56,206 nucleotides of DNA from a virus (Duplodnaviria > Caudoviricetes): IMG/VR virus record IMGVR_UViG_3300030107_003883, positions 1-56,206 of that record; one strand, written 5' to 3'. Under the pieces are notes generated by a model that was not told the origin of the DNA, did no database searches, and saw nothing but the letters and a program-made list of their open reading frames with translations. Both the position numbers and the translations under genes were made by a program. This document shows positions 1 to 56,206 of this stretch, in pieces. How positions within the stretch are numbered: position 1 is the first letter of the stretch; the number at the start of each line of letters is the position of its first letter.

Positions 1-1
1 T

Positions 2-99
2 GGTGGAGATATTATATCTGTACTTCGTGCGGATGGAGTTACTGCTGGAAATTTTAGACCTTGTAGAAAAATATCTCCATCAATGCAATCACAAGTTAC
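2..99. repeat. Terminal direct repeat, left copy (98 bp); circular assembly overlap
   Basis: Identical to 56109-56206; position 1 (t) differs from 56108 (c), a synonymous Gly codon change; one ORF reads through the junction. Confidence 0.95.
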
Positions 100-778
100 A
101 GATACAGAAAGTCTATCTTTTGCATCAAAATATCATCCAGTATATATGGTTAGTGGCAGCAATATAAAAGTATTTCCTGCACCATCAGATAATTCTGGTA
201 AAGATTCTTATAAAGTAGTATATGTTAATAATACACCTAAAGATGGAAATGGAACTTCATTAACACATTCAGATAGTAACTTAGGATACTTTCCAGCAGA
301 TAAAGTTCATCTTGTAGTAATATATGCATCTATAAGGTCCTTACATACAGCAATGGTAAATGTAATAACTGACTTGTCTAGTTTTTCAACTACAGCAGTT
401 CCACCTAATTTTGCAGATAGTTATGAATCTACTACTGCTTCTGTTAGCGATGGAACTATTGAAGAAGAAATATCTAAAATGCAAGATTATATAGAAGACA
501 ATGAAGACGTAGAATTAGCTAATGCTAAAAGTGCTGAGCTAGATGTAAGATTTAAAAGGGCTATGGATAAGTTTCAATCTGGCTTATCTAAATATAGAGA
601 AGAGTCTGGAGGTTATTCACAAGAAATAAATGCTGAGATAACAGAAGAAGCTCAAAAGGTACAAACTGAAGCTGCTAGATACCAATGGTATCAAGATAGG
701 TTTACAGCATTACAGGCTGAGTACTTAGGAGCGTTTGCAGTGCCTCAACAGGCAGAACAACAAGGAGCTCGTAGATAA
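2..778 (+). CDS. Head-tail adaptor/ring-like virion protein, 3' part (gene starts at 55905 and spans the junction, 326 aa in total)
   Basis: In frame with ATG at 55905 across the repeat; lies after the capsid genes; adaptor-like segments PVYMVSGSNIKVFPAP and FPADKVHLVVIYASIR; coiled-coil C-terminus. Confidence 0.55.
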   Translation, partial: GGDIISVLRADGVTAGNFRPCRKISPSMQSQVTDTESLSFASKYHPVYMVSGSNIKVFPAPSDNSGKDSYKVVYVNNTPKDGNGTSLTHSDSNLGYFPADKVHLVVIYASIRSLHTAMVNVITDLSSFSTTAVPPNFADSYESTTASVSDGTIEEEISKMQDYIEDNEDVELANAKSAELDVRFKRAMDKFQSGLSKYREESGGYSQEINAEITEEAQKVQTEAARYQWYQDRFTALQAEYLGAFAVPQQAEQQGARR

Positions 779-1170
779 TGGCATTAACTATTAGATATGG
801 TAGTTATTGCGTTCCTCAAGAACAAGTAGGTGCTGATAAACCTTTTTGGCTAGACGGTGATTCTACTGGAAAATTAAGTGGAAGTGCTACGGAAACTGTA
901 ACTTCTTATGTTGCACCTCTTCCAATAACTGAAACAACTTTATATAATTTAGCTTTGGATTTTATAGCTGTAAAAGCATTAAACATAGAAACTGGCTCTT
1001 ATATACTTATATCTCTTGATAGTGGAGATAGTTATCCTATTAGACTATTAAAAGATGAATGTTTTGCATCTAAAATAGCCCCTACTGCTCGCTTAAGAGT
1101 AGCAATATGCACAGCTTTAAATGGAAGTGGAACTGGTGTTGGCAAAGCTGAAGTATGGAGTGGTACATAA
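778..1170 (+). CDS. Hypothetical structural protein
   Basis: TAATG coupling; beta-rich; in the virion block. Confidence 0.6.
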   Translation: MALTIRYGSYCVPQEQVGADKPFWLDGDSTGKLSGSATETVTSYVAPLPITETTLYNLALDFIAVKALNIETGSYILISLDSGDSYPIRLLKDECFASKIAPTARLRVAICTALNGSGTGVGKAEVWSGT

Positions 1171-1715
1171 TGGGTACTCCTAACGCAAGACAAATACAAT
1201 TTGCTACTTCTGTAGTTCCTAAAAAAACTGCTAGCACTGTAAGCACTCAAGAAACAAGAGAAGATGGAGGTACAGTAGGGGTGGCAAGTTATACAGATAC
1301 TGTATTAGACACAACTATAGGGAAAAGATTTGGTGGCAAGGGTGTAGTAACAATAGCTGAAGATCAAGCATTGCAAGGATGGATATCTACAAATGAGCCT
1401 CAAGACGAAATAGATGGCTTAGAAGCTAAATGGGACGAAACAAATACTCACTGGGATGAAGTTATAGAAATAACATCTACAGATCATACTATTAGGCATG
1501 ATAGCGCAACTTGCAATTTCATATATGTAAAAAATGTTGGCTCTGTGGAAGCACGTCTTTTTTTAGATGGCTCAGAACCTGATATACTTATTCCTCCAGG
1601 AGCATCTGTTTCTGCCAGGCTTAATAATGTACCTGCAACTGATATAAAAGTGGATGTAGCAGATGGGGCCAATCCAACAAAAATAGAATTCGTAGTAGCA
1701 AAGGCAAAGGCATAA
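1170..1715 (+). CDS. Hypothetical structural protein (start likely 1170 rather than 1155)
   Basis: TAATG overlap with the upstream stop; beta-rich C-terminal domain. Confidence 0.6.
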   Translation: MGTPNARQIQFATSVVPKKTASTVSTQETREDGGTVGVASYTDTVLDTTIGKRFGGKGVVTIAEDQALQGWISTNEPQDEIDGLEAKWDETNTHWDEVIEITSTDHTIRHDSATCNFIYVKNVGSVEARLFLDGSEPDILIPPGASVSARLNNVPATDIKVDVADGANPTKIEFVVAKAKA

Positions 1716-1716
1716 A

Positions 1717-4326
1717 ATGGCACAAGGAACTTTAACAAATTTAGCAATAAAAGACACTTATAAATCTTTACTAAAGATTGGTGCTGCAAATGGAACTGAT
1801 GCAGCTGCTAATACTAATATTTTACATGCAACCGATTTAAAAATTGTAGAAGATGGAGACGGTAATAATTCTCCAATACAGATAGCTCAAAATAGGCTAA
1901 AAATTGTACCTTCTGCAGCTAATCATGCAAATGCATTTGAAGTATCTCAAGAAGATGGCACTCAAATACTTAATGTAGCATCAGACACTCCAGCTGTAAC
2001 TATGACATCTACTCTTACATTGTCTGGAAATGCAGATTTCAATGGAGATTTGGATGTAGATGGAACTGCAAATCTTGATGTAGTAGATATAGATGGTGCA
2101 GTAGATATGGCATCTACTCTCACTCTAGCAGGAAATGCTGATTTTAATGGTGATCTTGATGTAGATGGCACTACTAATTTAGACGCAGTAGATATTGATG
2201 GTGCTGTGCAACTTGATAATACGCTTATTGTGGGTGTTGATGATACTGGCTATGATGTTAAATTTTTTGGTGCAACAGCTACAAATGGATATATGTTATG
2301 GGATGAAAGTACTGATGCCTTGATTCTTGGAAGTGCTTCTAAAATTGGTATTGGAGATACTTCTCCTCAAGCTTTATTGTCTTTAAGGGGAGATGCAACA
2401 AATACAAGTCAGCCTGATGGGCTTCAAACTGGTACTGATGTTCATACTGCGTTACATATATGTAATATAGGAGATGCAGTTAATGAAAAATATGGTATGC
2501 AATTTGGCTGTACAGATAATTATAGTTTTGGAGGAATATTTGGAGTAGGCTTGGGCACATCTGGAAACACCTGGGGTGCTATAACTTTTGACATGAGAGC
2601 GTCAAATAGTGCTACTGCTCTTACTGAAGTTATGAGGGTTAACTATGATGGCAAAGTTGGTATTGGAAATACCGACCCTCAAGGGAAATTACATGTAGGT
2701 GGATCTATATCTAGTCCTTCTAGTGATGGTGATAATATAATTTTTCCTTCTGATATAGGCCTTGAAACAGTAGCTTCTAGTTCCTCAAATGGCTATGGGT
2801 TTAAATTTCAATCAACTGATGATGGTTCGGGTCAATGCTCACTAAGATTATATTCAAGAGCAGACAATGCTAGCTGGGAAGATGAAATTATGCAATTTGT
2901 AACCAGTACCAACTCTAATGAAGATGGATGTGTTGGCATTGGAGGTGATCCTAATACTGCTACTTTATATGTAAATGGCGATGTTGGTATTGGGACTAAT
3001 AGTCCAGACTATTTATTAGATGTTGAAAATGCATCAGGGCATTCTAAAGTTAGAATACATGCTGGAACTGACAGCTCTGCACAATTATTGCTGCAAAATG
3101 ATGCTCAAATATGGAATGTAAATTGTCAAACAAGTGACAAGTTTGCTATATATGACGATACAGCTGACGTTGAAAGACTTGTTATATTAAGTAGTACTGG
3201 TAGGGTTGGTATTGGGACTACTGCTCCAGCATCAAATTTTGCAGTCTCAGCTGGAAACTCTCCTCCTGCTGGTTCTAGTAGTGTTGTAAGTATTAATGTA
3301 GGAGACGATGCTACATACCATGATGGAGATGCTCTTTTGCATATTAAAAATAGTGGAAATAGAGGTGCTATAAGTCATGCTAATGGTTCTCATTTGCTAA
3401 GATGCGATTATAGTGATGCATGTGCATTTATTATAAACGAAGATGGTCATATTGGTATGGGTGAGGCAAGTCCAACAAATCTATTACATTTAACAGCAAC
3501 TACAGATGATAATGCAGATTCATTAGCAGAGGTAGACACAGAATCAGAACTTAGAATACAATATCTTGCTGCTGAAGAAGCATCTATGTACTTTGGAGGT
3601 CTTGGCTCAACAAGAGGATATATTCAAGGGGCAGATGATGATGGTAGTCACGCTTATGATATATGTATTAATCCTTATGGTGGCCATGTTGGGATTGGAA
3701 CATCTGCTCCAACACAAAAGCTTGAAGTGGTAGATAATCACGCTACAGATATACTTGCTAGACTTTTTTGCGATAATACTGCAGATACTACTCACGCATT
3801 AAAAATACAACTTAAACATAATACACCAACTGCTACTAATATATTTACTAGTTTTTGGGACATTGATAGTCAGATAGATACTATGCAAGGGGATGATAGT
3901 GGTGGTGTGAATTTTACAGGAGCTGCCGATGATACATATTCAGATAGAAGGGTAAAAACAGATATTGCTGATTTGACTGGTTCTTTAGAAAAAATAAATG
4001 CTATCAAGCCAAGAACATACAAATATACAGATGAATTTTTAAACCAAAGTTTTCAAGACTATACAATTAAAGATTGGCAAAAAAAGACTCAAATGGGGTT
4101 TGTTGCACAAGAGTTAGGTGAGGTTTTTCCTGATATTTTACAACCTACAACTCATACAGTGCAGAAAGATAATATTACTTATGATGGGAAAGTATATAAT
4201 ACTGGTGATGAAATTGAGATTATAAAGACCTGTTGGGGTCGCAGAGGAACAATGATTTTATTTTCAAACTTAATAAAAGCAGTACAAGAATTATCAGCAA
4301 AAGTAACAGCCTTAGAAAACAACTAA
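1717..4326 (+). CDS. Tail fibre/spike with C-terminal intramolecular chaperone (Peptidase S74-type)
   Basis: Repeated G(K/R/D/H)(V/I)GIG fibre motifs; tandem GNADFNGDLDVDGT repeats; YSDRRVKTDI autocleavage motif (~3937-3966), MGFVAQE and terminal coiled coil LIKAVQELSAKV. Confidence 0.88.
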   Translation: MAQGTLTNLAIKDTYKSLLKIGAANGTDAAANTNILHATDLKIVEDGDGNNSPIQIAQNRLKIVPSAANHANAFEVSQEDGTQILNVASDTPAVTMTSTLTLSGNADFNGDLDVDGTANLDVVDIDGAVDMASTLTLAGNADFNGDLDVDGTTNLDAVDIDGAVQLDNTLIVGVDDTGYDVKFFGATATNGYMLWDESTDALILGSASKIGIGDTSPQALLSLRGDATNTSQPDGLQTGTDVHTALHICNIGDAVNEKYGMQFGCTDNYSFGGIFGVGLGTSGNTWGAITFDMRASNSATALTEVMRVNYDGKVGIGNTDPQGKLHVGGSISSPSSDGDNIIFPSDIGLETVASSSSNGYGFKFQSTDDGSGQCSLRLYSRADNASWEDEIMQFVTSTNSNEDGCVGIGGDPNTATLYVNGDVGIGTNSPDYLLDVENASGHSKVRIHAGTDSSAQLLLQNDAQIWNVNCQTSDKFAIYDDTADVERLVILSSTGRVGIGTTAPASNFAVSAGNSPPAGSSSVVSINVGDDATYHDGDALLHIKNSGNRGAISHANGSHLLRCDYSDACAFIINEDGHIGMGEASPTNLLHLTATTDDNADSLAEVDTESELRIQYLAAEEASMYFGGLGSTRGYIQGADDDGSHAYDICINPYGGHVGIGTSAPTQKLEVVDNHATDILARLFCDNTADTTHALKIQLKHNTPTATNIFTSFWDIDSQIDTMQGDDSGGVNFTGAADDTYSDRRVKTDIADLTGSLEKINAIKPRTYKYTDEFLNQSFQDYTIKDWQKKTQMGFVAQELGEVFPDILQPTTHTVQKDNITYDGKVYNTGDEIEIIKTCWGRRGTMILFSNLIKAVQELSAKVTALENN

Positions 4327-4338
4327 CAAGGAGAGAAA

Positions 4339-4542
4339 ATGAGTAAAGATAAAGTAAAAGAAGCAGAAGTAGTAGAGCCAACAGCAGATGAAAAAGCACA
4401 AGATGCTATTAAGAATCTGCAGTTACAGCTAGAGGAACATAAAAAACAAGCTGATTATCATTCTACTATGGCAGTAAAAGCACAAGGTGCATTAGAAGTT
4501 TTATTACAATTACATCCGCAAAAGGAGCAAAGTGAAAGTTAA
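4339..4542 (+). CDS. Small coiled-coil protein, possible fibre chaperone
   Basis: AGGAG RBS; heptad pattern; directly after the fibre gene. Confidence 0.55.
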   Translation: MSKDKVKEAEVVEPTADEKAQDAIKNLQLQLEEHKKQADYHSTMAVKAQGALEVLLQLHPQKEQSES

Positions 4543-4813
4543 AGAACTTATGGAAAGGGTGGGCATGACTCAAACGGGTCGTGCCATAGCCTATATTAAA
4601 GATGGCCTAGATGAGATGAATATGTTAGCAGAAACTCATGTTACTACTGAACGTATTGATATAGCTAAAGATCAAAGGTTTTACGATCTACCTAACGATG
4701 TTATAAGAATATTAGATATTAGGTGTAAAAACCAAAGCAATAGCAGTGATGAGTATAGAAGTATACCTAGAACTGTTGCTCAACCAATAACGGAGGATGC
4801 AGATGGCGTCTAG
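4532..4813 (+). CDS. Adaptor/ring-like protein, N-terminal-half-like
   Basis: AAGGAG RBS + GTG; MKVKEL...RFYDLPNDVIRILDI resembles the N-half of podovirus adaptor proteins. Confidence 0.45.
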   Translation: MKVKELMERVGMTQTGRAIAYIKDGLDEMNMLAETHVTTERIDIAKDQRFYDLPNDVIRILDIRCKNQSNSSDEYRSIPRTVAQPITEDADGV

Positions 4814-5516
4814 TAAACATTACGCGTATTATATAAGAGGAAGTCAACTTGCAATTATAGAGCATGATAGTTCTTCTGGAGATGGGTTAAACTATGTAAC
4901 TGCAGGAGATGATGTAAATGATATTAATGATATAGGACCTTCTGGAAGTTCTTTATGGAAAAGCCCCACTGAAGCTATAGCAGATGGTATAGAAATAGAA
5001 TATGCTTATAGTCCTAGGTATTTTATAAATGAAACTGAAGATAAAAATACTGTTATAGATACTTACGTTTCTGTTGGAGGGTTGCTTAAGATTATAGATC
5101 AAGGAGATGATAATTATTCTGCAAGCCCAGAAAGTTTAAGCGATGGTAGTTATATAGTATTAAAAAAAGCTGGAAAGTTTAACGGCCTACATAAAGTTAA
5201 AGAAGCTGGTGCAGGTTATATTATTTTATATACTAAATATAGCGGCAGTGCTACTGTTCAAAAAGCATTTGAAGAAACTGTAGAATTATACTACAATGTT
5301 GATGCGTTGACGGATGAAGAAGATACAATAGATCTTCCAGAGTATTTAACTAAAGCATTAGTATACTATGTTAAAGCTAAAATAGCTGAAGATCAAATGG
5401 ATTTAGAAGCAAAAGAATACCTTATGAGAGAGTTCAGAAGGATATTAGAAAAACACGAAAGTTCAAAAGTTTGGGGTGCTAGACAATTAGGTGTTGGCCC
5501 TCACGGAATAAGATAA
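4803..5516 (+). CDS. Adaptor/ring-like protein, C-terminal-half-like
   Basis: GGAGG RBS at 4792-4796; YAYYIRG...IEIEY...IDLPEYLTKALVYYVKAK resembles the adaptor C-half. Confidence 0.45.
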   Translation: MASSKHYAYYIRGSQLAIIEHDSSSGDGLNYVTAGDDVNDINDIGPSGSSLWKSPTEAIADGIEIEYAYSPRYFINETEDKNTVIDTYVSVGGLLKIIDQGDDNYSASPESLSDGSYIVLKKAGKFNGLHKVKEAGAGYIILYTKYSGSATVQKAFEETVELYYNVDALTDEEDTIDLPEYLTKALVYYVKAKIAEDQMDLEAKEYLMREFRRILEKHESSKVWGARQLGVGPHGIR

Positions 5517-5527
5517 AGGAGAAATAA

Positions 5528-5821
5528 ATGGGACTACTAGAATTATCAGCAGCCCAAGCATTAAATGCTCAGTTAGGACAAGGTGGCTTAAAATATATAG
5601 ATCAAGCAGGCACTGCTAATACTGGCACAGCTTCTGCAGGTGTATATTATGTTGCAGTTACTGTAATAGAAACTGGGAGTATTGCAACAGAATCTGATGA
5701 CCAAGATTTATGGCCAGATACTACATTTGCTAGTATTCCTGCTGGAACTACAATTTATGGTAGATTCAATAAGGTTACTGTGTCTGGTAGTAATGCTACA
5801 GCTATATGTTATAGAGGTTAA
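5528..5821 (+). CDS. Small beta-rich structural protein
   Basis: AAGGAG RBS; IPAGTTIYGRF motif; Gly/Ala/Thr-rich. Confidence 0.6.
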   Translation: MGLLELSAAQALNAQLGQGGLKYIDQAGTANTGTASAGVYYVAVTVIETGSIATESDDQDLWPDTTFASIPAGTTIYGRFNKVTVSGSNATAICYRG

Positions 5822-5841
5822 ATAAATAAGGGAGAAGAATA

Positions 5842-6216
5842 ATGGCAACTAATTATGGACTGCAAGAGTTTTCTACTCAAGAAGCAGTAAACTTTGAAGC
5901 ATATAAAGATTGGAACACAGAGGTTTTAGACCTAGAGACTGGAGGAGCTTATCTTCCTTCTTCGTTTATAACAGCTGATAATCCAGCAAAAAAGATAGTA
6001 TTGTATATAGAACCTAATAATCAAGGTTTATCTTCGCTGGAAGTGAATGATGTACTTTCATTAAAGTTAAACGGTCAAGATGCAGCTAGTAAGATTATAA
6101 AGATAGATCCTAATGATTTACCTTTTACACTTACTGGTATACAGCTTACTTCTTTTGCTATTAAAAGCGAGAGTGGAGAAGCTAATGATCACATATCTTT
6201 ATTGAGCTTTCACTAA
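5842..6216 (+). CDS. Hypothetical structural protein
   Basis: RBS; N-terminus GLQEFSTQEAVN resembles GLLELSAAQALN of the preceding gene. Confidence 0.6.
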   Translation: MATNYGLQEFSTQEAVNFEAYKDWNTEVLDLETGGAYLPSSFITADNPAKKIVLYIEPNNQGLSSLEVNDVLSLKLNGQDAASKIIKIDPNDLPFTLTGIQLTSFAIKSESGEANDHISLLSFH

Positions 6217-7163
6217 TGTTTAGTCCTAAGAAAAAAGTATCAAAGGCTGATTTAAAAAAGTCTATAGTTTCTGCTAATGAAAAACTTAGGTCAGCAAATA
6301 GCCTTTTAGAAAAGAGCATTAAAGAAAACGAAGTTAAACTTAAAAATATCAAGAAAGTATTGACTGATACCCAAGAAGAACTTGTAGATACTAAAGACTT
6401 AAAGAAGTTTGCAGTAAATGAACTAGATTCTTTACAAGCAGATGTCTTCAACTCAAGAGAAGAGTTAAGAGCATTATTAGGTAAAATAACTAGCTTAAAA
6501 GAGGAGTCTGAGGGATTAAAGAATCAAAATGCATTACTTGAAAGGGAGCAGGAAGCTACTTCTGAAATTATAAACGAGTTAAACTCTGATCAAGAAAAGT
6601 TAGAGTCTTTATTAGAAAACTTAGACTCTTTAAAGCAAGAAGAAGCTAAAAAGATGAAAAAGCTCGAAGATATATCCTTAGAGCTTACAGAACTTGAAAA
6701 TGGAGTAGACTATTACAAAAGTAAAAAAGTCTCCGAGAAAGAAGCATTTCAAGCGTTTATGGAAGATCTAGAGGTTTCTAGGAGAAAAGCAGAGCTAGAA
6801 GTATCAGATATTAAAGAGCTATCTAAAAAGTTAAAACTATCTCATGGTATGGAGATGGGCAAACTTGATACAGCTATTGCTGAAAGACTAACAGAGATAA
6901 ATGATATGAATGATGTTCTTAAAAAGAAAGACTATGAGTTTGTACTTGTTCAGTCTAAGATAACTAAAATAGAAGATCAGTTAAGTGATGCTAAGGAAGA
7001 AGCTGATTATGCAGTAAAAAAGCAACAAGAAAAAGTAGGGAAGATAAAGAAAGATTTTAACAACTGGAAAGTAGAAGCATTAGAGCAAGTTGCTAAGCTT
7101 AAACTTAGAGGTAAAATAGAAAATATAGACAAAGCAGGATTAAAGGAAGTATTAAATGGCTAA
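6216..7163 (+). CDS. Long coiled-coil protein
   Basis: 315 aa of E/K/L-rich heptads; TAATG coupling. Confidence 0.7.
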   Translation: MFSPKKKVSKADLKKSIVSANEKLRSANSLLEKSIKENEVKLKNIKKVLTDTQEELVDTKDLKKFAVNELDSLQADVFNSREELRALLGKITSLKEESEGLKNQNALLEREQEATSEIINELNSDQEKLESLLENLDSLKQEEAKKMKKLEDISLELTELENGVDYYKSKKVSEKEAFQAFMEDLEVSRRKAELEVSDIKELSKKLKLSHGMEMGKLDTAIAERLTEINDMNDVLKKKDYEFVLVQSKITKIEDQLSDAKEEADYAVKKQQEKVGKIKKDFNNWKVEALEQVAKLKLRGKIENIDKAGLKEVLNG

Positions 7164-7575
7164 TGTTATAGGATCAGGAAAAGGAAGATTTCTCACAGAT
7201 GAAACTGGTGATCCTATTGATGGCACCAATAGACTGCCAGTAGAGACTGAGCAGGATGATGCTTTTAGTTCTTGGGTTAGCTATCAAGCTTTTGAAGTAA
7301 GGACAGATAGCTCTGATTTAACCCATGCTGATCATACTGGACAAAGTATTACTAGCGCTAAGGAAATCTTAATACAAACAGATGATGCAAATACTAGCTA
7401 TATTATGGTTGGAAGCGACACTTCTACTACAGTTGCAGATGCTACTAAAACAAATAGAAAAGGGATAAAACTTAATGGAGGCGAAACATTGGTGCTAGCT
7501 ATATCAACATTTGCTAGTATACATTTAGACGCAGAAACTTCCGGACAAATTGTTTATGTCTCATACTTTGCATAA
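7156..7575 (+). CDS. Small beta-sandwich structural protein
   Basis: Coupled ORF; ILIQTDDANTSYIMVG...GIKLNGGETL. Confidence 0.6.
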   Translation: MANVIGSGKGRFLTDETGDPIDGTNRLPVETEQDDAFSSWVSYQAFEVRTDSSDLTHADHTGQSITSAKEILIQTDDANTSYIMVGSDTSTTVADATKTNRKGIKLNGGETLVLAISTFASIHLDAETSGQIVYVSYFA

Positions 7576-10271
7576 TGCCAAAAACTAGACTCATATCACC
7601 AGGTTCCATACCTAATCATAAGTTGTTAAAGAATTTACAGCTACAGGATAACTATCTTTCCAATGATGGTGGAGATGAAGGTCTTAGAGTAGATGATTCA
7701 GGAAGAGCTTCTTCTAGTAGTCATTTTACAGTTGGAGGTCAGCTTAAAGTTACAAGTGTAAATGTAACAACAACTGATCACAATAAATTTTTAGTTCTTG
7801 ATGGAACTGATGTTAAATATGTTACAGGAGATACATTGGTTCCTGATATTTTAACTGCTGGGACTAATTGTACTTTAAGTGGAGCTACTTTAAATGTAGA
7901 CGATGCTTTCGTTAAAAATAATGCCAATGATGAGATGACTGGCACTTTAACTTTAAATGTCACAGGTACTGCAAAAGCTATTAGTGAAACACTTGTTCTT
8001 ACAAATAATGTAAATGCTTCAGATATGGATGGTACAGGAACTGCTATAAAGTTTAACCAATGGTATTATGATGCTAGTACTCCAGCTATAGAAGAAGCAT
8101 CAAGAATTGTTGTTGCCACAGAAAGTGACTGGACAAGCACTGCAAGTACAAGAGATGCATATATGGCTTTTGAAACAAGTGCCAATGGGTCTTTACAAGA
8201 AAGGATGAGAATTGAAGGAAATAGTGGCTTTGTTGGAATAGGAACAACTAATCCAAGTTCAATGTTTCACGTAGAAAGGCCTGTAGATGCTTCACAATTT
8301 CAACTTGCATACGATAGTACTAACAAAATGAATATTCAAGTTCATGACGATGGTAAAACTACATTTAGAACCTTTGGAGATGGAAGCTATGATTCAGACT
8401 TAACATTAGATATAGATGGAGATATAGAATTAAATGCAGATGGAGGAGATATTGTATTTAAAGATGCTAGTGCTACACTAGCTACTATTAATGGAAGTGG
8501 CCTTACTATAAATAATATAACTCAAGTAGGAAGCGATACTGATGCATTCTTAATGTCTGATAGTGGCGTAGTTAAATATGTTACAGGTGCAAATTTAAGA
8601 TCGTATATAGGTGCAGGTACAGGTGATGGAGATATTACAGGTGTTAGCATTACAACAGATTCAGGAGATGGCAGTAAAGCAGAAGATACATCAGGGTCTG
8701 CAGACTTTTCTATATTAGGTTCTAGTGGAGTAAATGTAACTAATAGTGGCACCACTATAACAGCTGTGGCAGTTCCTGCAGAAATAGACCATGATTCGTT
8801 AAATAATTTTGTTGCTAATGAACATATAGATCACACTTCTGTAACACTAACTGCTGGTGATGGACTTACAGGTGGTGGAGATATATCATCTAATAGAAGT
8901 TTTGCTGTAAGTGTTGATGATTCTACAATAGAAATAAACTCAGATTCGTTAAGAGTAAAAGATGATGGTATTACATATGCTAAAATACAAAATATGACTG
9001 ATGCAAGAATGCTTGGTAATAACGCTGGTTCAGATGGAGTTATTACTGAAATGACACAAGCTAATGTATTATCATTTTTAGGAGTAAGTGCAGGAGCTAA
9101 TGCTAATGTGAGTGGCGATAGTGGAAATGCAGCTATATATGATAATAGTGGTACACCTGCATTTAAATCAGGTATTACAAAAGCAGAAGTACAAAGTTTA
9201 TTAGACTATGTTACTAGCGATGCAGATGATACTATGACTGGTAATTTAACAATTACTAAATCTTCTGGCCCTCAACTTACACTTGGATATGATGCTAATG
9301 AAAAATTTACAATAGACGTAGCAGATAATGGTGTTACTACTATAGCTACAACAGATAATGATGGTAGTGGAACAGCTGCTAATTTAACTTTAGATGTCGA
9401 TGGTGACATAGAGTTAAACGCTGATGGTGGAGATATATCGTTTAAAGATGCAAGTTCTACCCTTGGAACTTTTAGTACTGCTTATGGTGGGTTAAATCTT
9501 CCTGCTAATACAAAAATATCATGGGCACAACAAGATGATTATATCTATGCTGACACAACTGATATATTTATAACTAAAGCTGATACTGATATTGTTACTT
9601 TTAAAGATAACCAAGTATTAAATGACGTGCCATTTAAAATAAAAGAAGCTGGAAGTGCAGTTACACATACAACTGCATATGGACAGCTTTGGGTAAAAAA
9701 TACAGCTCCTAACGAATTGTATTTTGCTAATGATGCTGGTAATGATATACAAATAACTTCAGGAACTGAACTAGTCCCACATTCAGGAACAATACTAGGC
9801 ATTACATGTCTTAGAAGTGATGGAAGTAATTTTGTATCGCACTCTATTCAAGATGCATTTACTGTAGAAGATTCAACTCATCAAATTACATTTAACACAC
9901 CTCCTAGTGAAAATGTTGAAATAGTAGCAAGTGCATATTTTGATACTACTACAACGACAGATGTTACTCTTTATGCAGGATTAAGTGACAATGCTACATA
10001 TAATTCTATAGGTCAAGCTCACGAATATGATCAAGGTGGATTTATTAAATCTGATGACGAGGCTGATGATCATGTAAAAACTATGAGATGGATATTAACT
10101 TCATCTGAACTAGCTTCTGTTGGAAGCTCAAATACTTTTTATATAGGATTTAAAACAAGTGATGACGAGGATATAAAAATAATGTATGGAGAAAGAAATG
10201 CGTTTGGACTTTCTTTACCTCCATTTATAATAAAGGCAATAGCATTGCCATCAACAATTTATACAGGATAG
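7575..10271 (+). CDS. Second tail fibre / receptor-binding protein
   Basis: 898 aa, G/T/D/S-rich; GFVGIG motif; internal repeats LTLD(I/V)DGDIELNADGGDI.FKDAS (x2) and FL..D...VKYVTG (x2). Confidence 0.75.
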   Translation: MPKTRLISPGSIPNHKLLKNLQLQDNYLSNDGGDEGLRVDDSGRASSSSHFTVGGQLKVTSVNVTTTDHNKFLVLDGTDVKYVTGDTLVPDILTAGTNCTLSGATLNVDDAFVKNNANDEMTGTLTLNVTGTAKAISETLVLTNNVNASDMDGTGTAIKFNQWYYDASTPAIEEASRIVVATESDWTSTASTRDAYMAFETSANGSLQERMRIEGNSGFVGIGTTNPSSMFHVERPVDASQFQLAYDSTNKMNIQVHDDGKTTFRTFGDGSYDSDLTLDIDGDIELNADGGDIVFKDASATLATINGSGLTINNITQVGSDTDAFLMSDSGVVKYVTGANLRSYIGAGTGDGDITGVSITTDSGDGSKAEDTSGSADFSILGSSGVNVTNSGTTITAVAVPAEIDHDSLNNFVANEHIDHTSVTLTAGDGLTGGGDISSNRSFAVSVDDSTIEINSDSLRVKDDGITYAKIQNMTDARMLGNNAGSDGVITEMTQANVLSFLGVSAGANANVSGDSGNAAIYDNSGTPAFKSGITKAEVQSLLDYVTSDADDTMTGNLTITKSSGPQLTLGYDANEKFTIDVADNGVTTIATTDNDGSGTAANLTLDVDGDIELNADGGDISFKDASSTLGTFSTAYGGLNLPANTKISWAQQDDYIYADTTDIFITKADTDIVTFKDNQVLNDVPFKIKEAGSAVTHTTAYGQLWVKNTAPNELYFANDAGNDIQITSGTELVPHSGTILGITCLRSDGSNFVSHSIQDAFTVEDSTHQITFNTPPSENVEIVASAYFDTTTTTDVTLYAGLSDNATYNSIGQAHEYDQGGFIKSDDEADDHVKTMRWILTSSELASVGSSNTFYIGFKTSDDEDIKIMYGERNAFGLSLPPFIIKAIALPSTIYTG

Positions 10272-10275
10272 TAAA

Positions 10276-10437
10276 ATGATAGACGCAATAGATACATTAA
10301 AAACAACAGGAGCAGGTATAGGTGGGTGGTGGCTTTCAGTAAGTGGATGGCTTTCTGATATAGTAAGTTTACTAGTAGGTATAGCTACTTTAGTATATTT
10401 AGTGGTAAAAATAGTTAAGGAGATCACATCAAAATAG
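10276..10437 (+). CDS. Small membrane protein, holin-like (53 aa; not in ORF track)
   Basis: MIDAIDTLKTTGAGIGGWWLSVSGWLSDIVSLLVGIATLVYLVVKIVKEITSK: hydrophobic helices and a basic C-terminus. Confidence 0.6.
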   Translation: MIDAIDTLKTTGAGIGGWWLSVSGWLSDIVSLLVGIATLVYLVVKIVKEITSK

Positions 10438-10445
10438 GAGAGACT

Positions 10446-11375
10446 ATGAGTAAAATATGTCCTGAATGCGAAAGTGATCGCATATACAAGTACGGTAAGA
10501 GAATAAATAAATATAAGCCTGACGTTCAAAGATACTGCTGTCAGGAATGTAAAAAGCAGTTTGAAGAAATAACAGGTTATAAATCTAGTCCTGGTCGTGA
10601 ATGGGATAAAGATATAAGAAGAGCAATAGTTACTCCTGATAAGCATTTTCCTTATGAGGACAAGCCAGCTATTAATGCTCTTGTTAAAGCAATACATTTA
10701 GTTAAGCCTAGTATCTATGTAGATTTAGGAGATACAGGAGAATGGGAAAGTGTATCTATGTGGAAGTGGAAGAAAAAGAAAAGACCACCTCTAGAGTACA
10801 TTATACCTGATGTAGAGAAGGAAATAAAAGCAGTAAACAAAGGAATGGACATCATTGACGATGCATTAAATATAGTGGGTTGTGATGAAAGACATTTTTG
10901 TGAAGGTAACCACGATAATTGGTTAAACAGATTTGTAGAAGGATATCCTTATTTGAGCCAATATAAGCTCAAGAAAGCGATAAAACTAGATGAGCGAGGG
11001 TATAAGTATCATCCGTTCGGAAAGTTCCTTAAAATAGGTAAACTGCATTTCTATCATGGTCACCAGTATGGAGGACAATATCATACTGCTAATCACTTGC
11101 GAAAGCTTGGATGTAATGTTATGTATGGACATTGGCATGATTTACAACATATGACAGCAACTCATATGGACGGACCTAAAGCAGCATGGTCTATAGGTTG
11201 CTTGAAAGATATGAGTACTGAGGCCAATGCTTGGTTAGACAATAGAAGAATTAATTGGGCACATGCTTTTGCAATAATAGACTTCTACGGAGAAGGAGAC
11301 TTTACTGTAGATGTGGTACAAATCATAGATGGAAAATGCTCAATATGGGGAAAGATGATAGATGGAAATAACTAA
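10446..11375 (+). CDS. Calcineurin-like metallophosphoesterase with N-terminal zinc ribbon
   Basis: PDKHFP (DxH), DLGD, EGNHD, YHGH and GHWH motifs; N-terminal CPEC...YCCQEC. Confidence 0.85.
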   Translation: MSKICPECESDRIYKYGKRINKYKPDVQRYCCQECKKQFEEITGYKSSPGREWDKDIRRAIVTPDKHFPYEDKPAINALVKAIHLVKPSIYVDLGDTGEWESVSMWKWKKKKRPPLEYIIPDVEKEIKAVNKGMDIIDDALNIVGCDERHFCEGNHDNWLNRFVEGYPYLSQYKLKKAIKLDERGYKYHPFGKFLKIGKLHFYHGHQYGGQYHTANHLRKLGCNVMYGHWHDLQHMTATHMDGPKAAWSIGCLKDMSTEANAWLDNRRINWAHAFAIIDFYGEGDFTVDVVQIIDGKCSIWGKMIDGNN

Positions 11376-11623
11376 TGGATATTATTGGAATAATAGAAAC
11401 TCTGGGAATACCAGTAGCAGTAGCACTTGGGCTGGGGTATGCGCTTATGTATTTGATCAAGTTCATCACAAAGGATGTAACTGCAGACATAAGAAATCTG
11501 TACGACATAACAGTGAAGCTGATAGATAGTAACAGACAGGCCAAAGACGAAGTGAAAAAGACTATGACTGGAGTAAATACAATAAAAGATATCGTGCTAA
11601 AACTTTTTAAAAAAGAAAAGTGA
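11375..11623 (+). CDS. Holin-like membrane protein
   Basis: One N-terminal TM helix (LGIPVAVALGLGYALMYLI) then a coiled coil. Confidence 0.55.
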   Translation: MDIIGIIETLGIPVAVALGLGYALMYLIKFITKDVTADIRNLYDITVKLIDSNRQAKDEVKKTMTGVNTIKDIVLKLFKKEK

Positions 11624-11760
11624 TGAAAATACCTGTACATGACTTAGATTATAGGGTACGATTATTAGAAGAAAAGGTAGAAAAGCTTGAAAAACAGGCA
11701 CATCCTCCTCGGGAATTTGTGCGCTGTAAAGAATGTAAATCTAAAATAAAGGAGAAGTAA
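11623..11760 (+). CDS. Hypothetical 45-aa protein with CxxC (not in ORF track)
   Basis: TGATG/TAATG coupling at both ends; MKIPVHDLDY...CKECKSKIKEK. Confidence 0.6.
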   Translation: MKIPVHDLDYRVRLLEEKVEKLEKQAHPPREFVRCKECKSKIKEK

Positions 11761-11915
11761 TGCCAGCATTAATAGCGTTTATAACAAAGACTTTCTTAAG
11801 TGAAGCAATGTTAAAGAAAGTATTGGTAGTATTAGGTGATTATCTAGTTGCAAGTTCTAAGAACAAGCTAGACGATAAGCTATGGGCTCAAGTTAAGAAG
11901 ATCTTAGTAAAGTAA
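11760..11915 (+). CDS. Amphipathic cationic 51-aa peptide, possible lysis accessory (not in ORF track)
   Basis: AAGGAG RBS; MPALIAFITKTFLSEAMLKKVLVVLGDYLVASSKNKLDDKLWAQVKKILVK. Confidence 0.6.
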   Translation: MPALIAFITKTFLSEAMLKKVLVVLGDYLVASSKNKLDDKLWAQVKKILVK

Positions 11916-14114
11916 ATGCCCAAAGTATCACTTACTATAAATGATTTTTCTGGAGGGCTAAATACAGATATATCTCCTAGAGATCTTGAAGGTAATCAGC
12001 TTGAAGTCTGCACTAATGTAGATCCTAGTAGTGTAGGAAGGTTAAAAATGGCATCTCAATTTAAAGATGCAGATACCGACATTCAAGGAGGAAACAATGA
12101 TTTTACAAGTGCAGCACATACAACTCCAGGATATGGACTATTTGTATTCAGTAATGACAACGAAGTTCAAACGCAAAGCGATGGAACTCATAGTGCCAAT
12201 GCAGATGATTTTCTTTTAAAAGCTGATGGAACTACAGTAGATGTACAAGAACTATCTGATGGTACTATAACTGCAGATCAATTAGGCACTACTTCTGCTA
12301 CTCCAGCATTTTATGCTGCGGAAGGAGATGTATTTGTAGGTGGCGATCATGGCACAGCGCCTAGTTCTTTAGTTTGGCATTATCAAGCAAAAAGAGATAG
12401 AACTGTAGCTGACTGGCTGCCAGCAGGACAAGCTAAAACTCCTCCTACTAACGGGGTTAATGGCAATATGAGAATACATGAGAGTCTTGCTAATAATGAT
12501 GGGAGTAGTAATGCTAATACAGAATTTAATGTCAGTGGTGGTGGTGGCTCTGGCAGTATTGCAAATATAGCTGACGGATTGCATTGGGTTGTAGTTTATG
12601 GTGCAGATGAATCTGGTGGATGGAATAATGATTCAACAAGCCCAGCAACAGGAGACTTTGTAGAATTTGGAGCTAGCTGGCTTTATAAAAATAAAGCAGA
12701 ATCTGCTATTACTACTCTAGATAGTGGTGATACTATGGAAAATAATGGAGGCACAAACGAACAAATTAATACAACTTTAACTGTACATGCATATGTATCT
12801 GAAGATTATACTTCTGCTACTGATAATTTATATGGAGCAAGACTATATTCTAGGCAGAATGGTGAAAATACTTGGTATCTTCTTGCAGAACTTAGTTTTG
12901 AAGATGGCATTAAAGGGAGTTTAGAAACTGAATTTAATGAATGGAAGGATCGGAATGCTAGCTATGGTCATACTTTAGAGGCTACAGGAGCTATGTGCAC
13001 AACAAACCCTATAACAGATCCTCCTGCCTTGTTAACTTTTGATAGCTTAAATGGGTATGAAACAGATGATATAGCTGGAATTGTATATTGGAAACATGGG
13101 ACGGTTGCTAATAGCAGGGCTTATGTAGCAAATGTAAAAGTCAATGGCAGGGTTTATGGGGACAGAATACTTAAAAGTCCTATATTTCAATATGATGTAT
13201 TTACTGAAAATGCATTTATAGATGTAGCAATAAACGATGGAGACTCTATCACTGCACTTGAATCTTATGCTGATAGATTGCTTGAGTTTAAGAAAAAGTC
13301 TTTATATATTATAAATATATCTAAAGAGTTAGAATTTTTAGAGGATGTAAGAATTGGAGCTGGTGTTGACAATCCTACAGCAGTTGCTAAAACCTCTTAT
13401 GGTGTTGTATGGGCAAATCAAACAGGATGCTTTTTATATGATGGAGAACAGTTAAGCCAACTAAATATGGGAAAGATAAGCGACTTTGAATGGAACAGGG
13501 ATATTACTGAAAATGTTATTGTAGGTTTTGACTTACCTTCAAGACAGGTTATTGTTCTTTGGAATGGAGCTGCGGCAGGCAGCGGGCAAGCTTATGTCTA
13601 TACATTAGATACTCAAAGCTGGCATAAAGTAGACGATATGATGGTTCATGAGTCTAATGTTACTAATATGGTTAATACTAGCAGTGGAAAACTTTTAATA
13701 GGAGGTGGTGACGCTGGAAATAGTGAAGTATATGTTTATGACGCTAGAACAGCTGATACTTCTAATTTTAGTATGAGAACAGGTCATTTAAGTCTAGGCA
13801 ATCCAGGGTCTAAAAAGAACTTATTAAACGTTAAAGTTAGATATAAAAACTCTGGAAGCGCATTAAATGTTAAAGTGATAGTAGATGATGCTGCAGCTAG
13901 CATAGGTGAAGATACAATAACTTTAGGTACTTTAACAAATAATACAGGCGGAAGTTTAGTTACAAAAGAATTTAATACTGCAGCAACTACCACTTTAAAA
14001 GGGCAATATTGGTTTGCAATACAGATAATTGATGAAGATGGTACAGGGACTACCCATAAGTCATTTGAGATTGACGAGATAGTTTTAACCTATAGAGAGC
14101 TAGGTGTTAGATAA
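11916..14114 (+). CDS. Tail nozzle / stabilization protein (P22 gp10 / T7 gp12-like)
   Basis: N-terminal INDFSGGLN motif; beta-propeller-like region (GDSITALESY...); 732 aa; precedes the core genes. Confidence 0.75.
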   Translation: MPKVSLTINDFSGGLNTDISPRDLEGNQLEVCTNVDPSSVGRLKMASQFKDADTDIQGGNNDFTSAAHTTPGYGLFVFSNDNEVQTQSDGTHSANADDFLLKADGTTVDVQELSDGTITADQLGTTSATPAFYAAEGDVFVGGDHGTAPSSLVWHYQAKRDRTVADWLPAGQAKTPPTNGVNGNMRIHESLANNDGSSNANTEFNVSGGGGSGSIANIADGLHWVVVYGADESGGWNNDSTSPATGDFVEFGASWLYKNKAESAITTLDSGDTMENNGGTNEQINTTLTVHAYVSEDYTSATDNLYGARLYSRQNGENTWYLLAELSFEDGIKGSLETEFNEWKDRNASYGHTLEATGAMCTTNPITDPPALLTFDSLNGYETDDIAGIVYWKHGTVANSRAYVANVKVNGRVYGDRILKSPIFQYDVFTENAFIDVAINDGDSITALESYADRLLEFKKKSLYIINISKELEFLEDVRIGAGVDNPTAVAKTSYGVVWANQTGCFLYDGEQLSQLNMGKISDFEWNRDITENVIVGFDLPSRQVIVLWNGAAAGSGQAYVYTLDTQSWHKVDDMMVHESNVTNMVNTSSGKLLIGGGDAGNSEVYVYDARTADTSNFSMRTGHLSLGNPGSKKNLLNVKVRYKNSGSALNVKVIVDDAAASIGEDTITLGTLTNNTGGSLVTKEFNTAATTTLKGQYWFAIQIIDEDGTGTTHKSFEIDEIVLTYRELGVR

Positions 14115-14599
14115 TGGATGCTAAAACAAGAAGAGTATTAAAAGCTAAGCAAGGAAAAGTTTCTACTAGCAATAAAACTTTAAGTAGTTCAGAGGGCTAT
14201 GAAGGACAAGTACAAATAAGAGATACTAAAGATGGACCTATGTTATTTGCTAAGCTTAAAGGTAAATGGATTCAATCTCCACTCTTGCCCGGAGGTGATT
14301 TCTTTGTACCTAAGGCATTTACAGCTATTATTACATTACCTTCTGCATCAGGCAAGCCTTGTTTTGTGGTGCCTAAATCTATACCTCTTAGGAATATTTT
14401 AAATATATCTATTGTAATTGAGGAGAAAACTGCTTCTGAAACATTTTTTGTACAAACACCACAATTGTATCATGTAGGTGGAAATGCTTATGACTGGATT
14501 GTTGCGCTTAAATCAAGTACAAGACAGATATATTTATCACGTATGGGCGATCCTACTTTTACTAATAAAAAAGCTAAGTTAACAATTTTATACAAATAA
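14114..14599 (+). CDS. Hypothetical tail-associated protein
   Basis: TAATG coupling to the nozzle gene. Confidence 0.55.
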   Translation: MDAKTRRVLKAKQGKVSTSNKTLSSSEGYEGQVQIRDTKDGPMLFAKLKGKWIQSPLLPGGDFFVPKAFTAIITLPSASGKPCFVVPKSIPLRNILNISIVIEEKTASETFFVQTPQLYHVGGNAYDWIVALKSSTRQIYLSRMGDPTFTNKKAKLTILYK

Positions 14600-14610
14600 A
14601 GGAATAAGTT

Positions 14611-15294
14611 ATGAGTTATACATGGGAAGAAGTAATGCTTGGGATAGATACTCGAGCTGAAGCTAAAAAAGAACAAAAGCAGTTAGATGATATAAACGAA
14701 AAAAGAGATAAAGAGCAATCTGCTATGGGTGCATGGAGTCTTGGATTAAGTTTGTTAGGAGGAGCATTATTTGGCCCTCTTGGTTATACTGCTGGTAAAA
14801 TTTTAGGAAGACAAGGTGCTGATTATTACTACGACTGGGAAAGTATGGATGTTGAAGAAGGAAAGTTTGATGCAGATATTTCTAGAAAAGTAAATAAACA
14901 GCTCTCAAAAGATGCTAAAGATCAAAACAAAGCTCAAGTAGTTCAAGCTGTTACAGATTTAGGTTCAATGTATATACAGGCAGGAGGAATGACAGAAGGT
15001 TTTGATGCAGACTTTACTACATTTGGTGCAGGAGGAGATCAATGGACTATGTTTGGAAGGGGAGGAGAAGCTCCTACGACTTGGGCTTCTAAAGGAGCTG
15101 GAGGAATGATTAATCCTAATACAGGAGAAGCTATAGGAAGTATGGTTCAGCCTGAAGGTGGCATACCTAGTATATTTGATGTATGGAGAGATGATGGACT
15201 TGGATCTATGGGAAATAAACTAAAAGATGTATATACAGCAGATTTAACTGCTAATAAAGCTATGTCAGAGCTTGACAGATTGGCTAATCAATAA
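14611..15294 (+). CDS. Putative ejection/internal virion protein with Gly-rich hydrophobic segment
   Basis: AMGAWSLGLSLLGGALFGPLG; position after the tail genes. Confidence 0.55.
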   Translation: MSYTWEEVMLGIDTRAEAKKEQKQLDDINEKRDKEQSAMGAWSLGLSLLGGALFGPLGYTAGKILGRQGADYYYDWESMDVEEGKFDADISRKVNKQLSKDAKDQNKAQVVQAVTDLGSMYIQAGGMTEGFDADFTTFGAGGDQWTMFGRGGEAPTTWASKGAGGMINPNTGEAIGSMVQPEGGIPSIFDVWRDDGLGSMGNKLKDVYTADLTANKAMSELDRLANQ

Positions 15295-16880
15295 TGGCTA
15301 ATTACGGCACATTATGGGAAGCATTTGCTTCAGGTGAAGGCATGGAAGGTTACGATGCTTTGTCTGGAACCGAAACAGATTATAAGCAAAGAACACAAGC
15401 TTTTTATGATCAAATATTAGGGCCTACTTTTTATGGAGATGAAGGTAAGGATATGGGTTCTGGCGATTACAATAAATATATTGCTAGTTTTAGCACAAAA
15501 GAATTGGAAAAAGCAGAAGCTACATTTAGAACTGCAATAGGAGATCCTTATACATCAGTTTCAGACCCTTTTTCTTGGGAAAAGATTAGCAGGTATGATA
15601 CTTCTGGGGGATTAGAAGGAAGGCTTCAATCCCTTTTAGAAAAGGAACTTTATTCAAAAGGAAAACATCTTGGTGGAAAAGTTGGAGAAACTTATGAAAC
15701 AGATACTTCAAAAACTTTACAAGGTTTTAAAGAAGGAGTTCAAGGCCAAAGAGAAAGTATAAGCCATGGGGCTTTAACTAGTGGTCAATCATTAGCTTCT
15801 GGAACTTCTGGAGCCACTATAAGAAGTGGAGGAAATATAGGAGTTGCTGAAGATGCTCTTACAGATATTTATAAAAAAACTAAAACTTTAGGGTCTGAGT
15901 ATAGAGCAGGAAAAGAAAGTGATGAAAGGTCTTTAGAGAGCGATTTAGATGCAGCTTTAACATCATATATATCAGCTATAGATAGTGAAAAAGATAGATG
16001 GTATCAAGCTGTAATACAAGATGTTCAAAAAGTTGGTAAAGATTTTACTCCAGAAGAGATAGAAAATAGATTGGCTGCAAATCAAGAATGGGATTGCGGG
16101 ATTGGAAAAATAGCAAGTGGAACAGATGCAAATGGAAAAACTATATGCGTAGATGATCCCAATTTTACAGCAACAGAAGGAGCGTTTAGGGGTAATGTAT
16201 GCCCTGTAGGACAGTTATGGGATGGTGAACAATGCGTAGAGATGGAAGGCTTAGATTTTACAAGAGATAAATGGGGTCTTATATGCGATGGAGAAGTTGA
16301 TGAGTGCGGTGTATGCGGTGGAGATGGTTCAAGTTGTAAAGATTGCGCTGGAGTTCCAAACGGTAGTGCTGTAGTAGATGATTGTGGTGTTTGTAACGGT
16401 AATAATGCTTGCTTAGAAGATAAAAATGGAACAATTCCAGAAGGTGGAAAAAATATTATAGATACTGAAGGTGAAATGGATGTTAGGGGAACTGAAATAA
16501 ATGATATTGAAACTAATTGGGAAAATATGCTTTCAGATATTTCAAACTATTGGGATAATACTTCTGATATGATGCAAGACATACATGATTCTCTTCCAGT
16601 ATTAGAGAAACCAACTGGCAGTGGTTTTAGAGGAAAAGGTAGTTCTACTTGGACAAATCCTCTTACTCCAGAACAAGGACAGGTTGAAAAAGAAAAAAGA
16701 GATCGTGAAAGAAGAAATAGAAGCCAATACTCTAGATCTGGAAGAAGAACAAGTAGAAATATATATAACTTTTTTAATACTCCTGCCCAAACTCCTGTCC
16801 AAGAAGAACAGGTTTTTCCTGTCCAAGAAGAACAGGAAGAAGAATTTGAAAGACCTTGGTATGAAAAGACAGGTCCATGA
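15294..16880 (+). CDS. Putative internal virion protein with Cys-rich modules
   Basis: Helical N-half, then CPVGQLWDGEQCV and DECGVCGGDGSSCKDCAGVPNGSAVVDDCGVC. Confidence 0.55.
   Translation: MANYGTLWEAFASGEGMEGYDALSGTETDYKQRTQAFYDQILGPTFYGDEGKDMGSGDYNKYIASFSTKELEKAEATFRTAIGDPYTSVSDPFSWEKISRYDTSGGLEGRLQSLLEKELYSKGKHLGGKVGETYETDTSKTLQGFKEGVQGQRESISHGALTSGQSLASGTSGATIRSGGNIGVAEDALTDIYKKTKTLGSEYRAGKESDERSLESDLDAALTSYISAIDSEKDRWYQAVIQDVQKVGKDFTPEEIENRLAANQEWDCGIGKIASGTDANGKTICVDDPNFTATEGAFRGNVCPVGQLWDGEQCVEMEGLDFTRDKWGLICDGEVDECGVCGGDGSSCKDCAGVPNGSAVVDDCGVCNGNNACLEDKNGTIPEGGKNIIDTEGEMDVRGTEINDIETNWENMLSDISNYWDNTSDMMQDIHDSLPVLEKPTGSGFRGKGSSTWTNPLTPEQGQVEKEKRDRERRNRSQYSRSGRRTSRNIYNFFNTPAQTPVQEEQVFPVQEEQEEEFERPWYEKTGP
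16793..16836 (+). repeat. 20-bp direct repeat with 24-nt period (PVQEEQ x2)
   Basis: tcctgtccaagaagaacagg at 16793 and 16817. Confidence 0.85.
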
Positions 16881-16899
16881 TAAATAGAAGGAATAAGAT

Positions 16900-18003
16900 A
16901 TGACGTTAGACGAATTATGGAAAGCATATGAAGATAAAGATCAAGACTTTGCAGGAGATGTTTATGATTTTATGAAAACAGATCTTCCATTCAAGATAAC
17001 TAAAGAAGATTTTGGCAAACAATATGGAATGTATCTTCCTGAGTTTGATTACACAGGAATAGAGCTTGCTGAAAGAAAAAGAGATATAGACTATAAAGAA
17101 GCTAGAAATATATTAGATACTAGTATAGATGCTACTAATCGTGTATATGCTACAGAAATGGATACTCTTAGCGCAGGTTATGGATCTCAAGCAAGTAAAG
17201 CAAGGTCTATGGCTGGAAGAACAGGATTAAAGACTGGAACTTTAGATGAAGCATTAGAGACAACTTATGAGCAAACTGCTAATAAAGCTAAAAGTCTTGG
17301 AGAAAGACTAGATATTGCTCAAGATGAAGCTGGTGATAAATATAATATTGCTATGGTAGATTCAGCATTAGACTATGATAAAACTGTTCAAGATGAAAAA
17401 GAAGATTTTTATAATAGAACTTTAGCAGCTATTGCAAGACTTGACGCAAGGGGAGTGTGGGATAAAAAAGAAGGTGTTAAAATGTGCAATGGTGTAGAAA
17501 TACCTGAAGATCAAGAATGTGTTCCATATCAATTTGAAGGATTAGATCTTGGCTTAGGAGAATGTAACCCAGCTTGCAGTCCTCAAGAAATGTGTATATC
17601 TGGTACATGTGTAACTAATGATCTGTTAAATTGGGAAAATTTAGGCTCAACAGAAGATATAATGTGTGGACAGTATGCAGATTATATTGAAGGCGAAGGA
17701 TGTGTTCCAAATCATCCTGATATGCAAACTGATATTATTACTCCTGATACCTGTCCAACTGGCACTATATGGAGCGATAACGCAGGAGGATGTCTTTATA
17801 TAAATCCTGGTGATAAATCGGTTGGATGCGCAGGACCTTGTGCTTTATATCTTCAAGGTGGAGAAATAGGATATGATTTTTGGTCTAAAGAATGGGATGT
17901 GCTACATAATCCAACTACATACATACCTGGAGCTCCAGATCCTGATGATGATTATGGTAAATGGTATGATTGGGCGTATTGCCTGATCCCAGGAAATTGT
18001 TAA
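16900..18003 (+). CDS. Putative internal virion protein with Cys-rich C-terminus
   Basis: Helical N-half; CNPACSPQEMCISGTC and CPTGTIWSDNAGGC. Confidence 0.55.
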   Translation: MTLDELWKAYEDKDQDFAGDVYDFMKTDLPFKITKEDFGKQYGMYLPEFDYTGIELAERKRDIDYKEARNILDTSIDATNRVYATEMDTLSAGYGSQASKARSMAGRTGLKTGTLDEALETTYEQTANKAKSLGERLDIAQDEAGDKYNIAMVDSALDYDKTVQDEKEDFYNRTLAAIARLDARGVWDKKEGVKMCNGVEIPEDQECVPYQFEGLDLGLGECNPACSPQEMCISGTCVTNDLLNWENLGSTEDIMCGQYADYIEGEGCVPNHPDMQTDIITPDTCPTGTIWSDNAGGCLYINPGDKSVGCAGPCALYLQGGEIGYDFWSKEWDVLHNPTTYIPGAPDPDDDYGKWYDWAYCLIPGNC

Positions 18004-18025
18004 ATAAACTTAAAGGAAATAAAAT

Positions 18026-19252
18026 ATGTCAGAATTAGCAGATGCATTAAATAAACTATCAGGATTAGCTGATAACTTTATTACAGCTACCACCCAAAGA
18101 CAAATACAGGTTGGTAAAGAGAAAGAAGCTCGTGTAATAAATGCTTATAACTATATGATAGGTAATGAAGAATCAGAAATTGCTGAACTTGAAACAGCAT
18201 TAAGTGCTATAGAAACCAATCTATTAGATAGAGGTGTTGAACTTAAAAGTGTAAAAGAACAGTTTAGAACAACAAACTCTGAAGAACTTTTATCTGCTGC
18301 TAATGAAAGTGCTATAAGTATGACTAATGTTAGGTTAAATGATGCTAGAGATTATAGAAGCAGACTTGAGCAAAGAAAGAGAGAGGCTCAGCAGATAAAA
18401 AGACATATAGATTTGTTTGACGATGCAATGTCTATGGTTACTCCAGGTGAAGATAGTATTGTAGATGCATCTGATGTAGCTAAAGTAGCAAATAAGTTTA
18501 CCAGTGAATACAGTCAGTTTATGCCAGAAATAGAGCAAAGACTAGCAGAACTTCAAACAGAGTCTGCATTAGACTCTCTTGAAGCAGATTACTTTTCTAG
18601 GCTAAAAATAGAAGCTCAACAGAAAATAGATGCAAATACTGCAAGTCAAGTTGAATCTAAGTTAAAAATGGCTTCATTAGAGCCTGTTAAGAAAGAAGCT
18701 GTAGAAGGTGTTGTGGCACTACTTAACAAAGGAAATTCTTTAAGTAAATTAAGAGAAGAGTTTGGAGCTGTTATAACAAGGCAGAAAGAAATTGATGCTG
18801 ATGATGATTTAAATACCAGTGAACTACAAGCTAAAGAAAATGAAATAATGCAAGAGCAACTTAGAATAGGATCTTTTTTATTTCCATGGTCTTTAAGTGA
18901 AGAAGAAGCTATATTCCAAGCTCAAGGCTTACAAGAAGCTTTAGTTAATGCTGTTGCAAATGGAAACTTTCATGATATTATAAACTATTTAGAATCATCA
19001 AACCTACAATACTATACAATGGAGCCTAAAATGGCAGGTCAATATAAAGCTGATGTTTTGAACATGTTAGGTATAGATATATCTGATGATAATTTTATAT
19101 CTCGACTAAAAGAATATCATAGTCTTGCTGGCAGAGTTGATATAAAACAGGCAGAAATTCAAGCAGAAATTTATAGAACTATAGTACCTGAAGATGAGTT
19201 TGACGACAATAGGACTAATGATTTAGACTCATTTCTTAACGAGGACTTTTAA
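18026..19252 (+). CDS. Putative internal virion/ejection protein
   Basis: 408 aa, alpha-helical; in the core cluster. Confidence 0.5.
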   Translation: MSELADALNKLSGLADNFITATTQRQIQVGKEKEARVINAYNYMIGNEESEIAELETALSAIETNLLDRGVELKSVKEQFRTTNSEELLSAANESAISMTNVRLNDARDYRSRLEQRKREAQQIKRHIDLFDDAMSMVTPGEDSIVDASDVAKVANKFTSEYSQFMPEIEQRLAELQTESALDSLEADYFSRLKIEAQQKIDANTASQVESKLKMASLEPVKKEAVEGVVALLNKGNSLSKLREEFGAVITRQKEIDADDDLNTSELQAKENEIMQEQLRIGSFLFPWSLSEEEAIFQAQGLQEALVNAVANGNFHDIINYLESSNLQYYTMEPKMAGQYKADVLNMLGIDISDDNFISRLKEYHSLAGRVDIKQAEIQAEIYRTIVPEDEFDDNRTNDLDSFLNEDF

Positions 19253-20082
19253 TGAACAAGACTAAAGAAGATATAATATCTAAAGCATGGACATTGACTC
19301 AGCAATTTCCTGGAAAGAAAACTGTTATTTTAAACAAACTTTTAAATGCTAAAAGCTTTGATATAAGTATTGATGATTTTAACGCATGGGATAGCACTAT
19401 GATGCATCATGAGATTATTAAAGATGACAGTCTAACTGATAAGTTTCCTTCTGTTTCAGGATTTACTCAAACTGAAAATATGAGTGATACTGAAATATTA
19501 AAAGTATTTCATGCAAGAGATGAGCTAACTAAAAAGAAAGAAGATGTAGGATCTCCTCCTATAGAAGCTGATTGGTTTAAATCAGGAGTTGAAGCTGAAG
19601 AAAGAATAGAAGAGTTAATGCCTTTTTATCAAACTAAGATGGAAGAAGAATGGGCAGGAATGTCAGAAATGGATGCTAAAACAGCAATACCAACAATAGC
19701 AGGACAGGTTGTAAAAGCTCCATTTCAAATGCTAACTCAGCTAACAGCAGGTTGGGGTGATTATGTAGGTAAAAACTTTGAAGAACAAATACATGAAAGA
19801 GGCTTTATGTCATCATGGAATCCATTAACAGGGTTTGGTGCATGGGATATAGCTGAATTTAGAACTAATCCTTTAACAGGAAAGAGAGGTTTTACTCCTG
19901 AACTTTTAGAAATGGAACAAGAACTAGAAGATCTATATGAGGATAAAAGAGTATTTAATAAGAAGATGAATGAAGGTGGATGGCAGGAAAGATACGAACT
20001 AGATGAAGAGCTTCAGTCTTTAAACCAAATAATTATGGAAAATAAACTATTAGACCCAAGACTATATGGAGAAGTTGAATAA
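19252..20082 (+). CDS. Hypothetical protein (core cluster)
   Basis: Coupled ORF, acidic and helical. Confidence 0.5.
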   Translation: MNKTKEDIISKAWTLTQQFPGKKTVILNKLLNAKSFDISIDDFNAWDSTMMHHEIIKDDSLTDKFPSVSGFTQTENMSDTEILKVFHARDELTKKKEDVGSPPIEADWFKSGVEAEERIEELMPFYQTKMEEEWAGMSEMDAKTAIPTIAGQVVKAPFQMLTQLTAGWGDYVGKNFEEQIHERGFMSSWNPLTGFGAWDIAEFRTNPLTGKRGFTPELLEMEQELEDLYEDKRVFNKKMNEGGWQERYELDEELQSLNQIIMENKLLDPRLYGEVE

Positions 20083-20085
20083 ACT

Positions 20086-23000
20086 ATGAGTGATAATATA
20101 AGAAAGCAAGCAGAATATTGGGGGCAACAACAGTCGCCTGACTTAAACTTTTTAAAGCAAAAATATAAAGATATGCAACCCTGGCAAGTTAAAGCTAGGG
20201 ATCCTCAAGCTTATAAAGCATTATATGAACAAGCAGCACCTGGTCCAACAGGTATAGCGGACTCTAATCCTGTAACAGATTTCCTTGGAAATATGGCATG
20301 GGCTGTAGGTGAAGAGATGACATTAGGAGCTTCACTAGGTATTGATTTATATGCAGGCGGAGAAGTAAGGGAAACATTAGGCGTTCAAGAATGGGCTGAT
20401 AACTCATGGGCTGGTAGACTTGGTCAAATAGCTGGTCAAGGTGTAGGTTTTATATCTGGTGTAGGACTTATAGGAAAAGGACTAGGAAAAGCTAGTGGTG
20501 CATTAAACTTAGGTCGTAAAGCATTATCTAAAGGAGCTGGTAAAAAGCTTAGATCTGAAACTGGAGAGACTTTAAATAAGATAGTAGGCGATGTAGATGA
20601 TGCAGTAATGAGAGACTTTTCTGAAGAACTATATCAGACAGGTGCAGTTGCTATTAAAACAGGTCAAGAAGCTGCTAAAGCTTTTGGAAGAACTGCCACC
20701 AAGGTAGATCCTTTCAGCAACTTTGACTTACAAGGGGAAATTAGTAAAAACTTTGATGAACTATTACTAGAAAATATTAAGAAGAATAAAAACCTTGGGG
20801 ATAATGTACGTCAGAATCTCTTAGATCCAGCAAATAAGGAGCTTAGAGACGAGATTAGAGATAATAGTATAAAAGCTGCACAAGAATTTAGATCTGAAGA
20901 TGTGCCACGTGTTTTGGCTGCTAAATGGAGTGGTGTTCTAGGTGATCACGGAGCTCAGGTTGCTGGAGATATGGCTTACGAAGCTACTCTTCTTGGTTTA
21001 CATGGTGGATTAAGGAACTTAGTTGAAAGGGGAGTGTCTGCAGGACTAGATATAGATGATGAAAACTATGGAAGAAGGTCTTTCTTTAGTGACGTAATGC
21101 ATGGTATGATAGTTGGTGGAATGTTAGCACCTACTAGATATATACCTGGAGGAGCTAGAGTAGAGGTAGACTTAAGTAAGGGCCTTGGAGGTGTTAGGTC
21201 TGGTGTATTAGCTAATGTAAAGCAAATGGGACAGTCTGTTATACGTAAATACAATGGCAAAAAAGCTACAGATTATACCCCTAAACAGCTACAAACTATG
21301 ATGCGTAATGTTTGGTATGGTTCTAATAAAAACACAGAGTTTTTCAGAGGTATAGAGGGCTGGACTCCTAGACTAGTAGAAGATGTAGGTATGTTAGCTA
21401 ATGCTACTAATGTTAAAGTATTGCAAAATGTATATAATAAAGTCTCTAGAGATCTATCTAAAAACCTTATACCTATGTTAAGAAGAGAAGTTGCTAGAGA
21501 TTTATTTGAATCTGCTCCTAGATATGTAGTAGGCTCAGCTGTTATGAATGCTCAGAACTGGTATCAGAACTATGATCATATCACTGCAGATCAGTTTATA
21601 ACAGATGCTGTAGTTGGTATGTTTTATATGAAAAGAGGTAAAGTATTAAGTGGAAAGCCACCACTTCCTAAGTTTTTAACTTCCAGTGATATTAAAGGTA
21701 ATGAAATAGCTAAAATGTCACAAGCATTTGATGTATTAGGCTATGATAAGACTCAGCTTGATTTTATGGGTAGTGCTTGGGATAAAGTATATGCAGATCA
21801 TATGTTAGGAGAAAGCATTATTCAGCGTGGTAAGGATACTATGCCTGATATACGTAATGCTAATGCTATACTTGAAAAAGATATGGTTCCTGCTACTGAC
21901 TATGTTCAGATGCTTAAAGATCCTACTTTAAAAAACTTTAACGAACAAATATCCTTAGAGTATACACAAAGATTATCAATGGCTAGTGATCTTAGGGCCC
22001 AAGGAAGAGAAGCTGAAGCTAGAAGAATGGAACTTAGTGCTAATGATTTATTAGCTAAGTCAGATATAGCTCAAATGCTAGTTAATGATCTTAACTTTGG
22101 AATGGTTGACAAGAATGTACAACCTATGACTAAAGATGCTGCTATAGAATTTATAAATAGAATGAGCAGTATAGAGCTTAATGGTAAAAAGTTAACTATA
22201 GATAATGTATCTGCTGAAATACAAAAGCTTCGTAAAGCTGCTGCATATAAGACTACATCTCAAATACAGTTAGCTATGGAAGACTATATTAAAAACTCTT
22301 TAGACGCTTTTGGCTTATGGGATGTATCAATGGAAAGTGCTGGAACTATAAACATCCACCCTAGCACTAAAGACTTGTTATTAAAGAAGTTAGCTAGTAA
22401 TGAAAAGCTTGGAGAATACTCTACAGCTATCATGGCATTACATGATGTATTAGAAATGGCTAGCAGAACAGGCGTTATAAGATTTACTGATACTGCTATG
22501 GCTTGGAAAGCAGAAGGTGGACAAAAGCTAACAGCAGAAAAGTTAAATAGAATAGCTGATGAGTATAAAATCAATACAGAAAGAATGCATGATCTTGTTA
22601 TGGGTACAGAAAATAGTGGATGGAGAGACCTTGTAACAAATAAAAGAACTAGTGAAGCTTTTATGGATGATCATATACTAGCTTCTACACCTATATGGCA
22701 TGCAATAGATGCTAATATGAAGCACTTACGTAATGATATAGGGCTACATATACTAACAGGTAAAGGTGGACAAGGAACAGAGCAAACTATAGCCTTACAT
22801 CAAGAGATAATGAATGACTTATTTAAAGGTAAGCGTAAGATTATATTGTCTGAAGAAGCAGGAGAAAGAACTTTAACTGATAAGCCACATCTTATTAATG
22901 TGTTAAATAACCTTAACAGGTCATGGCAGCTAACAGAAGGTGTTGGTAAGAGAGGTGTAACAGAGATACGCTCTAGTCAGTTAGAGGCTATACATGAAAA

Positions 23001-26000
23001 GCTTTCAAGAGAAGTAGGTAATGTATTTAGTGACAACAATGCATTCCAGGCTTTTAAAAACTATTTAGATAATACATATATAGACAATATACTAGGTGGT
23101 AGCGCTTCATATGGTGCTAAGAAAGCATTATCAAGTCTTATACAGGAAGGAAATCCTTTAGCTTTCACTGATCCAGTCACTAATAAACGTGTTATAGCTT
23201 CTGGTGAGGCTATTAGAACAGCTATATTAGGTTCTGAATATGGTATTGAAATGCAAAGAATGAACCCTGAGTTTGCAAGTGAAGTAAGAACTATGGTTGA
23301 TAGGTATATAAAAGAGATTGAAAGACCTGTTAAAGGCAAAGGAGACTACTTAGAATTTAGTGATAAGATTACAATAGATCAAACATCTCAGCATAACCCT
23401 AAAGACTGGATGCAATCCTTACTATCTATGGAAGCATTATTAGATGGTAGTAAAGTAGTTGATATATCTAGAGTTGTAAAGAATGTACATCTACTAGAGT
23501 CTATGAACAGTTCTTTTAATACAGCTGCACACTTTGAAAAACTAGCTCAAGTTGCAGATAATAAAATTACAGTAGAACAGCTCAGGGCTGCAATGGATGG
23601 GCTTAGAACTAATACTAGACAGTTATCTTATTTAGTTACTGATGCTATGCAGAATGGTGATTTCTTAATGATACGTCAATTAGTAGATGCTCAATATGAT
23701 ATACAGAGAGCTATAGATAGAGCTAAACAGTTTACTGCAGAGGGTAAAGGTAGTATAGAAGAAGTTAGCTCTACTATATATAAAGTAACTATGGAAGCTA
23801 TAAATGAGCGTAATAGAAAGCTTTCTTTAGATAGTGTAGAATCTGTAGATGAGTTTATTAGACGTCAAGAAGAGGTAGTCACACGTCAAGACAGGTCAGG
23901 TAAGCCTGTATTAGAGAGTCAAACTATATCTGAGAGTCAGTATAAAAGTAAGTATGGTATAGATCAGACATCTTTAGACCTTATTAAAGGGGATATGGTT
24001 GCATTTAGCAACACTGCACATGACCTGGCAGCAGAGGTTAGCAGTTTTATGAACAATTTCCCTGGCGTCAAGCAAAGACCTGATGCTATGAGAACTGTAT
24101 TAGAAAATTTAGAAAACTTAGGCATACCTGCTGATGCCTATATGTCTCAAATAGTAAAGCCATGGATAGAAACTCAATGGACTAAAGCAAAAGCCTTAGA
24201 TGATAAGCTTAATCGTGATACATTCTTGACTGATACTGCTCAACTACTAGTTAGTGCTTGGGCTCAAAAGAAAGTCACTCTAGGGAACTTTGAGAACGGA
24301 GCATTAAGACTATCAACCAAGTCAGTTACTAACTGGGATGCAGGATTCTTAGGCCTTATTAACTCTTTAGGCATACAGAATAAGCCTAACTCATTTATGA
24401 TAATGGGAGAGCAGTCAATAGCTGGTAATCGTACTGTTAATAAACTTAGCGAAACAATGATGCAAGAGATTAATGCTAAGTTGGCAGCGGGAGCTAATAT
24501 AAAAGTAGAAAGATCAGAGCTATTCTCTGCTAATGAACGTGCTGAATTGGAAAAAATGCTAAAAGATATGCCTATAGTTGGTGAAGGTGCTGATGGCAGG
24601 GCTCAATTCCAAGCATTCAGGCTAGATGAAAAGCAAGCTATTATATTATCTACTAGTACATATCCAGATATAGTTAATAGATGGCGTTCTAAAGGCGAAG
24701 GTTCATTGTTTAACGAGCTTTCTAAAGTTGTTGGAGAGACAGCAGCTAAGAACTATTTAGAGAAGTCTTTAAAGTTAAATGAGTTTAAGAATGATCAGAT
24801 AGATACTCAGAAGTTTACTACTGAAACTATAGAAGGTTTACTTTTAACTACAAGACTATTAAAAGATAATGCATTTTACTTAGATAAGCTGGTTAAAGGT
24901 GAAATGACTAGAGAAGAAGTGTTTAAAGCATTAAAGTACTTAAAGCTATCTAACCCAAGAGGTGGTATTACTTTAAATAAAAAGACTGTAGATATAATGA
25001 GGTACTTTACTAAAGAAATAATGCCTGATACACCTCAGTATAAAGATATAAAAAGACATTTTGAAGGGCAAATGAGTAGACCTCACAGGCAAGTTACATT
25101 GTTTGATGAAAAGGGCCCTAATGAGAACTTCTTTAATAGTGATGCAGAGTATAGAGCAAAGGTTAGAGATCAGTATGTAAATGAAAGAGGCTTTAGTGTA
25201 GAAGAAGCTACTAAGATAGCTAATGAGTTGGCAGATAAACTTGCACCTGAAGCTAAGTCTAAAGTAGATGGTGAACAATATTTAAGTTTACCAGAAATGA
25301 CAGCATTATTAACCTCTAGAGGGGCTGATGCCAGTTGGTTTGTATTTGATGCTAATAATAATGTAGTTGGCTTTAACACTATTATTAAGCCTGTTGTATC
25401 TCAAAGTAAGGTTAATCCTGATGGCTCTATGTCTGTAGTTATAAACAAGACAGCTTTCAAGTATGATCCTACTATGGATGCAGCTATGAAGAATGCTGAT
25501 GGTACATATTTTACAGATAGTATAGCATTTAAATCTGCTAGTAAAGTAAACCAAAGTAAAGCGTCTGCAGAAAGTCCTTGGGTTGAAAATGCAATACCTG
25601 TACAGACACCTACAGATGTCACTAAACCATGGAAGCCTCAAGTTGCATTAGATATTCAAAACCAGAATACAGCTGGAAGTAATATGAGAATAGCAAGTGT
25701 AGACAGGGCTAATATGATGCTTAAGTCTATTAGTGGTCCTCATGATGGCACATTAAGTATGGCTTTTGGTAACTTCTTATCTAATCCAGCACAAGATGTA
25801 ATGAACTCTTGGTTAAAATCTACTAATGCAGTTAAAGATTTAAGTCAGCACATGCAAGACCTATATCAGAATCCATTTGCTTTTAAAGCTATAGCTGAAA
25901 AGCTTAAAGGATTTGATAAAGAGACTGGAGATATAACAGCTAGTCTTACAGGTTTAGAGGCAGTATTATCCGAAGGTGGTATACCTATATATGAACACTT

Positions 26001-29000
26001 GAGACCTCAAATAGAGAGAGCATTAGTTGGTAACTATTTAGGCTCTAGAAACTTTGCATCAGGCAATATAGAAAATGGTGCATATAATGTTATGACTGCA
26101 GCAGACGGACTTAGTCTTCCAGTAAGAGAGAATGGCATGCAATCAAGATTTGGTGGTAGCGGTATACCTCATGCAGAGTCTAATAAAAATATTAGAACAA
26201 TGTTAAGAGATCCAGGTGGTACTGAAAGCGTATCTCTTATATTTAGAATAACAGAGTCTCAAGCTAATGCATTAAATAAGGCTTTTAAAGCTAAGTCTGA
26301 GGTTAAAACAGATATATTTAAAGCAGGTGATGAACTTATAGCATCTGGCGATGGTTCAGTATCAGGTACATTTGATGGCATGTTAAATAGAATCTATGGC
26401 TCTAACCTTGAAGGCTCTTACGGTCCAGGACGTAGAAATGCTATAATGGATAGACAAATATCATCTGAGATTGTTCAAGACCTTATAGGTAAGAACTATA
26501 AAGACATTATACAGGAAGCATTTGAGTTAAAGCATTCAGATGGAGCTGATAAAATACAGACTTTAGGTGAACTTGTAAGGTTTGTAGATGGTAAGCCTCT
26601 TAGCGCTGTTGAACGTCAAAATGAAAAGACATACTTTGAAGACTATACTATCACTGATGGAACAGGTTCAATGGCACAAAAACATGGCTATCAATCTGTT
26701 CGTGTTGCTGATGTAAACTTAAGAACTCCTAAGGATGGTATTAATAGTTGGGTTATAACTGGTATAGAAAAGCTTATAGACAGGCGTAAAGGTGCCGTAA
26801 GCGAAATGAACAGTCAAGACCTTATTAATCCTCAGGATGCTGACTTTGATTTAGATAAATCAGCAAGCTTCTTTGGAACACCAGGGCCTATCTTAAAAGA
26901 AATACATGCTGCATCAGGATACCATGAGATATCGTCAGAAAGAATATGGGATAAAGCATTAACTGAAGTTAGTTATGAAATGCCACAGATGAGCTCATAT
27001 ATAAATGAGTTAAAGAACTTAGAGTCTGCTAGGCCAGTAGTTGTTAGACAGCATTCTTTAACATCTTTAATGTATCAGTACTTTACATCTTTAGATGGAC
27101 TAGCTCAAAAGAATCTTATTAGACCTGGCTATGAAACAGGTATACATAGAGATAAATATGGCGTAGACAGAGTATCTCAAAGTACCCCAGGTACTAACGT
27201 TGTAATAGATTTTCAAGCTCCAAGTAATAGAACTAAATATCAGATAGCATTTAGACATGGTGGAGAGTTTGTTGACGCTATAGGGCATATGAAGAAAGTT
27301 ATTAAGCATACTATAGATACTTACGGTGATCTTACTAAGCTTAACGATAGAAATATGATGGAAGAGTTTTGGTTCAATGATAACTTTGGACTGTTTAAAG
27401 TTGTAGAAACAGAAGGCTTTAATGCTGGTAGAGAAGTTGGCTGGAACAATTCAGTTGCTGAGATAGCACAGTTTAAAAAACAGATTAAAGATGGGTTCTT
27501 GAATCCTATGAACAAGATCTTTAATCTAGGCCTAGGCGTTGAAACATTAAGTGATGGTACAAGTAGAAAGCTTGGCTTTTATGACTATGTATCTACCTTT
27601 GAAAGAGCTAGGTCAGACATGTCACGTACTGCTGAGTTTAATAAAGAGTTAAAACCTTTTATTGATAACTTTTTAGGGTTCTTAGGTGAGCGTCCAGGCG
27701 CTGCAGGTACTAGTAATCATCCTTTAGTTGATGGTCTTATTAAAATGACTGAAGCTCATAATAAAAACTTTCCTATGCGTATAGAGCGTGGCAATGAGCT
27801 AGGCAATATGCTTAACGGAGCTGCAGTAGATGTTAAGAGTGTTGAAGTTCAAAATGCTATCAATAAGTATATGCAGAACGAAAAGAATTGGGTTCGCTTT
27901 AGCTCATTACAATGGGAAGTAAATCAGCTAGAGAATACATTAAATGACATGCGTGCACGTAGGCAGGACAAGACTAGGCAGTATGAAAATATGGAAAAGC
28001 GTAAGCAAATGTTAACTGAAACATTAGGCCAGGTAGAAGTAATAGCTAATGATAAATTTGTTAGAGAGTCTACTCCAAGAAGAAGGTCAGGTCAAATGGC
28101 AGAAGCTGATGCTAACTATGCAGTATATAAAGTAAGAAATGGTGATGTTAAAAGCGTAACAAGAATTAGTAAAGGAGATAGGTTCTTTTGGAATGCTGGT
28201 GATGTTGTTGTAAAGAATCCTAGAACATTTAGATTCACTGATCCTATACAGCAAAAGCATTTACGCACAATGCATAGAGCCTTTGGTAATTTACTAACAG
28301 GAGTTGAAAAGTTTGATGTTGCAGACAGCAGAGGATATGTCAGGAGTAAGATAAATGATATTAAGCAAGAGTTTTATAATATAGACACACAGTTCTCTGA
28401 TGCATCTGTTAGAAACAACAGTATGTATAAAGATATATATAGCACAAAATTAGAAGCTCTAAAAACTTCGTTTAACGACATAATGATAGCAAGGGGACCT
28501 CAGTATGCTAAGCAGTTTTTACATACGTTATTGACCCCAAGAGTGTCCAATTCTGAGATGTCTATACTAGGTTATGATAATAAGAATGAGTCTTATTACT
28601 CAGGCTTTAGATTTCAGAGTAATAAATCTAGTGAACAGATGGTTATGAGGTTCATGACCGCGGCTATGGATGGTAAAGTATCAGGATTTAATAAAGCTTT
28701 AGCAAAAGAATGGTTTGCAGAAATAGAACAAGCTCGTAAAATAGCCTACCTGATGACACATGATAAATCATTAAGTGGTGATGCATTTAAGATAGGAAAT
28801 CTAGACAGAGGTCTTAATCCTAGCTTTGATGTGTTACCTAGAACAGATGCTAAGCCTAAGTTATTAGATGTCAAGGCTAATAATGAACAGGCTCGTAAAA
28901 CTATACAATCATATCTTACAGGGTCATACTTTTTAGATCCTATAGAACTGTATAGATTAACAGTAGGTCTAGATAAGACAATGAATGAAATGCCTAGCCC

Positions 29001-29205
29001 TCAGTTGATGGGTGATCGTGTTAAAAATCTATGGACTGATGTAGGTAAGAACTCAAATACTATAGAAGTTAAAGAAGATCTAGGTAGGGCAGTATATAGA
29101 ATGTCTAAAGTACCTATTGAGAATAGTATGAATGGCAACAGAGAACATATAAGACGTAAAACATTTTCAGAGAAGCTCTGGGAAGAGATGAACTGTAATA
29201 ATTAA
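20086..29205 (+). CDS. Giant virion protein with two-barrel (double-psi beta-barrel) RNA polymerase domain; putative virion RNAP
   Basis: DADFDLD at aa 2251-2257 (26836-26856) preceded by R2213-T-P; upstream VDGEQYLS (D1728), K1768-P, K1788 and DSIAFKSASKV (K1820), in the order seen in crAss-like virion RNAPs and QDE-1-type polymerases. Confidence 0.8.
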   Translation: MSDNIRKQAEYWGQQQSPDLNFLKQKYKDMQPWQVKARDPQAYKALYEQAAPGPTGIADSNPVTDFLGNMAWAVGEEMTLGASLGIDLYAGGEVRETLGVQEWADNSWAGRLGQIAGQGVGFISGVGLIGKGLGKASGALNLGRKALSKGAGKKLRSETGETLNKIVGDVDDAVMRDFSEELYQTGAVAIKTGQEAAKAFGRTATKVDPFSNFDLQGEISKNFDELLLENIKKNKNLGDNVRQNLLDPANKELRDEIRDNSIKAAQEFRSEDVPRVLAAKWSGVLGDHGAQVAGDMAYEATLLGLHGGLRNLVERGVSAGLDIDDENYGRRSFFSDVMHGMIVGGMLAPTRYIPGGARVEVDLSKGLGGVRSGVLANVKQMGQSVIRKYNGKKATDYTPKQLQTMMRNVWYGSNKNTEFFRGIEGWTPRLVEDVGMLANATNVKVLQNVYNKVSRDLSKNLIPMLRREVARDLFESAPRYVVGSAVMNAQNWYQNYDHITADQFITDAVVGMFYMKRGKVLSGKPPLPKFLTSSDIKGNEIAKMSQAFDVLGYDKTQLDFMGSAWDKVYADHMLGESIIQRGKDTMPDIRNANAILEKDMVPATDYVQMLKDPTLKNFNEQISLEYTQRLSMASDLRAQGREAEARRMELSANDLLAKSDIAQMLVNDLNFGMVDKNVQPMTKDAAIEFINRMSSIELNGKKLTIDNVSAEIQKLRKAAAYKTTSQIQLAMEDYIKNSLDAFGLWDVSMESAGTINIHPSTKDLLLKKLASNEKLGEYSTAIMALHDVLEMASRTGVIRFTDTAMAWKAEGGQKLTAEKLNRIADEYKINTERMHDLVMGTENSGWRDLVTNKRTSEAFMDDHILASTPIWHAIDANMKHLRNDIGLHILTGKGGQGTEQTIALHQEIMNDLFKGKRKIILSEEAGERTLTDKPHLINVLNNLNRSWQLTEGVGKRGVTEIRSSQLEAIHEKLSREVGNVFSDNNAFQAFKNYLDNTYIDNILGGSASYGAKKALSSLIQEGNPLAFTDPVTNKRVIASGEAIRTAILGSEYGIEMQRMNPEFASEVRTMVDRYIKEIERPVKGKGDYLEFSDKITIDQTSQHNPKDWMQSLLSMEALLDGSKVVDISRVVKNVHLLESMNSSFNTAAHFEKLAQVADNKITVEQLRAAMDGLRTNTRQLSYLVTDAMQNGDFLMIRQLVDAQYDIQRAIDRAKQFTAEGKGSIEEVSSTIYKVTMEAINERNRKLSLDSVESVDEFIRRQEEVVTRQDRSGKPVLESQTISESQYKSKYGIDQTSLDLIKGDMVAFSNTAHDLAAEVSSFMNNFPGVKQRPDAMRTVLENLENLGIPADAYMSQIVKPWIETQWTKAKALDDKLNRDTFLTDTAQLLVSAWAQKKVTLGNFENGALRLSTKSVTNWDAGFLGLINSLGIQNKPNSFMIMGEQSIAGNRTVNKLSETMMQEINAKLAAGANIKVERSELFSANERAELEKMLKDMPIVGEGADGRAQFQAFRLDEKQAIILSTSTYPDIVNRWRSKGEGSLFNELSKVVGETAAKNYLEKSLKLNEFKNDQIDTQKFTTETIEGLLLTTRLLKDNAFYLDKLVKGEMTREEVFKALKYLKLSNPRGGITLNKKTVDIMRYFTKEIMPDTPQYKDIKRHFEGQMSRPHRQVTLFDEKGPNENFFNSDAEYRAKVRDQYVNERGFSVEEATKIANELADKLAPEAKSKVDGEQYLSLPEMTALLTSRGADASWFVFDANNNVVGFNTIIKPVVSQSKVNPDGSMSVVINKTAFKYDPTMDAAMKNADGTYFTDSIAFKSASKVNQSKASAESPWVENAIPVQTPTDVTKPWKPQVALDIQNQNTAGSNMRIASVDRANMMLKSISGPHDGTLSMAFGNFLSNPAQDVMNSWLKSTNAVKDLSQHMQDLYQNPFAFKAIAEKLKGFDKETGDITASLTGLEAVLSEGGIPIYEHLRPQIERALVGNYLGSRNFASGNIENGAYNVMTAADGLSLPVRENGMQSRFGGSGIPHAESNKNIRTMLRDPGGTESVSLIFRITESQANALNKAFKAKSEVKTDIFKAGDELIASGDGSVSGTFDGMLNRIYGSNLEGSYGPGRRNAIMDRQISSEIVQDLIGKNYKDIIQEAFELKHSDGADKIQTLGELVRFVDGKPLSAVERQNEKTYFEDYTITDGTGSMAQKHGYQSVRVADVNLRTPKDGINSWVITGIEKLIDRRKGAVSEMNSQDLINPQDADFDLDKSASFFGTPGPILKEIHAASGYHEISSERIWDKALTEVSYEMPQMSSYINELKNLESARPVVVRQHSLTSLMYQYFTSLDGLAQKNLIRPGYETGIHRDKYGVDRVSQSTPGTNVVIDFQAPSNRTKYQIAFRHGGEFVDAIGHMKKVIKHTIDTYGDLTKLNDRNMMEEFWFNDNFGLFKVVETEGFNAGREVGWNNSVAEIAQFKKQIKDGFLNPMNKIFNLGLGVETLSDGTSRKLGFYDYVSTFERARSDMSRTAEFNKELKPFIDNFLGFLGERPGAAGTSNHPLVDGLIKMTEAHNKNFPMRIERGNELGNMLNGAAVDVKSVEVQNAINKYMQNEKNWVRFSSLQWEVNQLENTLNDMRARRQDKTRQYENMEKRKQMLTETLGQVEVIANDKFVRESTPRRRSGQMAEADANYAVYKVRNGDVKSVTRISKGDRFFWNAGDVVVKNPRTFRFTDPIQQKHLRTMHRAFGNLLTGVEKFDVADSRGYVRSKINDIKQEFYNIDTQFSDASVRNNSMYKDIYSTKLEALKTSFNDIMIARGPQYAKQFLHTLLTPRVSNSEMSILGYDNKNESYYSGFRFQSNKSSEQMVMRFMTAAMDGKVSGFNKALAKEWFAEIEQARKIAYLMTHDKSLSGDAFKIGNLDRGLNPSFDVLPRTDAKPKLLDVKANNEQARKTIQSYLTGSYFLDPIELYRLTVGLDKTMNEMPSPQLMGDRVKNLWTDVGKNSNTIEVKEDLGRAVYRMSKVPIENSMNGNREHIRRKTFSEKLWEEMNCNN

Positions 29206-29213
29206 GGAGAAGT

Positions 29214-32066
29214 ATGGCTTGTATTAAAGATCCGTATAAAGAAGATCTCATGAAGGTAGCTACTGCCTTTGAGAGAGATGCAAAGATAAAAGCATTTGGT
29301 TATGGAGACCCTTCAACTGGTGAGTGGCTATGGAATAAGTATGTAGGTGCTCCCAGAGATGCTACTAGACCTGTTACTCAAGTAGAACTTAACAAGTTTA
29401 AGTTAGGTATAGAAGAGTTTAAGAATAATCTAGGCAAGAAAGAGAATCCATTCTTTAAATGGTTTAAACTACCTAAAGCATTAATGCGTAAACTGCCTGA
29501 AACTTCTATGTTTGTAGAAGAGATGTCTAATGCTACTTCATTTAGACAGCGTAACCTTAAAGAAAGCTCTGTAGAGCTAGATAACATGTTCAATGGGCTG
29601 TACGATATGATACTTAAAGGTGATTACTATGGTGGTACACCGTGGTCTAAGTCTGAGCTTAAAAAGTATCAAAACTTAGAAAGAGATTTAGAAATAGCTA
29701 AGACTCCTACTGAGAGAATGGAAGCATTAAAAAGAATAACTGAAGTTGTTGGTGTTAAAGATGGCACTAACAATCCTGTAGGTGGTAAGCTTTTAAGAAG
29801 ATACAATGACCTCCTTACATTTAAAGAGCTACCTAAAACTAGAACTGAAGAGAGAATAGTAGAGAATTGGAATAAGCTTAGAGCTCGTTCAGCTAAAGCA
29901 TTACTTAATGGCATAGAGCAGTCTAAAGCTATTATAAAAACAGTTAATGATGTTGGTATGCGTAATGATCTTATAAAGTCTTTAGAACTGCTGCAATCTG
30001 CTGCAGAACGTATACATTTTCAACAGTCAACAGATGCTCAAACATATAGTGGTGCAATAGACAAGAAGACTGGTAGATTTAAGCTTGAAAACATGGATAT
30101 TAATATGAATGTATATGATGCTGAGACTGGTATGACTAAGCCATATAAAATGATCAATGAAAAAGGTGAGCGTGTTGTACCTAAAGAGCTTACTAAATAT
30201 GCTCCAGAATATGTTATAGAAATGTCAAATGTTGTAAGGAATATAACAGACTATGCTTCAAAGCCTAACGATACTAAATGGGCTAATAAAACATCAGAAC
30301 AAATAAGACTAGAGATAGAGAACAAGGTTGACCTTGGCAACATGATCAATAGACTTAAAGCACGTACTGATGTAGAGACAGGTAAGTTTTCTTCTTTAGA
30401 TCCTATATTCTATCTTAATAAGTATGTTAATGATGTAGCTCACTTTAACTATGTTACACGTGTTAATCTAGCTTACAAAAAAGCAGCTGATAAGATGTGG
30501 GATGTCACTAGAAGAAAAAATATTGGTACTGAACTAGGTGATTATGCTAGACAGATGGGTGACATGTTATCAGAGATAAGAGACTCTGCCTTAAATAACT
30601 ATGAAGGTGGTATCTCTCAAATGGATAGCATTGTTCGTTTTGTTAATGGTATGGAATATGTATCTAAGTTAGGTTGGAGTATACGTGGTGGTATACGTAA
30701 TAGATCTCAGATATTATTTGACTGGACTAGGTATGGTCATAAAGCCTGGACTAATGCATCTAAGTTCTATAATGTAAGAGAGCATGACCTTATGGCTACT
30801 AATCAGTTAAATAGATTTGGTATATTATTTGGTGAAAAAGCTCAAGCTAGTGCTGCTATTGCTACTGCAGGATCTATAGAAGCTGTTACTCCTGCTGGCA
30901 CAATGATGACTAGCGAAGGTGGGTTAAGAAGAAAACAAACTACTGTTGCAGAGAAAGCTGCATCTGGTATGGCTAAAGTAGCTGAGAAATCATCTTTACC
31001 TCTACAAATGGCAGAAAATGCTAACCGTACTGGTACATTTAAAAGATCATTTGCTTTAAACTTTAATGAAATGAACCGTAACAGAGCTTACTTTAAGCGT
31101 AAGTGGATGGAGTCTAAGAAGACTACTAAACCACCTGCAGAAGATGTATTAACTAAATACATAGAGAATCTAGCAGGTAATGCAGCGGCTAAAACAACAA
31201 GAGATCTTCACTTTGAGTATGATAACTGGGCTAAAGCTAAAGCATTACAAACTAAAACTGGCAAGGTAGTAGGACAGTTCCAGACATATAGATTTGCACT
31301 CTGGGATCTACAATTCCAAATGTTAAAAGATGCAAAACGTGCAGCAGGTGCTGGAAAGTATGGCTTGTTTGAAACTGATGCCAAAGGCAATGTTACTAGA
31401 ATAATGCCTGAAATACAGCAAGCAATGCGTTATCTATCTCTTTATTCTTTAGCTGTTCCACTTATATCTGCTGTAAGTAACCTAGATATGAGCAGTTTAA
31501 TACAGAATGAAACATATGATACTGCAGCCAGGTTCTTCGAATACTATACTGCTGATGAAGACAGCCCTGATGCATTAGAAGACAAGTATGGTCAGTTTTT
31601 TGGCAAGTCAGCATTAGCTGGTAACCTAGGTCCTTTCGTGTCAGATATACTTACTCTTACAGATCTATTTGACATATACGATTCAACCCCTGAAGAATTG
31701 CAAGAAACTATGAAGATGAAGTATGATCCCAAAGATCCAGACTGGTGGTATAAGTTTGCTAGAGTATTTAACATTCAGAGTTCTCGTACTGCATGGCATA
31801 CTATACCTGCACTACTTCAAGATCAATACGAACGTGCATTTAGAGTTGAAACAGGATTATATAAACCTAAACATATTTATGATTGGATGCGTAAGTCTGA
31901 TGATGCATTCTATAAACAGAGAAAAGATTGGCTCAAGAAGAGCCCGTACTCCCCCATGAACTGGGCTTATACAGGCACAGTTCTACCTAAAGTAAAGAAG
32001 AAAAAGAAGCGCAAAAATGCTGAAGCAGTGAACGTACTAGAAGGAATGCTAGCTGGTAGATATTAG
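29214..32066 (+). CDS. Large internal virion/ejection protein
   Basis: AAGGAG RBS; 950 aa, helical and basic; last gene of the late block. Confidence 0.55.
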   Translation: MACIKDPYKEDLMKVATAFERDAKIKAFGYGDPSTGEWLWNKYVGAPRDATRPVTQVELNKFKLGIEEFKNNLGKKENPFFKWFKLPKALMRKLPETSMFVEEMSNATSFRQRNLKESSVELDNMFNGLYDMILKGDYYGGTPWSKSELKKYQNLERDLEIAKTPTERMEALKRITEVVGVKDGTNNPVGGKLLRRYNDLLTFKELPKTRTEERIVENWNKLRARSAKALLNGIEQSKAIIKTVNDVGMRNDLIKSLELLQSAAERIHFQQSTDAQTYSGAIDKKTGRFKLENMDINMNVYDAETGMTKPYKMINEKGERVVPKELTKYAPEYVIEMSNVVRNITDYASKPNDTKWANKTSEQIRLEIENKVDLGNMINRLKARTDVETGKFSSLDPIFYLNKYVNDVAHFNYVTRVNLAYKKAADKMWDVTRRKNIGTELGDYARQMGDMLSEIRDSALNNYEGGISQMDSIVRFVNGMEYVSKLGWSIRGGIRNRSQILFDWTRYGHKAWTNASKFYNVREHDLMATNQLNRFGILFGEKAQASAAIATAGSIEAVTPAGTMMTSEGGLRRKQTTVAEKAASGMAKVAEKSSLPLQMAENANRTGTFKRSFALNFNEMNRNRAYFKRKWMESKKTTKPPAEDVLTKYIENLAGNAAAKTTRDLHFEYDNWAKAKALQTKTGKVVGQFQTYRFALWDLQFQMLKDAKRAAGAGKYGLFETDAKGNVTRIMPEIQQAMRYLSLYSLAVPLISAVSNLDMSSLIQNETYDTAARFFEYYTADEDSPDALEDKYGQFFGKSALAGNLGPFVSDILTLTDLFDIYDSTPEELQETMKMKYDPKDPDWWYKFARVFNIQSSRTAWHTIPALLQDQYERAFRVETGLYKPKHIYDWMRKSDDAFYKQRKDWLKKSPYSPMNWAYTGTVLPKVKKKKKRKNAEAVNVLEGMLAGRY

Positions 32067-32081
32067 CCAACTAGCACTCCT
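32042..32081. terminator. Hairpin at the convergence of the two transcription blocks (possible bidirectional terminator)
   Basis: Minus-strand ggagtgctagttgg/ccagctagcattcc 14-bp stem with G-U pairs; T-run follows on the + strand. Confidence 0.55.
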
Positions 32082-32116
32082 CGTTCGTTTTTAACGAAAA
32101 CTTAGCCCTATATATA

Positions 32117-32275
32117 CTAACGTTTCACTTTCTTTTTAGAAAGGCCCCCTCCCCTATAGTTAGGATTTTCAGAGCTTTTTACGTTTTTCATATAGCATTT
32201 AGCACAATAAGGAGTCTTATTATCTAAAACTTGTGCATATCTACTACATATAGTGCATTTAGGACTATCAGACAT
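32117..32275 (-). CDS. Small zinc-finger protein (52 aa; not in ORF track)
   Basis: MSDSPKCTICSR...YCAKCY...; TAATG coupling. Confidence 0.65.
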   Translation of the reverse strand: MSDSPKCTICSRYAQVLDNKTPYCAKCYMKNVKSSENPNYRGGGLSKKKVKR

Positions 32276-32478
32276 TAATTATACTCTGTATAATCAAAGC
32301 TAGTCTTATCATGAGAACTAAAAGTTTTCTTTATATCATCTTCTAAAACTGTTAAATTAGCTTTAGTCAGTGAAAATGCTTGATTTACATTCTTTATTTT
32401 TATACTATTAACCATTTCTAGAATGCTTTTAGCATATTGTACAAATGCAACTTTTAGTTTTTCTTCCTTATTACTCAC
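32275..32478 (-). CDS. Hypothetical protein
   Basis: AGGAGAG RBS; coupled to neighbours. Confidence 0.6.
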   Translation of the reverse strand: MSNKEEKLKVAFVQYAKSILEMVNSIKIKNVNQAFSLTKANLTVLEDDIKKTFSSHDKTSFDYTEYN

Positions 32479-32839
32479 TTTCTCTCCTTTCGTTTTCGTA
32501 TTCTAACATATCACAAAATGTAGTAAATGGCAGTGCCACATATGGCTGTTTACCATTCTTTTTAAAGACTATAGCTGGTGAACTCCCATCTGGATTATTA
32601 TCCTCACACTGTTCTATTGCTCTCCATATTTGTAGTCTTTCTACATTTTTGCATTCAAAGCTAAAGGTACAAACTTTCTTTGCTGCAGGCGATCTAACTA
32701 TATCTTCACCTGTCATTCCCATAGTTTGTGATTTAATGTCATCAGGTTCTAATTGAGTGTAAACTTCCCTCAACATATCACGAACATAGTTTTGTAGTCT
32801 TCTACCTTTTGCTTTACTTGCTTTTGCGCTTCTTGCCAA
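32471..32839 (-). CDS. Holliday junction resolvase-like PD-(D/E)xK nuclease
   Basis: KAKGRRLQ...GEDIV...FECKN; AAGGAG RBS + TTG. Confidence 0.85.
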   Translation of the reverse strand: MARSAKASKAKGRRLQNYVRDMLREVYTQLEPDDIKSQTMGMTGEDIVRSPAAKKVCTFSFECKNVERLQIWRAIEQCEDNNPDGSSPAIVFKKNGKQPYVALPFTTFCDMLEYENERRESE

Positions 32840-32972
32840 ATCCAGTCTCCTTTCTTAATCTCTCTAATGCTTTAGATATTTTATGCAAAGGAGTTTTCTC
32901 TTCTGGTATTATTTGCCCACACTCCGTGCAGGTTTTTAAAACGGGGCCTCAAGCTCTTCCACTTCCAGACAT
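32814..32972 (-). CDS. Candidate selenoprotein, 52 aa with UGA at codon 8 (MSGSGRA-U-GPVLKTCTECGQ...)
   Basis: AAGGAGG RBS at 32983-32989, ATG at 32972, in-frame TGA at 32951-32949, then 44 open codons with CxxC; SECIS-like hairpin 16 nt after the UGA. Confidence 0.6.
32916..32932 (-). promoter_or_regulatory. SECIS-like hairpin
   Basis: CCUGCAC-GGA-GUGUGGG; loop begins 23 nt after the UGA and starts with G. Confidence 0.55.
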
Positions 32973-33124
32973 AAGACTAATACCTCCTTTCCATATTGTA
33001 CTTTTCTAAAGATCTCGCCATCGTATATTTCACCTTTAATGTCAACAGTACCTTTAAACATAGGTTCGTTATCCATATCTTTATCATATGCCGAGTTCTT
33101 CAGGAAGTCTGACTGTAGTTTCAT
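32936..33124 (-). CDS. Small OB-fold/SSB-like protein
   Basis: NEPMFKGTVDIKG motif; acidic tail ending EAPF. Confidence 0.5.
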   Translation of the reverse strand: MKLQSDFLKNSAYDKDMDNEPMFKGTVDIKGEIYDGEIFRKVQYGKEVLVLCLEVEELEAPF

Positions 33125-33317
33125 TTATTTGCTCCCACTTTCTTAGGCTTTTTGACCCCACCTCTTTTCTTGCGCACTTTGCACATATCAGAGCCATTCT
33201 TATTCCCAGGAGATAAGATGCGTCCCCTATCCATAAATAAGCCGCCTTCTGGGCGTGAGATTGAGTCCCACATTGAGCGCATACTTTTATTATCTTCTTT
33301 CCTAGATGAACTACCAT
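33084..33317 (-). CDS. Zinc-finger protein
   Basis: CAQC...CAKC; GAGG RBS; overlaps the tail of the upstream gene. Confidence 0.55.
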   Translation of the reverse strand: MVVHLGKKIIKVCAQCGTQSHAQKAAYLWIGDASYLLGIRMALICAKCARKEVGSKSLRKWEQINETTVRLPEELGI

Positions 33318-33618
33318 TTTCTTCCTCTATCATACCCCATAAGAGCATTAAATATACTATACAGTCCGTAATTCGACCAGTTACGTCCTCTCTTTGTGAT
33401 TTATGGCCTTTTACATAAGCAGCAATACCATCTACATGCTTAAGTGTATATGTCATAAGTACTTTCTTCTTGTCTATTTCAAGCAAATTTGCCACTCTAT
33501 TAAAGTTAGCAAATACATCTTGATCATCATGAGCATATTCTTTTTGACCTTCATCTCTTATAGATATAACATTTTCTAGTATTGTATCCATAAGTTTATG
33601 CATTTCTTTATGAGTCAT
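33121..33618 (-). CDS. All-alpha nucleotide pyrophosphohydrolase-like protein (Nmad1/DUF1599-like)
   Basis: GQKEYAH...FANF...KHVD...EDVTGRITDCIVYLMLL. Confidence 0.6.
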   Translation of the reverse strand: MTHKEMHKLMDTILENVISIRDEGQKEYAHDDQDVFANFNRVANLLEIDKKKVLMTYTLKHVDGIAAYVKGHKSQREDVTGRITDCIVYLMLLWGMIEEENGSSSRKEDNKSMRSMWDSISRPEGGLFMDRGRILSPGNKNGSDMCKVRKKRGGVKKPKKVGANK

Positions 33619-35353
33619 CTCTAATAATCCTTACGTTATCTAGTTTAAGTCTTACTTGCAAGTGTTCTCTTTCTCTATTAGCATCAGATCTTAGATCTAA
33701 GTACTCTAGTTCTCCAGTCGTCATAGAACGTCTAGGAACAAGAGAAAGTAACTTATTCAAGTTGTACGCTACTCTAAATGAGCCTTTAGTAGAATGTAAA
33801 CCCATACCTTCAGTCATTGCAGTCTTATTTATTTCACTTACCGCAAATACTATGATATTATGCTTAACAGCTAGCTCCATCATTGCCTGTGATGCCTCTT
33901 CTACGCGCATATTAGGGTCTTTAAGGTTACTTTGAAACAAACCCATGTGATCTATCACAACAACTCTAGGCTTAACAGGAAGAGTCAATATAGTCTTTTC
34001 TAAATCTCTTGCAGATATAGGTGAATAATTCACTTGTAACCATTGAAACTTCTTATCTTGACCATTGTTATGATTTGCATAATGATCTCTTAACTGTTCT
34101 TCAGTCCAGCCATTTTCTATTTGTACAAATCTAGACCATATTTGTCTTGGAGACATCTCCATTTCTAAGAAATATGTTGGCACTTTAAATGCACACATCC
34201 AGTTTTGCAATAACATAGTCTTCATAGACTTAGGTGGTGCTTGTAAAACAACAACTTCACCTGGATATATAGGATAGTCACCTCCATATAACTGCCCTAA
34301 ATTTAAGGGAGTTACATCAGATTTGTAAAATTCTATAAGGTTAGTTTCCATGTCTGAAGCATCCATCATAGTCTGGCTTTTCTTATTTCTATACAGTCTA
34401 CATGTATTCTTGCAATATTCGTCCATAATAGGGTCACTACAGCCATATTTATTGCCTTGACCACCATGACCTTCATATGCACTAGTAACGATGCTATCCA
34501 TCTCTTTTTCAGAGAAAGGTTTATCATTGCCACTTACCTGTACTCTCCATACTTCCATAAGCATTCTTACTGTTTCTTCAGGATAAAGCCAACGAAACCA
34601 AGCACTTAGCCTTAATGCTACCATATGTCTTTTACCCATAGGTATAGACTGTATCATACTGCTAATACAAGGATACAAAGAAGGATCAGGAGATCTTCCT
34701 TGTGATAATTGTATGCTTTGAGTCTGTTTCTTTTCCTCTTCGCTTATAATTACATTAAATACAGGTTGTCCCTCCATAACTATATCACTCATAGGTTGAG
34801 GTTTCTTTGCATACTCTATAATAGCATTAACATCTCCTTCCAACATACCTTTTTGTAGCTCAACTTTATATGAGCCTGATTTATTATTTTTGGTATTTGG
34901 AACTCTTATTAATCTAAGCTTGTCTGTTACTGATGGATCAGCATATTCAAATATACCATGCTTTGTAAGTACAGTTTTTATCTTTGTATGCAGGTTCTTA
35001 TGTGGTCTATATGTAAATGAAGTACTAGGTATGTGAAAGTGGAATCCTGTTCCGCTAAAGAATGCTTTATATGGCACATCTAAGTCTTCAAGCATTAATT
35101 TTAGGCCAATAGCTTTCTTTTGTGCGTCATCAGGATTACCACCATCAACATCTAATATAAACTCTTCAGGTATATATATTTTACCATCATAACCAGACAA
35201 TTTCTTGTTTTCAGCAAAGTAGTCCTTAACATCATTATCGTATTCATATAATGACATAAAGGTGTCACTATGAAGATCCATCCAATTTACTATATTAGAT
35301 GAATCTTCAAAGTAATGTCTTCTTGATAAGCCGAACGCAAATTCTCTAATCAT
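33608..35353 (-). CDS. Primase-polymerase (AEP-type)/helicase fusion
   Basis: FILDVD, FSGTGFHFH and RLIRVPNT primase motifs; PCI...GKRH PriCT-like region; C-terminal RecA-like APPKSMKT, LEMEMS and VVVIDH. Confidence 0.8.
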   Translation of the reverse strand: MIREFAFGLSRRHYFEDSSNIVNWMDLHSDTFMSLYEYDNDVKDYFAENKKLSGYDGKIYIPEEFILDVDGGNPDDAQKKAIGLKLMLEDLDVPYKAFFSGTGFHFHIPSTSFTYRPHKNLHTKIKTVLTKHGIFEYADPSVTDKLRLIRVPNTKNNKSGSYKVELQKGMLEGDVNAIIEYAKKPQPMSDIVMEGQPVFNVIISEEEKKQTQSIQLSQGRSPDPSLYPCISSMIQSIPMGKRHMVALRLSAWFRWLYPEETVRMLMEVWRVQVSGNDKPFSEKEMDSIVTSAYEGHGGQGNKYGCSDPIMDEYCKNTCRLYRNKKSQTMMDASDMETNLIEFYKSDVTPLNLGQLYGGDYPIYPGEVVVLQAPPKSMKTMLLQNWMCAFKVPTYFLEMEMSPRQIWSRFVQIENGWTEEQLRDHYANHNNGQDKKFQWLQVNYSPISARDLEKTILTLPVKPRVVVIDHMGLFQSNLKDPNMRVEEASQAMMELAVKHNIIVFAVSEINKTAMTEGMGLHSTKGSFRVAYNLNKLLSLVPRRSMTTGELEYLDLRSDANREREHLQVRLKLDNVRIIRDDS

Positions 35354-35484
35354 TTGTTGTTACCTACCTCTCCTCTGGCTATTACTGTAGTTTTACATCT
35401 TTTACAGGTTTTTTGATGATTATGCATTCCCCAGAGTTTACCGCATTTACATCTTATGTGTTTTTCAAGCTCTTTATCCACCAT
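35350..35484 (-). CDS. Small zinc-ribbon protein (44 aa; not in ORF track)
   Basis: IRCKCGKLW...CKRCK; AAGGAG RBS; ATGA overlap with the primase gene. Confidence 0.65.
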   Translation of the reverse strand: MVDKELEKHIRCKCGKLWGMHNHQKTCKRCKTTVIARGEVGNNK

Positions 35485-35674
35485 CTTCTATCTCCTTATC
35501 ATTTATAAAAGTATTAGTTTCAAGCACAAGTCTTAATGCTTCACACCATCCTCTATTTTTCATAAAGTCAAAGTATAACAATCCTTCATCTCCGCTCATA
35601 TTCATTTTTACATAATCTTCATCTACTCTTTCACAATGTTTTAAGACCCTCTTTATTTGTAATGGGCTTAACAT
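35474..35674 (-). CDS. Hypothetical protein
   Basis: Coupled ORF; NRGWCEALRLVL. Confidence 0.6.
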   Translation of the reverse strand: MLSPLQIKRVLKHCERVDEDYVKMNMSGDEGLLYFDFMKNRGWCEALRLVLETNTFINDKEIEDGG

Positions 35675-36069
35675 ATGAAATCCACCAATGCTTTAACTAG
35701 CTCAGGAACTGCAATCTTCGGTAAATAAATAGGATTATGCTTGTCATCGCCAGTAACAGCAATACCATTAGCAGTAGAAGTAATTGTAAAGCATTTCCTG
35801 GGGTCTTTAGTAGCATTATCAATAGGCCATAAACTTTCTGCTTTAGGCCTTTCTTTGGGTTCTGGTACATCTGGGGTAGGTATCTCTTTTGCATGGTTTA
35901 GTCCTAACTCTTCTAATATTTTATCAGTTGCTTGCCTCATTCTAACTTTATTAGCTATAATGCCATCATTGCACATATGTAATAAGTCTTTTTGAAACAA
36001 TTTATACTTTCCGTTAACCACTTTCCAATGCAAATTATCTTTACCACACCCTCTATTACATGTTATCAT
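35668..36069 (-). CDS. Hypothetical protein with N-terminal Cys/His zinc motif
   Basis: CNRGCG...HMC; GGAGAG RBS. Confidence 0.6.
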   Translation of the reverse strand: MITCNRGCGKDNLHWKVVNGKYKLFQKDLLHMCNDGIIANKVRMRQATDKILEELGLNHAKEIPTPDVPEPKERPKAESLWPIDNATKDPRKCFTITSTANGIAVTGDDKHNPIYLPKIAVPELVKALVDFIC

Positions 36070-36103
36070 ATTCTCTCCGATGTTAGTAAGTTAATTCATA
36101 TAA

Positions 36104-36142
36104 AGCATTAAGGGGCCCCCGTTCAAAGACCCCTTATAATGC
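36104..36142 (-). terminator. GC-rich hairpin downstream of the SSB gene
   Basis: Minus-strand gcattat-aaggggtc / ggcccctt-aatgc stem followed by a U-rich tract. Confidence 0.45.
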
Positions 36143-36170
36143 AAACTCCTATAACCGCCTTCTCAACCAT

Positions 36171-36692
36171 TTAGAAGATAGGAGCCTCTACTTGTTCTGT
36201 TGTGCCATTAGCAGGAGCAGGTGTAGATCCGTCTTTTACATAATCTGTATAATACTTCTCTGCACGCCCTTTCCAATAGTCAACATCATTTTCAGTAAAT
36301 TGCTCAATAATGTTCTTAAACTCAGTTGGTGCACATTGCTTTAAAGCACGTGTGTATTCACCATCTTTATGAAAGTATACATTAAGCTCTTTCCCTGTTA
36401 AATGACTAGTATCATCATCAATCTTAACAACCACATTTCCATCTGGTCCGTCAAGTCCATCAGTAATACCAGCGTTAGCAAATCTAAAGACTTGTCCTAT
36501 TGCGAACTCTTCTCCATTGCTGCCTTTCTTTTCATAGACTCTCATGGTAAAGTTCTCAGGATAGTCGTTAAACCACACATCTAAGAATTTAGTGCCATTA
36601 TAGTCACCGTACTTCGCTTTTGAAACAGTAAGTGTATGCCAACCAGTTGTATAGTTAGTACCACCACCTTTTTTTACTGTGAGTGTTCTCAT
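36171..36692 (-). CDS. Single-stranded DNA-binding protein (phage OB-fold)
   Basis: TGWHTLTVSKA strand; acidic tail EQVEAPIF; follows the NTPase as in NTPase/SSB recombination modules. Confidence 0.65.
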   Translation of the reverse strand: MRTLTVKKGGGTNYTTGWHTLTVSKAKYGDYNGTKFLDVWFNDYPENFTMRVYEKKGSNGEEFAIGQVFRFANAGITDGLDGPDGNVVVKIDDDTSHLTGKELNVYFHKDGEYTRALKQCAPTEFKNIIEQFTENDVDYWKGRAEKYYTDYVKDGSTPAPANGTTEQVEAPIF

Positions 36693-37432
36693 TTAGTTTC
36701 TCCATTTACTAGTGTTTGCAAACTATAGGTCTTACCTGAACCTGGTGAACCTATTATTAGTACTTTAGCTCCATCAAAGCCCTTGTCACGAGCTGCTGAT
36801 ATAACTTTACCATAATCTTGGTCCATTTCAGCTTCTAATAAGCCTGTTCTATCCTTAGCATGATCATATTTTTCACTACGTGCAGTAACCCATAGATACT
36901 TTCTATTAGTTCCAGATACTACAGTTTTAGTATAAAATACAAAATCAAACCACTTGCTGATATCGTCTTTACTACTGCCATCTATATAAGGTATAACCTT
37001 ATTTCCATCATCCATTGTTTGAATTTTAGAATGACAGTTGCATATTACTATACCAGGGATTTTACTTACGAATGATAGAGCTCCATCAAGTTTATTCTTT
37101 AATTGACCCCATCCTTGTAACTTCATTTTACCATCTTTGTCAGATAGTTCTCTCATATACTTCTTAGATAACTCTGAGAATGTATCCAGAACTAAAGCAT
37201 CAATCTTGGTATCAGTTTGTGCTGTAACAACTGAGCGTTGTTCATCTATTTCTAGATCACCAATATTAACTTTAACAGTTTTGGTCTCTTCCTTATACAG
37301 CTTACCTATAGTATTTTGAAATTGACTAAAGGTACCAGGCTGCATGACTGGAAAGCCAAACTGCTTGTGAATATATTCTTTTGATCCGAGAGTTTGAGAA
37401 CCATGTTCTAGATCGAACATTAGTGTTTTCAT
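36689..37432 (-). CDS. Phage AAA_24/Sak4-like NTPase, circularly permuted (start likely 37432)
   Basis: AGGAGAG RBS 8 nt upstream; FDLEHG, LVLDTFSEL, LQGWG, CNCH and AKDR motifs; Walker A GSPGSGKT at the C-terminus. Confidence 0.75.
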   Translation of the reverse strand: MKTLMFDLEHGSQTLGSKEYIHKQFGFPVMQPGTFSQFQNTIGKLYKEETKTVKVNIGDLEIDEQRSVVTAQTDTKIDALVLDTFSELSKKYMRELSDKDGKMKLQGWGQLKNKLDGALSFVSKIPGIVICNCHSKIQTMDDGNKVIPYIDGSSKDDISKWFDFVFYTKTVVSGTNRKYLWVTARSEKYDHAKDRTGLLEAEMDQDYGKVISAARDKGFDGAKVLIIGSPGSGKTYSLQTLVNGETK

Positions 37433-37461
37433 GCGCATTTCTCTCCTTTTGTTGCGTGGTA

Positions 37462-37491
37462 AATATACCACTGTTTTTCTTTCCTTTGCAA
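37462..37491 (-). promoter_or_regulatory. Sigma70-type promoter for the replication genes
   Basis: TTGCAA-18-TATATT with extended -10 TG, just upstream of the RBS. Confidence 0.6.
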
Positions 37492-37499
37492 GGAAAACT

Positions 37500-37822
37500 T
37501 AGCGAGTGTCATATAGGCTAAGGTATTGGCTATAAGATATGCCAGGATTGCGCCCGTACGACCTTACGGTATCGTCTCTCCACTCGCTATAATACTTTGA
37601 AGAGAGGAAGAAACCTCGAAGTAACTCCCCCTCTTCTTGCATAACAAGGCTTAACATAACATGGATAATCACCACACAAATGGAGTGTTAAGCTATGTGT
37701 ATTTTGCTGCTTTGGGTTAGGTGAGCCAACCTATAATGGCCTGAGGGCCCAAATATCGAGCTAGCTTAAACTATAGCCTTACTCCCGCTAGGTTTCCAGA
37801 CTATGGTCCACAAATGGAACCC
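37500..37822 (-). ncRNA. Tandem run of about six stem-closed structured RNA elements
   Basis: Closing stems: tagcgagtg/cactcgcta (37500-37589), gaagag/ctcttc (37599-37636), gcttaaca/tgttaagc (37649-37693), tttggg/cccaaa (37711-37753), ctagc/gctag (37761-37791), ggtttcca/tggaacc (37791-37821). Confidence 0.5.
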
Positions 37823-38476
37823 TCATATCTTTCTTAGCATCATAGTAGGAAAATGAAAGCTAAAGTTACTATTAAACGGTTCATCGGTTATGAACTTGCG
37901 AACGGAATTAGCAATAAAGCTTCCACTCATATTTGAGCAGTAACTTGTTGCTTTAGCGTTGCAAGGCTCCTCATCCCCTTGTTCATCAGAGTACCAATGT
38001 TTTTTATATTCAGCAAGTGTTGGCTTTTTGAATATATATTGTTGATAGTGTTCAGCTCCCATTCTCCCGTCTATGATGCATTTTGGCTTAGTCGTAGGGT
38101 TAGAGCATATTGTAGTGACCGCTTCCAACCTTGACCCCATCGAATCAAACCCTAGTATGACTATGTCATTATGATCCTGGAAATAGAATGTATCAAAGTC
38201 ACCATGATGAGTATCTATTACAAGTTCTCGACTTATATTTAATAAATGGCTCTTCAAAGCATTAACTTTGTTACTGCCAATATCTCCTTGAGTATACTGA
38301 GATACTCCGATATTAACATCTTCTACTATATCACGATCATATAGATGAAAATATAGTCCACCCATACGTGCCAATTGAGTGGCTGCGGCACTCCCGATAG
38401 CACCGCAACCTAGTATATGAAATGTGTAGTCATATACCCCTGTGAATAATCCTTCATTTCTTGCTGTTAAGCTCAT
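37823..38476 (-). CDS. E1/ThiF-family ubiquitin-like activating enzyme (start likely 38476)
   Basis: ILGCGAIGS, YDRDIVEDVN, KVNAL, GFDS and DGRMG motifs; candidate catalytic Cys in EEPCNAKAT; ATGA overlap with the JAB gene. Confidence 0.92.
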   Translation of the reverse strand: MSLTARNEGLFTGVYDYTFHILGCGAIGSAAATQLARMGGLYFHLYDRDIVEDVNIGVSQYTQGDIGSNKVNALKSHLLNISRELVIDTHHGDFDTFYFQDHNDIVILGFDSMGSRLEAVTTICSNPTTKPKCIIDGRMGAEHYQQYIFKKPTLAEYKKHWYSDEQGDEEPCNAKATSYCSNMSGSFIANSVRKFITDEPFNSNFSFHFPTMMLRKI

Positions 38477-39384
38477 ACTCCATACCCCCATCCTATACCA
38501 GCTTGATCTAATGTGTCGCCTGTTTGCTTATTTACAACAAAGTCTGATGGCATAGCATGTAATAAAGATTCAAGAGCATTTTCTACTACAAGAGTTACTT
38601 CATATATACTTTTACTATCTACAAGCTCTTTATTTAAATCATCTATTGACATTTTATAAGCTGCATAAGTCATTGATCCTGCTACTACTTCAGATATAAC
38701 CTCGTCAACTTCTTCAAGGATTTCGAAATATGTCTTTGGCTTACCAGACAAGCCTGTCTGACCAGCTGTGGTATGAAAAGGGAGTCGCTCTTGGCGAGGG
38801 TCCTCCGCAGCTTCTTTAAGCAGATCAGTATGATTTCCATTATTCTTTCTCCATGAATAACCTGTATATGTAGGAACTTTATATTCAGGCTTAGTACACA
38901 TTGCTGCTACATTCTCTTTAATCTTTTTGCTTATACGTGCTTTAGGATTAATTATAGTTAGATCAACATCTTCATGTACTTCTACAGGCTTCCATACAGA
39001 TACTCTAAACTTATATTCTTCCTTAAGGTTAACAACTAAGGCAAATGAGAAATCTCCTTGATCATATTCTTTTATAGCTGTTAAATCTGTGCCAGACCAG
39101 AATGCGTTCATTGTATGATGACTATGCCACCAACAAAATCTAAAGTTCTTTTTACCCAATCTTTTAGCCTCTTTAGTATAATATATAGCTAGCTCATCTT
39201 TATCAAGTACAGTATTCCCAGCGCTTATAACTTGCTTAAGTATTACAGGGTTTTCTAAATGCCAATCACCATCTTTATCTTCTACCATTACAGACATTCC
39301 ACCTATTTCAGATTGATGCTCTGTATGGGCTTCTTCTGCGTATCCCAGGATAGTATCCCAGTCTTTCTGTTTTATGTAAAACAT
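38473..39384 (-). CDS. JAB/JAMM (MPN+) metalloisopeptidase
   Basis: Complete JAMM motif E26...H87-x-H89-x7-S97-x2-D100. Confidence 0.9.
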   Translation of the reverse strand: MFYIKQKDWDTILGYAEEAHTEHQSEIGGMSVMVEDKDGDWHLENPVILKQVISAGNTVLDKDELAIYYTKEAKRLGKKNFRFCWWHSHHTMNAFWSGTDLTAIKEYDQGDFSFALVVNLKEEYKFRVSVWKPVEVHEDVDLTIINPKARISKKIKENVAAMCTKPEYKVPTYTGYSWRKNNGNHTDLLKEAAEDPRQERLPFHTTAGQTGLSGKPKTYFEILEEVDEVISEVVAGSMTYAAYKMSIDDLNKELVDSKSIYEVTLVVENALESLLHAMPSDFVVNKQTGDTLDQAGIGWGYGV

Positions 39385-39412
39385 ATGTGTCTCCTTTTAT
39401 TTTATAATTTTA

Positions 39413-39534
39413 TGAGGGAAGCTATACTGCTTACGTTTCTCGGTGTCCACAGCTCCAATTAACTTCCCTCAACCATTTAGGCTAATCTAACCTTGGAGAG
39501 GAAATTCCGACGTTTTCTCTAGATTAGACCCAAA
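39413..39534 (-). ncRNA. Two intergenic stem-loops between the E2 and JAB genes
   Basis: tgagggaag/cttccctca (39413-39471) and ctaatcta/tagattag stems. Confidence 0.45.
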
Positions 39535-39535
39535 T

Positions 39536-41548
39536 CTATAAGTTATTTGCACTACCATTTCTAATAGCCCATTGAATAGTTCTTTCTTCTATTGTCATTT
39601 CTGCTTCAGGTGTTGTTGTTTGAACAGGTGTACGAGGAACAGATGTCGCAAAAGGATCATCATCTATTAAAGTATCCAAAGGGTCAAATGGAGTTCGATC
39701 TAATATATCATTAGCTTCTTGCTCTATTTGATTTATTTGATCTTGAGTTAGCTCAGGATTATCAGGTACAGGTGGAAGTTCAACGTTATAACCTATTACA
39801 TTCTCTCTATTCCATTCAAAATCACTTGTAAGATCTAAGTATACATTTTCATAGAAATGTTCAAAGTTAACAATAGGCATATTGCAAAGATTTCTTAGCT
39901 TTCTTCTATAAGTAGGTGTATCTTCTAATTCACCACCTGGCTCTCTACCTTCTTTAGCAAGCCATCTTATAATAACCCTATGCATTCTGATATAGTTATT
40001 ATATGAATCAAATATTCGCTCTCTAGTACGTGGAGTTGTCCATAAGCTATCTTCAATAGAATCTATATAGACATCATTCTCAGTAGACAGTATATTATCT
40101 TTAATAGAAAGTTCTAGCATTATACCAAGAATACCTTCTTCTTCAGGTGTCTTATCATCCTTTAATGTAAGAGATATGTTATTATACTGCTCACAATTAG
40201 TGTTAAAAGTACACTTTGCACATGGAAGATTAGCATCAGTTATATGATTATAATATTCTAATTTTCTATTTAAATATTCTTCAGCACCTATAGTATAACT
40301 ATTAGTATTGCTTATACGATAGCTATGATAAAATACATTTCTAGCATGATCATGTGCTTCATCAAATAACTTGCGACTTAAGTTACAACTTAACAATGTA
40401 TTATAAGTATAATTGCCATTTCCTTCAAAGAATGTTCTATATACAATATCATTATCACCTGATTCTGTTAAGAATGTATCAAATACTATGTTTCTGCCAT
40501 GAGACTTACTATAACTTATCCTATTTAAAGGATTAGTTTGAGGTACATAATAGTTTGTAGCCCATCCTACAAGAGTAGTTATATGTGCTAATATATCTAC
40601 ATTCATAATAGAAGCCCTTATTGCATTTTTCATACTGCCAAGACATACATTACCAGATTTTACATCATCACCAGCATAGTATCTATATTTATCATCACCT
40701 TGACTTATATATGGATGTCTATTTAGTCCAAAAGAATCTAAATATAAAGCTTCTAAGAAATGAGTTGCATTACTAGGAGGTGCAGCTTGCAAGAACTCTT
40801 CTCTTCCCCAATGTCTACTTATCAATGGTAATAAGAATACTCCTGATGCAATATATACGTCACCTATAGTATGGTTAAATCTTTTAGTTTCATTTCCTAT
40901 TATTATATGAGTACGCATATTTGCATTCTTTATTTTTACCATAAATAATACAATATAATCCCTTGTTTCAGATACATCACTAGGACCTATAAAATGAGCA
41001 TTGCCTCCATAGCTATATTGTCTTCTTAACATAGCTTTATTAGCACAAGTTTCCATTACTCTACATTGTATTTCTACATGAGGATACATCTCTTTAGCTA
41101 CCTCTAACTGACTGATAATACTAGACTTAACCTTGTCAAACTCTTCTTCAAATTGATCTGTATTATCCTGCCATTTGATGCCGTTAGACTTTAAGTCCTT
41201 TAGTTTATATTCAAGGCTTAACAAGCTTGATTTAAAACCAGACTCTCTCCATCTATAGTCTTGTATTCTTTTAAAGATAGACTCTACACCTCTTGGCTTC
41301 ATATCGTGCCTTAATACATGTTCGTTATAGGCTCTTTTTATTTCATTATAACCACCAGGTTTTAGAGTAAAGCTTTTAGATACACCTAAATTACAGTTAT
41401 ATCTTTCTTTTAATGTTTCTAAAGCCTCAATAATTTCTCCTTGAGGTCCTACAAGTATATTATCAATCAACTCAGACACATTACATTCAAATGTTTCTAT
41501 GTCCACAGAGTTTGCTTCTATCATTTTAAAATTCATTGTTGTCTCCAA
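39536..41548 (-). CDS. Large multidomain protein with a prokaryotic E2 (ubiquitin-conjugating)-like core
   Basis: H278-P-Y-I-S...G-N-V-C302-L-G followed by two helices; located between Ubl and JAB. Confidence 0.65.
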   Translation of the reverse strand: METTMNFKMIEANSVDIETFECNVSELIDNILVGPQGEIIEALETLKERYNCNLGVSKSFTLKPGGYNEIKRAYNEHVLRHDMKPRGVESIFKRIQDYRWRESGFKSSLLSLEYKLKDLKSNGIKWQDNTDQFEEEFDKVKSSIISQLEVAKEMYPHVEIQCRVMETCANKAMLRRQYSYGGNAHFIGPSDVSETRDYIVLFMVKIKNANMRTHIIIGNETKRFNHTIGDVYIASGVFLLPLISRHWGREEFLQAAPPSNATHFLEALYLDSFGLNRHPYISQGDDKYRYYAGDDVKSGNVCLGSMKNAIRASIMNVDILAHITTLVGWATNYYVPQTNPLNRISYSKSHGRNIVFDTFLTESGDNDIVYRTFFEGNGNYTYNTLLSCNLSRKLFDEAHDHARNVFYHSYRISNTNSYTIGAEEYLNRKLEYYNHITDANLPCAKCTFNTNCEQYNNISLTLKDDKTPEEEGILGIMLELSIKDNILSTENDVYIDSIEDSLWTTPRTRERIFDSYNNYIRMHRVIIRWLAKEGREPGGELEDTPTYRRKLRNLCNMPIVNFEHFYENVYLDLTSDFEWNRENVIGYNVELPPVPDNPELTQDQINQIEQEANDILDRTPFDPLDTLIDDDPFATSVPRTPVQTTTPEAEMTIEERTIQWAIRNGSANNL

Positions 41549-41645
41549 GTTATAATGGGGTAAAATATTACAATTCAGTTAGGCTTGCATAAAAGGAGCT
41601 TTATCCCGAGCATTGACCACCTTACCCCATAATTGTTATAATATC

Positions 41646-41852
41646 TTACTGACCACCAGTCTTATTACTATTTACATTAGCAACAATGTCCCCATCTTGC
41701 AATTGATAGTCATCTGACTGATCTGTTGCATTTACAGCTACACTTGACCCAGCAGGCATATCAAGTTCAGTTCTTAATGAGCCTATAGTTTGACTAGTTA
41801 CTACTTTTTCAACGAATCCACCGCCACTAAGTACTTTTATTGTTATTGACAT
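41646..41852 (-). CDS. Ubiquitin-like beta-grasp protein with capped C-terminus (...KTGG-Q)
   Basis: 68 aa; ITIKVL...TIGSLRTEL...VAVN...YQLQDGDIV...GGQ; AAGGAGG RBS. Confidence 0.85.
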   Translation of the reverse strand: MSITIKVLSGGGFVEKVVTSQTIGSLRTELDMPAGSSVAVNATDQSDDYQLQDGDIVANVNSNKTGGQ

Positions 41853-42035
41853 TTAAGCCTCCTTATTGATTGTTTCTTTATTACGAAGCGCTTTCCATGC
41901 ACTCTTAGGCATATATTTCGCTTCCTGTTTATTTACTACCTTCTCAGCGTCTTCATCACGTACCCGCAGCAATGTACCTACAGGTAATCGCTTCCAATAC
42001 TGTGAATTTTCTACTACAGTTTTAATTGTTTTCAT
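41853..42035 (-). CDS. Hypothetical protein
   Basis: GGAGG RBS; LRVRDEDAEKVV...YMPKSAWK. Confidence 0.65.
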   Translation of the reverse strand: MKTIKTVVENSQYWKRLPVGTLLRVRDEDAEKVVNKQEAKYMPKSAWKALRNKETINKEA

Positions 42036-42105
42036 TTATTGCCTCCAGTTATAGTAGACCTGCCAACTCCTTACGAATCAGCAGGCCTACATGAGAAGTG
42101 GTCAA

Positions 42106-42594
42106 CTACTCTTCATCCACACTAGGATAAGTACATTCTTTTGTCCAGGTATTGGGATCGCCTAGTCCATCTCCATCAAGATCAAGGTACCACATTGTTG
42201 GTCCCTCGCCATTACAGACCCCACATTCATCTCGCCAGTTTTCATAGCAAGTATCATCTTTATCATCAGAGTTTGTGACCCATCTTCCTCTTTCGAGTGG
42301 TTGACTTACATGGAGATCAGTGGTATATTCGTCACCATTCCACCAAAATGTATGTCCCTCACCCTTAGCACGATGTTGTATTCTGAACGCTTCAACAAAT
42401 GGCATATCATCCAAGTTTATCTGTACAGGATCAACGTGCGTATATTTAAACATAGAGTGATCAATTACAGGCTCTTCTTCCATTTGTTTAGCCTTATTTA
42501 ACACTCTGTTAGTTATATTACTGTTATCTTTTGCTTCAACATCACTACATCCCACAAATATCATCATTACTATCATTAATAGATTGCTTCTCAT
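42106..42594 (-). CDS. Lipoprotein with Cys/Asp-rich metal-binding-like tail
   Basis: Signal peptide with lipobox FVG-C; FVEAF...FWWNGDEYTTD domain; DECGVC and WYLDLDGDGLGDP. Confidence 0.7.
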   Translation of the reverse strand: MRSNLLMIVMMIFVGCSDVEAKDNSNITNRVLNKAKQMEEEPVIDHSMFKYTHVDPVQINLDDMPFVEAFRIQHRAKGEGHTFWWNGDEYTTDLHVSQPLERGRWVTNSDDKDDTCYENWRDECGVCNGEGPTMWYLDLDGDGLGDPNTWTKECTYPSVDEE

Positions 42595-42715
42595 TCTTAT
42601 CTCCAGTTTTATTTATTATATTGTTAATTGAATTAAGCATATTCTTAGTCTTGATATACTCTTTGTACATCTCCTCTTCAAACTTGCTTACAGGTACTAC
42701 AAGTGGCTCTTTCAT
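42545..42715 (-). CDS. Hypothetical 56-aa protein (not in ORF track)
   Basis: ATGA coupling; fills the gap. Confidence 0.5.
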   Translation of the reverse strand: MKEPLVVPVSKFEEEMYKEYIKTKNMLNSINNIINKTGDKNEKQSINDSNDDICGM

Positions 42716-42906
42716 AGCACATCATATGGTCTAGGAAAATTAAGCTCAAAGGTTGTTAGATTACCTTTAGGATCTACATCTCCCCAAGCCTTATAATAAC
42801 ACAGTCCAAAGAACCATATTCTAATTTGCGATCCCATTAGCTGGTCGTTTATAAAGCCGTCCACTCCCAGGACTACGCGGTTCATCAAGATTAAATACAT
42901 CTTCAT
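42712..42906 (-). CDS. Hypothetical protein
   Basis: AGGAGGAG RBS; ATGA coupling. Confidence 0.6.
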   Translation of the reverse strand: MKMYLILMNRVVLGVDGFINDQLMGSQIRIWFFGLCYYKAWGDVDPKGNLTTFELNFPRPYDVL

Positions 42907-43253
42907 TCTCCTCCTTCATGTCTAGTATTGCCATTATTTTGCACTCTAGGTGTAATAACTGTTCCATTACCGTTAGTTTTAATTTGCTTTGCTCCAAGTT
43001 GTCTCCTTTTCATTGCAGTTTTAAGCTTATCTGACCGTGTCTTATGAGCATTATATGTTAATTTAGCATCATATACTACTGACAGTTTAGCTAAGCGTTC
43101 TTGTGTGATTTTGATTAGTTTCTCTGTAACCTCTATACCATTCTCAGTCTTGTTACCTATCCCTATCTTAACAAACTTATTTAACTGTTCTTGGTAGAAG
43201 TTTACAACCCATAACTTTGACCCATTTATTGCTATATCCATTAGTATCCCCAT
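42903..43253 (-). CDS. Hypothetical basic protein
   Basis: Coupled ORF in the early block. Confidence 0.6.
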   Translation of the reverse strand: MGILMDIAINGSKLWVVNFYQEQLNKFVKIGIGNKTENGIEVTEKLIKITQERLAKLSVVYDAKLTYNAHKTRSDKLKTAMKRRQLGAKQIKTNGNGTVITPRVQNNGNTRHEGGE

Positions 43254-43360
43254 ATATATCTATGTGTTTCCATTACAAACCGTATCAAGGCATAAACCAT
43301 GACACCTAAGGACATGCCATAAATTATGACAGTCCAAAACATTTTATCACTCTTCTTCAT
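43241..43360 (-). CDS. Small membrane peptide (39 aa; not in ORF track)
   Basis: MKKSDKMFWTVIIYGMSLGVMVYALIRFV...; ATGA coupling. Confidence 0.55.
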   Translation of the reverse strand: MKKSDKMFWTVIIYGMSLGVMVYALIRFVMETHRYIWGY

Positions 43361-43497
43361 AACACTACCTTAACCCATATCGCTATCGTAAATGATAACA
43401 GTATATTCATAAAGAACACAGCTATAAATCCTACTGGTTCTCTTTCTTCTTTAGTAAATAACCATTCATAAACTACATTTAATTTCTCTAGTATCAT
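43357..43497 (-). CDS. Small membrane peptide (46 aa; not in ORF track)
   Basis: GGAGG RBS; C-terminal TM segment VGFIAVFFMNILLSFTIAIWV. Confidence 0.6.
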   Translation of the reverse strand: MILEKLNVVYEWLFTKEEREPVGFIAVFFMNILLSFTIAIWVKVVL

Positions 43498-43532
43498 TGA
43501 TACCTCCATATTTATTGTTAGTGTGAATTTAA

Positions 43533-43889
43533 TAAGAGAGTCGTCAATATCCTTACTTCATTGTGCTTTTATTGTCACCTAGGGCTTACACCTAGCTATC
43601 CATGACGGTAATACACAAATGGCTTGACCCTTCCATTACTCTCTTAAATTATACATAGTAGAGGTGAAGTAGGGTTCATCATCATACAAGGCTCCGTTCC
43701 CTTTCGCTTGCCAGCTAATCGTTCACTACCAAGTATTTTTACCTCTTACAGGGGTTAACCTGATTCCGTACCCAAAAGAGGACTATGTAATTCAATTATA
43801 GACTATACGTACACGACTGGTGCTTTTCAACCCAGTCCACCACATTCCTACCACTAACCATCTTAACGATGTTCCCTCTGTATAATCTA
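43533..43889 (-). ncRNA. Three consecutive multibranch structured RNA elements downstream of the tRNA
   Basis: Closing stems taagagagt/actctctta (43533-43646), tacatagt/actatgta (43652-43789) and tagactatac/gtataatcta (43799-43889), each with internal hairpins. Confidence 0.55.
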
Positions 43890-43902
43890 ATGTTAATTGT
43901 TG

Positions 43903-43975
43903 AGGCGGTGACAGGAGTCGAACCTGCTATCTCTTGGTTATGAGCCAAGCGTGTAAACCATTTCACTCCACCGCT
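43903..43975 (-). tRNA. tRNA-Met (anticodon CAT); initiator, elongator or Ile2 identity unresolved
   Basis: AGCGGTG..CACCGCC acceptor with A1:C72 mismatch; CTTGG-CTCATAA-CCAAG anticodon arm; GCAGG-TTCGACT-CCTGT T arm; CCA not encoded. Confidence 0.85.
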
Positions 43976-43985
43976 ATTGAATGTT

Positions 43986-44058
43986 TGATAGGCAGTCCAG
44001 TACTCAGGGGGAGCTGAATACAACGTGGTTCATTACTCCACTATAGACCACCATATCA
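43986..44058 (-). ncRNA. Three-way-junction RNA element upstream of the tRNA
   Basis: Minus strand: ugaua-u-gguggucu.../...gacugcc-uauca closing stem, gugg/ccac hairpin and guauucag/cugaguac hairpin, with several G-U pairs. Confidence 0.5.
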
Positions 44059-44135
44059 GGTCACAAGGGAACACATCCCAATCCTATAAGTTTATGTGTA
44101 TGTTCATTCTAATAGAGACACACACACCCATACAT

Positions 44136-44165
44136 GTAATAAGGGGAGAATTAACTCCCCATTAC
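44136..44165 (-). terminator. Hairpin after the first early gene
   Basis: gtaat-ggggag/ctcccc-attac stem just after the stop at 44170. Confidence 0.45.
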
Positions 44166-44169
44166 ACTA

Positions 44170-44481
44170 CTAAACCTCCACTCTACGTCTTAAACTATCA
44201 TTTTCTGCCTTTAACCTTGCAAGCTCATCCTTGGTATCATCTGATGTAGACTTAATTTCCCTCATCACTGCACCAATGTCAGTCAATGCCGCTGCTAAGT
44301 TAGCCTTAGTCTCTACCTTCTCTAATGTTTGTGCTACCAATGCCATCTCTTGCACCCTACCTGATGCTGCCAATGCTACCATCACAGACTCCATTGCGTC
44401 TCTGTTCTCAGGCTTCATGTCTATGCTATCAGTCTTACCAATACTCTTGCTTGCACCAGCTATATCTTTCCAGTTAGCCAT
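44170..44481 (-). CDS. First gene of the leftward block; helical/coiled-coil hypothetical protein
   Basis: AAGGAG RBS; 103 aa. Confidence 0.75.
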   Translation of the reverse strand: MANWKDIAGASKSIGKTDSIDMKPENRDAMESVMVALAASGRVQEMALVAQTLEKVETKANLAAALTDIGAVMREIKSTSDDTKDELARLKAENDSLRRRVEV

Positions 44482-44651
44482 CTTCTTTACTCCTTAAGTT
44501 TCTAGTTTTAGTTTACACTTCATAAATAACCTCTATATTGAAATCAAAAATAACGTAATCGTGATAACGTTCAATCACCCCATAGGGGTGTACCTCTTCT
44601 AAAAGACCACACGATAAAATGCCACAATTTTTAAAAGTTTTTCTAAAAAGC

Positions 44652-44681
44652 TTGATAGGAGGTGTAAATACCCTGTATATT
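44652..44681 (+). promoter_or_regulatory. Sigma70-type promoter, rightward block
   Basis: TTGATA-18-TATATT upstream of 44717. Confidence 0.45.
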
Positions 44682-44716
44682 GTGATGTAAAACACAAAGC
44701 TATTATTGGGAGTATA

Positions 44717-44986
44717 ATGAAGACTAAGAAAATAACATATAGGCAGTTAATGGACTATATAGAGCAGTTAGAGTTACAGGTTCAGAACAATCAAAAGGCA
44801 GTATATGATGTATCTGGGCTGTTAAATGAGTACGTAGAAATGAAGAAAGATGTTAAGAAACTACAGAATCATATGCAAAAGCGTTTTGGATCTGATGCAG
44901 AGATTCCGACTCGTTGGTCGGTATTTTCTAAGTTCATAAAAAACAAGTACTTACAGCTTAAGAAAGTTCTTGTATTTGGAAAATAA
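44717..44986 (+). CDS. Hypothetical protein
   Basis: GGGAG RBS; 89 aa. Confidence 0.7.
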   Translation: MKTKKITYRQLMDYIEQLELQVQNNQKAVYDVSGLLNEYVEMKKDVKKLQNHMQKRFGSDAEIPTRWSVFSKFIKNKYLQLKKVLVFGK

Positions 44987-44998
44987 ACCTAGTAAACT
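44970..44998 (+). promoter_or_regulatory. Sigma70-type promoter
   Basis: TTGTAT-17-TAAACT upstream of the AAGGAGG RBS of 45035. Confidence 0.5.
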
Positions 44999-45034
44999 AC
45001 TACTAGTAACTACGCTTAATATAAAGGAGGTCAC

Positions 45035-45220
45035 ATGAAAGTTTATACTTTAACAATAGTGTATGATGATGAGACTGATGAGATAGAGTATTTAAGCGAG
45101 GAGATTGAAGGTAGCGCAGAAAGCATTCTTGAGGAATGTGGCGCTATAACAAGGGGAGACGAAAACGATAGCGATGAAATAGAGATTAGTACAGGCTTCA
45201 ACATAATAGGAGAAGCTTAA
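45035..45220 (+). CDS. Small, highly acidic protein
   Basis: AAGGAGG RBS; D/E-rich, 61 aa. Confidence 0.7.
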   Translation: MKVYTLTIVYDDETDEIEYLSEEIEGSAESILEECGAITRGDENDSDEIEISTGFNIIGEA

Positions 45221-45259
45221 TAAAACGCTAAAGCGTTTTGATTCTCGAAAGGATAAAGA

Positions 45260-45421
45260 GTGGAGAAAGAAAAGGATGAATCTCGTAGTGGAGGTCTTGG
45301 GGACACTCTTGCGAGAGTTATTCATAGTACTACTGGCATTAAGCCTTGTGATAATTGTACTAGGCGTAAAGAAAAATTAAATAAATGGTTCCCATATACT
45401 AAAAGGAGTGTTGACACATGA
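45260..45421 (+). CDS. Small conserved-type phage protein (GLGDT...CxxC..RKEKLN..FPY; 53 aa; not in ORF track)
   Basis: AAGGA RBS + GTG; ATGA overlap with the next ORF. Confidence 0.65.
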   Translation: MEKEKDESRSGGLGDTLARVIHSTTGIKPCDNCTRRKEKLNKWFPYTKRSVDT

Positions 45422-45576
45422 ACGGGAAAGATCAAGCTGTCCATATATGACCATATTCGGGTAAACCTCATCCGGTGGATGAGAAACATAGCATTCGAGG
45501 TGCTGATATACATGGAGAAGAAACAAATTCGGTTGAATATCGGTATCCAAAAACGGTATACAAAGAAGGGAAGTAA
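45418..45576 (+). CDS. Candidate selenoprotein, 52 aa with UGA at codon 11 (MNGKDQAVHI-U-PYSGKPHPV...)
   Basis: AAAAGGAG RBS; ATGA overlap upstream and TAATG overlap downstream; in-frame TGA at 45448-45450; SECIS-like hairpin. Confidence 0.6.
45467..45483 (+). promoter_or_regulatory. SECIS-like hairpin
   Basis: CUCAUCC-GGU-GGAUGAG; loop begins 23 nt after the UGA. Confidence 0.6.
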
Positions 45577-45626
45577 TGAGAAAAAGATTTTTGAAGCGGG
45601 TAGAAAGTATGAAAGGAAGCTGTTAA
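45576..45626 (+). CDS. 16-aa coupling peptide MRKRFLKRVESMKGSC
   Basis: TAATG overlap; its stop abuts the TTG start of TerS. Confidence 0.35.
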   Translation: MRKRFLKRVESMKGSC

Positions 45627-46373
45627 TTGAGGTATTACAGCGTGAACGGGATAGAGCACAGAGTTTACGATCCTGATGATCGTGTAGAAAATGGACTCGT
45701 TGTTATTGCTGATTGGCGCGATAGTCGCGTTGGCGACTGGGTCAAAGCAGACGATGACTGTATCATCCAGGTGTTAAGAAAAGGTAAAATGACGCGTAAG
45801 TACGGGAGGAACAAGGTCAGAGAATACGTGGGCACGTGCACAGGGACATTTCCTGTAGGCAAAAACGTTAAAATGGACACAAGTCGCAGAACAAACATTT
45901 ATACTTTCGGGGGTAGCAAAAGTTCTGAAGACATTCTCTTGGATCGGACCACACTAACCCGTTGCGAACTAGTATTTGTCCAATTCTTGACATCTGGCAT
46001 GAGTCCACAAGAGGCTTATCTAAAGGCATATCCAACTAAGAATAAGGATTATGCGCATGTTAAAGCAACACAACTAATGAGAACAGATAGGATATACACT
46101 GCAATGAAAGAAGAATTAAAACCAGTATGCGAAGAGCTAGGAATAGACCCTAAGTCTGTATTGAAAGACATACAAGAAGCATCAAAGAACTCCGAGAAGG
46201 AAGATGTGAGGCTTAGAGCATTATTTAAATTAGCTGATATACTAGATTTAGAAGATAAGAATAAAACAACGGTCACTCAAGTCAGTGGAGCATTATTCCA
46301 GGGCTTTAGCCCTGAGCAATTAGAAAGCGCGGAGCGACCACAATTAATAGAAGGAAATAAAGATGGCGAATGA
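45627..46373 (+). CDS. Terminase small subunit with N-terminal extension
   Basis: LTRCELVFV...QEAYLKAY...ATQLM HTH; VRLRALFKLADIL oligomerization helix; upstream of TerL. Confidence 0.7.
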   Translation: MRYYSVNGIEHRVYDPDDRVENGLVVIADWRDSRVGDWVKADDDCIIQVLRKGKMTRKYGRNKVREYVGTCTGTFPVGKNVKMDTSRRTNIYTFGGSKSSEDILLDRTTLTRCELVFVQFLTSGMSPQEAYLKAYPTKNKDYAHVKATQLMRTDRIYTAMKEELKPVCEELGIDPKSVLKDIQEASKNSEKEDVRLRALFKLADILDLEDKNKTTVTQVSGALFQGFSPEQLESAERPQLIEGNKDGE

Positions 46374-46803
46374 TGCATTTGATATGATGAATAGTGCAGA
46401 TCCTGATATGCATGTTACAGGTGGTGCTATATTAGTTTCTGAATATGAACAGAATATGGATCCTGGTGATCAGAGTAAGTATGAAAAAGCAGTAATGAAC
46501 TCTTTTCAATCTGCTTATGCAGCTGATCCATATAAAAGAAATTTAGATTTTCAACATTGGTTAGGATCGTTAGATCCAAATCTATATAGAGAAAGAGCTA
46601 AAAAGTATGAAGATATAAAAGCTCAAAATAATGGTTATTCATCTTTAGTAGAAAGAGAAGATGGAAGATTATTAGAAGATGCTGGTATGATTCAATCTTT
46701 AGCTCATCTACATACAGGAAGAATTGAAGATTTAATAGAAATAGCTAAAAATCTAGATCCACAGCAAACACCATTTCAACAAGCTGAATTTAGACGTCCT
46801 TAG
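46363..46803 (+). CDS. Hypothetical protein between TerS and TerL
   Basis: Coupled ORF, 146 aa. Confidence 0.65.
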   Translation: MANDAFDMMNSADPDMHVTGGAILVSEYEQNMDPGDQSKYEKAVMNSFQSAYAADPYKRNLDFQHWLGSLDPNLYRERAKKYEDIKAQNNGYSSLVEREDGRLLEDAGMIQSLAHLHTGRIEDLIEIAKNLDPQQTPFQQAEFRRP

Positions 46804-48359
46804 TGGCTAATATAAATACACAGAATGTTTCTACTGCTGAAGAGCAGTTAATAATGGCAAAGAATGATATAATTTCATTTGGTAAATTGTTTTTACCAGA
46901 TGATTTTATGAGATCTGAAACACCATTCTTTCATTATCAGGTAGCAGATGTTGTAAATGATTTAAGTATTAGGCAGTTAGCAGTAATCCTGCCTAGGGGT
47001 CATGGAAAGACAGTATTAACTAAATGCAGTATATTACATGATTTTGTATTTGCACAAGATCCTCTCTTCTATGGATGGGTGGCTGCATCAAGTAAAATAT
47101 CAGTTCCAAATCTAGATTATATAAAATACCATTTGGAGTATAACGATAAATTTTTGTATTATTTCGGCAATTTAAAAGGAAGAAAGTGGACAGAAGATGA
47201 TATCGAGCTTAAAAACGGCACTAAGCTTATTAGTAAGTCTAACCTCTCAGGTATTAGGGGAGGAGCTAAGCTTCATAAAAGATATGATCTCATCGTGCTC
47301 GATGACTTTGAGGATGAAAATAATACCGTTACACCTGAGTCTAGGGCTAAAATTTCTAATCTTGTTACAGCTGTTGTGTTCCCTGCTTTGGAGCCTGGGA
47401 CGGGCCGTCTTAGGATTAATGGAACTCCCGTTCATTTTGATTCTTTTATCAATAATATCCTCGTCAATTACGATAGGGCAAAGTCCGCAGGGGAAAAATT
47501 TAGTTGGAAAGTAATTACGTATAAAGCAATACAAGACGATGGAACACCTTTATGGCCAGGTTGGTTTGGTCAAAAGGAAATGGAAAGAAAGAAGAAGTTC
47601 TATAGTGATTCTGGCCAGCCTCAGAAATTCTATCAAGAATATATGATGGAAGTTCAAAGTGCTGAAGATGCAATCTTTACCAGGGATCACATTAAATATT
47701 GGGAGGGAAGTTTTTTACATGACGACGAAACGGGAATATCGTACGTACACACAAAAGATGGAGATACTAAGCCAGTTAATGTATTCACGGGTGTTGACCC
47801 CGCTACTGATTCTGCTCGTAGGGACAGCGACTTCAGTGTTTTACTTACTATCGGTGTTTGTCCAGATAACAATGTATATGTGCTCGATTATGTGCGTAAG
47901 CGGAGCTTGCCTGTTCTTGGGATACCAGGGGACGGTAAAAAAGGAATTGTGGATCACATTTTCAAGCTTAATAACATCTTCCATCCTTCCCTTTTCACAG
48001 TCGAAGACACTACAATGTCTAAGCCAGTTTTTCAGGCGCTTATTGCAGAAATGCGTAGGCGGAATGACTTCGCTGTCAAGTACGTTGCTGAAAAGCCAGG
48101 TAATAGAATGTCGAAACGTGACAGGATACAGGAAATACTTGCTCAAAGGTTTTCAATCGGTTCGGTCCACATTAAGAAAGACATGTATGATCTTCAAAGA
48201 GAGATTATAACTTTTGGACCTAGAATGGGTCATGATGATACAATAGATGCCTTAGCATACGCATGTAAGTATGCACATCCACCAAAAGGCATTATGACTA
48301 ATAAAGAAGGTGGATATTATAAACATAAACCAAAAGCTAAAAATTGGGTAACTGCATAA
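46803..48359 (+). CDS. terL: Terminase large subunit
   Basis: Walker A PRGHGKT; Walker B LIVLDDFE; GTP motif; nuclease GVDPA...DFS and HDDTIDALAY. Confidence 0.95.
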   Translation: MANINTQNVSTAEEQLIMAKNDIISFGKLFLPDDFMRSETPFFHYQVADVVNDLSIRQLAVILPRGHGKTVLTKCSILHDFVFAQDPLFYGWVAASSKISVPNLDYIKYHLEYNDKFLYYFGNLKGRKWTEDDIELKNGTKLISKSNLSGIRGGAKLHKRYDLIVLDDFEDENNTVTPESRAKISNLVTAVVFPALEPGTGRLRINGTPVHFDSFINNILVNYDRAKSAGEKFSWKVITYKAIQDDGTPLWPGWFGQKEMERKKKFYSDSGQPQKFYQEYMMEVQSAEDAIFTRDHIKYWEGSFLHDDETGISYVHTKDGDTKPVNVFTGVDPATDSARRDSDFSVLLTIGVCPDNNVYVLDYVRKRSLPVLGIPGDGKKGIVDHIFKLNNIFHPSLFTVEDTTMSKPVFQALIAEMRRRNDFAVKYVAEKPGNRMSKRDRIQEILAQRFSIGSVHIKKDMYDLQREIITFGPRMGHDDTIDALAYACKYAHPPKGIMTNKEGGYYKHKPKAKNWVTA

Positions 48360-48595
48360 TGGCTAAAAAGAAAAAATTTGACTCTGAAAGTTCTGGCTAC
48401 GACTATGAGGCTGCAAAAGAATGTGGCTTAGGTCCTGATGAATCTGGCCATTGGCCTAGTAGATGCCCTTCTTCTGGACAGATATTAAAAGGAAAAGGCC
48501 ATAAGACATGGACATTAACTGTAGATGAAGAAAAAAGAATGGGTTATAATATTTATAAAAAGAATGGAAAGTATTATAGTAAGAAAGGAAAATAA
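48359..48595 (+). CDS. Hypothetical protein (GYDY...GHWPSR...YYS)
   Basis: TAATG coupling at 48359. Confidence 0.65.
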   Translation: MAKKKKFDSESSGYDYEAAKECGLGPDESGHWPSRCPSSGQILKGKGHKTWTLTVDEEKRMGYNIYKKNGKYYSKKGK

Positions 48596-48658
48596 TGGCT
48601 GATATATTTACAACTAAGGATTTAAGTCCTAAGAAGAAAAAGGAAGAAGATAAAAAAG

Positions 48659-48799
48659 ATGATTAAACTATTACTACTTACAGCTGTGTTAAATACCAGT
48701 GAAGTAAAAGCATTGCCTCCTACTCCACCAAAGATTGAACGCAGAAAGCGGGGAAAGTCGAATCGGGGGAGAAAGCGTGGCGGGAGCGGGTTAAGATAA
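48659..48799 (+). CDS. 46-aa peptide with hydrophobic N-terminus and Arg/Gly-rich tail (not in ORF track)
   Basis: MIKLLLLTAVLN...RRKRGKSNRGRKRGGSGLR; TAATG coupling. Confidence 0.5.
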   Translation: MIKLLLLTAVLNTSEVKALPPTPPKIERRKRGKSNRGRKRGGSGLR

Positions 48800-49416
48800 T
48801 GGCATGGTCAACTGAACCTACAGGGTTAGATACATATTCTACTATTATGGAAAAGGTTTTGGAGAAAGCTCAGGGCTTTAACAATATTGATCAGGATCAG
48901 GTTGAACGAATAATGAATTTAGTGGCTTACCATGAAACTGGCGCTACTATGGATCCATCAATTAGGCAAAAAAGCAATGTTTACAATGAAAAAAAAGAGG
49001 TAATTGGCAGTAAAGAAGGTCCGGGACGAGGCCTTTATCAATATGAATTGGAAACCTTAGGCGGAAGTGGAGCAGGTAGGGTAGCAATGAACAGATTGTA
49101 TGCTGCTTTGGGTGGAGACTTGATAGAAGGTAAGAAGCCTGAAAATATGCCCAAATGGATGAATCAATATTTTTCAATAAATCAGTGGGGCCATCATGAA
49201 GTTTCCGGAGATGTAGATTTTTCTGAACTTACAGAAGAACAGCAAAAGATACTTTTTTTAGCAGATAAATTAATTGCAAGCGACGGCAAAGCAATTAAAG
49301 ATATAGGTATATTAGCTGACGATGAGTGGTGGGCAAAACATCATCATAAAGGTGATAATTCAAATATGCAAAAGTTTAGAGCTGATAAAGATAGATATTT
49401 AAAAAATAGGAAATAA
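48799..49416 (+). CDS. Lysozyme-like fold protein (candidate lysin/transglycosylase)
   Basis: VAYHET (candidate catalytic Glu)...GPGRGLYQYE. Confidence 0.55.
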   Translation: MAWSTEPTGLDTYSTIMEKVLEKAQGFNNIDQDQVERIMNLVAYHETGATMDPSIRQKSNVYNEKKEVIGSKEGPGRGLYQYELETLGGSGAGRVAMNRLYAALGGDLIEGKKPENMPKWMNQYFSINQWGHHEVSGDVDFSELTEEQQKILFLADKLIASDGKAIKDIGILADDEWWAKHHHKGDNSNMQKFRADKDRYLKNRK

Positions 49417-49418
49417 TT

Positions 49419-49652
49419 ATGGCAATAAATAGAAACCCTGAAAGGGTAAAACAAACAAGAAAGAATGCTAGAAGACAAGGTTCTTTTAGAGGTGGTATAA
49501 GTACAGATATTACTCCAATGGCACAACCTAACCAGCCTCAAACAAATCAAACATGTCCTTTAGGACAAGAACTTATAACTGGTCCAGATGGAAAGAAAAG
49601 ATGTGGAACTAAAAGACCAAGAATGCCGAAGGCACCTAATAGGGGATATTAA
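49419..49652 (+). CDS. Small basic protein with a CPxG...C motif
   Basis: Coupled to the portal by TAATG. Confidence 0.55.
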   Translation: MAINRNPERVKQTRKNARRQGSFRGGISTDITPMAQPNQPQTNQTCPLGQELITGPDGKKRCGTKRPRMPKAPNRGY

Positions 49653-51988
49653 TGGCAAAGCGTAAAGATAAACAAGCAGATAGAGTTAGACAGATATTTA
49701 ATAGATCTAACCAGTCTAATCGTATACAATGGGAGTACATAAATCAGAAAGCATTTGATTTTGCTAACGATAATCAGTTAACAGCAAAAGAAACTCAAGA
49801 TCTACAAGATCAGGGAATGCCTACATTTACTATTAATAGAATAGCACCTGTAGTTGAAATGCTTAACTTCTATGCTACAGCCAATAGCCCTAGATGGCAA
49901 GCAGTAGCTGTTGACGGTTCTGATTCTAAGATTGCAGCAGTATTTTCTGATATGGCTGACTATATCTGGAATTTATCTAAAGGTAGTACATTATATGCTA
50001 ATGCAGTAAATGATGCTATTACTAAAAGTATTGGATGGCTACATGTTGTAGTAGATCCTGATGCTGATAGAGGAATGGGAGAGGTAAGAATTGAACAACC
50101 AGAACCTTTTGATATACATGTAGATCCTAAGTCTAGAGATTTATTATTTAGAGATGCTGGGTATATAATGGTAAGAAAGATTTTACCTAAGAATCAATTA
50201 CTTAAGTTATATCCTGATCATAAAGCTAAGATCAATAAAGCATCATCTAGTGAAAATAATGACTATAGTTATACAGAAAAAGCATATGATACATATCAAA
50301 AAGACTTTGGATATAAAGATGTAGTTGAAGCTGATTCTGTAGATCCTGAAACAGGAGATACTGACAAGTTATTAGAATACTTTGAAATGTATGAAAAAGT
50401 TAAAATAGCTTATATGAATGTATTCTATCGCATACCTCCTACAGAAGAGCAAATTAAAGAAATACAAGCTACTGTAACTGCTCAAATAGAAGAAATTACG
50501 CAAGAAATGCAAGTTAAACTAATGGAGCAACAACAGGAGTTACAACAAGCTGTTGAGAGTGGAGAGATGCTGCCTGAAAGAATGGCTTTAGAAATGCAAA
50601 AGGCTGCAAAGGCTATACAAGAAGATATTCAGATGCAAAGAACACAGATGATGAATGATCTTATAAGTAAAGCTACGCAGGTAGATAATAAAGTTGTTAC
50701 TGAAAAAGAATATGCTATACTAGAGAAGGATCCTTCTTTTGCAAATATCTTGCAAGAGGCAATAAGGTTTCATGGGGATAGAATAAGAAAGATTTGCGTT
50801 GCAGGTGATGTGACCTTGTACGATATCTTTTTACCCGACAATATCACGGAATATCCTATAGTGCCATTTCATTATAAGTGGACGGGTACTCCTTATCCTA
50901 TCTCTGCAGTATCACCTCTTATAGGTAAGCAGAGAGAGATAAACAAGTCACATCAACTTATGGTTCACAATGCATCTTTAGGTAGTAGTTTGAGGTGGTT
51001 ACATGAAGAAGGTGCAATAGATACAGATTACTGGGAGAAATACTCCTCGTCTCCTGGTGCGCTGTTACCAGTTCGTCCTGGCTCAGTTCCTCCCACTCCT
51101 GTACAGCCAGCTCCTCTATCTAATGCATTCTTTCAGATAGTTCAGGAAGGGAAAAATGATATGGAATACCTAGCTGGCATTTATTCTTCGATGCAGGGCG
51201 ACACTGGTTCTCAGCACGAAACATATCGTGGTATGCTTGCTCAAGATGAGTATGGAACTAGACGTGTTAAACAATGGATGAAAAATGCAATAGAGCCTGG
51301 TTTAAAGCAATTAGGAGAAGTTATAAAACAGTTTTCACAATCTGTATATACAGCACATAAAGTATTTAGAATTGTACAACCAAATGCATTACAAGAAGAT
51401 AGAGAGGTTCAAATTAACGTTCCTATGTATAATGACTTTGGTGAGGCTATAGGTAGATTCATGGATTATGAAACAGCTAGATTTGATGTACGCATTATAA
51501 CTGGCTCTACATTACCACTTAATAGATGGGCATATTTAGCAGAACTTAAAGATATGATGCAGTTAGGCATTATAGATGACTTAGCAGTTCTTGCTGAAAC
51601 AGATATAAAAGATAAAGAACTTATAGCAGAAAGAAAGAGTCAATTATCTCAACTACAAGGTCAAGTGGCTGGAATGGAGGAACAATTGAAAGATAAGGAG
51701 GGCACTATTGAGACTCTCGAACGGCAGTTGGTTCAAGCAGGTATTAAAGGCAAAGTTATGCAGGCCGAAATGGAAATCGACAAGCAAAAGAACCAGGTTG
51801 CTAATAAAACAGAAAAAGAGTATCTTGAAACTCAAGCAAAACAAAAGCTTTTAAGAAGTAGAATGTCTGATCAAGTTGCTGGAAATCAGAAACAAGCTCA
51901 GGCAGATCTTAAAAATAAGTCAAAGGAAATGGACTTGCAAATAAAAAGTTTAATAAATAACTTGCAAGCTAAAAAAGAAACATCCTAA
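49652..51988 (+). CDS. Portal protein (P22-like)
   Basis: PTFTINRIAPVV, DPKSR, EYPIVPF and QREINK; long C-terminal coiled coil; position after TerL. Confidence 0.9.
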   Translation: MAKRKDKQADRVRQIFNRSNQSNRIQWEYINQKAFDFANDNQLTAKETQDLQDQGMPTFTINRIAPVVEMLNFYATANSPRWQAVAVDGSDSKIAAVFSDMADYIWNLSKGSTLYANAVNDAITKSIGWLHVVVDPDADRGMGEVRIEQPEPFDIHVDPKSRDLLFRDAGYIMVRKILPKNQLLKLYPDHKAKINKASSSENNDYSYTEKAYDTYQKDFGYKDVVEADSVDPETGDTDKLLEYFEMYEKVKIAYMNVFYRIPPTEEQIKEIQATVTAQIEEITQEMQVKLMEQQQELQQAVESGEMLPERMALEMQKAAKAIQEDIQMQRTQMMNDLISKATQVDNKVVTEKEYAILEKDPSFANILQEAIRFHGDRIRKICVAGDVTLYDIFLPDNITEYPIVPFHYKWTGTPYPISAVSPLIGKQREINKSHQLMVHNASLGSSLRWLHEEGAIDTDYWEKYSSSPGALLPVRPGSVPPTPVQPAPLSNAFFQIVQEGKNDMEYLAGIYSSMQGDTGSQHETYRGMLAQDEYGTRRVKQWMKNAIEPGLKQLGEVIKQFSQSVYTAHKVFRIVQPNALQEDREVQINVPMYNDFGEAIGRFMDYETARFDVRIITGSTLPLNRWAYLAELKDMMQLGIIDDLAVLAETDIKDKELIAERKSQLSQLQGQVAGMEEQLKDKEGTIETLERQLVQAGIKGKVMQAEMEIDKQKNQVANKTEKEYLETQAKQKLLRSRMSDQVAGNQKQAQADLKNKSKEMDLQIKSLINNLQAKKETS

Positions 51989-51991
51989 ATT
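51935..51991 (+). promoter_or_regulatory. Two tandem sigma70-like promoters upstream of scaffold/capsid
   Basis: TTGCAA-17-TAACTT (51935-51963) and TTGCAA-18-TAAATT (51962-51991). Confidence 0.45.
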
Positions 51992-52023
51992 ACTAGGATT
52001 TAACAACTCAATAAGGAGAGATT

Positions 52024-52875
52024 ATGGAAGATAATCAACAGGAAGGTAACCCAGCACCGATTGGCGCCTCTAGTGATTTCTTTGAAGCGCTGGAAGATAA
52101 TGTCAATAGCGCTATACAAGATAATATAAAAGAAACCGAAGTAACCCGAGCTCAATCTAGTGGCCCCGAACAGGTAACCCACACACCAAAAGAGCAAGGC
52201 ACTGAAGGTAACATTGATTGGGAAAAGAGATATAAAGACTCTACGCGCGAAGCTCAAAGAATGAATCAAGAGCTTCAGACCCTAAAGCCTTATGTCCCAG
52301 TTCTTAATGCAATGAAAAAAGATACTGGTCTTGTGGAACATGTAAGAGACTATCTTCGTGAAGGCGGTGCTCCTGCAAAAAGCTTACCTGAAAGGTTGGG
52401 CTTAGATGAAGACTTTCAGTTTAATGCTGATGAGTTATCTGATCCAAATTCAGATTCATCTAAACTTTTAAATGCCCAGGTAGACGCACAAGTGCAAGCT
52501 AGACTTAAACAGGTTATGGCTGCAGAGCGTCAGCAAATGCAGAAAGGACAAGCAAATCAGAAAAGAGCTCAAGAAGCTGAAGACTTTCAGAAACGACATA
52601 ATATGTCCCCTGAAGAGTTTCAAGCTATGATGGGTGAAGCTGGGAAGCGCAAAATAACTTTGGATGACATTTATCACTTACTAAATAAGGATAAGGTTAA
52701 CCAAAATGTTGCGAATAACACAAAAGATGATATGCTTAAGCAAATGAAGAATGTTAGAAACATACCGACAAGTGCCAGTGGAACCAACAGCGCCAAGGTC
52801 GAATCTAGTCCAGACAGCGATGTCTTTGACAAGATTATAGGATCTGATGGTGATATAGATAACTTGTTCGGCTAA
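52024..52875 (+). CDS. Capsid scaffolding protein
   Basis: Acidic and helical, DWEKRYKDSTREA motif; between portal and capsid. Confidence 0.8.
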   Translation: MEDNQQEGNPAPIGASSDFFEALEDNVNSAIQDNIKETEVTRAQSSGPEQVTHTPKEQGTEGNIDWEKRYKDSTREAQRMNQELQTLKPYVPVLNAMKKDTGLVEHVRDYLREGGAPAKSLPERLGLDEDFQFNADELSDPNSDSSKLLNAQVDAQVQARLKQVMAAERQQMQKGQANQKRAQEAEDFQKRHNMSPEEFQAMMGEAGKRKITLDDIYHLLNKDKVNQNVANNTKDDMLKQMKNVRNIPTSASGTNSAKVESSPDSDVFDKIIGSDGDIDNLFG

Positions 52876-52914
52876 ACAATCTTTATAACAGACTGTTAGC
52901 GAACTCAATAATAC

Positions 52915-52953
52915 GCTCTACTTGAAGGCTCGAAAGAGTAGCTGATAGAGAGC
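52915..52953 (+). promoter_or_regulatory. Structured 5' leader of the capsid gene
   Basis: gcucua/uagagagc stem with an internal loop and a gcuc-GAAA-gagu GNRA hairpin, just before the AAGGAG RBS. Confidence 0.4.
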
Positions 52954-52972
52954 AAAAAAGGAGACACTAACA

Positions 52973-54538
52973 ATGTCAGATTTTTTAAGCGTAATAACGC
53001 CTAACGAAAATCTTACTGTCGCAGACGTCAATGGACGTGGACCTGACAATAGCACATCGTTGGATACTGGTGATCTAAGAAGAAAATATAACTTCGGTGA
53101 TCGTGTATCTGAGGTATCTATTGCTCAAGACCCTTTCTTTCGTTTTCTAAGTAAGGTTTCAAAAAAACCAACGGACGATCCACAATTTAAGTGGGCAGAA
53201 AAGCGTCCTTCATTTCATAAACGCTATGCTTACTGTGTAGGCCAATACAATGGTGGAGTACTAGATGCACATGATTCAGAGATTGATTTAGCTAGCGTTG
53301 CTGGCACTGCTGCTTCATCAGCTGGTGATATCATTGAATTATCATTTGCTACAGACTATGCAGCTTCTGGTAATATTCAAAATACATACGGTTCATCTGA
53401 TTCTGCTTATGCAATTGGCGGTACAGGAACAAGACCTGTGTTCTTTATTCCTGGACAGCTAATTAAAGTTCCTACAGGAGCAGTAAATACTTCTCAAGGA
53501 TCTGTAGCAACTAGCTATCATATTTGTAAAATCAATGCTGTAAGCACTGCTGATCACAGTAGTACTTTAGGTGTTGATAATGATAATGGAGAAGCTGTAA
53601 AAGTAAACTGTACTATTGTTCAATTTGGTAGTTCTAATGAACTAGCAGGTTTTCATAATAATAACGGTTTTGAAACAAACTCATCTGCAGGTTCTAATGA
53701 AACATATACTGAGTCTATTTCAAGTAAGCTAGAAAACCTAAGAACTTACGTTGTAGGTTCTGCTTTCTCAGAAGGATCTGGATATCCAGAAACTTGGAAA
53801 GATCAGCCATATTCAACAAACTCAGGTTTAACTCAAATCTGGAAGACAAGTATGGCAATGACTAACACTGCTCGTGCTACTTCTTTAAAGTATGACTCAA
53901 ATGAATGGGCTCGTATTTGGAAAGAAAAGCTTATTGAGCATAAGTGGGACTTAGAAACATCATTGCTCTTTGGAAGTCAAGCAAGTGTTGATGATGTTCA
54001 GTATACTCAAGGTGCTTTAGATTATATTAGTACTTATGGTAATGCATTTAGTCTAAGTACAGCTACTAAAACAGCTGATGACTTCTTAGATGATATGTCT
54101 AACTATTTAGATCCTAGATATAATGCATCTAATGCAACTGTATTCTTCTGTAATACAGCAGTATATAACTGGTTACATAAATTAGGTGGATACTTCAAGA
54201 ATAATCTTGAAATCTCATCTAACTTTAGATCAGATCTTGCTATGACAGGTAAGAAAAAAGTCTTTGGTGTAGATATTTCTACATTCTCAACTCCTTATGG
54301 AGATATGAATGTTGCACGTAATATCCACCTAGACGGAACTAACGTTAAAATGGTTGGTATCAACATGAAGAATTGCGCATGGCGCCCTCTTGTTGGCAAC
54401 GGCATTAACAGAGATACATCAGTGTACGTAGGAGTTCAAACATTAGAGAACTCTGGAGTTGATCGTAGGGTTGATCTAATATTAACTGAAGGTGGTATGG
54501 AATGGCAGATGCCTGAATCCCATGCCATGTGGACATAG
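52973..54538 (+). CDS. Major capsid protein (HK97 fold)
   Basis: PFFRFLSKV...FKWAE, TQIWK, EHKWDLETSLLFG, TQG and DLILTEGGME; follows the scaffold. Confidence 0.9.
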   Translation: MSDFLSVITPNENLTVADVNGRGPDNSTSLDTGDLRRKYNFGDRVSEVSIAQDPFFRFLSKVSKKPTDDPQFKWAEKRPSFHKRYAYCVGQYNGGVLDAHDSEIDLASVAGTAASSAGDIIELSFATDYAASGNIQNTYGSSDSAYAIGGTGTRPVFFIPGQLIKVPTGAVNTSQGSVATSYHICKINAVSTADHSSTLGVDNDNGEAVKVNCTIVQFGSSNELAGFHNNNGFETNSSAGSNETYTESISSKLENLRTYVVGSAFSEGSGYPETWKDQPYSTNSGLTQIWKTSMAMTNTARATSLKYDSNEWARIWKEKLIEHKWDLETSLLFGSQASVDDVQYTQGALDYISTYGNAFSLSTATKTADDFLDDMSNYLDPRYNASNATVFFCNTAVYNWLHKLGGYFKNNLEISSNFRSDLAMTGKKKVFGVDISTFSTPYGDMNVARNIHLDGTNVKMVGINMKNCAWRPLVGNGINRDTSVYVGVQTLENSGVDRRVDLILTEGGMEWQMPESHAMWT

Positions 54539-54548
54539 GAGGTTAATT

Positions 54549-55037
54549 ATGGCTAAAATACCAATGTATGGACAAGAAGATGGTGAAGGAAGTGCTTTAG
54601 GTGGAGTTGCTTTAAATGGCAATTTTACAATAGCTGTTGATGGTGGACTCACTTTAACTGGAGCTAATGATGGCGGTATAGTTCTTGTAGAAGATGCTGA
54701 TGCTCATGCTATAGTTCTTCCTACTATAACTAAAGCCCTTAATGGTTTAGAATATACTGTTATTATGGGCGTAGACGCTGGTGGTAGTATTACTATAACT
54801 TCTACAGATTCGGCTGGCAATTATTATCAAGGCGCCTTAGCTGTTAATCAAGTAGATGCTGATGATGGTTTTGCTGCAAACGGCACAAGTAATAATATTA
54901 TTACTATGAACGCAACTACAACAGGTGGACTGCTAGGTTCTAGAGTACATGTTAGGGCTGTATACGGATATGGATGGGCCGTATGGGGCAGTGTATATGG
55001 TACTAATGGAACTGCAGCTACACCTTTTAGTGGTTAG
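54549..55037 (+). CDS. Capsid decoration/head-fibre-like protein (start likely 54549)
   Basis: AGGAGG RBS; IVLP...GLEY...beta-sandwich. Confidence 0.6.
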   Translation: MAKIPMYGQEDGEGSALGGVALNGNFTIAVDGGLTLTGANDGGIVLVEDADAHAIVLPTITKALNGLEYTVIMGVDAGGSITITSTDSAGNYYQGALAVNQVDADDGFAANGTSNNIITMNATTTGGLLGSRVHVRAVYGYGWAVWGSVYGTNGTAATPFSG

Positions 55038-55047
55038 GAGGTAGATA

Positions 55048-55470
55048 ATGGCTGATGGAAATGGAACTAAGTTAGCGGCAAGAGCCAGTAATGAAGACGG
55101 TGCATATATGTTTAATATGAATGATTCTGCTGCTTCATCCCACACATTAGATATGGGTGATAGTGGAAAAGTATACATGTTATACAGCACGGTAGCTAGA
55201 ACTATAACTTTACCAGCAGTAGCTGCTGGACTTAAGTTTAAGTTTATAGCAACTGACACTACAGCCGATAGTTCAATTACAACAAGTGAAGGCACTGCTT
55301 TATTTAAAGGTGGTGCAGAAGCTGGAAACTCTTATCTTACGTTAGCTGGAACTACTATTATAGTAGAAGCAGCAGCAACAGTTGGAGATTGGCTTGAATT
55401 CATCTGTGATGGAACTTATTGGTATGCTAGTGGTCATACTTCAGCAGGTGCTGGCTTTTCAGTATCCTAG
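55048..55470 (+). CDS. Capsid decoration-like protein, paralogous to the preceding gene
   Basis: AGGAGG RBS; DSGKVY...ITLPAVAAGLKFKF...GDWLEFICDGTYWY. Confidence 0.6.
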   Translation: MADGNGTKLAARASNEDGAYMFNMNDSAASSHTLDMGDSGKVYMLYSTVARTITLPAVAAGLKFKFIATDTTADSSITTSEGTALFKGGAEAGNSYLTLAGTTIIVEAAATVGDWLEFICDGTYWYASGHTSAGAGFSVS

Positions 55471-55481
55471 CAAATAACAAA

Positions 55482-55533
55482 TGACTAAGCCCGTCCAACG
55501 GAAGATTTCTCTCCCCGCGGGCGGGTGAGGTCA
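55482..55533 (+). terminator. GC-rich stem-loop after the head genes (terminator or processing site)
   Basis: tgact-gcccgtcc/gggcgggt-ggtca. Confidence 0.4.
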
Positions 55534-55549
55534 ATAACAAAGGGAGAAT

Positions 55550-55738
55550 ATGGAAAAAGTTTTAGAAAAGAAAGTAGTAAAAAAAGTATCTACTCCTAAA
55601 GTAGATGCGCAGGTACAAGCTGTTGAAAAGCTAACTATGCTAAACTCAACACTTGTAGACCAAGTTAAAAGCTTATCTACAGAGATAGATAGCATTAAAG
55701 ATAAACTAAAGTTAGTCTCTAGTAGATTAGGTTTATAA
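55550..55738 (+). CDS. Small coiled-coil protein
   Basis: GGGAG RBS. Confidence 0.6.
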   Translation: MEKVLEKKVVKKVSTPKVDAQVQAVEKLTMLNSTLVDQVKSLSTEIDSIKDKLKLVSSRLGL

Positions 55739-55755
55739 CAAGGAGGTACTTCTCT

Positions 55756-55905
55756 ATGCCAAGTAAACAAAAATGTAGCATGATCGTAGATCCTGTTGAA
55801 AGAAAAAAGTGTGAAAACTATCAAGGCAAGTATGCTAAAAAAGCTGGTTCTCCAGCAAAAGCTCAAAAGAAAATGGTTAAACCTACAGGTGGTGGCTCTT
55901 ATTAA
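55756..55905 (+). CDS. 49-aa basic protein (not in ORF track)
   Basis: AGGAGG RBS; TAATG coupling. Confidence 0.6.
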   Translation: MPSKQKCSMIVDPVERKKCENYQGKYAKKAGSPAKAQKKMVKPTGGGSY

Positions 55906-56206
55906 TGATATTTAGTGACCAAGTTGAATCTTTAACAGGCATTACTATATCTGCTAGCGGCACTCATCCTACTAATGATCAGTTAACTCAATATTTAATA
56001 GATGGTGTATTAGATGTCACTGAAAAGTGGCTTATGAACCATCCTCAAGATAAAGAACTGTTTATGAATGAAACTGCATTGCAAACCTCTCAGGGGGCTG
56101 ATGTAGGCGGTGGAGATATTATATCTGTACTTCGTGCGGATGGAGTTACTGCTGGAAATTTTAGACCTTGTAGAAAAATATCTCCATCAATGCAATCACA
56201 AGTTAC
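55905..56206 (+). CDS. 5' part of the junction-spanning adaptor-like gene
   Basis: MIFSDQVESLTG...; continues in frame into positions 2-778. Confidence 0.75.
   Translation, partial: MIFSDQVESLTGITISASGTHPTNDQLTQYLIDGVLDVTEKWLMNHPQDKELFMNETALQTSQGADVGGGDIISVLRADGVTAGNFRPCRKISPSMQSQV
56109..56206. repeat. Terminal direct repeat, right copy
   Basis: Identical to positions 2-99. Confidence 0.95.

Follow-up and report, generated by a model that had tools for sequence, protein, structure and literature searches.

An optional in-frame UGA in a small CxxC gene of marine tailed phages: a candidate site of facultative selenocysteine insertion

Known systems of UGA recoding

The prototype of the bacterial SelB/SECIS-dependent selenoprotein genes is fdhF of E. 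coli. UGA is the leakiest of the stop codons, and the phage Qbeta uses UGA readthrough to extend its coat protein into the A1 protein. In the available text of a 2026 review of prokaryotic selenoproteomes (PMC13188914), the bSECIS constraints are described as a loop of 3–9 nt, a stem of 4–16 bp, a G in the first two loop positions, a distance of 16–37 nt from the UGA and an energy of −7.5 kcal/mol or lower; the words “phage” and “virus” are absent from that text. In full-text literature searches, no paper was found on a bacteriophage that encodes a selenoprotein of the bacterial type.

The small phage gene described here is like the bacterial SelB/SECIS genes in having an in-frame UGA within a translated ORF and a hairpin inside the coding sequence. 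As far as the bSECIS model is set out in the available text of PMC13188914, the loop size, the G in the first two loop positions and the spacing of 19–23 nt are in range, with the energy at the limit. The gene differs in being carried by a phage, in a UGA that aligns with Arg, Gln or Lys as opposed to Cys and occurs in 22% of the family, in the two to three G-U pairs of its stem, and in the absence of a U after the GG. Its likeness to Qbeta would lie in a phage gene with a UGA that is passed at low frequency to give a longer product. However, Qbeta readthrough extends a complete, abundant protein, whereas the small gene stops at codon 8, so that any useful product requires recoding, and its UGA is accompanied by a specific hairpin.

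Organization of the locus

The window, i.e., the whole stretch of DNA that was analysed, is a complete contig of 56,206 bases with 36% G+C. Domain and profile searches identified a set of tailed-phage genes within it, including an SU10-type capsid and adaptor, a P22-type portal, a small terminase and a primase-helicase. The features of the small gene and its neighbours are as follows.

32814..32972, minus strand: small gene, 52 codons plus stop, MSGSGRA-UGA-GPVLKTCTECGQ...KSK, with the single invariant CxxC of the family
32983..32989, minus strand: AAGGAGG ribosome-binding site, with a 10-nt spacer to the ATG, within the GKEV codons of orf62
32970..32972, minus strand: start codon ATG (in relatives, ATG in 34 of 41 and GTG in 7 of 41)
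32949..32951, minus strand: in-frame TGA, codon 8, the putative recoded stop, after the seven codons MSGSGRA
32916..32932, minus strand: hairpin CCTGCAC-GGA-GTGTGGG over the T-C-T-E-C-G codons, its GG beginning 23 nt past the TGA
32936..33124, minus strand: orf62, the upstream gene, whose last 12 codons overlap the first 12 of the small gene; the small-gene frame is that of orf62 minus 1
32471..32839, minus strand: PD-(D/E)xK endonuclease / Holliday-junction resolvase gene, with a TTG start and its own AAGGAG box, overlapping the last 8 codons of the small gene

A sequence-only reading of this DNA had proposed the layout of ribosome-binding site, MSGSGRA, TGA and downstream frame, and this is found on the minus strand at 32989–32814. 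The TGA is followed by 44 sense codons and a TAA at 32816–32814. The same reading held that these 44 codons have no start of their own ahead of the CxxC; indeed, no in-frame ATG, GTG or TTG lies between the TGA and the CxxC in the window, the earliest in-frame TTG being located 3′ of the CxxC. The hairpin that it described, beginning 16 nt 3′ of the TGA with a 7-bp stem and a GGA loop, is likewise present at 32932–32916, and two of its seven pairs are G-U.

The AAGGAGG box is conserved among nine aligned sequences. The resolvase gene was assigned through PF24608 (E 2.7e-6) and phrog_244 (E 3.1e-20, with the match starting from profile position 1). Standard pipelines mis-annotate this region and leave a gap of 96 nt between orf62 and the resolvase gene. 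On the comparisons given below, 32972–32814 on the minus strand is a real phage gene that is predicted to encode a small CxxC (zinc-knuckle-like) protein.

No significant family was found for the small protein in Pfam, PHROGs or PDB profiles. The profile search returned weak matches to zinc-ribbon knuckles, 3wwl (LysW) at E 0.011 and 8q5b at E 0.79. As a short protein with a CxxCG knuckle, it is like the small CxxC / CPxCG zinc-knuckle proteins; unlike them, it has one invariant CxxC only.

Several other parts of the window were noted. The 165-aa ORF at 33618–33121 (minus strand) has a phrog_6802 match that is confined to residues 1–112, and its tail overlaps a 77-aa ORF with two CxxC pairs (33317–33084) by 197 nt, within the region 33084–33618 of the minus strand. 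Both frames stay open in near relatives, and the arrangement could reflect either two overlapping genes or the product of a frameshift. In the replication block, at 37826–39384 on the minus strand, a ThiF-family (E1-like) protein and a prokaryotic JAB-domain protein are encoded side by side, a pairing known in ubiquitin-like conjugation systems. On the plus strand, ORFs of 3039 aa (20086–29205) and 950 aa (29214–32066) have no Pfam match at E 1e-4 and presumably encode giant virion or ejection proteins.

Distribution of the gene and of its UGA

Relatives were fetched from viral and metagenome contigs with primase and resolvase queries, which yielded 220 loci (80 of 323 confirmed relatives were kept). 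Together with the window, these gave 67 loci with orf62 and the resolvase gene in order, and 44 distinct regions. The small gene is present in 41 of the 44, all from related marine phages, and the three regions without it are the distant ones. In each of the 41 genes, which begin with ATG (34) or GTG (7), the frame continues as far as the resolvase overlap with no in-frame stop other than at codon 8. In the alignment of 38 of the 41 proteins, M1, L12, C15, C18 and G46 are invariant. The gene can be taken as real because it is kept in 41 distinct relatives and is unbroken outside codon 8; the earlier expectation that the ORF would be conserved in related phages is thereby borne out, and both the gene and its conservation are directly supported by these alignments.

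Further searches were also performed. A nucleotide search of 32400–35400 against a phage collection gave no match, and a protein search gave distant primases only. The orf62 query retrieved six loci in viral contigs, five of them on contigs already in the set and the sixth matching over 12 residues, with no new small gene. The family profile, run against 5.8 billion proteins, found 47 proteins; as nearly all belong to the weak-hairpin or long subtypes, the census of UGA was not enlarged.

The state of codon 8 among the 41 genes is as follows.

Codon 8: TGA 9, CGA 13, CAA 10, AGA 4, AAA 3, CCA 1, CAT 1
TGA carriers: the window (WIN), L221, L227, L247, L249, L266, L156 (same contig as L009), L275 and L274

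TGA is thus found in 9 of 41 genes, and TAA or TAG never occur at this position. In the 32 sense relatives the residue is Arg (17), Gln (10), Lys (3), Pro (1) or His (1). At codon 8, CGA and TGA stand in a ratio of 13:9, compared with 28:0 over the rest of these genes. The 66 CAA codons of the small genes (56 of them outside codon 8) have no TAA counterpart. The position-specific UGA is a direct reading of these genes, in which it is recurrent yet optional. On the flanking-gene tree the TGA state requires five changes and on the small-gene tree three, and the well-supported branches force two only. L275 and L274 share the gene type of L247 and L249, yet adjoin the window on the orf62-plus-resolvase tree. 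This disagreement between small-gene types and the flanking-gene tree suggests recombinational exchange of the small gene.

An assembly error can be discounted as the source of the TGA. It is also present in L221, a contig with 96% similarity, and contigs from the runs of three other studies (X2, X5 and X9) span 32949–32951 without a difference. Contigs of the RNA run X17 cover 32600–32861 and 33081–33200; the TGA lies outside both, so these are uninformative on expression of the small gene.

A Sec/Cys alignment of the homologues had been proposed as a check, and here the result went against the sequence-only reading. Cys was found at the aligned codon 8 in none of the 32 sense relatives, although 7 of the 32 have it one codon further on, at codon 9. 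This pattern brings in the possibility of a leaky stop, whereby a near-cognate tRNA (Trp, Arg or Cys) would read the UGA at a low rate, with or without help from the hairpin. Little full-length protein would be made and the identity of the residue would be immaterial. This explanation is considered less likely than selenocysteine insertion, of which it is the main rival. Given that Arg, Gln, Lys, Pro and His are all accepted at position 8, the choice of inserted residue would not matter, and the use of TGA to the exclusion of TAA and TAG fits as well, with Qbeta readthrough as the precedent. The W at position 8 of P0047, an ENA protein that belongs to the weak-hairpin subtype, also agrees with a leaky stop. 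P0047 is a protein record, and its W stems either from table-4 translation of a TGA or from a genuine TGG. If its DNA has TGA, it is a counter-example to the hairpin link described below; if TGG, Trp is tolerated at position 8. However, a leaky stop leaves the restriction to codon 8 unexplained, given that the 28 other CGA codons are never replaced by TGA.

Translation beyond the UGA

The ratio dN/dS was computed between carriers on the non-overlapping codons, from codon 13 to end-9. For four carriers of one gene type, it is 0.04 (L247–L275), 0.08 (L247–L249 and L249–L274) and 0.14 (L249–L275), at a synonymous divergence of 0.55–0.73. These low values 3′ of the TGA indicate that the frame is translated beyond the stop. 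The window’s own subtype is less constrained, with dN/dS of 0.41–0.43 (0.43 for WIN–L227). Indels between carriers are in frame, including those between WIN and L227. In run X9, both of the differences adjoining the TGA are synonymous in the small-gene frame and non-synonymous in orf62, the codons having been read by hand. The start codon and ribosome-binding site 5′ of the UGA are kept in 41 of 41 genes.

The small gene therefore shows what is expected of a selenoprotein gene in this respect, an in-frame UGA within an ORF translated on both sides, with the start and ribosome-binding site kept upstream and a low dN/dS downstream. Purifying selection 3′ of the UGA is directly supported by the comparison of carriers, and on this evidence ribosomes evidently pass the codon-8 UGA. 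It is very probable that the small gene is real and that its UGA is recoded. The persistence of the UGA over a synonymous divergence of 0.55–0.73, despite a one-step reversion to CGA, also argues against a simple leaky stop.

The same data bear on the possibility that the UGA marks a null allele. In that case the UGA would end a peptide of seven residues, and the downstream frame would be decaying or dispensable, its conservation being due to the end of orf62 and to the start and ribosome-binding site of the resolvase gene. Both ends of the small gene do overlap their neighbours, the dN/dS of the window’s own subtype is only 0.41–0.43, and with approximately 19 substitutions between WIN and L227 it is, by our own estimate, not improbable that the 44 codons stayed open by chance. 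Nevertheless, all 41 genes are free of further stops and of frameshifts, and the values of 0.04–0.14 were obtained in the non-overlapping part, in carriers of another subtype. The in-frame indels of WIN and L227 and the differences in run X9, which are silent for the small protein at the expense of orf62, also oppose it. A null allele is judged to be quite improbable.

In principle, ribosomes could enter the downstream frame by another route. They might shift by −1 at the end of orf62, or re-initiate on a non-canonical start beyond either the UGA or the orf62 stop. The arrangement would allow for this, as the small gene is read in the orf62 frame minus 1, the stop of orf62 comes 12 nt past the TGA and a CCCC run is present there in WIN. 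On the alignments, however, both the orf62 frameshift and downstream initiation were rejected. The carriers share no slippery site, with orf62 ending in CCG TTT TAA, CCA TTC TAA or TTA TTT TGA. They also have no common in-frame ATG, GTG, TTG, CTG or ATT between the UGA and the CxxC (an in-frame TTG is found there in L227 alone), and the conservation of the start codon and ribosome-binding site 5′ of the UGA speaks for initiation at that point. Such a route has the slightest chance of all and is hardly credible.

An alternative genetic code, in which TGA is a sense codon (tables 4 or 25), was rejected. In the window, TGA is an ordinary stop that terminates 12 of the 52 ORFs of at least 100 aa, and the long ORFs are intact under table 11. 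The phage code is for this reason not one with TGA as sense.

The hairpin and its association with the UGA

The hairpin spans the codons for (T/V)-C-x-x-C-G, and its GG starts 23 or 20 nt past the UGA in carriers. Six inner pairs with a GG apical loop are formed in 9 of 9 carriers compared with 2 of 32 sense relatives, the GG-loop criterion having been sharpened after the data were seen. The first Cys codon is TGC, which provides a C-G pair, in all nine carriers and in 17 of the 32 sense relatives. Where a Thr codon precedes it at −1, this codon can pair with the third base of the Gly codon; ACC and GGG are paired in 3 of 3 carriers, whereas the 10 sense relatives with ACT or ACA and GGA all have a C-A mismatch. 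These synonymous choices suit the stem and indicate that it has been strengthened in carriers. The link between the UGA and the hairpin is directly supported by these counts. Such a link is predicted by a SelB-type mechanism and not by plain leakiness, which gives no reason for the GG loop and tighter stem to be found in nine of nine carriers and two of 32 others.

The four inner pairs follow from the TGY...TGT-G coding and are present in nearly all relatives; carriers and sense relatives are set apart by the outer pairs and the loop. The combinations ACC/GGG and GTN/GGA are compensatory, and 84.9% of cells are paired compared with 78.2% in shuffles (0 of 500 reach this value), a figure that includes the inner four pairs forced by the Cys codons. 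The fold of the window hairpin has an MFE of −8.4 kcal/mol and z = +0.54, with 138 of 200 shuffles at least as stable. The carrier loops are GGA, GGC, AGGAA, AGGCA or AGGCG and lack the U that is constant at a second locus of the window, 45418–45576. Both the weakness of the hairpin and the absence from its loops of the GU that is constant at that locus (TGA at 45448) are in keeping with a leaky stop.

The bSECIS constraints, as given in the available text of PMC13188914, were applied through our own implementation. The window hairpin passes, as a borderline case, with −7.6 kcal/mol against the limit of −7.5. That limit is passed by 5 of the 9 carriers and by 2 of the 32 sense relatives; at −4 kcal/mol, the figures are 9 of 9 and 4 of 32. 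As background, 20 of the 2014 TGA triplets of the window pass by this implementation of the published constraints.

Searches with structural models added little. When the window was searched with a covariance model of the locus at 45418–45576, the small-gene site was not recovered at E values of up to 10, a weak test because the model carries the coding sequence of that locus. With Rfam, only tRNA was returned at gathering scores, and E-value scans of the two loci gave nothing relevant.

The sequence-only reading had pointed to the second locus, on the opposite strand, as one with the same spacing, stem length and GG loop but another stem sequence. This was found to be the case, with its hairpin at 45467–45483 on the plus strand. 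It had further argued that the match of the two loci is hard to attribute to chance. The exact pattern TGA-N16-7bp-GGN occurs at two sites in the genome of 56,206 bases, 32951 (minus strand) and 45448 (plus strand), out of seven 7-bp GGN hairpins overall. In 300 dinucleotide shuffles, the mean number of sites was 0.087 and 3 of 300 reached two, a figure that overstates the case since the pattern was defined from the two sites afterwards.

It may be asked, then, whether the resemblance of the two loci and the link of hairpin to UGA are a coincidence of chance and shared ancestry. Besides the post hoc pattern and the core forced by Cys codons, this is favoured by the number of independent UGA/hairpin contrasts, which is two to five and too small for significance in a sign test, even though all point in the same direction. 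That uniform direction, the rarity of two sites in shuffles and the synonymous-site choices that suit the stem stand against it. Coincidence is regarded as a very improbable account.

The companion locus at 45418–45576

The second locus, which was the first candidate of the sequence-only reading, is arranged as follows.

45418..45576, plus strand: companion locus, 52 codons, with TGA at 45448–45450 as codon 11
45467–45483, plus strand: companion hairpin CTCATCC-GGT-GGATGAG, 7-bp stem and GGU loop, 16 nt past the TGA

The companion ATG overlaps the orf53 stop as ATGA. The TGA is kept in 39 of 39 DNA loci, comprising the window and 38 related loci (21 and 17, the 17 being from two deeper branches). 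It lies within the invariant residues of H-x-U-P-x-S-G-x-x-H-x-V-x-x-x-H. The Ser codon just 3′ of the TGA alternates between TCN and AGY, a switching that shows the amino acid to be under selection there. RNAalifold independently recovers the hairpin, with 95.5% of cells paired and two pairs with compensatory change; its stability relative to shuffles is z = −0.62. In a distant branch, a stem of 4 bp that carries a GUA or GUU loop is found in the same place.

A profile of the companion protein, run against 1.84 billion proteins, gave 13 matches; among the 10 inspected, six have W at the UGA position. The protein records P0002 and P0003 also have W at this position. Since the DNA relatives of the W form have TGA, the W is most likely a product of table-4 gene calling. 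The ENA record P0015 has Cys at the UGA position; it is a protein record alone, and its 14 DNA relatives all have TGA.

The two genes are alike in being small phage ORFs with a UGA within the first 11 codons and no start 3′ of it that would cover the conserved residues. In the window, they also share the 16-nt spacing, 7-bp stem and GGN loop. The companion differs in its invariant UGA, invariant His/Pro/Ser flanks, constant loop GU and one Cys record, whereas the UGA of the small gene is optional. These sequence features make the companion locus a strong candidate for a genuine Sec gene, and a much stronger one than the small gene. As a likely true recoding site, it makes use of host Sec machinery plausible and raises the odds that the host decodes UGA as Sec.

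Decoding of the codon-8 UGA

Selenocysteine insertion would proceed through the following steps. Ribosomes would initiate on the ATG at 32972, downstream of the AAGGAGG box. At codon 8, the UGA would be decoded as selenocysteine by host SelB and Sec-tRNA instead of ending the protein. The hairpin of the (T/V)-C-x-x-C-G codons would recruit SelB and Sec-tRNA, with its apical GG 23 nt past the UGA, in a geometry like that at 45418–45576. Selenocysteine would be facultative at this position, the ancestral codon being CGA or CAA and the UGA arising by a single C-to-T change. The UGA seems to be retained only in genes whose CxxCG hairpin is already tight in its stem and has GG in its loop.

Facultative selenocysteine insertion at codon 8 is the leading reading, to which about an even chance of being correct is given; SelB, Sec and the Sec capacity of the host are elements that we infer. 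Put forward more tentatively, and at somewhat short of an even chance, is the emergence of a facultative phage selenoprotein. In this scenario, the CxxCG codons would by chance form a hairpin that SelB can use, and CGA would have changed in one step to UGA, at a suitable distance, three to five times on backgrounds with a GG loop and tight stem, replacing a dispensable Arg with Sec, in a marine phage lineage that would draw on the host Sec machinery for two proteins. Because no Sec/Cys pair was found, the small gene is not filed as a selenoprotein. It may nonetheless work like one.

The proposal of the sequence-only reading that the phage uses host Sec machinery can accordingly be kept in part. 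Passage of the UGA, the GG-loop hairpin that travels with it and the companion locus are in its favour. Against it are the lack of Cys homologues, the presence of UGA in 9 of 41 genes, a hairpin no stabler than shuffles, a core that is a by-product of the Cys codons and a loop without U.

That reading had also seen no selA, selB, selC or selD in the genome, and this holds: no tRNA-Sec was found in the window, and no SelA, SelB or SelD domain in the 55 ORFs scanned. The sole phage-encoded tRNA is a tRNA-Met with the anticodon CAT, at 43902–43975 on the minus strand. As for a host signal, a TerL search of genome contigs returned three MAG contigs (L301, L302 and L303), none with the companion gene. 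Their large terminases are 59–67% identical to that of the window, and the MAG labels disagree (Poseidoniales, Dehalococcoidia and Methanosarcinales). The three are probably mis-binned phage contigs and provide no consistent signal of a host.

Implications for phage biology

Should the UGA be read by a near-cognate tRNA instead of as selenocysteine, the locus would represent a position-specific, structure-linked readthrough signal in bacteria, which would likewise be unusual. If the UGA does encode selenocysteine, phages would exploit SelB, and genes of this kind would be systematically missed by gene callers. The small gene would, in addition, illustrate the origin of a new Sec codon on a SECIS-like fold that pre-exists for unrelated coding reasons.

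What the first reader, a model, noticed from the sequence alone, without database searches (positions are those of the whole stretch)
37823..41852. Phage-encoded ubiquitin-like conjugation cassette (Ubl-E2-JAB-E1)
Seen: four co-oriented genes in transcription order. These are a 68-aa beta-grasp protein ending KTGG-Q, a protein with an HP...GNVCLG E2-like core (C302), a JAB with an intact E..HxHx7SxxD motif, and a ThiF/E1 with GxGxxG and a candidate catalytic Cys. Known: this is the component set and order of bacterial Bil antiphage systems (BilA Ubl, BilB E2, BilC JAB, BilD E1), and E1/E2/JAB also operate in type II CBASS (Cap2/Cap3). Inference: here the cassette sits in the early/middle block of an apparently lytic phage. 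It may tag host or phage proteins, counter a host Ubl defence, or attack co-infecting phages. No ThiG, MoaE or cysteine synthase partner is present, which argues against a plain sulfur-carrier role.
Basis: partly seen in the sequence, partly recalled or inferred. Interest (0 to 1): 0.93.

Follow-up and report, generated by a model that had tools for sequence, protein, structure and literature searches.

The report
Marine phage ubiquitin-like tagging cassette
A complete 56-kb marine phage, like its many uncultured relatives, carries next to its DNA-replication genes four linked genes that look like a small ubiquitin-like protein-tagging kit, but nobody has tested what it tags.

Summary
The four co-oriented minus-strand genes exist as described. 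They are a 68-aa ThiS/MoaD-like protein ending KTGG-Q, a 670-aa (probably 666-aa) orphan protein, a JAB peptidase with an intact metal motif, and a minimal ThiF-type E1 of 222 (probably 217) aa.

Ubl, big protein, JAB and E1 keep this order in all 7 independent related lineages I recovered, wherever the flank exists. The big protein has diverged to 25% identity.

All 18 tag homologues keep K-x-G-G and then carry 1-33 extra residues, so all need trimming.

Cys302 of the big protein is invariant in 79 of 79 relatives, inside an HP[YF]...C-x-G core. The modelled domain's nearest solved folds are mostly E2, UEV and RWD domains, but weakly (Z at most 5.6). No sequence profile links it to any E2 family.

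It is not a Bil, Cap2/Cap3 or PRTRC member. The E1 has no extra domains and falls below every curated cut-off.

No ThiG, MoaE, cysteine synthase, rhodanese or PP-loop gene is in the genome.

Best reading (0.58): an autonomous phage Ubl-conjugation system with a large E2/E3-like carrier and an unknown target.

Earlier notes of this scan describe similar phage and plasmid cassettes on other DNA. I found no paper on them.

The parts
41646..41852 (-). Ubl precursor, 68 aa. It is a ThiS/MoaD-like small protein ending K64-T-G66-G67 plus one extra residue (Q68).
   Evidence: ORF. Pfam ThiS 0.0058, below cut-off. ThiS is matched by 11 of 18 family members, best 9.4e-5. K64, G66 and G67 are invariant in 18 of 18, and every member carries 1-33 residues after GG. 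It lies upstream of the big protein in 6 of 6 lineages that have the upstream flank.
39536..41548 (-). E2L, a 670-aa ORF (likely 666 aa from the ATG at 41536). Its parts are a conserved helical N-terminal domain (about 1-130), a UBC/RWD-like core (about 131-345) with H278-P-Y280 and invariant C302, a four-Cys module (C388, C443, C446, C452), a fast-evolving helical region (about 466-645) and a conserved C-terminal tail (646-670).
   Evidence: ORF, start. 37 homologues and 309 representatives. No family found in Pfam, PHROGs, PADLOC or NCBIfam for the window protein, and none in Pfam for 38 plus 77 relatives. C302, C388 and C446 are in 79 of 79, P279 in 77, H278 in 65 (F in 12), G304 in 78 and W329 in 77. 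Domain model pLDDT 83.6. Nearest folds are E2/UEV/RWD at Z 5.6 or less. ESM Atlas named neighbours all carry Prok-E2_D.
38473..39384 (-). JAB/MPN+ metallopeptidase, 303 aa. The catalytic domain is about 1-140 with E26, H87, H89, S97 and D100. The C-terminal half is uncharacterised.
   Evidence: ORF and motif. Prok-JAB 6.7e-5, 23.2 bits against a cut-off of 25. Four PADLOC JAB models at 1e-3 to 6e-3. 46-56% identical in the related viral loci and 41% in L019. RBS GGAG 6 nt before the ATG.
37823..38491 (-). Minimal ThiF/MoeB-type E1, 222-aa ORF (likely 217 aa from the ATG at 38476, overlapping the JAB stop as ATGA). It has a single adenylation domain with GxGxxG, D52, K75, D116 and an invariant P176-C177.
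   Evidence: Pfam ThiF 2.3e-16. 29 PADLOC CBASS E1-E2 models match; the 25 listed cover residues between 4 and 123. NCBIfam hits are all below cut-off. PDB profile hits are MccB, UBA5, UBA6, ThiF, MoeB, Cap2 and BubCD. Invariant residues, start. 1338 clusters of homologues, of which the 120 listed are 182-232 aa.
41537..41645 (-). Spacer between the Ubl gene and the E2L start. It carries the E2L ribosome-binding site.
   Evidence: Sequence read. No promoter or terminator call on the minus strand stands out from shuffles (36 promoter-like sites found against 28.9 expected).

Best explanation
This is a self-contained, phage-encoded ubiquitin-like protein-conjugation system, made together with the phage's replication and recombination genes.

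Proposed steps:
1. The 68-aa tag is made as a precursor. The JAB peptidase removes what follows Gly67. This is inferred from the invariant GG plus variable tails and the intact JAB motif.
2. The minimal ThiF-type E1, presumably a homodimer, adenylates Gly67 and may hold the tag on the invariant Cys177. The domain and residues are shown. The chemistry is inferred.
3. The tag passes to the invariant Cys302 of the large protein E2L, whose core is predicted to have a UBC/RWD-like fold. This step is inferred.
4. E2L acts as a combined E2 and E3. Its conserved N-terminal domain and C-terminal tail would hold the machinery. Its fast-evolving helical region would choose the target, a host or phage protein, whose lysine receives the tag. 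This step is speculative.
5. The JAB can also remove the tag again.

The target is unknown. The constant position beside Sak4, the primase-helicase and RusA points to an early role in takeover, replication or counter-defence, not to virion assembly.
For: - Real genes with the right catalytic residues.
- Linkage: the order Ubl, E2L, JAB, E1 recurs in all 7 independent lineages (L002; L003; L004/5/6/10; L007/8/9; L011; L012; L019), wherever the flank exists. Identity to the window is E1 47-84%, JAB 41-56% and Ubl 43-78%. E2L is 25-36% in the viral loci and is found only by profile in L019.
- Translational coupling of JAB to E1 through an ATGA overlap.
- All 18 tag homologues need C-terminal trimming.
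- C302 is invariant in 79 of 79 distant relatives, within HP[YF]...C-x-G.
- Fold: the domain model has pLDDT 83.6. In an all-against-48,161-chain search, 26 of the 50 best rows name an E2, UBC or UEV protein in their title and 2 more name RWD domains. The top rows are 9gy4_F and 8aaf_e, both Z 5.6, over chain ranges I recall as the Listerin/Ltn1 RWD domain, then UBE2F at Z 5.2 with 135 residues aligned. The whole-protein model gave the same two chains for residues 128-336.
- ESM Atlas: the four family-bearing rows shown all carry PF14460 Prok-E2_D, scores 0.87-0.89 with 175-177 shared features.
- No sulfur-pathway partner and no CD-NTase in the genome, with controls positive.
- The conservation mosaic of E2L fits a constant machinery part plus a variable specificity part.
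Against: - No profile method links E2L to any E2. Pfam, PADLOC, PHROGs and NCBIfam gave nothing. So did Pfam on 38 plus 77 relatives, PF14460 on the six frames at E up to 10, hmmsearch against PDB sequences and hhalign against one bacterial E2/UBC protein, probability 0.16.
- Fold scores are low. Foldseek found nothing at E up to 0.001. The tool warns that Z below 8 may reflect only a common arrangement. Actin-capping protein scores as well as the E2s, Z 4.8.
- I could not check residue by residue that C302 sits at the E2 active-site position.
- E2L has five invariant cysteines, so C302 could be a metal or sulfur ligand.
- The E1 has Ser where I recall canonical E1s to have the Arg of the NLxRQ motif (for the residue; the motif is recalled).
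- The tag is closest to sulfur carriers.
- No conjugate, thioester or target has been observed.
Confidence: 0.58

Rival explanations
1. Sulfur-carrier pathway. The E1 adenylates the trimmed tag, a host sulfur donor converts it to a thiocarboxylate, and the cysteine-rich E2L uses that sulfur to thiolate a nucleic acid, nucleotide or cofactor during replication.
For: - The tag is ThiS/MoaD-like: ThiS in 11 of 18 members, with weak PDB hits to SAMP2, MoaD and ThiS.
- The best NCBIfam hit of the E1 is ThiF, 4e-17, below cut-off.
- JAB-trimmed, C-terminally extended sulfur carriers exist (CysO/Mec and QbsE/QbsD, recalled from memory).
- E2L has five invariant cysteines.
- The cassette sits in the replication block.
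Against: - The genome has no ThiG, MoaE, PALP, rhodanese or PP-loop ATPase in six-frame searches with positive controls. Host enzymes could still supply some of these.
- The only folds the E2L core resembles are UBC, UEV and RWD, plus capping protein. None of the 50 best rows names a sulfurtransferase in its title.
- E2L evolves fast in its C-terminal half, which is unusual for a metabolic synthase.
Confidence: 0.17
2. Conjugation without an E2. As in archaeal SAMP or Thermus TtuB systems, the E1 alone attaches the tag. E2L is not a carrier but the main target, a scaffold, or a replication protein that merely travels with the cassette.
For: - The E1 is a bare ThiF-type domain, like E1s that I recall working without an E2.
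- Evidence for an E2 fold is weak: Z at most 5.6 and no profile hit.
- crAss-like and Flavobacterium phages keep JAB-E1 pairs next to proteins that are not detectably related to E2L.
Against: - E2L stays linked between the tag gene and the JAB gene in 6 of 6 lineages that have both flanks, even at 25% identity or when found only by profile. In the seventh, L003, the locus begins inside E2L.
- One Cys in an HP[YF]...C-x-G context is invariant across 79 relatives.
- The language-model neighbours all carry Prok-E2_D.
Confidence: 0.15
3. Peptide-modifying E1, like MccB or PaaA. The E1 activates the C-terminus of the small protein to make a modified peptide or toxin, not a protein tag.
For: The best solved-structure sequence hits of the E1 profile are MccB at 5.5e-10, with PaaA at 4.4e-8.
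Against: - Those hits cover only the nucleotide-binding half, profile positions 12-125. UBA5 scores the same, 7.2e-10.
- The substrate is a conserved 68-aa ThiS-like protein ending GG, not a short peptide.
- The JAB and the E2L linkage have no place in this scheme.
Confidence: 0.07

Closest known systems
BilABCD anti-phage systems of bacteria (BilA Ubl, BilB E2, BilC JAB, BilD E1)
   Same: - Same four roles and the same gene order, Ubl-E2-DUB-E1 (passages of 10.1101/2023.09.26.559546).
- The DUB pre-processes a tag that carries residues after the Gly. Twelve BilA homologues have 2-9 aa overhangs (passages of 10.1101/2023.09.04.556158).
   Different: - This cassette is encoded by a phage, not by a bacterial genome.
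- The E1 is about 217 aa, without the inactive adenylation domain, the CYS insertion or the four-Cys Zn site described for BilD.
- The carrier is 666-670 aa and shows no detectable sequence relation to any E2.
- I recall that PADLOC 2.0.0 may hold no Bil model. I did not check this.
PRTRC cassette (ParB-Related, ThiF-Related Cassette; NCBIfam TIGR03735 and TIGR03736), and the mobile Ubl-JAB-E1-E2 operons of class 6d in Iyer et al. 2006
   Same: - A mobile-element-borne set of Ubl, E2-like, JAB and small ThiF-type E1, untested experimentally. Class 6d is described in passages of PMC1779556. The selfish-element idea is in passages of PMC3417536.
- The nearest named ESM Atlas clusters carry Prok-E2_D, one of them with alpha-hel2.
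   Different: - The curated cut-offs are far from met. PRTRC_ThiF scores 27.3 bits against 144.75, and PRTRC_A scores 13.6 against 101.8.
- There is no hit for the tag or for E2L.
- That PRTRC_B carries Prok-E2_D is recalled, not tested.
- ParB was not searched for.
Type II CBASS Cap2 (E1-E2 fusion) and Cap3 (JAB)
   Same: - The E1 matches 29 PADLOC Cap2 models, best 5.7e-13, and Cap2 chains in the PDB at 8.8e-5.
- A JAB is paired with the E1.
   Different: - E1 and E2 are not fused here.
- A separate Ubl gene is present. In CBASS I recall the CD-NTase itself being conjugated.
- No SMODS/CD-NTase gene is in the genome.
- The matches listed lie within the nucleotide-binding part of the E1, residues 4-123.
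JAB-ThiF pairs in the replication modules of crAss-like phages (crAss001 gp77 and gp76) and Flavobacterium phage FpV4
   Same: - The E1 is 28-32% identical over 77-88% of its length.
- In crAss001 a Prok-JAB protein lies directly upstream of the E1, with a protein of 444 aa upstream of that, all inside the replication gene block.
- FpV4 has the same layout by gene size and position; its upstream proteins were not scanned.
   Different: - No Ubl gene is annotated there, and I did not search for one.
- The upstream protein is not detectably related to E2L, hhalign probability 0.13 and 0.22.
- The crAss001 E1 has an extra N-terminal region of about 160 aa.
Lambda-type tail assembly proteins TAPI (Ubl) and TAPK (JAB plus NlpC)
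   Same: A phage-encoded Ubl with a conserved C-terminal Gly sits beside a JAB peptidase (passages of PMC1779556).
   Different: Those systems have no E1 or E2 and sit in the tail gene cluster. Here the cassette is in the replication block on the opposite strand from the virion genes.

Membership tests
BilABCD | Gene order Ubl, E2, JAB DUB, E1 | tested here: met
   Order on the minus strand. The Bil order comes from passages of 10.1101/2023.09.26.559546.
BilABCD | E1 (BilD) with an inactive adenylation domain, an active adenylation domain, a mobile CYS insertion and a four-Cys Zn site | tested here: not met
   The E1 is 217-222 aa with one ThiF domain spanning residues 25-205. The 120 listed homologues, of 1338, are 182-232 aa. 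The invariant cysteines are C29, C177 and C185, with no paired CxxC motifs.
BilABCD | E2 (BilB) of the UBC fold with a catalytic Cys | tested here: inconclusive
   The invariant C302 and UBC/UEV/RWD-like fold matches at Z 5.6 or less speak for it. No sequence or profile relation to any E2 was found. No BilB sequence was on hand to compare.
BilABCD | Bacterial anti-phage defence system | tested here: not met
   The cassette lies in a complete virus record. Among one genome each of 185,579 species, the only close relative found is a 3.9-kb contig of a MAG.
Type II CBASS (Cap2/Cap3) | E2-E1 fusion protein beside a CD-NTase | tested here: not met
   E1 and E2L are separate genes with the JAB gene between them. 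SMODS is absent at E up to 1, with controls ringing.
PRTRC cassette | Proteins above the NCBIfam cut-offs of TIGR03735 (A, JAB-like) and TIGR03736 (ThiF) | tested here: not met
   13.6 bits against 101.8, and 27.3 bits against 144.75.
PRTRC cassette | ParB-family partner gene | not tested
   No ParB search was run. PHROGs named none among the 62 ORFs scanned.
Prok-E2_D (PF14460) | Match to the Pfam model above 25 bits | tested here: not met
   No match in six frames at E up to 10. No match in 38 plus 77 family members. Only the ESM Atlas neighbours carry it, at shares of 14-85%.
ThiF/ThiS thiamine or MoeB/MoaD molybdopterin pathway | E1 above the equivalog cut-off, and a ThiG or MoaE partner present | tested here: not met
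   ThiF PRK08644 scores 62.6 bits against 159, and MoeB 25.2 against 266. ThiG and MoaE are absent.
JAB/MPN+ metallopeptidases | The E ... HxH x7 S xx D metal and catalytic motif | tested here: met
   E26, H87, H89, S97 and D100 in the translation. Prok-JAB scores 23.2 bits, just under the cut-off of 25.
E1 superfamily (ThiF, PF00899) | Match above the gathering score, with the GxGxxG nucleotide loop | tested here: met
   60.1 bits against 28.1. G28, G30 and G33 are invariant.

The most novel reading that the evidence does not exclude
E2L founds a new, sequence-orphan class of large E2/E3 hybrid enzymes. With it, lytic marine phages attach their own ubiquitin-like tag to host proteins early in infection, for example defence or replication and repair factors. 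That would be host takeover or counter-defence by virus-encoded ubiquitination in bacteria. The fast-evolving C-terminal region of E2L would track the host targets.
Probability: 0.3. Interest if true: 0.85.

Novelty: new variant of a known kind. Interest (0 to 1): 0.62.

Why it matters
Ubiquitin-like conjugation in bacteria is known so far as a host weapon against phages (Bil, type II CBASS) or as untested mobile-element operons.

Here the full kit belongs to the phage. It is conserved across a large marine phage group:
- 1338 E1 clusters at 90% identity.
- 309 E2L representatives at 50% identity.

It uses the smallest E1 layout and a carrier protein that no database names.

If it conjugates, it would show that phages also use this chemistry. 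It would add a new E2-like family and give a compact three-enzyme system for study.

My full-text searches found no paper on phage-encoded E1-E2-JAB-Ubl systems. The library lacks most subscription journals, and bioRxiv supplements were closed.

Tried and rejected
- **Complex prediction** (E1 + tag 1-67 + E2L as partner). The job was accepted, then lost on the remote machine, and the tool was then declared unavailable. No result exists, so whether E2L binds E1 or the tag was not tested.
- **Cultured phages.** blastn and tblastn against 50,697 phage records gave no match for the region, for E2L or for the JAB.
- **Sequence and fold searches that led nowhere.** hmmsearch of the E2L profile against PDB sequences gave only chance-level hits. 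Foldseek on both models found nothing at E up to 0.001. The whole-model VIA list was filled by helical hairpins for residues 28-126, which is uninformative.
- **hhalign** of the E2L profile against crAss001 gp78 gave probability 0.13, against the gp78 family 0.22 and against one plasmid E2/UBC protein 0.16. No relation was shown. These tests used one or three sequences and are weak.
- **The search for related loci** with the 45-sequence alignment failed because it was too diverse. I replaced it with small subfamily alignments.
- **Plasmid search with the E1** gave only Rossmann-part matches in unrelated ThiF operons.
- **Promoter and terminator scan** gave nothing above the shuffles.
- **RNA libraries.** Contigs of three metatranscriptome runs from two studies lie on parts of the cassette. 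X18 has a 516-nt contig on the E1 with 3 differences. X20 has pieces at 85-95% likeness on E2L and on the junction of the tag gene and E2L. The tool warns that DNA can be present in such libraries, so this is not evidence of transcription. Uncovered parts say nothing.
- **Rejected reading: lambda-type tail assembly Ubl.** The cassette is in the wrong module and has an E1.
- **Rejected reading: host thiamine or molybdopterin gene picked up by the phage.** The E1 is below the equivalog cut-offs and there is no partner gene.

Full report
**What is there.** The window is a whole IMG/VR virus record of 56,206 bp, rated 100% complete by CheckV. Plus-strand genes include:
- a tail fibre protein;
- a 3039-aa ORF;
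- small and large terminase, portal and major head protein.

A minus-strand block from about 32,100 to 45,500 holds RusA, a primase-helicase, a Sak4-like annealing protein and the four genes of the finding. No integrase or repressor family was hit among the 62 ORFs scanned with PHROGs.

Two starts should be moved:
- The big protein probably begins at the ATG at 41536, with GGAG 7 nt upstream, which gives 666 aa. Homologues begin there.
- The E1 probably begins at the ATG at 38476, which overlaps the JAB stop as ATGA. That gives 217 aa, the length of most listed homologues.

I keep the 670 and 222 numbering throughout.

**The three recognisable proteins.**

*E1.*
- It passes Pfam ThiF: 2.3e-16, 60.1 bits against a cut-off of 28.1.
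- It stays below every NCBIfam cut-off. The best hit is ThiF PRK08644 at 62.6 bits against 159.
- A profile of 39 homologues hits MccB, UBA5, UBA6, PaaA, ThiF, TcdA, MoeB, Cap2, UBA1 and BubCD in the PDB. In the 33 rows the best stretch lies within profile positions 8-125, the nucleotide-binding half.
- Invariant residues include the GxGxxG loop, D52, K75, D116, R11 and P176-C177.
- It is a bare adenylation domain with a conserved Cys where I recall the crossover-loop Cys of ThiF and MoeB.

*JAB.* It has E26, H87, H89, S97 and D100. It scores just under the Prok-JAB cut-off, 23.2 against 25 bits.

*Tag.*
- On its own it is sub-threshold for ThiS. ThiS is matched by 11 of 18 family members, best 9.4e-5.
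- Its profile gives weak PDB hits to SAMP2, MoaD, ThiS and PF1061. It also gives chance-like hits to lipoyl domains.
- In 18 of 18 homologues K64, G66 and G67 are invariant. None ends at GG. Tails of 1 to 33 residues follow.
- A trimming peptidase is therefore required in every case.

**The big protein (E2L).**
- No family in Pfam, PHROGs, PADLOC or NCBIfam matches it.
- It has 37 homologues in the word-indexed collection. A profile search of 1.84 billion representatives finds 309 at E up to 0.001, 189 up to 1e-10 and 67 up to 1e-30.
- None of 38 close or 77 distant relatives matches any E2 family in Pfam. The few matches were scattered and below cut-off.
- I aligned 79 sequences: the window, 5 close relatives and the 73 distant ones of at least 420 aa. 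Shorter ones were dropped. Conservation counts:

| Residue | Present in (of 79) |
|---|---|
| G34, G65, C302, P340, C388, C446 | 79 |
| C443, G304 | 78 |
| P279, W329 | 77 |
| C452 | 73 |
| H278 | 65 (Phe in 12) |

- Subfamilies read HPYIS...TCTGD, HPFIQ...YCWGS and HPYIN...GVCLGD.
- Median identity to the window, by region:

| Region | Median identity |
|---|---|
| N-terminal domain | 52% |
| Core | 41% |
| Four-Cys region | 23% |
| Following helical region | 18% |
| Last 25 residues | 52% |

**Fold of the core.**
- AlphaFold2 on the whole protein gave pLDDT 74.4. On residues 120-350 with 38 sequences it gave 83.6 and pTM 0.83.
- Foldseek found nothing at E up to 0.001. The TSG101 UEV domain was rank 3, E 0.27.
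- VIA-align against 48,161 chains gave only 3 matches at Z of 5 or more:
  - 9gy4_F: Z 5.6, rmsd 3.5, 106 aligned.
  - 8aaf_e: Z 5.6, rmsd 4.1, 121 aligned. I recall these two chain ranges as the Listerin/Ltn1 RWD domain.
  - UBE2F: Z 5.2, rmsd 3.9, 135 aligned.
- Of the 50 rows shown, 26 name an E2, UBC or UEV protein in the entry title and 2 name RWD domains. Two more, Pex4p and ASFV I215L, I recall to be E2s.
- A second look at Foldseek's best 1000 chains again put E2s and UEVs on top: UBE2K Z 4.8 and UbcH5A Z 4.7. Actin-capping protein scored equally, Z 4.8.
- The order of elements in the model is a long helix, an antiparallel sheet, HPY, C302, then two helices. This is the order I recall for UBC domains. 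I could not inspect coordinates, so the equivalence of C302 with the E2 active-site Cys is inferred.
- The ESM Atlas search by language-model features gave viral clusters. Among named clusters, the four family-bearing rows shown all carry PF14460 Prok-E2_D in 39, 14, 26 and 85% of members. Scores are 0.87-0.89 with 175-177 shared features. The tool calls such scores leads only.
- PF14460 itself does not match the window at E up to 10.

Taken together, a UBC-like core is likely but not established.

**Linkage.** Related loci came from three sources: IMG/VR (L002-L010), subfamily queries (L011 and L012) and one genome per species (L019). Several are copies of one sequence type: L004/5/6/10, and L007/8/9. 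That leaves 7 independent lineages.

| Gene | Position | Found in |
|---|---|---|
| Tag | just upstream of E2L | 6 of 6 lineages with that flank (L003 starts inside E2L) |
| JAB | downstream of E2L | 7 of 7 lineages (after a 3.3-kb insert in L004/5/10; L006 ends before it) |
| E1 | after the JAB | 6 of 6 lineages with that flank (L012 is cut) |

These counts rest.

Identity to the window across the related loci:

| Protein | Viral loci L002-L012 | L019 |
|---|---|---|
| E1 | 56-84% | 47% |
| Sak4 | 60-80% | locus ends inside the E1 |
| Tag | 43-78% | 43% |
| JAB | 46-56% | 41% |
| E2L | 25-36% | profile only, 2.2e-56 |

The carrier is thus by far the fastest-evolving part.

Among one genome each of 185,579 species, the only close relative is a 3.9-kb contig in a MAG. 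The other 8 hits match only 53-91 residues. The family therefore looks viral. Marine and seawater runs from 12 studies hold parts of the stretch. One of them may be the source sample.

**What it is not.**
- The genome has no ThiG, MoaE, PALP, rhodanese, PP-loop ATPase or SMODS gene. The same searches rang in 5 to 14 of the 14 control genomes.
- Bil membership fails on the E1 architecture and on the location in a phage.
- Cap2/Cap3 membership fails because E1 and E2L are not fused and there is no CD-NTase.
- PRTRC membership fails on the curated cut-offs.
- It works like these systems but belongs to none of them.

**Wider context.**
- The E1 has 28-32% identical relatives in 81 cultured or assembled phage records: 29 Bacteroides crAss-like, 29 Flavobacterium, 12 uncultured and 4 Xanthomonas.
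- In crAss001 the ThiF gene follows a Prok-JAB protein and a 444-aa protein of unknown function, inside the replication module.
- FpV4 has the same layout by gene size and position; its upstream proteins were not scanned.
- So JAB-E1 pairs next to replication genes are a recurring phage theme.
- Earlier notes of this scan describe Ubl-E2-JAB-E1 cassettes on other phages, prophages and plasmids, and compare them with PRTRC. Those are unchecked AI notes. I tested only the PRTRC cut-offs here.

**Literature seen.**
- Passages of the two Bil preprints.
- Abstract and outline of the Bub preprint PMC11601596.
- Passages of Iyer et al. 2006, PMC1779556.
- Passages of Aravind et al. 2012, PMC3417536.

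The passages I read, found by word look-ups, do not describe a lytic-phage-encoded E1-E2-JAB-Ubl system. Five full-text searches found no paper that does.

**Verdict.** The most likely mechanism is Ubl conjugation through a minimal E1 and a large E2/E3-like carrier, with confidence 0.58. The sulfur-carrier reading (0.17) and the E2-independent reading (0.15) stay open. The target is unknown. The complex prediction that might have linked E2L to E1 or the tag could not be run.

Noticed in passing
L013:3001-4335 (crAss001 gp78), L014:3376-4677, L015:2551-3813 (FpV4 gp52): The proteins of about 420-445 aa upstream of the JAB-ThiF pairs of crAss-like and Flavobacterium phages share an invariant YMHSH ... 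C-x-G motif. It recalls the HP[YF] ... C-x-G of E2L. hhalign shows no relation, probability 0.22. These may be an analogous carrier.
   Followed up: partly
L013:5521-6672 (crAss001 gp76): The crAss001 ThiF protein is 383 aa, with the ThiF domain at residues 162-357. The 160-aa N-terminal extension matches no family. It could be a fused partner domain.
   Followed up: no
L004, L005, L010: 10043-13358: In one lineage a 3.3-kb insert of small ORFs sits between E2L and the JAB gene. It includes a Cys-rich 239-aa protein. The junction seems to tolerate cargo.
   Followed up: no
window 41853-42035 and 42106-42594, minus strand: Two conserved genes precede the tag gene in 3 of the 6 lineages with that flank (8 loci). 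One encodes a 60-aa protein whose stop abuts the tag start. The other encodes a 162-aa protein with a lipoprotein-like N-terminus ending FVGC. Both are absent in L011, L012 and L019.
   Followed up: partly
window 39536-39610 (E2L residues 646-670): The last 25 residues of E2L are as conserved as its N-terminal domain. E654 is present in 73 of 79. The close family keeps W660, A661, G665, N669 and L670. This may be a docking peptide.
   Followed up: no
window 41537-41645 and 39385-39535: By eye, both spacers in the cassette contain inverted repeats. These are GGGGTAA / TTACCCC, and GGTCTAATCTA / TAGATTAGCC, the latter with one mismatch. I did not fold or test them.
   Followed up: no
window 20086-29205, plus strand: A 3039-aa ORF with no PHROG match sits among the virion genes, followed by a 950-aa ORF that also has no match.
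   Followed up: no
window 43902-43975, minus strand: A tRNA-Met gene (anticodon CAT) lies inside the early block. A 75-aa ORF listed at 43796-44023 overlaps it and is probably spurious.
   Followed up: no
window 37595-37828: Contigs of two RNA-library runs join 37594 to 37829 with 6 other letters between, skipping 234 nt downstream of the E1 gene. They are probably relatives with a shorter spacer that lack part of the 58-aa ORF.
   Followed up: no
L016:4614-8950 and L018:3527-7878: Acinetobacter and Moraxella plasmids carry two adjacent ThiF-family genes followed by an ABC-ATPase gene. In one case this lies next to BREX genes. It is unrelated to the cassette beyond the Rossmann part.
   Followed up: no

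What the first reader, a model, noticed from the sequence alone, without database searches (positions are those of the whole stretch)
41646..41657. Ubl diglycine is masked by a single Gln, implying JAB-dependent maturation
Seen: GGT GGT CAG TAA gives ...G-G-Q-stop. Known: E1 enzymes adenylate a free C-terminal Gly, and JAB peptidases remove C-terminal extensions from Ubl precursors. Inference: the neighbouring JAB must clip the Gln first, which functionally couples the four genes and provides a control point.
Basis: partly seen in the sequence, partly recalled or inferred. Interest (0 to 1): 0.7.

Follow-up and report, generated by a model that had tools for sequence, protein, structure and literature searches.

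The report
Phage ubiquitin-like protein with capped tail
An uncultured marine phage carries a small ubiquitin-like protein whose reactive Gly-Gly end is capped by one glutamine, next to genes for the trimming peptidase and the activating enzyme; trimming of this kind is already known in bacteria.

Summary
The minus-strand ORF 41646-41852 (68 aa) ends ...KTGG-Q-stop. GG is invariant in 14 of 14 database homologues and in 58 of 58 complete viral homologues. None ends at GG; the tails run from 1 to 60 residues (28 distinct tails in the two sets).

The gene belongs to a conserved cassette:
- a ThiS-like Ubl;
- a 670-aa protein with a probable UBC/E2-like core and an invariant Cys302;
- a JAB peptidase with an intact JAMM motif;
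- a 222-aa ThiF-type E1.

All 33 of 33 related loci with at least 4.5 kb downstream of the Ubl hold all four genes. A complex prediction places Ubl residues 56-68 against the JAB catalytic residues (0.87 against 0.00 in controls).

JAB-dependent unmasking before E1 adenylation is therefore the best reading. It is not new chemistry: BilC removes a single residue from BilA, and BubCD cleaves BubAB.

What looks new is the setting. The cassette sits in the replication module of a roughly 55-kb uncultured phage lineage and is nearly absent from cellular genomes. Its target is unknown, and the E2 assignment is only moderately supported.

The parts
41646..41852 (-). Pro-Ubl, 68 aa, ThiS/MoaD-like beta-grasp. 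Gly66-Gly67 are at 41652-41657, the capping Gln68 at 41649-41651 and the stop at 41646-41648.
   Evidence: ORF and translation. Pfam ThiS E 0.0058, below the cut-off. 6 of 15 family members hit ThiS, best 9.4e-5, and no other family is hit. Atlas neighbours carry ThiS on 25% and 12% of members. GG is invariant with variable tails.
39536..41548 (-). 670-aa protein (TTG start; an ATG five codons in, at 41536, is the likelier start). It has an N-terminal helical domain, a central probable UBC/E2-like core (residues 152-358 = 40475-41095) with invariant Cys302 (40643-40645), and a C-terminal helical region with nearly invariant C388, C443, C446 and C452.
   Evidence: No Pfam, PHROG, PADLOC or NCBIfam match. 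184 homologues. Conserved columns. AF2 pLDDT 85.2 for the whole protein and 74.7 for the core. VIA-align list rich in E2 entries at low Z. Atlas lead to Prok-E2_D.
38473..39384 (-). JAB/JAMM metallopeptidase, 303 aa. The catalytic domain spans about residues 1-140. E26; the H87-S-H89-x7-S97-x2-D100 motif lies at 39085-39126. The C-terminal half is variable.
   Evidence: Pfam Prok-JAB 6.7e-5, 23.2 bits against a cut-off of 25. PADLOC JAB models 1e-3 to 6e-3. Motif residues invariant in 21 of 21. Predicted complex with the Ubl.
37823..38491 (-). Minimal E1-like adenylating enzyme, 222 aa, ThiF family. Its start overlaps the end of the JAB gene by 19 nt.
   Evidence: Pfam ThiF 2.3e-16, 60.1 bits, above the cut-off. 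NCBIfam ThiF 4e-17. PADLOC Cap2 E1-E2 models to 5.7e-13. PDB sequence hits include UBA5, MccB and Cap2. Invariant G28-x-G30-x-x-G33, D52, D54, K75, D116, R121, C177 and C185.
41853..42035 (-). 60-aa ORF abutting the Ubl start codon. It is conserved only in the closest relatives, and its membership of the system is uncertain.
   Evidence: tblastn hits in L001-L003, L005-L008, L014, L015 and L017 only. No family match.

Best explanation
The 68-aa protein is a precursor ubiquitin-like protein (pro-Ubl) of a phage-encoded Ubl activation and conjugation cassette. The proposed steps are as follows. (1) The JAB/JAMM metallopeptidase encoded two genes downstream binds the beta-grasp body and cuts the Gly67-Gln68 peptide bond, releasing Gln and exposing the Gly67 carboxylate. 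(2) The 222-aa ThiF-type E1, probably a homodimer of the UBA5/MoeB kind, adenylates Gly67 with ATP and may form a thioester on C177 or C185. (3) The Ubl passes to Cys302 of the UBC/E2-like core of the 670-aa protein. (4) From there it is attached to a target that is not identified. The JAB may also reverse conjugates. What is shown by sequence and comparison: the GG-X architecture, intact catalytic motifs, and strict four-gene linkage. What is supported only by models: JAB-Ubl docking with the tail in the active site, and a UBC-like fold for the 670-aa protein. What is inferred from established enzymology: that E1 needs a free terminal Gly, the order of the steps, thioester transfer, and the existence of a protein target.
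For: GGQ-stop at the stated place. GG is invariant and always capped: 14 of 14 and 58 of 58 complete viral homologues, with tails of 1-60 aa, 20 distinct, whose first residue is C, K, D, E, T, A, Q, I, L or Y (V also occurs in the set). One further homologue carries about 96 extra residues after GG. Hypervariable tails beside an invariant GG are what is expected of a removed propeptide. JAB: E26, H87, H89, S97 and D100 are invariant in 21 of 21. E1: ThiF 2.3e-16, with conserved nucleotide-loop and Asp/Lys/Arg/Cys positions in 20 of 20. Linkage: of the 59 loci, all 33 with at least 4.5 kb downstream of the Ubl contain the E2-like domain (HMM of A6), JAB and E1. JAB and E1 genes abut or overlap. 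Predicted complex of JAB(1-170) with the Ubl: ipSAE 0.87 (runs 0.88, 0.87, 0.87) against a best control of 0.00. That mark was reached by 58 of 80 solved complexes and 2 of 110 mismatched pairs. The runs agree in at least 96% of contacts and the partner's pLDDT is at least 91. The interface includes JAB residues 26, 28, 85, 87, 89 and 97-100 and Ubl residues 56-68. E2-like core: invariant P279, C302, G304, W329, T338 and P340 within [HFY]-P-[YF]-[IV]-S ... C-x-G ... W. 21 of the 50 listed VIA-align rows are entries that name an E2 enzyme, aligned over about 101-116 residues. Atlas neighbour cluster with Prok-E2_D on 15% of members, score 0.90. Precedents read in passages: BilC cleaves BilA between Gly97 and Ala98, removing one residue; BubCD cleaves BubAB just after the conserved Gly.
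Against: There is no biochemical evidence. The complex prediction may pass from memory of solved JAB-Ub/Ubl complexes, and my own alignments were used, so the calibration holds only roughly. Family scores for the Ubl (17.6 against 22.5 bits) and the JAB (23.2 against 25 bits) are below Pfam's cut-offs. The Ubl profile finds nothing significant among PDB sequences; the best relevant hit is MoaD at E 0.87, and the Ubl fold was not compared with structures. The E2 assignment is weak. There is no Pfam match for the protein or for any of 29 core segments. There is no PF14460 match in the six-frame phage, no PDB profile hit and no Foldseek PDB hit at E <= 0.001. The best VIA Z is only 4.6, within the range the tool calls common. 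It was not checked residue by residue that Cys302 sits at the E2 catalytic position. The His of the HPx motif is F or Y in many homologues. No target is known.
Confidence: 0.75

Rival explanations
1. The protein is a sulfur carrier, not a protein modifier. It would be a ThiS/MoaD-type carrier: JAB unmasks GG, E1 adenylates it, and host sulfur donors convert it to a thiocarboxylate that feeds a thiolation reaction on a nucleotide, cofactor or metabolite. The 670-aa protein would be the sulfur-using enzyme rather than an E2. The first reader's maturation step would still hold.
For: ThiS is the only family the Ubl hits. The E1's best named matches are ThiF/MoeB equivalogs. JAB + ThiS-like + E1 sets without a recognisable E2 are a known sulfur-transfer theme (Iyer et al. 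2006, passages; QbsE/QbsD and CysO/Mec+ are recalled, not read here). The 670-aa protein has conserved cysteines C388, C443, C446 and C452 that could bind metal. GenBank annotators call the phage E1 relatives 'thiamine biosynthesis protein'.
Against: There is no rhodanese, cysteine desulfurase, ThiG, MoaE, PP-loop or other sulfur-pathway family among the 8 proteins scanned or the 35 other ORFs scanned at E <= 0.001. The E1 is a bare adenylation domain of 222 aa. The central domain of the 670-aa protein draws E2/UEV/RWD entries rather than sulfur enzymes.
Confidence: 0.12
2. The JAB is mainly or only a deconjugating isopeptidase, and the one-residue cap is removed by a host carboxypeptidase or is tolerated by the E1. 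The GG-X terminus would then not make maturation JAB-dependent.
For: A single C-terminal residue is an easy target for cellular carboxypeptidases (general knowledge). In type II CBASS and Bil the JAB also cleaves conjugates (passages).
Against: Homologues carry tails of 6-60 residues, and one a fused domain of about 96 residues. These need an endopeptidase cutting exactly after GG, and the same JAB family is always present. The model places the tail in the JAB active site.
Confidence: 0.08
3. The biological role could be defence rather than pro-viral. The cassette would be a Bil-like anti-phage (superinfection-exclusion) system carried by the phage, tagging structural proteins of competing phages.
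For: All characterised bacterial Ubl-conjugation operons (type II CBASS, Bil, and probably Bub) act in anti-phage immunity (passages). The E1 matches PADLOC Cap2 models.
Against: The cassette is a fixed part of the replication module, between early small ORFs and the Sak4, primase-helicase genes. It is present in every sufficiently long relative: 33 of 33. This is unlike sporadically distributed defence cargo. It is almost absent from 185,579 bacterial and archaeal species genomes: 1 locus, on a 3.9-kb MAG contig. There are no PADLOC matches for the Ubl or the 670-aa protein.
Confidence: 0.15

Closest known systems
Type II Bil (BilABCD) bacterial ubiquitination system (Chambers et al., preprint 10.1101/2023.09.26.559546; passages read)
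   Same: It has the same four functions: Ubl, E2, JAB peptidase and E1. The cognate JAB (BilC) pre-processes the Ubl by cutting after the reactive Gly and removing one residue (Gly97|Ala98), which is the operation proposed here for Gly67|Gln68. E1 and E2 are cysteine-based.
   Different: Bil is a bacterial anti-phage operon; this cassette is in a phage replication module. BilD is a large E1 with inactive and active adenylation domains and a mobile CYS domain (passage); here the E1 is 222 aa with a single domain. The Bil Ubl of Hor et al. has two ubiquitin-like domains (passage); here there is one ThiS-like domain of 67 residues. The E2-like core here sits inside a 670-aa protein with no family match. 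No PADLOC model matched the Ubl or the 670-aa protein.
Type I Bub (BubAB/BubCD/BubE) (preprint PMC11601596; passages read)
   Same: A JAB is coupled directly to a minimal homodimeric UBA5-like E1 (fused in BubCD; adjacent and overlapping genes here). The JAB cleaves a pre-protein immediately after the conserved Gly to create the Ubl. Some homologues here also carry long C-terminal extensions.
   Different: Bub E1 and E2 lack catalytic cysteines, and the E2 uses serine. Here C177/C185 (E1) and C302 (E2-like) are invariant. No DUF6527/BubE-type family appeared among the 43 window ORFs scanned. Bub is bacterial.
ThiS-ThiF / MoaD-MoeB sulfur-carrier pairs and their JAB-containing variants (Iyer et al. 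2006, PMC1779556, passages; QbsE/QbsD and CysO/Mec+ recalled only)
   Same: The Ubl and E1 are closest in sequence to these families. Iyer et al. predicted that JAB peptidases release a free C-terminal Gly from extended or fused ThiS/MoaD-like proteins.
   Different: No sulfur-pathway partner is visible in the phage. A probable E2-like protein with an invariant Cys is always linked.
Type II CBASS Cap2/Cap3
   Same: The E1 domain's best defence-library matches are Cap2 E1-E2 models (5.7e-13), with Cap2 chains among the PDB hits. A JAB partner is present.
   Different: CBASS has no separate Ubl (the cyclase C-terminus is conjugated; passage and recall). E1 and E2 are fused there. No cyclase or effector is present here.
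Lambda/T1 tail-assembly TAPI (Ubl) and TAPK (JAB + NlpC/P60) (Iyer et al. 2006, passages)
   Same: A phage-encoded Ubl with a conserved C-terminal Gly beside a JAB that is predicted to cut after that Gly.
   Different: That pair lies in the tail module and has no E1 or E2. This cassette lies in the replication module and has both.

Membership tests
ThiS/MoaD-type ubiquitin-like beta-grasp (Pfam PF02597) | Sequence match to the family model above the curated cut-off | tested here: inconclusive
   E 0.0058, 17.6 bits against a cut-off of 22.5. 6 of 15 homologues match at E <= 0.01, best 9.4e-5, and it is the only family hit. Atlas neighbours carry ThiS on 25% and 12% of members. The PDB profile search is not significant.
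ThiS/MoaD-type ubiquitin-like beta-grasp (Pfam PF02597) | Conserved C-terminal Gly-Gly used for adenylation | tested here: met
   G66-G67 are invariant in 14 of 14 and 58 of 58 homologues, but always followed by a tail.
ThiS/MoaD-type ubiquitin-like beta-grasp (Pfam PF02597) | Beta-grasp fold | not tested
The complex run gave the Ubl pLDDT 92 but no fold comparison. The Atlas holds no model.
JAB/JAMM metallopeptidase | E ... H-x-H-x7-S-x2-D zinc and catalytic motif (motif recalled) | tested here: met
   E26, H87, H89, S97 and D100 are invariant in 21 of 21. Prok-JAB 6.7e-5, just under the cut-off.
JAB/JAMM metallopeptidase | Cleaves after the Ubl C-terminal Gly | not testable with these tools
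   There is only a model: ipSAE 0.87 against a control of 0.00, with the tail at the catalytic residues.
E1-like adenylating enzyme (ThiF family, PF00899) | Family match above the cut-off, with the nucleotide-binding Gly loop and Asp/Arg/Lys positions conserved | tested here: met
   60.1 bits against a cut-off of 28.1. G28, G30, G33, D52, D54, K75, D116 and R121 are invariant in 20 of 20. The roles of these residues are assigned from recall of ThiF/MoeB.
E1-like adenylating enzyme (ThiF family, PF00899) | Catalytic cysteine for a thioester (true E1s) | tested here: inconclusive
   C177 and C185 are invariant, but their structural position was not examined.
UBC/E2 fold (including the Pfam Prok-E2 families) | Sequence match to an E2 family model | tested here: not met
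   No Pfam hit for the protein or for 29 core segments. PF14460 is absent in six frames. The PDB profile search is empty. The only sequence-based lead is an Atlas neighbour with Prok-E2_D on 15% of members.
UBC/E2 fold (including the Pfam Prok-E2 families) | UBC-like fold | tested here: inconclusive
   Core model pLDDT 74.7. VIA-align best Z is 4.6; 21 of the 50 rows are entries naming an E2 (Z 3.1-4.5, 96-116 aligned, rmsd 3.5-4.3), plus UEV and RWD rows. Foldseek PDB finds nothing at E <= 0.001.
UBC/E2 fold (including the Pfam Prok-E2 families) | Invariant catalytic Cys downstream of an HPN-like motif | tested here: inconclusive
   C302 is invariant, 22 residues after [HFY]-P-[YF]. Equivalence to the E2 catalytic position was not checked by superposition.
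Bil (BilABCD) system | Ubl + E2 + JAB + a large IAD-AAD-CYS E1, in bacterial defence context | tested here: not met
   The gene set is analogous, but the E1 is a 222-aa single domain, the context is a phage replication module, and no Bil-type PADLOC match was found for the Ubl or the E2-like protein. It works like Bil but is not filed as a member.
Bub (6E/DUF6527) system | DUF6527/BubE protease; cysteine-less E1 and E2 | tested here: not met
   No such family appeared among the 43 scanned ORFs. The cysteines are invariant.

The most novel reading that the evidence does not exclude
A lineage of lytic-type marine phages carries its own complete ubiquitin-like conjugation pathway (pro-Ubl, E2-like, JAB, minimal E1) as a core replication-module function, and uses it for the virus rather than against viruses. 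It could tag host or phage proteins early in infection to take over the cell or to blunt host immunity. More distantly, crAss-like and Flavobacterium phages share the JAB-E1 pair, so the pathway may extend to them. This would be the first viral-side Ubl conjugation system in prokaryotes, with an E2 family and a minimal E1 that current family libraries do not recognise.
Probability: 0.35. Interest if true: 0.8.

Novelty: new variant of a known kind. Interest (0 to 1): 0.55.

Why it matters
Every prokaryotic Ubl-conjugation operon characterised so far (type II CBASS, Bil, Bub) is read as host defence against phages. A complete cassette fixed in the core genome of a phage lineage would show that viruses of bacteria also use ubiquitin-like tagging, as many eukaryotic viruses use or hijack ubiquitin. 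The cassette is nearly absent from cellular genomes, and part of it (JAB-E1) is shared with crAss-like gut phages.

The masked GG terminus gives a simple entry point. A one-residue mass shift reports JAB activity. The invariant Lys64 would leave a Thr-Gly-Gly remnant on targets after trypsin, which makes target discovery by proteomics feasible.

The maturation step itself is established chemistry, so the original finding taken alone is of modest interest.

Tried and rejected
- blastn of the cassette against GenBank phages gave no match.
- tblastn of the Ubl (E <= 1) and the JAB (E <= 1e-3) against the same collection gave no match. No cultured phage is shown to carry the full cassette.
- A single-protein pattern scan for the 670-aa protein in viral contigs found nothing. 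This was a limit of the method: the alignment-based scan with the Ubl found 59 loci.
- For the whole 670-aa model, Foldseek PDB gave a best E of 0.11 at TM 0.07 (noise). VIA-align matched only a helical hairpin, residues 33-125, at Z <= 5.9, which is uninformative.
- hhalign of the E2-like core profile against crAss001 gp78 (probability 0.2) and Fpv1 gp57 (probability 0.3) showed no demonstrable homology.
- BFVD Foldseek with the core model gave six unnamed viral proteins at E <= 1.4e-6. Weak rows included a crAss-like virus protein (E 0.016) and a 435-aa protein of phage cr128_1 (E 0.24). The latter has the same length as the ORF just upstream of that phage's JAB-E1 pair. This is a lead, not a result.
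- The lipoyl-domain resemblance of DGDIVA-V---K (E 0.15) was rejected. It is not significant, and the Lys lies four residues from the C-terminus rather than in a mid-domain hairpin.
- The intergenic RNA structure between the Ubl and the 670-aa gene has z -0.95, not better than shuffles.
- Earlier findings of this scan: none for this genome.
- Literature searches for a phage-encoded Ubl/E1/E2/JAB system listed no paper describing this cassette. Only titles and abstract starts of those listings were seen. Supplementary tables, such as the operon lists of the Bil and Bub papers, could not be consulted and might include viral examples.

Full report
**Observation.** The + strand at 41646-41657 reads ttactgaccacc. 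On the minus strand this is GGT GGT CAG TAA. It closes a 68-aa ORF, 41646..41852 (-), that ends ...NSNKTGGQ. The window is a whole IMG/VR virus record of 56,206 bases, estimated complete. It encodes a large terminase, a P22-type portal and an SU10-type capsid protein. The large terminase is at most about 26% identical to that of any GenBank phage, so this is an uncultured, distant phage lineage.

**The gene and its terminus are conserved.** A word-indexed search found 14 homologues of 68-100 aa.
- In their alignment, K64, G66 and G67 are invariant, and every sequence continues past GG. The tails are Q (4 sequences), K, IV (3), VRV, LL, DQ (2), and tails of 12 and 34 residues.
- A scan of viral contigs with this alignment returned 59 loci. 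Reading each ORF to its stop, 58 of 58 with a complete end carry [ND]-K-x-G-G followed by 1-60 residues. None stops at GG. The 59th, L058, runs off its contig.
- The 58 loci show 20 distinct tails; many loci are near-duplicates (DQ occurs 28 times).
- The first tail residue can be C, K, D, E, T, A, Q, I, L or Y, plus V in the set.
- A search among longer proteins found one homologue with about 96 extra residues after GG.
- An invariant GG beside a tail that is free in length and sequence is the signature of a propeptide that is removed.

**The four genes.** Downstream on the same strand lie three more genes.
- A 670-aa ORF at 39536-41548. It has no Pfam, PHROG, PADLOC or NCBIfam match.
- A 303-aa JAB at 38473-39384. 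Prok-JAB scores 6.7e-5, 23.2 bits against a cut-off of 25.
- A 222-aa ThiF-family E1 at 37823-38491, scoring 2.3e-16, above the cut-off. Its start overlaps the end of the JAB gene.
- The Ubl itself hits only ThiS: E 0.0058, below the cut-off. Six of 15 homologues hit ThiS at up to 9.4e-5. Atlas neighbours carry ThiS on 25% and 12% of their members. Its profile finds nothing significant among PDB sequences, and its fold was not compared with structures.
- In 21 of 21 aligned JAB homologues, E26, H87, H89, S97 and D100 are invariant. This is the JAMM E...HxHx7Sx2D motif, recalled from memory.
- In 20 of 20 E1 homologues, the Gly-rich loop (G28, G30, G33), D52, D54, K75, D116, R121 and two cysteines (C177, C185) are invariant.
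- The E1's nearest solved relatives by sequence are an unnamed ThiF-type protein (9egc and related entries), UBA5, MccB and Cap2. These are minimal, single-domain E1-like enzymes.

**Linkage.** tblastn with the window's proteins, plus an HMM of the central domain of the 670-aa protein, was run over all 59 loci.
- The order is conserved: Ubl, zero to several small ORFs, the 670-aa homologue (408-690 aa), JAB, E1, then Sak4-like and other replication genes.
- All 33 of 33 loci with at least 4.5 kb downstream of the Ubl contain the central domain, JAB and E1.
- Among the 40 loci with at least 3 kb downstream, the counts are 39, 37 and 35. The misses are loci where the contig ends, or where inserted ORFs push the genes beyond the end.
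- A pattern scan of one genome for each of 185,579 bacterial and archaeal species with the JAB alignment found a single relative, on a 3.9-kb MAG contig. The cassette is essentially viral.

**Does the JAB take the Ubl tail?** The complex prediction used JAB residues 1-170 (21-row alignment) with the Ubl (15 rows).
- It scored 0.88, 0.87 and 0.87, against 0.00 for the best of three controls. That mark was reached by 58 of 80 solved complexes and 2 of 110 mismatched pairs.
- The runs agree in at least 96% of contacts, and the partner's pLDDT is at least 91.
- Confident contacts include JAB residues 26, 28, 85, 87, 89 and 97-100 and Ubl residues 56-68. The tail, with G66-G67-Q68, therefore lies on the catalytic residues.
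- The tool warns that such a pass can come from memory of solved complexes, and that my own alignments make its calibration only approximate. JAB-ubiquitin-type complexes are solved, so this shows likeness, not binding.

**The 670-aa protein.** An exhaustive phmmer search found 184 relatives at E <= 0.001.
- In a 95-row alignment, C302 and P340 are invariant. G304, W329, T338, N342, C388, C443, C446 and C452 are nearly so.
- AlphaFold2 gave a confident model: pLDDT 85.2, pTM 0.81.
- Around Cys302 the order of elements is a helix (169-178), a four-stranded meander (197-238), further strands, the motif [HFY]-P-[YF]-[IV]-S at 278-282, Cys302-x-Gly, then two helices (304-331). From recall, this resembles the UBC layout: helix, meander, HPN, catalytic Cys, helices.
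- Searches with the whole model were uninformative, and so was the profile against PDB sequences.
- Residues 152-358 folded alone (29-row alignment, pLDDT 74.7) gave no Foldseek PDB hit at E <= 0.001.
- In the exhaustive VIA-align search the best Z was only 4.6. Even so, 21 of the 50 listed rows are entries that name a ubiquitin, NEDD8 or SUMO E2, aligned over 96-116 residues. There are also UEV (Tsg101, Vps23) and RWD rows. The tool states that Z under 8 may reflect only a common arrangement, so I count this as suggestive enrichment, not proof.
- The Atlas feature search gave, at 0.90, a viral cluster in which 15% of members carry Prok-E2_D.
- Against the assignment: none of the 29 core segments hits any E2 family in Pfam, and PF14460 finds nothing in the phage's six frames.
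- I put the E2-like reading at roughly two in three.

**Mechanism.** E1-type enzymes adenylate a free C-terminal glycine carboxylate (established enzymology), so Gln68 must go first. The linked JAB is the obvious agent. Longer tails in relatives demand an endopeptidase that cuts exactly after GG.

Direct precedents were read in passages. BilC of Ensifer aridi cleaves BilA between Gly97 and Ala98, one residue from the end, before E1/E2-dependent conjugation. BubCD, a JAB-E1 fusion, cleaves the BubAB pre-protein just after its conserved Gly. Twelve BilA homologues have 2-9-residue overhangs. Iyer et al. predicted such processing for prokaryotic and phage Ubls in 2006.

The finding's mechanism is therefore well supported but not new. 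The 'control point' idea is untested.

**Rivals.** A sulfur-carrier role would keep the maturation step but replace conjugation.
- For it: the Ubl's and E1's ThiS/ThiF affinities.
- Against it: no sulfur-pathway family appears among the 8 + 35 ORFs scanned, and the linked protein is E2-like.
- A host peptidase could remove a single Gln, but not the long tails of relatives.
- A defence (superinfection-exclusion) role is possible, but it fits poorly with the cassette's fixed place in the replication module of every relative and its near absence from cellular genomes.

**Wider context.** The E1 alone has distant relatives (at most about 32% identity over most of its length) in 81 GenBank phage records, chiefly crAss-like Bacteroides phages and Flavobacterium psychrophilum phages, where it is annotated 'thiamine biosynthesis protein'.
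- In crAss001, cr128_1 and bajarodcaudo virus 1, a JAB-type metalloprotease gene lies immediately upstream of the E1, with a 433-444-aa ORF of unknown function before it. All sit in the replication module.
- Homology of that upstream ORF to the E2-like protein is not shown. Only weak BFVD rows hint at it.
- No Ubl homologue was detected in these phages by tblastn.

**Novelty and score.** The seven literature searches listed no description of a phage-encoded Ubl/E2/JAB/E1 cassette. I saw only listings for most papers and passages of four. Supplements were closed.

I rate this a new variant of a known kind. The chemistry is familiar. The carrier is unusual, the E1 is minimal, and the E2-like protein is not in current family libraries. 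Interest is 0.55: modest for the capped terminus itself, higher for the phage-borne pathway it points to.

Noticed in passing
window 38473-38520 (the JAB C-terminus) and the last block of alignment A3: JAB homologues end in a conserved aromatic-N-x-S-[YF]-G-(G) motif followed by 1-4 residues, for example ...YNQSYGGMWL. The window's copy ends ...GIGWGYGV. This is a second Gly-rich, capped C-terminus in the cassette. It could be a pseudo-substrate or a docking tail.
   Followed up: no
L027:7947-8384, L029 and P0165: In some relatives the Ubl continues past GG. Two loci carry a 60-residue helical-looking extension. One database protein carries about 96 residues with a precomputed Pfam domain (PF14273). 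These resemble ubiquitin-fusion precursors.
   Followed up: partly
L061 (crAss001 gp78-gp77-gp76), L065 (cr128_1) and L063 (bajarodcaudo virus 1): crAss-like phages carry a Prok-JAB metalloprotease gene directly upstream of a ThiF-type E1 (383 aa in crAss001, with an N-terminal extension of about 160 aa). A 433-444-aa unknown ORF lies before them, in the replication module. The E1 is annotated as thiamine biosynthesis. No Ubl was found by tblastn.
   Followed up: partly
L062:2668-4960 (Flavobacterium phage Fpv1 gp56, gp55, gp54): The annotated gp54 begins right at the JAMM HxH motif (hhalign probability 92.8 to the JAB profile). An opposite-strand endonuclease gene (gp55) sits just upstream. 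The JAB gene there may be interrupted or mis-started.
   Followed up: no
window 20086-29205 (+): A 3039-aa ORF with no Pfam match at E <= 0.001 lies in a phage with a P22-type portal and an SU10-type capsid. A Peptidase_S74 (endosialidase chaperone) domain occurs in one of the other ORFs.
   Followed up: no
window 39536-41548 (-), residues 388-452: Four nearly invariant cysteines (C388, C443, C446, C452) lie in the region after the E2-like core. They could form a zinc site (E3-like or structural).
   Followed up: no
window 41549-41645 (-): The 97-nt spacer between the Ubl and the 670-aa gene can form a long-range stem (GGGGUAA/UUACCCC). Its folding energy is not better than shuffles (z -0.95).
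   Followed up: yes

What the first reader, a model, noticed from the sequence alone, without database searches (positions are those of the whole stretch)
45418..45576. Hidden candidate selenoprotein 1: in-frame UGA with SECIS-like hairpin upstream of terminase
Seen: AAAAGGAG RBS, ATG overlapping the upstream stop, 10 codons, TGA, then 41 more open codons ending in a TAATG overlap that continues the coupling chain to TerS. Sixteen nt after the UGA is a perfect 7-bp stem with a GGU loop. Read as Sec, the context is U-P-Y-S-G, resembling CPxSG metal-binding motifs. Known: bacterial SECIS elements lie just 3' of the UGA, within the coding sequence, with a G early in the apical loop. Inference: this is a phage selenoprotein, or a selenium-dependent readthrough switch gating translation of the packaging genes.
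Basis: partly seen in the sequence, partly recalled or inferred. Interest (0 to 1): 0.85.

Follow-up and report, generated by a model that had tools for sequence, protein, structure and literature searches.

The report
Candidate phage selenoprotein with SECIS-like hairpin

Summary
Window 45418-45576 holds ATG, 10 codons, TGA (45448-45450), 41 more codons and TAA. A 7-bp hairpin with a GGU loop starts 16 nt after the TGA.

- **TGA is conserved.** Four retrievals blind to this codon found only TGA at the site: 26/26, 39/39 and 86/86 homologues. A DNA pattern search of IMG/VR gave about 105 real TGA hits and 0 real TGT/TGC/TGG hits.
- **Both flanks are coding.** They evolve as protein in one frame, with the motif H-x-[TGA]-P-x5-H-P-V-x3-H. 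No internal start codon could explain this.
- **TGA is otherwise a normal stop.** It ends 9 of 46 large ORFs. Trp is TGG 190 times.
- **The hairpin is selected as RNA.** Rare codons CCG and GTG are fixed, and base pairs covary in two alternative registers. Both registers put G-U in the apical loop.
- **The window's hairpin meets the published bacterial SECIS criteria.**

Best reading: a phage selenoprotein mini-domain, probability about 0.55. Main rival: SelB-independent UGA read-through, about 0.27. Against selenocysteine: almost no Cys forms, an unknown host, and a third of members with weak hairpins. The idea that it gates TerS translation is not supported, because the gene sits elsewhere or is fused to other proteins in relatives.

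The parts
45260..45421 (+). Upstream 53-aa ORF (GLGDT...CDNC...FPY); its TGA stop overlaps the ATG of the candidate gene
   Evidence: matches phrog_32048 (unknown function), E 3e-11
45401..45408 (+). Shine-Dalgarno-like AAAAGGAG, 9 nt before the ATG
   Evidence: read directly
45418..45576 (+). Candidate recoded gene: 52 codons with in-frame TGA at codon 11, plus the TAA stop
   Evidence: 137 distinct homologous proteins in viral and metagenome contigs
45448..45450 (+). In-frame TGA, proposed Sec codon, followed by C (UGA-C context)
   Evidence: TGA in 26/26, 39/39 and 86/86 homologues. About 105 real TGA hits against 0 real TGB hits in IMG/VR. No other letter in contigs of 3 independent runs.
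45442..45489 (+). Core mini-domain H9-x-[TGA]-P-x5-H18-P-V20-x3-H24
   Evidence: Invariant columns in 126 sequences. Third-position variation far exceeds first and second positions. AF2 places strands 8-10 and 17-19 as a beta-hairpin; highest pLDDT block 78.
45467..45483 (+). SECIS-like hairpin: 7-bp stem CTCATCC/GGATGAG, apical loop GGT 45474-45476, 23 nt between UGA and loop
45576..45626 (+). 16-codon mini-ORF (MRKRFLKRVESMKGSC) between the candidate gene and TerS
   Evidence: read directly; absent in relatives such as L052, L050 and L051, where the TerS ATG overlaps the stop of the gene
45627..46373 (+). Small terminase subunit, TTG start, TGA stop
   Evidence: Pfam Terminase_2, E 3.3e-5, just under cut-off; 87 relatives matched from residue 1

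Best explanation
The ORF at 45418-45576 encodes a small basic protein whose codon 11, UGA, is read as selenocysteine by the host's SelB/tRNA-Sec machinery. The 7-bp GGU-loop hairpin that starts 16 nt downstream, inside the coding sequence, would act as a bacterial-type SECIS. The residue sits in a 16-residue mini-domain, H-x-U-P-x5-H-P-V-x3-H. I infer that this is a His3-Sec metal- or heme-binding knuckle. The mini-domain is mobile. It occurs as stand-alone 36-75-aa proteins, at the C-terminal end of roughly 170-270-aa proteins, and at the N-terminus of roughly 500-750-aa proteins, all in the packaging/structural modules of related uncultured marine phages. Shown: the UGA is translated through and is under strong purifying selection, and the hairpin is selected at the RNA level. 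Inferred: the inserted residue is Sec, SelB binds the hairpin, and the domain binds a metal.
For: - **TGA invariance at DNA level, with codon-blind retrievals.**
  - 26/26 loci found via TerS.
  - 39/39 unique instances found via a peptide pattern that does not include the site.
  - 86/86 real unique contexts in JGI metagenome contigs.
  - The IMG/VR pattern with TGB (C, G or T at the third position) gave 8 hits, none homologous. The same pattern with TGA gave 113 stretches; 111 were parsed, about 105 real and 6 spurious.
- **Translation across the UGA.**
  - In 131 unique contexts, conserved columns on both sides vary almost only at third positions. His-2 entropies are 0/0/0.44, Pro+1 0/0/1.47, His+7 0/0/0.76.
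  - Ser is spelled both TCN and AGT.
  - Only 3/131 have any ATG/GTG/TTG in codons +1 to +8, and 47/131 lack one at +9 too.
  - 131/139 contexts have an in-frame ATG upstream with no stop between, 6 have only GTG/TTG, 2 run off a contig, and none lacks a start. 77 of the ATGs overlap the previous gene's stop.
- **No reassigned code.** TGA ends 9 of 46 large ORFs, including TerS. There are 190 TGG codons in 26 ORFs. No UCA-anticodon tRNA was found in the window or in 1.77 Mb of related loci.
- **Hairpin selected as RNA.**
  - CCG and GTG are 2% (7/443) and 6% (51/826) of Pro and Val codons in the window, yet they occupy codons +8 and +9 in 84/131 contexts.
  - Class A alignment: 97.6% of cells paired, 0/500 shuffles as high, and 2 pairs with double changes. 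One is CG to GC through a Pro-to-Arg change plus a synonymous Val change in L052.
  - Class A pair 24-32 is UA 22, UG 41, CG 6, CA 0.
  - In class B/C the register shifts. Pair 24-34 is CG 18, UA 20, UG 1, against 5 non-pairs. This links a synonymous His position to an E/K change. Fisher p = 1.7e-8, not corrected for phylogeny.
  - All classes place G28-U29 in the apical loop.
- **Fit to the bSECIS model.** The model was quoted from the passages I read in review PMC13188914: loop 3-9 nt, stem 4-16 bp, G in the first two loop positions, 16-37 nt from UGA, MFE <= -7.5. The window gives loop GGU, 7 bp, 23 nt, -8.0.
- **A natural comparator.** selD of MAG G002 has an in-frame TGA followed by an 8-bp hairpin with loop GUU, 27 nt away.
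- **Ligand-like residues.** Three invariant His plus the UGA residue have knuckle-like spacing on a predicted beta-hairpin.
- **Independent runs.** Contigs of 3 DNA runs from 3 studies show no other letter between 45434 and 45484, while 32 variant rows are listed elsewhere in 45295-45662.
Against: - **Almost no Cys forms.** The review says nearly all selenoproteins have Cys homologues. At DNA level I found 0 TGY. In protein databases there are only 2 Cys forms (P0023, P0069), beside 2 Arg (P0020, P0068) and 1 Gly (P0073). All of these are single-base neighbours of TGA with no enrichment for Cys.
- **Host unknown.**
  - No homologue was found in one genome per GTDB species or in 50,697 GenBank phage records.
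  - TerL relatives sit in 3 MAGs of unrelated lineages, two of them archaeal.
  - The one MAG with SelB has 52-55% GC against 36% for the phage-like contig, and it lacks the motif.
- **Many hairpins are weak.**
  - By strict criteria only 18 of 121 unique contexts pass.
  - 72 have a hairpin short of -7.5. Many of these are the G-U variant at -7.4.
  - 31 have none. These are class B, with 3 bp plus interrupted extensions.
- **Weak single-sequence signal.** The fold z-score is only -1.79, and Rfam gave no hit.
- **No redox partner.** The protein has no Cys, so it lacks the usual CxxU/UxxC redox signature.
- **Weak structural support.** The AF2 model is of low confidence (pLDDT 65.6), and no fold match has E below 4.7.
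- **No direct evidence.** Nothing here shows selenium incorporation.
Confidence: 0.55

Rival explanations
1. Programmed, SelB-independent UGA read-through. A fraction of ribosomes insert a standard residue (most likely Trp via near-cognate tRNA-Trp) at a deliberately weak UGA-C stop, perhaps helped by the downstream hairpin. The TGA is kept because it sets a low dose of the full-length product, or a fixed ratio of short to extended forms.
For: - The base after UGA is C in 131/131 contexts. From recall, UGA-C is the weakest RF2 context in E. coli.
- TGA invariance with essentially no Cys or Trp forms is what a regulatory stop predicts.
- In the C-terminal architecture (L243, L212, L260, L300), a roughly 160-250-aa protein would gain only a 13-14-residue extension. 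That resembles classical read-through extensions.
- About a third of members lack a canonical SECIS-type hairpin.
- Hosts with Sec machinery are not shown.
Against: - In the 125 stand-alone forms the pre-UGA product would be a peptide of 3 to about 25 residues. Only its last 2-3 residues are conserved, so there is no plausible functional short form.
- The conserved motif straddles the UGA (invariant His at -2, Pro at +1). The inserted residue is therefore part of the domain, whereas in read-through its identity is usually secondary (passage in PMC8310308).
- Low dose could be reached by a weak RBS, yet TGA is kept in three different protein architectures.
- RNA-level selection keeps a hairpin with G-U in the loop at fixed distance in two registers. 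From recall, no hairpin-stimulated read-through is established in bacteria.
Confidence: 0.27
2. One reading: a selenium-dependent read-through switch whose purpose is to gate translationally coupled expression of TerS and the packaging genes.
For: In the window and its closest relatives the gene lies just upstream of TerS in a chain of overlapping stop/start codons.
Against: - Position is not conserved. The gene lies between TerL and portal (L110, L111, L114), after TerL plus another gene (L037), after a 660-676-aa gene (L017, L019), or is fused to larger proteins.
- In the window a separate 16-codon ORF intervenes, and TerS has its own TTG start preceded by a GGAAG-like site.
- The downstream peptide is itself under protein-level selection.
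Confidence: 0.03
3. The UGA is an ordinary stop. The conservation downstream reflects an RNA element or a separate gene, not translation through the stop.
For: The hairpin is selected at RNA level. Gene callers using code 11 stop at the UGA.
Against: - Third-position-dominated variation and synonymous switching (Ser TCN/AGT, Gly GGN, Pro CCN) occur in codons +1 to +8.
- There is no start codon in that stretch in 128/131 contexts.
- Invariant His sits at -2 in the same frame.
- C-terminal conservation (Y-K-E-G) lies 25-50 codons downstream in the same frame.
Confidence: 0.03
4. The host reads TGA as a sense codon (code 4 Trp or code 25 Gly), so the gene is ordinary.
For: Public protein databases list 43 homologues with W at the site.
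Against: - TGA terminates 9 of 46 large ORFs in the window.
- Trp is TGG 190 times, and no other in-frame TGA occurs in the large ORFs.
- The 3 W-proteins traceable to DNA are TGA. P0005, P0018 and P0058 also run through their true TGA stop as '...KW...', which marks code-4 gene calls.
Confidence: 0.02

Closest known systems
Bacterial selenoprotein genes with an in-ORF SECIS (for example fdhF and selD; model of Zhang and Gladyshev as quoted in PMC13188914)
   Same: In-frame UGA with a conserved reading frame on both sides. A small hairpin lies inside the coding sequence just downstream, with G followed by G/U at the start of a 3-nt apical loop. Spacing is 23 nt, within the 16-37 range. Sec lies near the N-terminus, as in selD.
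   Different: It is carried by a phage with no cellular homologue. It has essentially no Cys-containing homologues and no Cys partner or thioredoxin-like fold. The hairpin is short (7 bp, -8.0 kcal/mol). About a third of members have only a 3-4-bp apical helix and fail the model.
Poxvirus glutathione peroxidase selenoproteins (molluscum contagiosum, fowlpox), the only viral selenoproteins named in the passages I read of PMC8310308
   Same: A virus-encoded UGA is decoded by the host's Sec machinery. In fowlpox the SECIS also lies in the coding region.
   Different: Those are captured cellular enzymes with eukaryotic SECIS elements and known function. This is a bacterial-type element in a phage, in a new 16-residue motif of unknown function.
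Phage Q-beta A1 read-through protein (recalled, not checked here)
   Same: A phage UGA is read through by a minority of ribosomes to extend a protein.
   Different: In Q-beta the short product is the major coat protein and the inserted residue is incidental. Here most members have no meaningful short product, and the site lies inside a conserved motif with a conserved downstream hairpin.
Stop-codon-recoded phages (TGA=Trp or TAG=Gln in late genes, with suppressor tRNAs; recalled)
   Same: In-frame stop codons occur in phage structural-module genes. Public gene callers translate them with code 4.
   Different: Recoding there is genome-wide and tRNA-driven. Here it is one codon per genome, TGA is a normal stop elsewhere, and no suppressor tRNA was found.
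Small zinc-knuckle or zinc-ribbon modules
   Same: Four ligand-like residues sit on and after a predicted beta-hairpin. The non-significant Foldseek rows are mostly small zinc-binding proteins.
   Different: The ligand set would be His3 plus Sec rather than Cys-rich. No significant sequence or fold match was found, and the model confidence is low.

Membership tests
Bacterial selenoprotein gene (Sec-UGA plus bSECIS) | In-frame UGA with protein-level conservation on both sides in one frame | tested here: met
Bacterial selenoprotein gene (Sec-UGA plus bSECIS) | Hairpin meeting the bSECIS model (loop 3-9 nt, stem 4-16 bp, G in the first two loop positions, 16-37 nt from UGA, MFE <= -7.5), in the window | tested here: met
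   Loop GGU, 7 bp, 23 nt, -8.0 kcal/mol. 0.8% of window TGA triplets pass. Criteria from PMC13188914.
Bacterial selenoprotein gene (Sec-UGA plus bSECIS) | The same hairpin model met across the family | tested here: inconclusive
   18 of 121 pass, 72 fall short of the energy threshold (many at -7.4), and 31 have none under strict perfect-stem rules. Covariation nevertheless supports a helix in both registers. BSepDB reports that 87.4% of accepted bacterial selenoproteins have canonical SECIS.
Bacterial selenoprotein gene (Sec-UGA plus bSECIS) | Sec/Cys pair: homologues with Cys at the UGA position | tested here: inconclusive
   0 TGY among about 105 IMG/VR and 86 metagenome DNA homologues. 2 Cys forms in protein databases, beside 2 Arg and 1 Gly.
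Bacterial selenoprotein gene (Sec-UGA plus bSECIS) | Host encodes SelA, SelB, SelC (tRNA-Sec) and SelD | not testable with these tools
   Host unknown. The phage itself has no SelB and no tRNA-Sec. MAG associations are unreliable.
Bacterial selenoprotein gene (Sec-UGA plus bSECIS) | Selenium actually incorporated (75Se labelling, mass spectrometry) | not testable with these tools
   Experiment needed.
Programmed stop-codon read-through (Q-beta A1 type) | Leaky stop context | tested here: met
   UGA followed by C in 131/131 contexts. That this context is leaky is recalled, not tested.
Programmed stop-codon read-through (Q-beta A1 type) | A functional short product plus an extended minor product | tested here: not met
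   Not met for the 125 stand-alone forms, where 3 to about 25 residues precede the UGA and only the last 2-3 are conserved. Conceivable only for the few C-terminal fusions.
Reassigned genetic code (table 4 or 25) | TGA not used as a stop; TGA frequent inside genes | tested here: not met
   9 of 46 ORFs end in TGA. 190 TGG codons and no other in-frame TGA in the large ORFs.
Zinc-knuckle or zinc-ribbon fold | Confident structural match to a metal-binding knuckle | tested here: inconclusive
   AF2 pLDDT 65.6 with a beta-hairpin at 8-10/17-19. Best Foldseek E is 4.7.

The most novel reading that the evidence does not exclude
This is the first phage-encoded selenoprotein family. It would be an obligately Sec-containing His3-Sec mini-domain with no tolerated Cys form and its own compact SECIS. 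The unit of 16 codons plus hairpin would be shuffled between stand-alone proteins and the termini of virion-module proteins in a widespread group of uncultured marine podovirus-like phages. These phages would then depend on host SelB and on selenium supply, which would restrict their host range to Sec-decoding bacteria.
Probability: 0.5. Interest if true: 0.9.

Novelty: new variant of a known kind. Interest (0 to 1): 0.8.

Why it matters
- **New in phages.** In what I could search, viral selenoproteins are limited to two poxvirus glutathione peroxidases (passages in PMC8310308). Three recent works on bacterial selenoproteomes do not mention phages or viruses in their main text.
- **Consequences if true.** A phage family that needs host Sec machinery would link phage fitness to selenium availability. 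It would give a compact natural SECIS-plus-motif cassette of about 50 nt. It would also add a selenoprotein family without Cys homologues, a class that Sec/Cys-pair searches miss by design.
- **Practical point.** Public protein databases already hold dozens of these proteins mistranslated with Trp because gene callers switched to code 4 on short contigs. That would mislead anyone testing the idea by protein search alone.
- **If the rival is right.** It would be an unusual hairpin-associated UGA read-through device in DNA phages.

Tried and rejected
- **Rfam.** A scan of 45380-45620 at E up to 10 gave only two chance rows and no SECIS family.
- **GenBank phages.** No DNA match to 44700-46900. 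No tblastn match to the stored homologue P0001. TerL is at most about 25% identical to cultured phages.
- **GTDB species genomes.** No homologue of the small protein.
- **Host inference from MAGs, rejected.**
  - TerL relatives (59-67% identity) lie in MAGs labelled Poseidoniales, Dehalococcoidia and Methanosarcinales.
  - Three unrelated lineages, a 36% versus 52-55% GC mismatch for G002, and no motif in any of the three MAGs point to mis-binning.
  - G002 does have SelB and a Sec-type selD. I used it only as a natural SECIS example.
- **Pfam and PHROGs.**
  - Nothing for the small protein.
  - Nothing informative for the fusion partners, apart from weak tape-measure-like rows for L116.
  - Most large window ORFs are unannotated.
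- **Structure.** The AF2 model is of low confidence and Foldseek against the PDB gave no row with E below 4.7. The VIA-align searches were not tried.
- **RNA evidence.** The metatranscriptome run X18 laid no contig on the stretch, so it says nothing about expression. All runs were Logan contigs, which cannot show rare variants.
- **Other candidates.** A scan of the window for other read-through candidates found nothing comparable. It was crude and also missed this gene because of overlapping spurious ORFs.
- **Literature.** Searches for phage selenoproteins found no report. These cover only the held open-access library.
- **Not used.** Complex prediction was not used.
Full report
**What is there.**
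The window is a complete 56,206-bp IMG/VR virus record with 36% GC. It encodes a tail fibre, primase/DnaB-like helicase, portal, major head protein, TerS and TerL. It is far from cultured phages: TerL is at most about 25% identical, and there is no DNA match.

- AAAAGGAG lies 9 nt before an ATG that overlaps the upstream gene's TGA.
- Ten codons follow, then TGA at 45448-45450, then 41 open codons and TAA.
- A perfect 7-bp hairpin, CTCATCC-GGT-GGATGAG, lies at 45467-45483.

One correction is needed. The TAATG at the end opens a 16-codon mini-ORF (45576-45626). TerS starts at TTG 45627.

**Is the UGA really conserved?**
I retrieved relatives in ways that do not look at the codon.
- Via TerS, 26 of 80 loci carried a homologue and all 26 had TGA at the aligned position.
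- Via a peptide pattern downstream of the site, there were 39 unique instances, all TGA.
- In JGI/TARA metagenome contigs there were 87 unique contexts. Of these, 86 were TGA. The 87th (CTA in L051) is not a homologue.
- A DNA pattern for the motif with C, G or T as the third base of the codon found 8 places in IMG/VR, none homologous.
- The same pattern with TGA found 113 stretches. I parsed 111, of which about 105 are real and 6 spurious (L229, L245, L255, L277, L307, L313).
- Contigs of three independent DNA runs cover the site. They show no other letter between 45434 and 45484, against 32 listed variant rows elsewhere in 45295-45662. Contigs cannot show rare variants.

**The Trp trap.**
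Protein databases seem to contradict this. Among homologues returned by two searches, 43 have W at the site, 1 has R, and one starts M-C-P. A cluster look-up added one C, one R and one G.

The three W-proteins I could trace to DNA (P0005 in L176, P0017 in L037/L042, P0033 in L114) are TGA in the DNA. P0005, P0018 and P0058 also run through their true TGA stop as '...KW...'. These are therefore code-4 gene calls on short contigs. The rare C, R and G forms are all single-base neighbours of TGA, so they do not single out Cys.

**Is the UGA translated through?**
Yes, by comparative evidence.
- In 131 unique 96-nt contexts, the conserved columns on both sides vary almost only at third positions.
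- Ser is spelled both TCN and AGT.
- Only 3 of 131 have a possible start codon in codons +1 to +8, and 47 also lack one at +9.
- An in-frame ATG with no intervening stop lies upstream in 131 of 139 contexts. Six have only GTG/TTG and two run off the contig. The ATG overlaps the previous gene's stop in 77 cases.
- Invariant residues in 126 aligned proteins are H9, the UGA site, P12, H18, V20 and H24.

**Not a different genetic code.**
TGA ends 9 of 46 large ORFs, TerS among them. Trp is TGG 190 times. The only tRNA is Met-CAT, which scores below the tRNA-Sec cut-off. There is no SelB. In 321 loci (1.77 Mb) ARAGORN found 19 tRNA-Met and one doubtful 'tta' tRNA, and none with a UCA anticodon.

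**The hairpin is selected as RNA.**
CCG and GTG are rare in this genome: 7 of 443 Pro codons and 51 of 826 Val codons. Yet they occupy codons +8 and +9 together in 84 of 131 contexts.

Class A (69 unique 48-nt sequences) has the 7-bp helix with loop GGU.
- On a 30-sequence alignment, 97.6% of cells pair. 0 of 500 shuffles reach this, and slid controls give 38-56%.
- Two pairs change on both sides. One is CG to GC in L052, made by a Pro-to-Arg change plus a synonymous Val change.
- Pair 24-32 is UA 22, UG 41, CG 6 and never CA.

Classes B and C (44 sequences; CCA/CCC GTT GGG) use a shifted register with loop AGUUG or GUU.
- Pair 24-34 is CG 18, UA 20, UG 1, against 5 non-pairs.
- This ties a synonymous His position to a Glu/Lys change. 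Fisher p = 1.7e-8, not corrected for relatedness.

In every class G28-U29, the first two bases of the invariant Val codon, sit in the apical loop.

**Fit to SECIS.**
The criteria come from passages of a 2026 review (PMC13188914): apical loop 3-9 nt, upper stem 4-16 bp, G in the first two loop positions, 16-37 nt between UGA and loop, and MFE <= -7.5 kcal/mol.
- The window's element has loop GGU, 7 bp, 23 nt and -8.0 kcal/mol.
- 17 of 2014 TGA triplets in the window pass the same test.
- Across 121 unique contexts, 18 pass and 72 have a qualifying hairpin short of the energy threshold. Many of those are the G-U variant at -7.4. A further 31 have none under my strict perfect-stem rule.
- BSepDB reports that 87.4% of accepted bacterial selenoproteins have canonical SECIS, so some failures are expected, but a third is a lot.
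- A natural comparator is the Sec-type selD of MAG G002. It has an 8-bp stem, loop GUU, 27 nt after its UGA.
- Single-sequence thermodynamics is unremarkable (z = -1.79), and Rfam has no match.

**What the protein is.**
The core is a 16-residue unit, [Y/H]-H-x-[UGA]-P-x5-H-P-V-x3-H. It occurs in three settings:
- as 125 distinct stand-alone proteins of 36-75 aa, usually ending Y-K-E-G-K;
- at the extreme C-terminus of 172-267-aa Gly/Met/Pro-rich proteins (L243, L212, L260, L300);
- at the N-terminus of 512-754-aa proteins (L116, L230).

Its genomic position varies within the packaging/structural module. That rules out a dedicated role in gating TerS.

AF2 with 126 sequences gives a low-confidence model (pLDDT 65.6). 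Residues 8-10 and 17-19 form a beta-hairpin, and the best-scoring block lies over the motif. Foldseek finds nothing significant, though the weak rows are mostly small zinc-binding modules.

Three invariant His plus the UGA residue suggest a four-ligand metal site. A Cys-Pro-aromatic heme motif is another recalled resemblance. This is inference only. The protein has no Cys, so the usual redox pair is absent. No Pfam or PHROG family matches.

**Weighing the readings.**
Recoding of the UGA is well supported. Which residue goes in is not shown.

For Sec:
- RNA-level selection keeps a small G-U-loop hairpin at constant, SECIS-like distance in two registers.
- The codon sits inside a ligand-like motif.
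- TGA persists through three protein architectures.
- Most members lack any meaningful short product.

Against Sec:
- Cys forms are nearly absent.
- Many hairpins are weak.
- The host is unknown. TerL relatives in three MAGs of unrelated lineages look mis-binned.
- There is no direct selenium evidence.

I put Sec at about 0.55, SelB-independent read-through at about 0.27, and the remaining readings at a few percent each.

**Novelty.**
- Searches of the held literature found no phage selenoprotein.
- A review of viral recoding names only two poxvirus selenoproteins in the passages I read.
- The 2026 review, BSepDB and deep-Sep have no occurrence of 'phage' or 'virus' in their main text.
- The GOS study found new families through Sec/Cys pairs (section 7 read). 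That method would miss this family.
- Supplements were not available.

Noticed in passing
window 45576-45626 (+): A 16-codon mini-ORF (MRKRFLKRVESMKGSC) sits between the candidate gene and TerS. Its ATG overlaps the candidate's TAA, and TerS's TTG start follows its TAA directly. It is absent in relatives such as L050, L051 and L052, where the TerS ATG overlaps the candidate's stop.
   Followed up: partly
window 43902-43975 (-): The only tRNA is tRNA-Met (anticodon CAT). 19 tRNA-Met genes were also found in the related loci. It scores 34.9 bits against the tRNA-Sec model, below the 47-bit cut-off.
   Followed up: partly
L031:1635-1723 (-): ARAGORN calls an 89-nt 'tRNA-Stop' with anticodon tta in a related 104-kb viral contig. 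It may be spurious or an ochre suppressor.
   Followed up: no
database proteins P0001-P0067: Public protein collections hold dozens of these proteins translated with W at the TGA. Some (P0005, P0018, P0058) run through their real TGA stop. These are code-4 gene calls on short contigs and would mislead protein-only searches.
   Followed up: yes
L316, L317, L318 (MAGs G001-G003): Phage-like contigs with TerL 59-67% identical to the window's are binned into MAGs labelled Poseidoniales, Dehalococcoidia and Methanosarcinales. L317 has 36% GC, against 52-55% in other contigs of its MAG. This is probably mis-binning.
   Followed up: partly
L319 (G002:C83), TGA at locus position 1531: The selD of the Dehalococcoidia-labelled MAG has an in-frame TGA followed by an 8-bp hairpin with a GUU triloop, 27 nt downstream. 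It is a natural SECIS with a 3-nt G-U loop.
   Followed up: partly
window 45451-45462 and relatives: The Pro codon right after the UGA is CCG in 52 of 131 contexts, although CCG is 2% of Pro codons genome-wide. RNAfold pairs CCG with CGG of the Ser-Gly codons (CCG-UAUU-CGG). This may be a second small helix directly after the UGA.
   Followed up: no
window 45417-45431 and 45642-45655: Near-repeat xTGAACGGGAxAGA at the start of the candidate gene (M-N-G-K-D) and at the N-terminus of TerS (V-N-G-I-E). It may be chance.
   Followed up: no
L052:1712-1828, L094:1579-1731, L100:1983-2249, L105:2358-2471: In several relatives the gene is preceded by a small, very basic protein with two Cys about 10-12 residues apart (MPSKEKCSKI...C..Y..), often ending in G-Y and overlapping the candidate's ATG as TAATG. 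It could be a recurrent partner gene.
   Followed up: no
window 20086-29205 (+): A single 3039-aa ORF, followed by a 950-aa ORF that has no PHROG match. The 3039-aa ORF itself was not searched. They are probably large virion or ejected proteins.
   Followed up: no
proteins P0023, P0068, P0069: One lineage (PYSGKPHPVGERHA.APKGTSHW...) has lost the TGA and shows both Cys and Arg at the site in otherwise near-identical proteins. This suggests relaxed constraint after the loss.
   Followed up: partly
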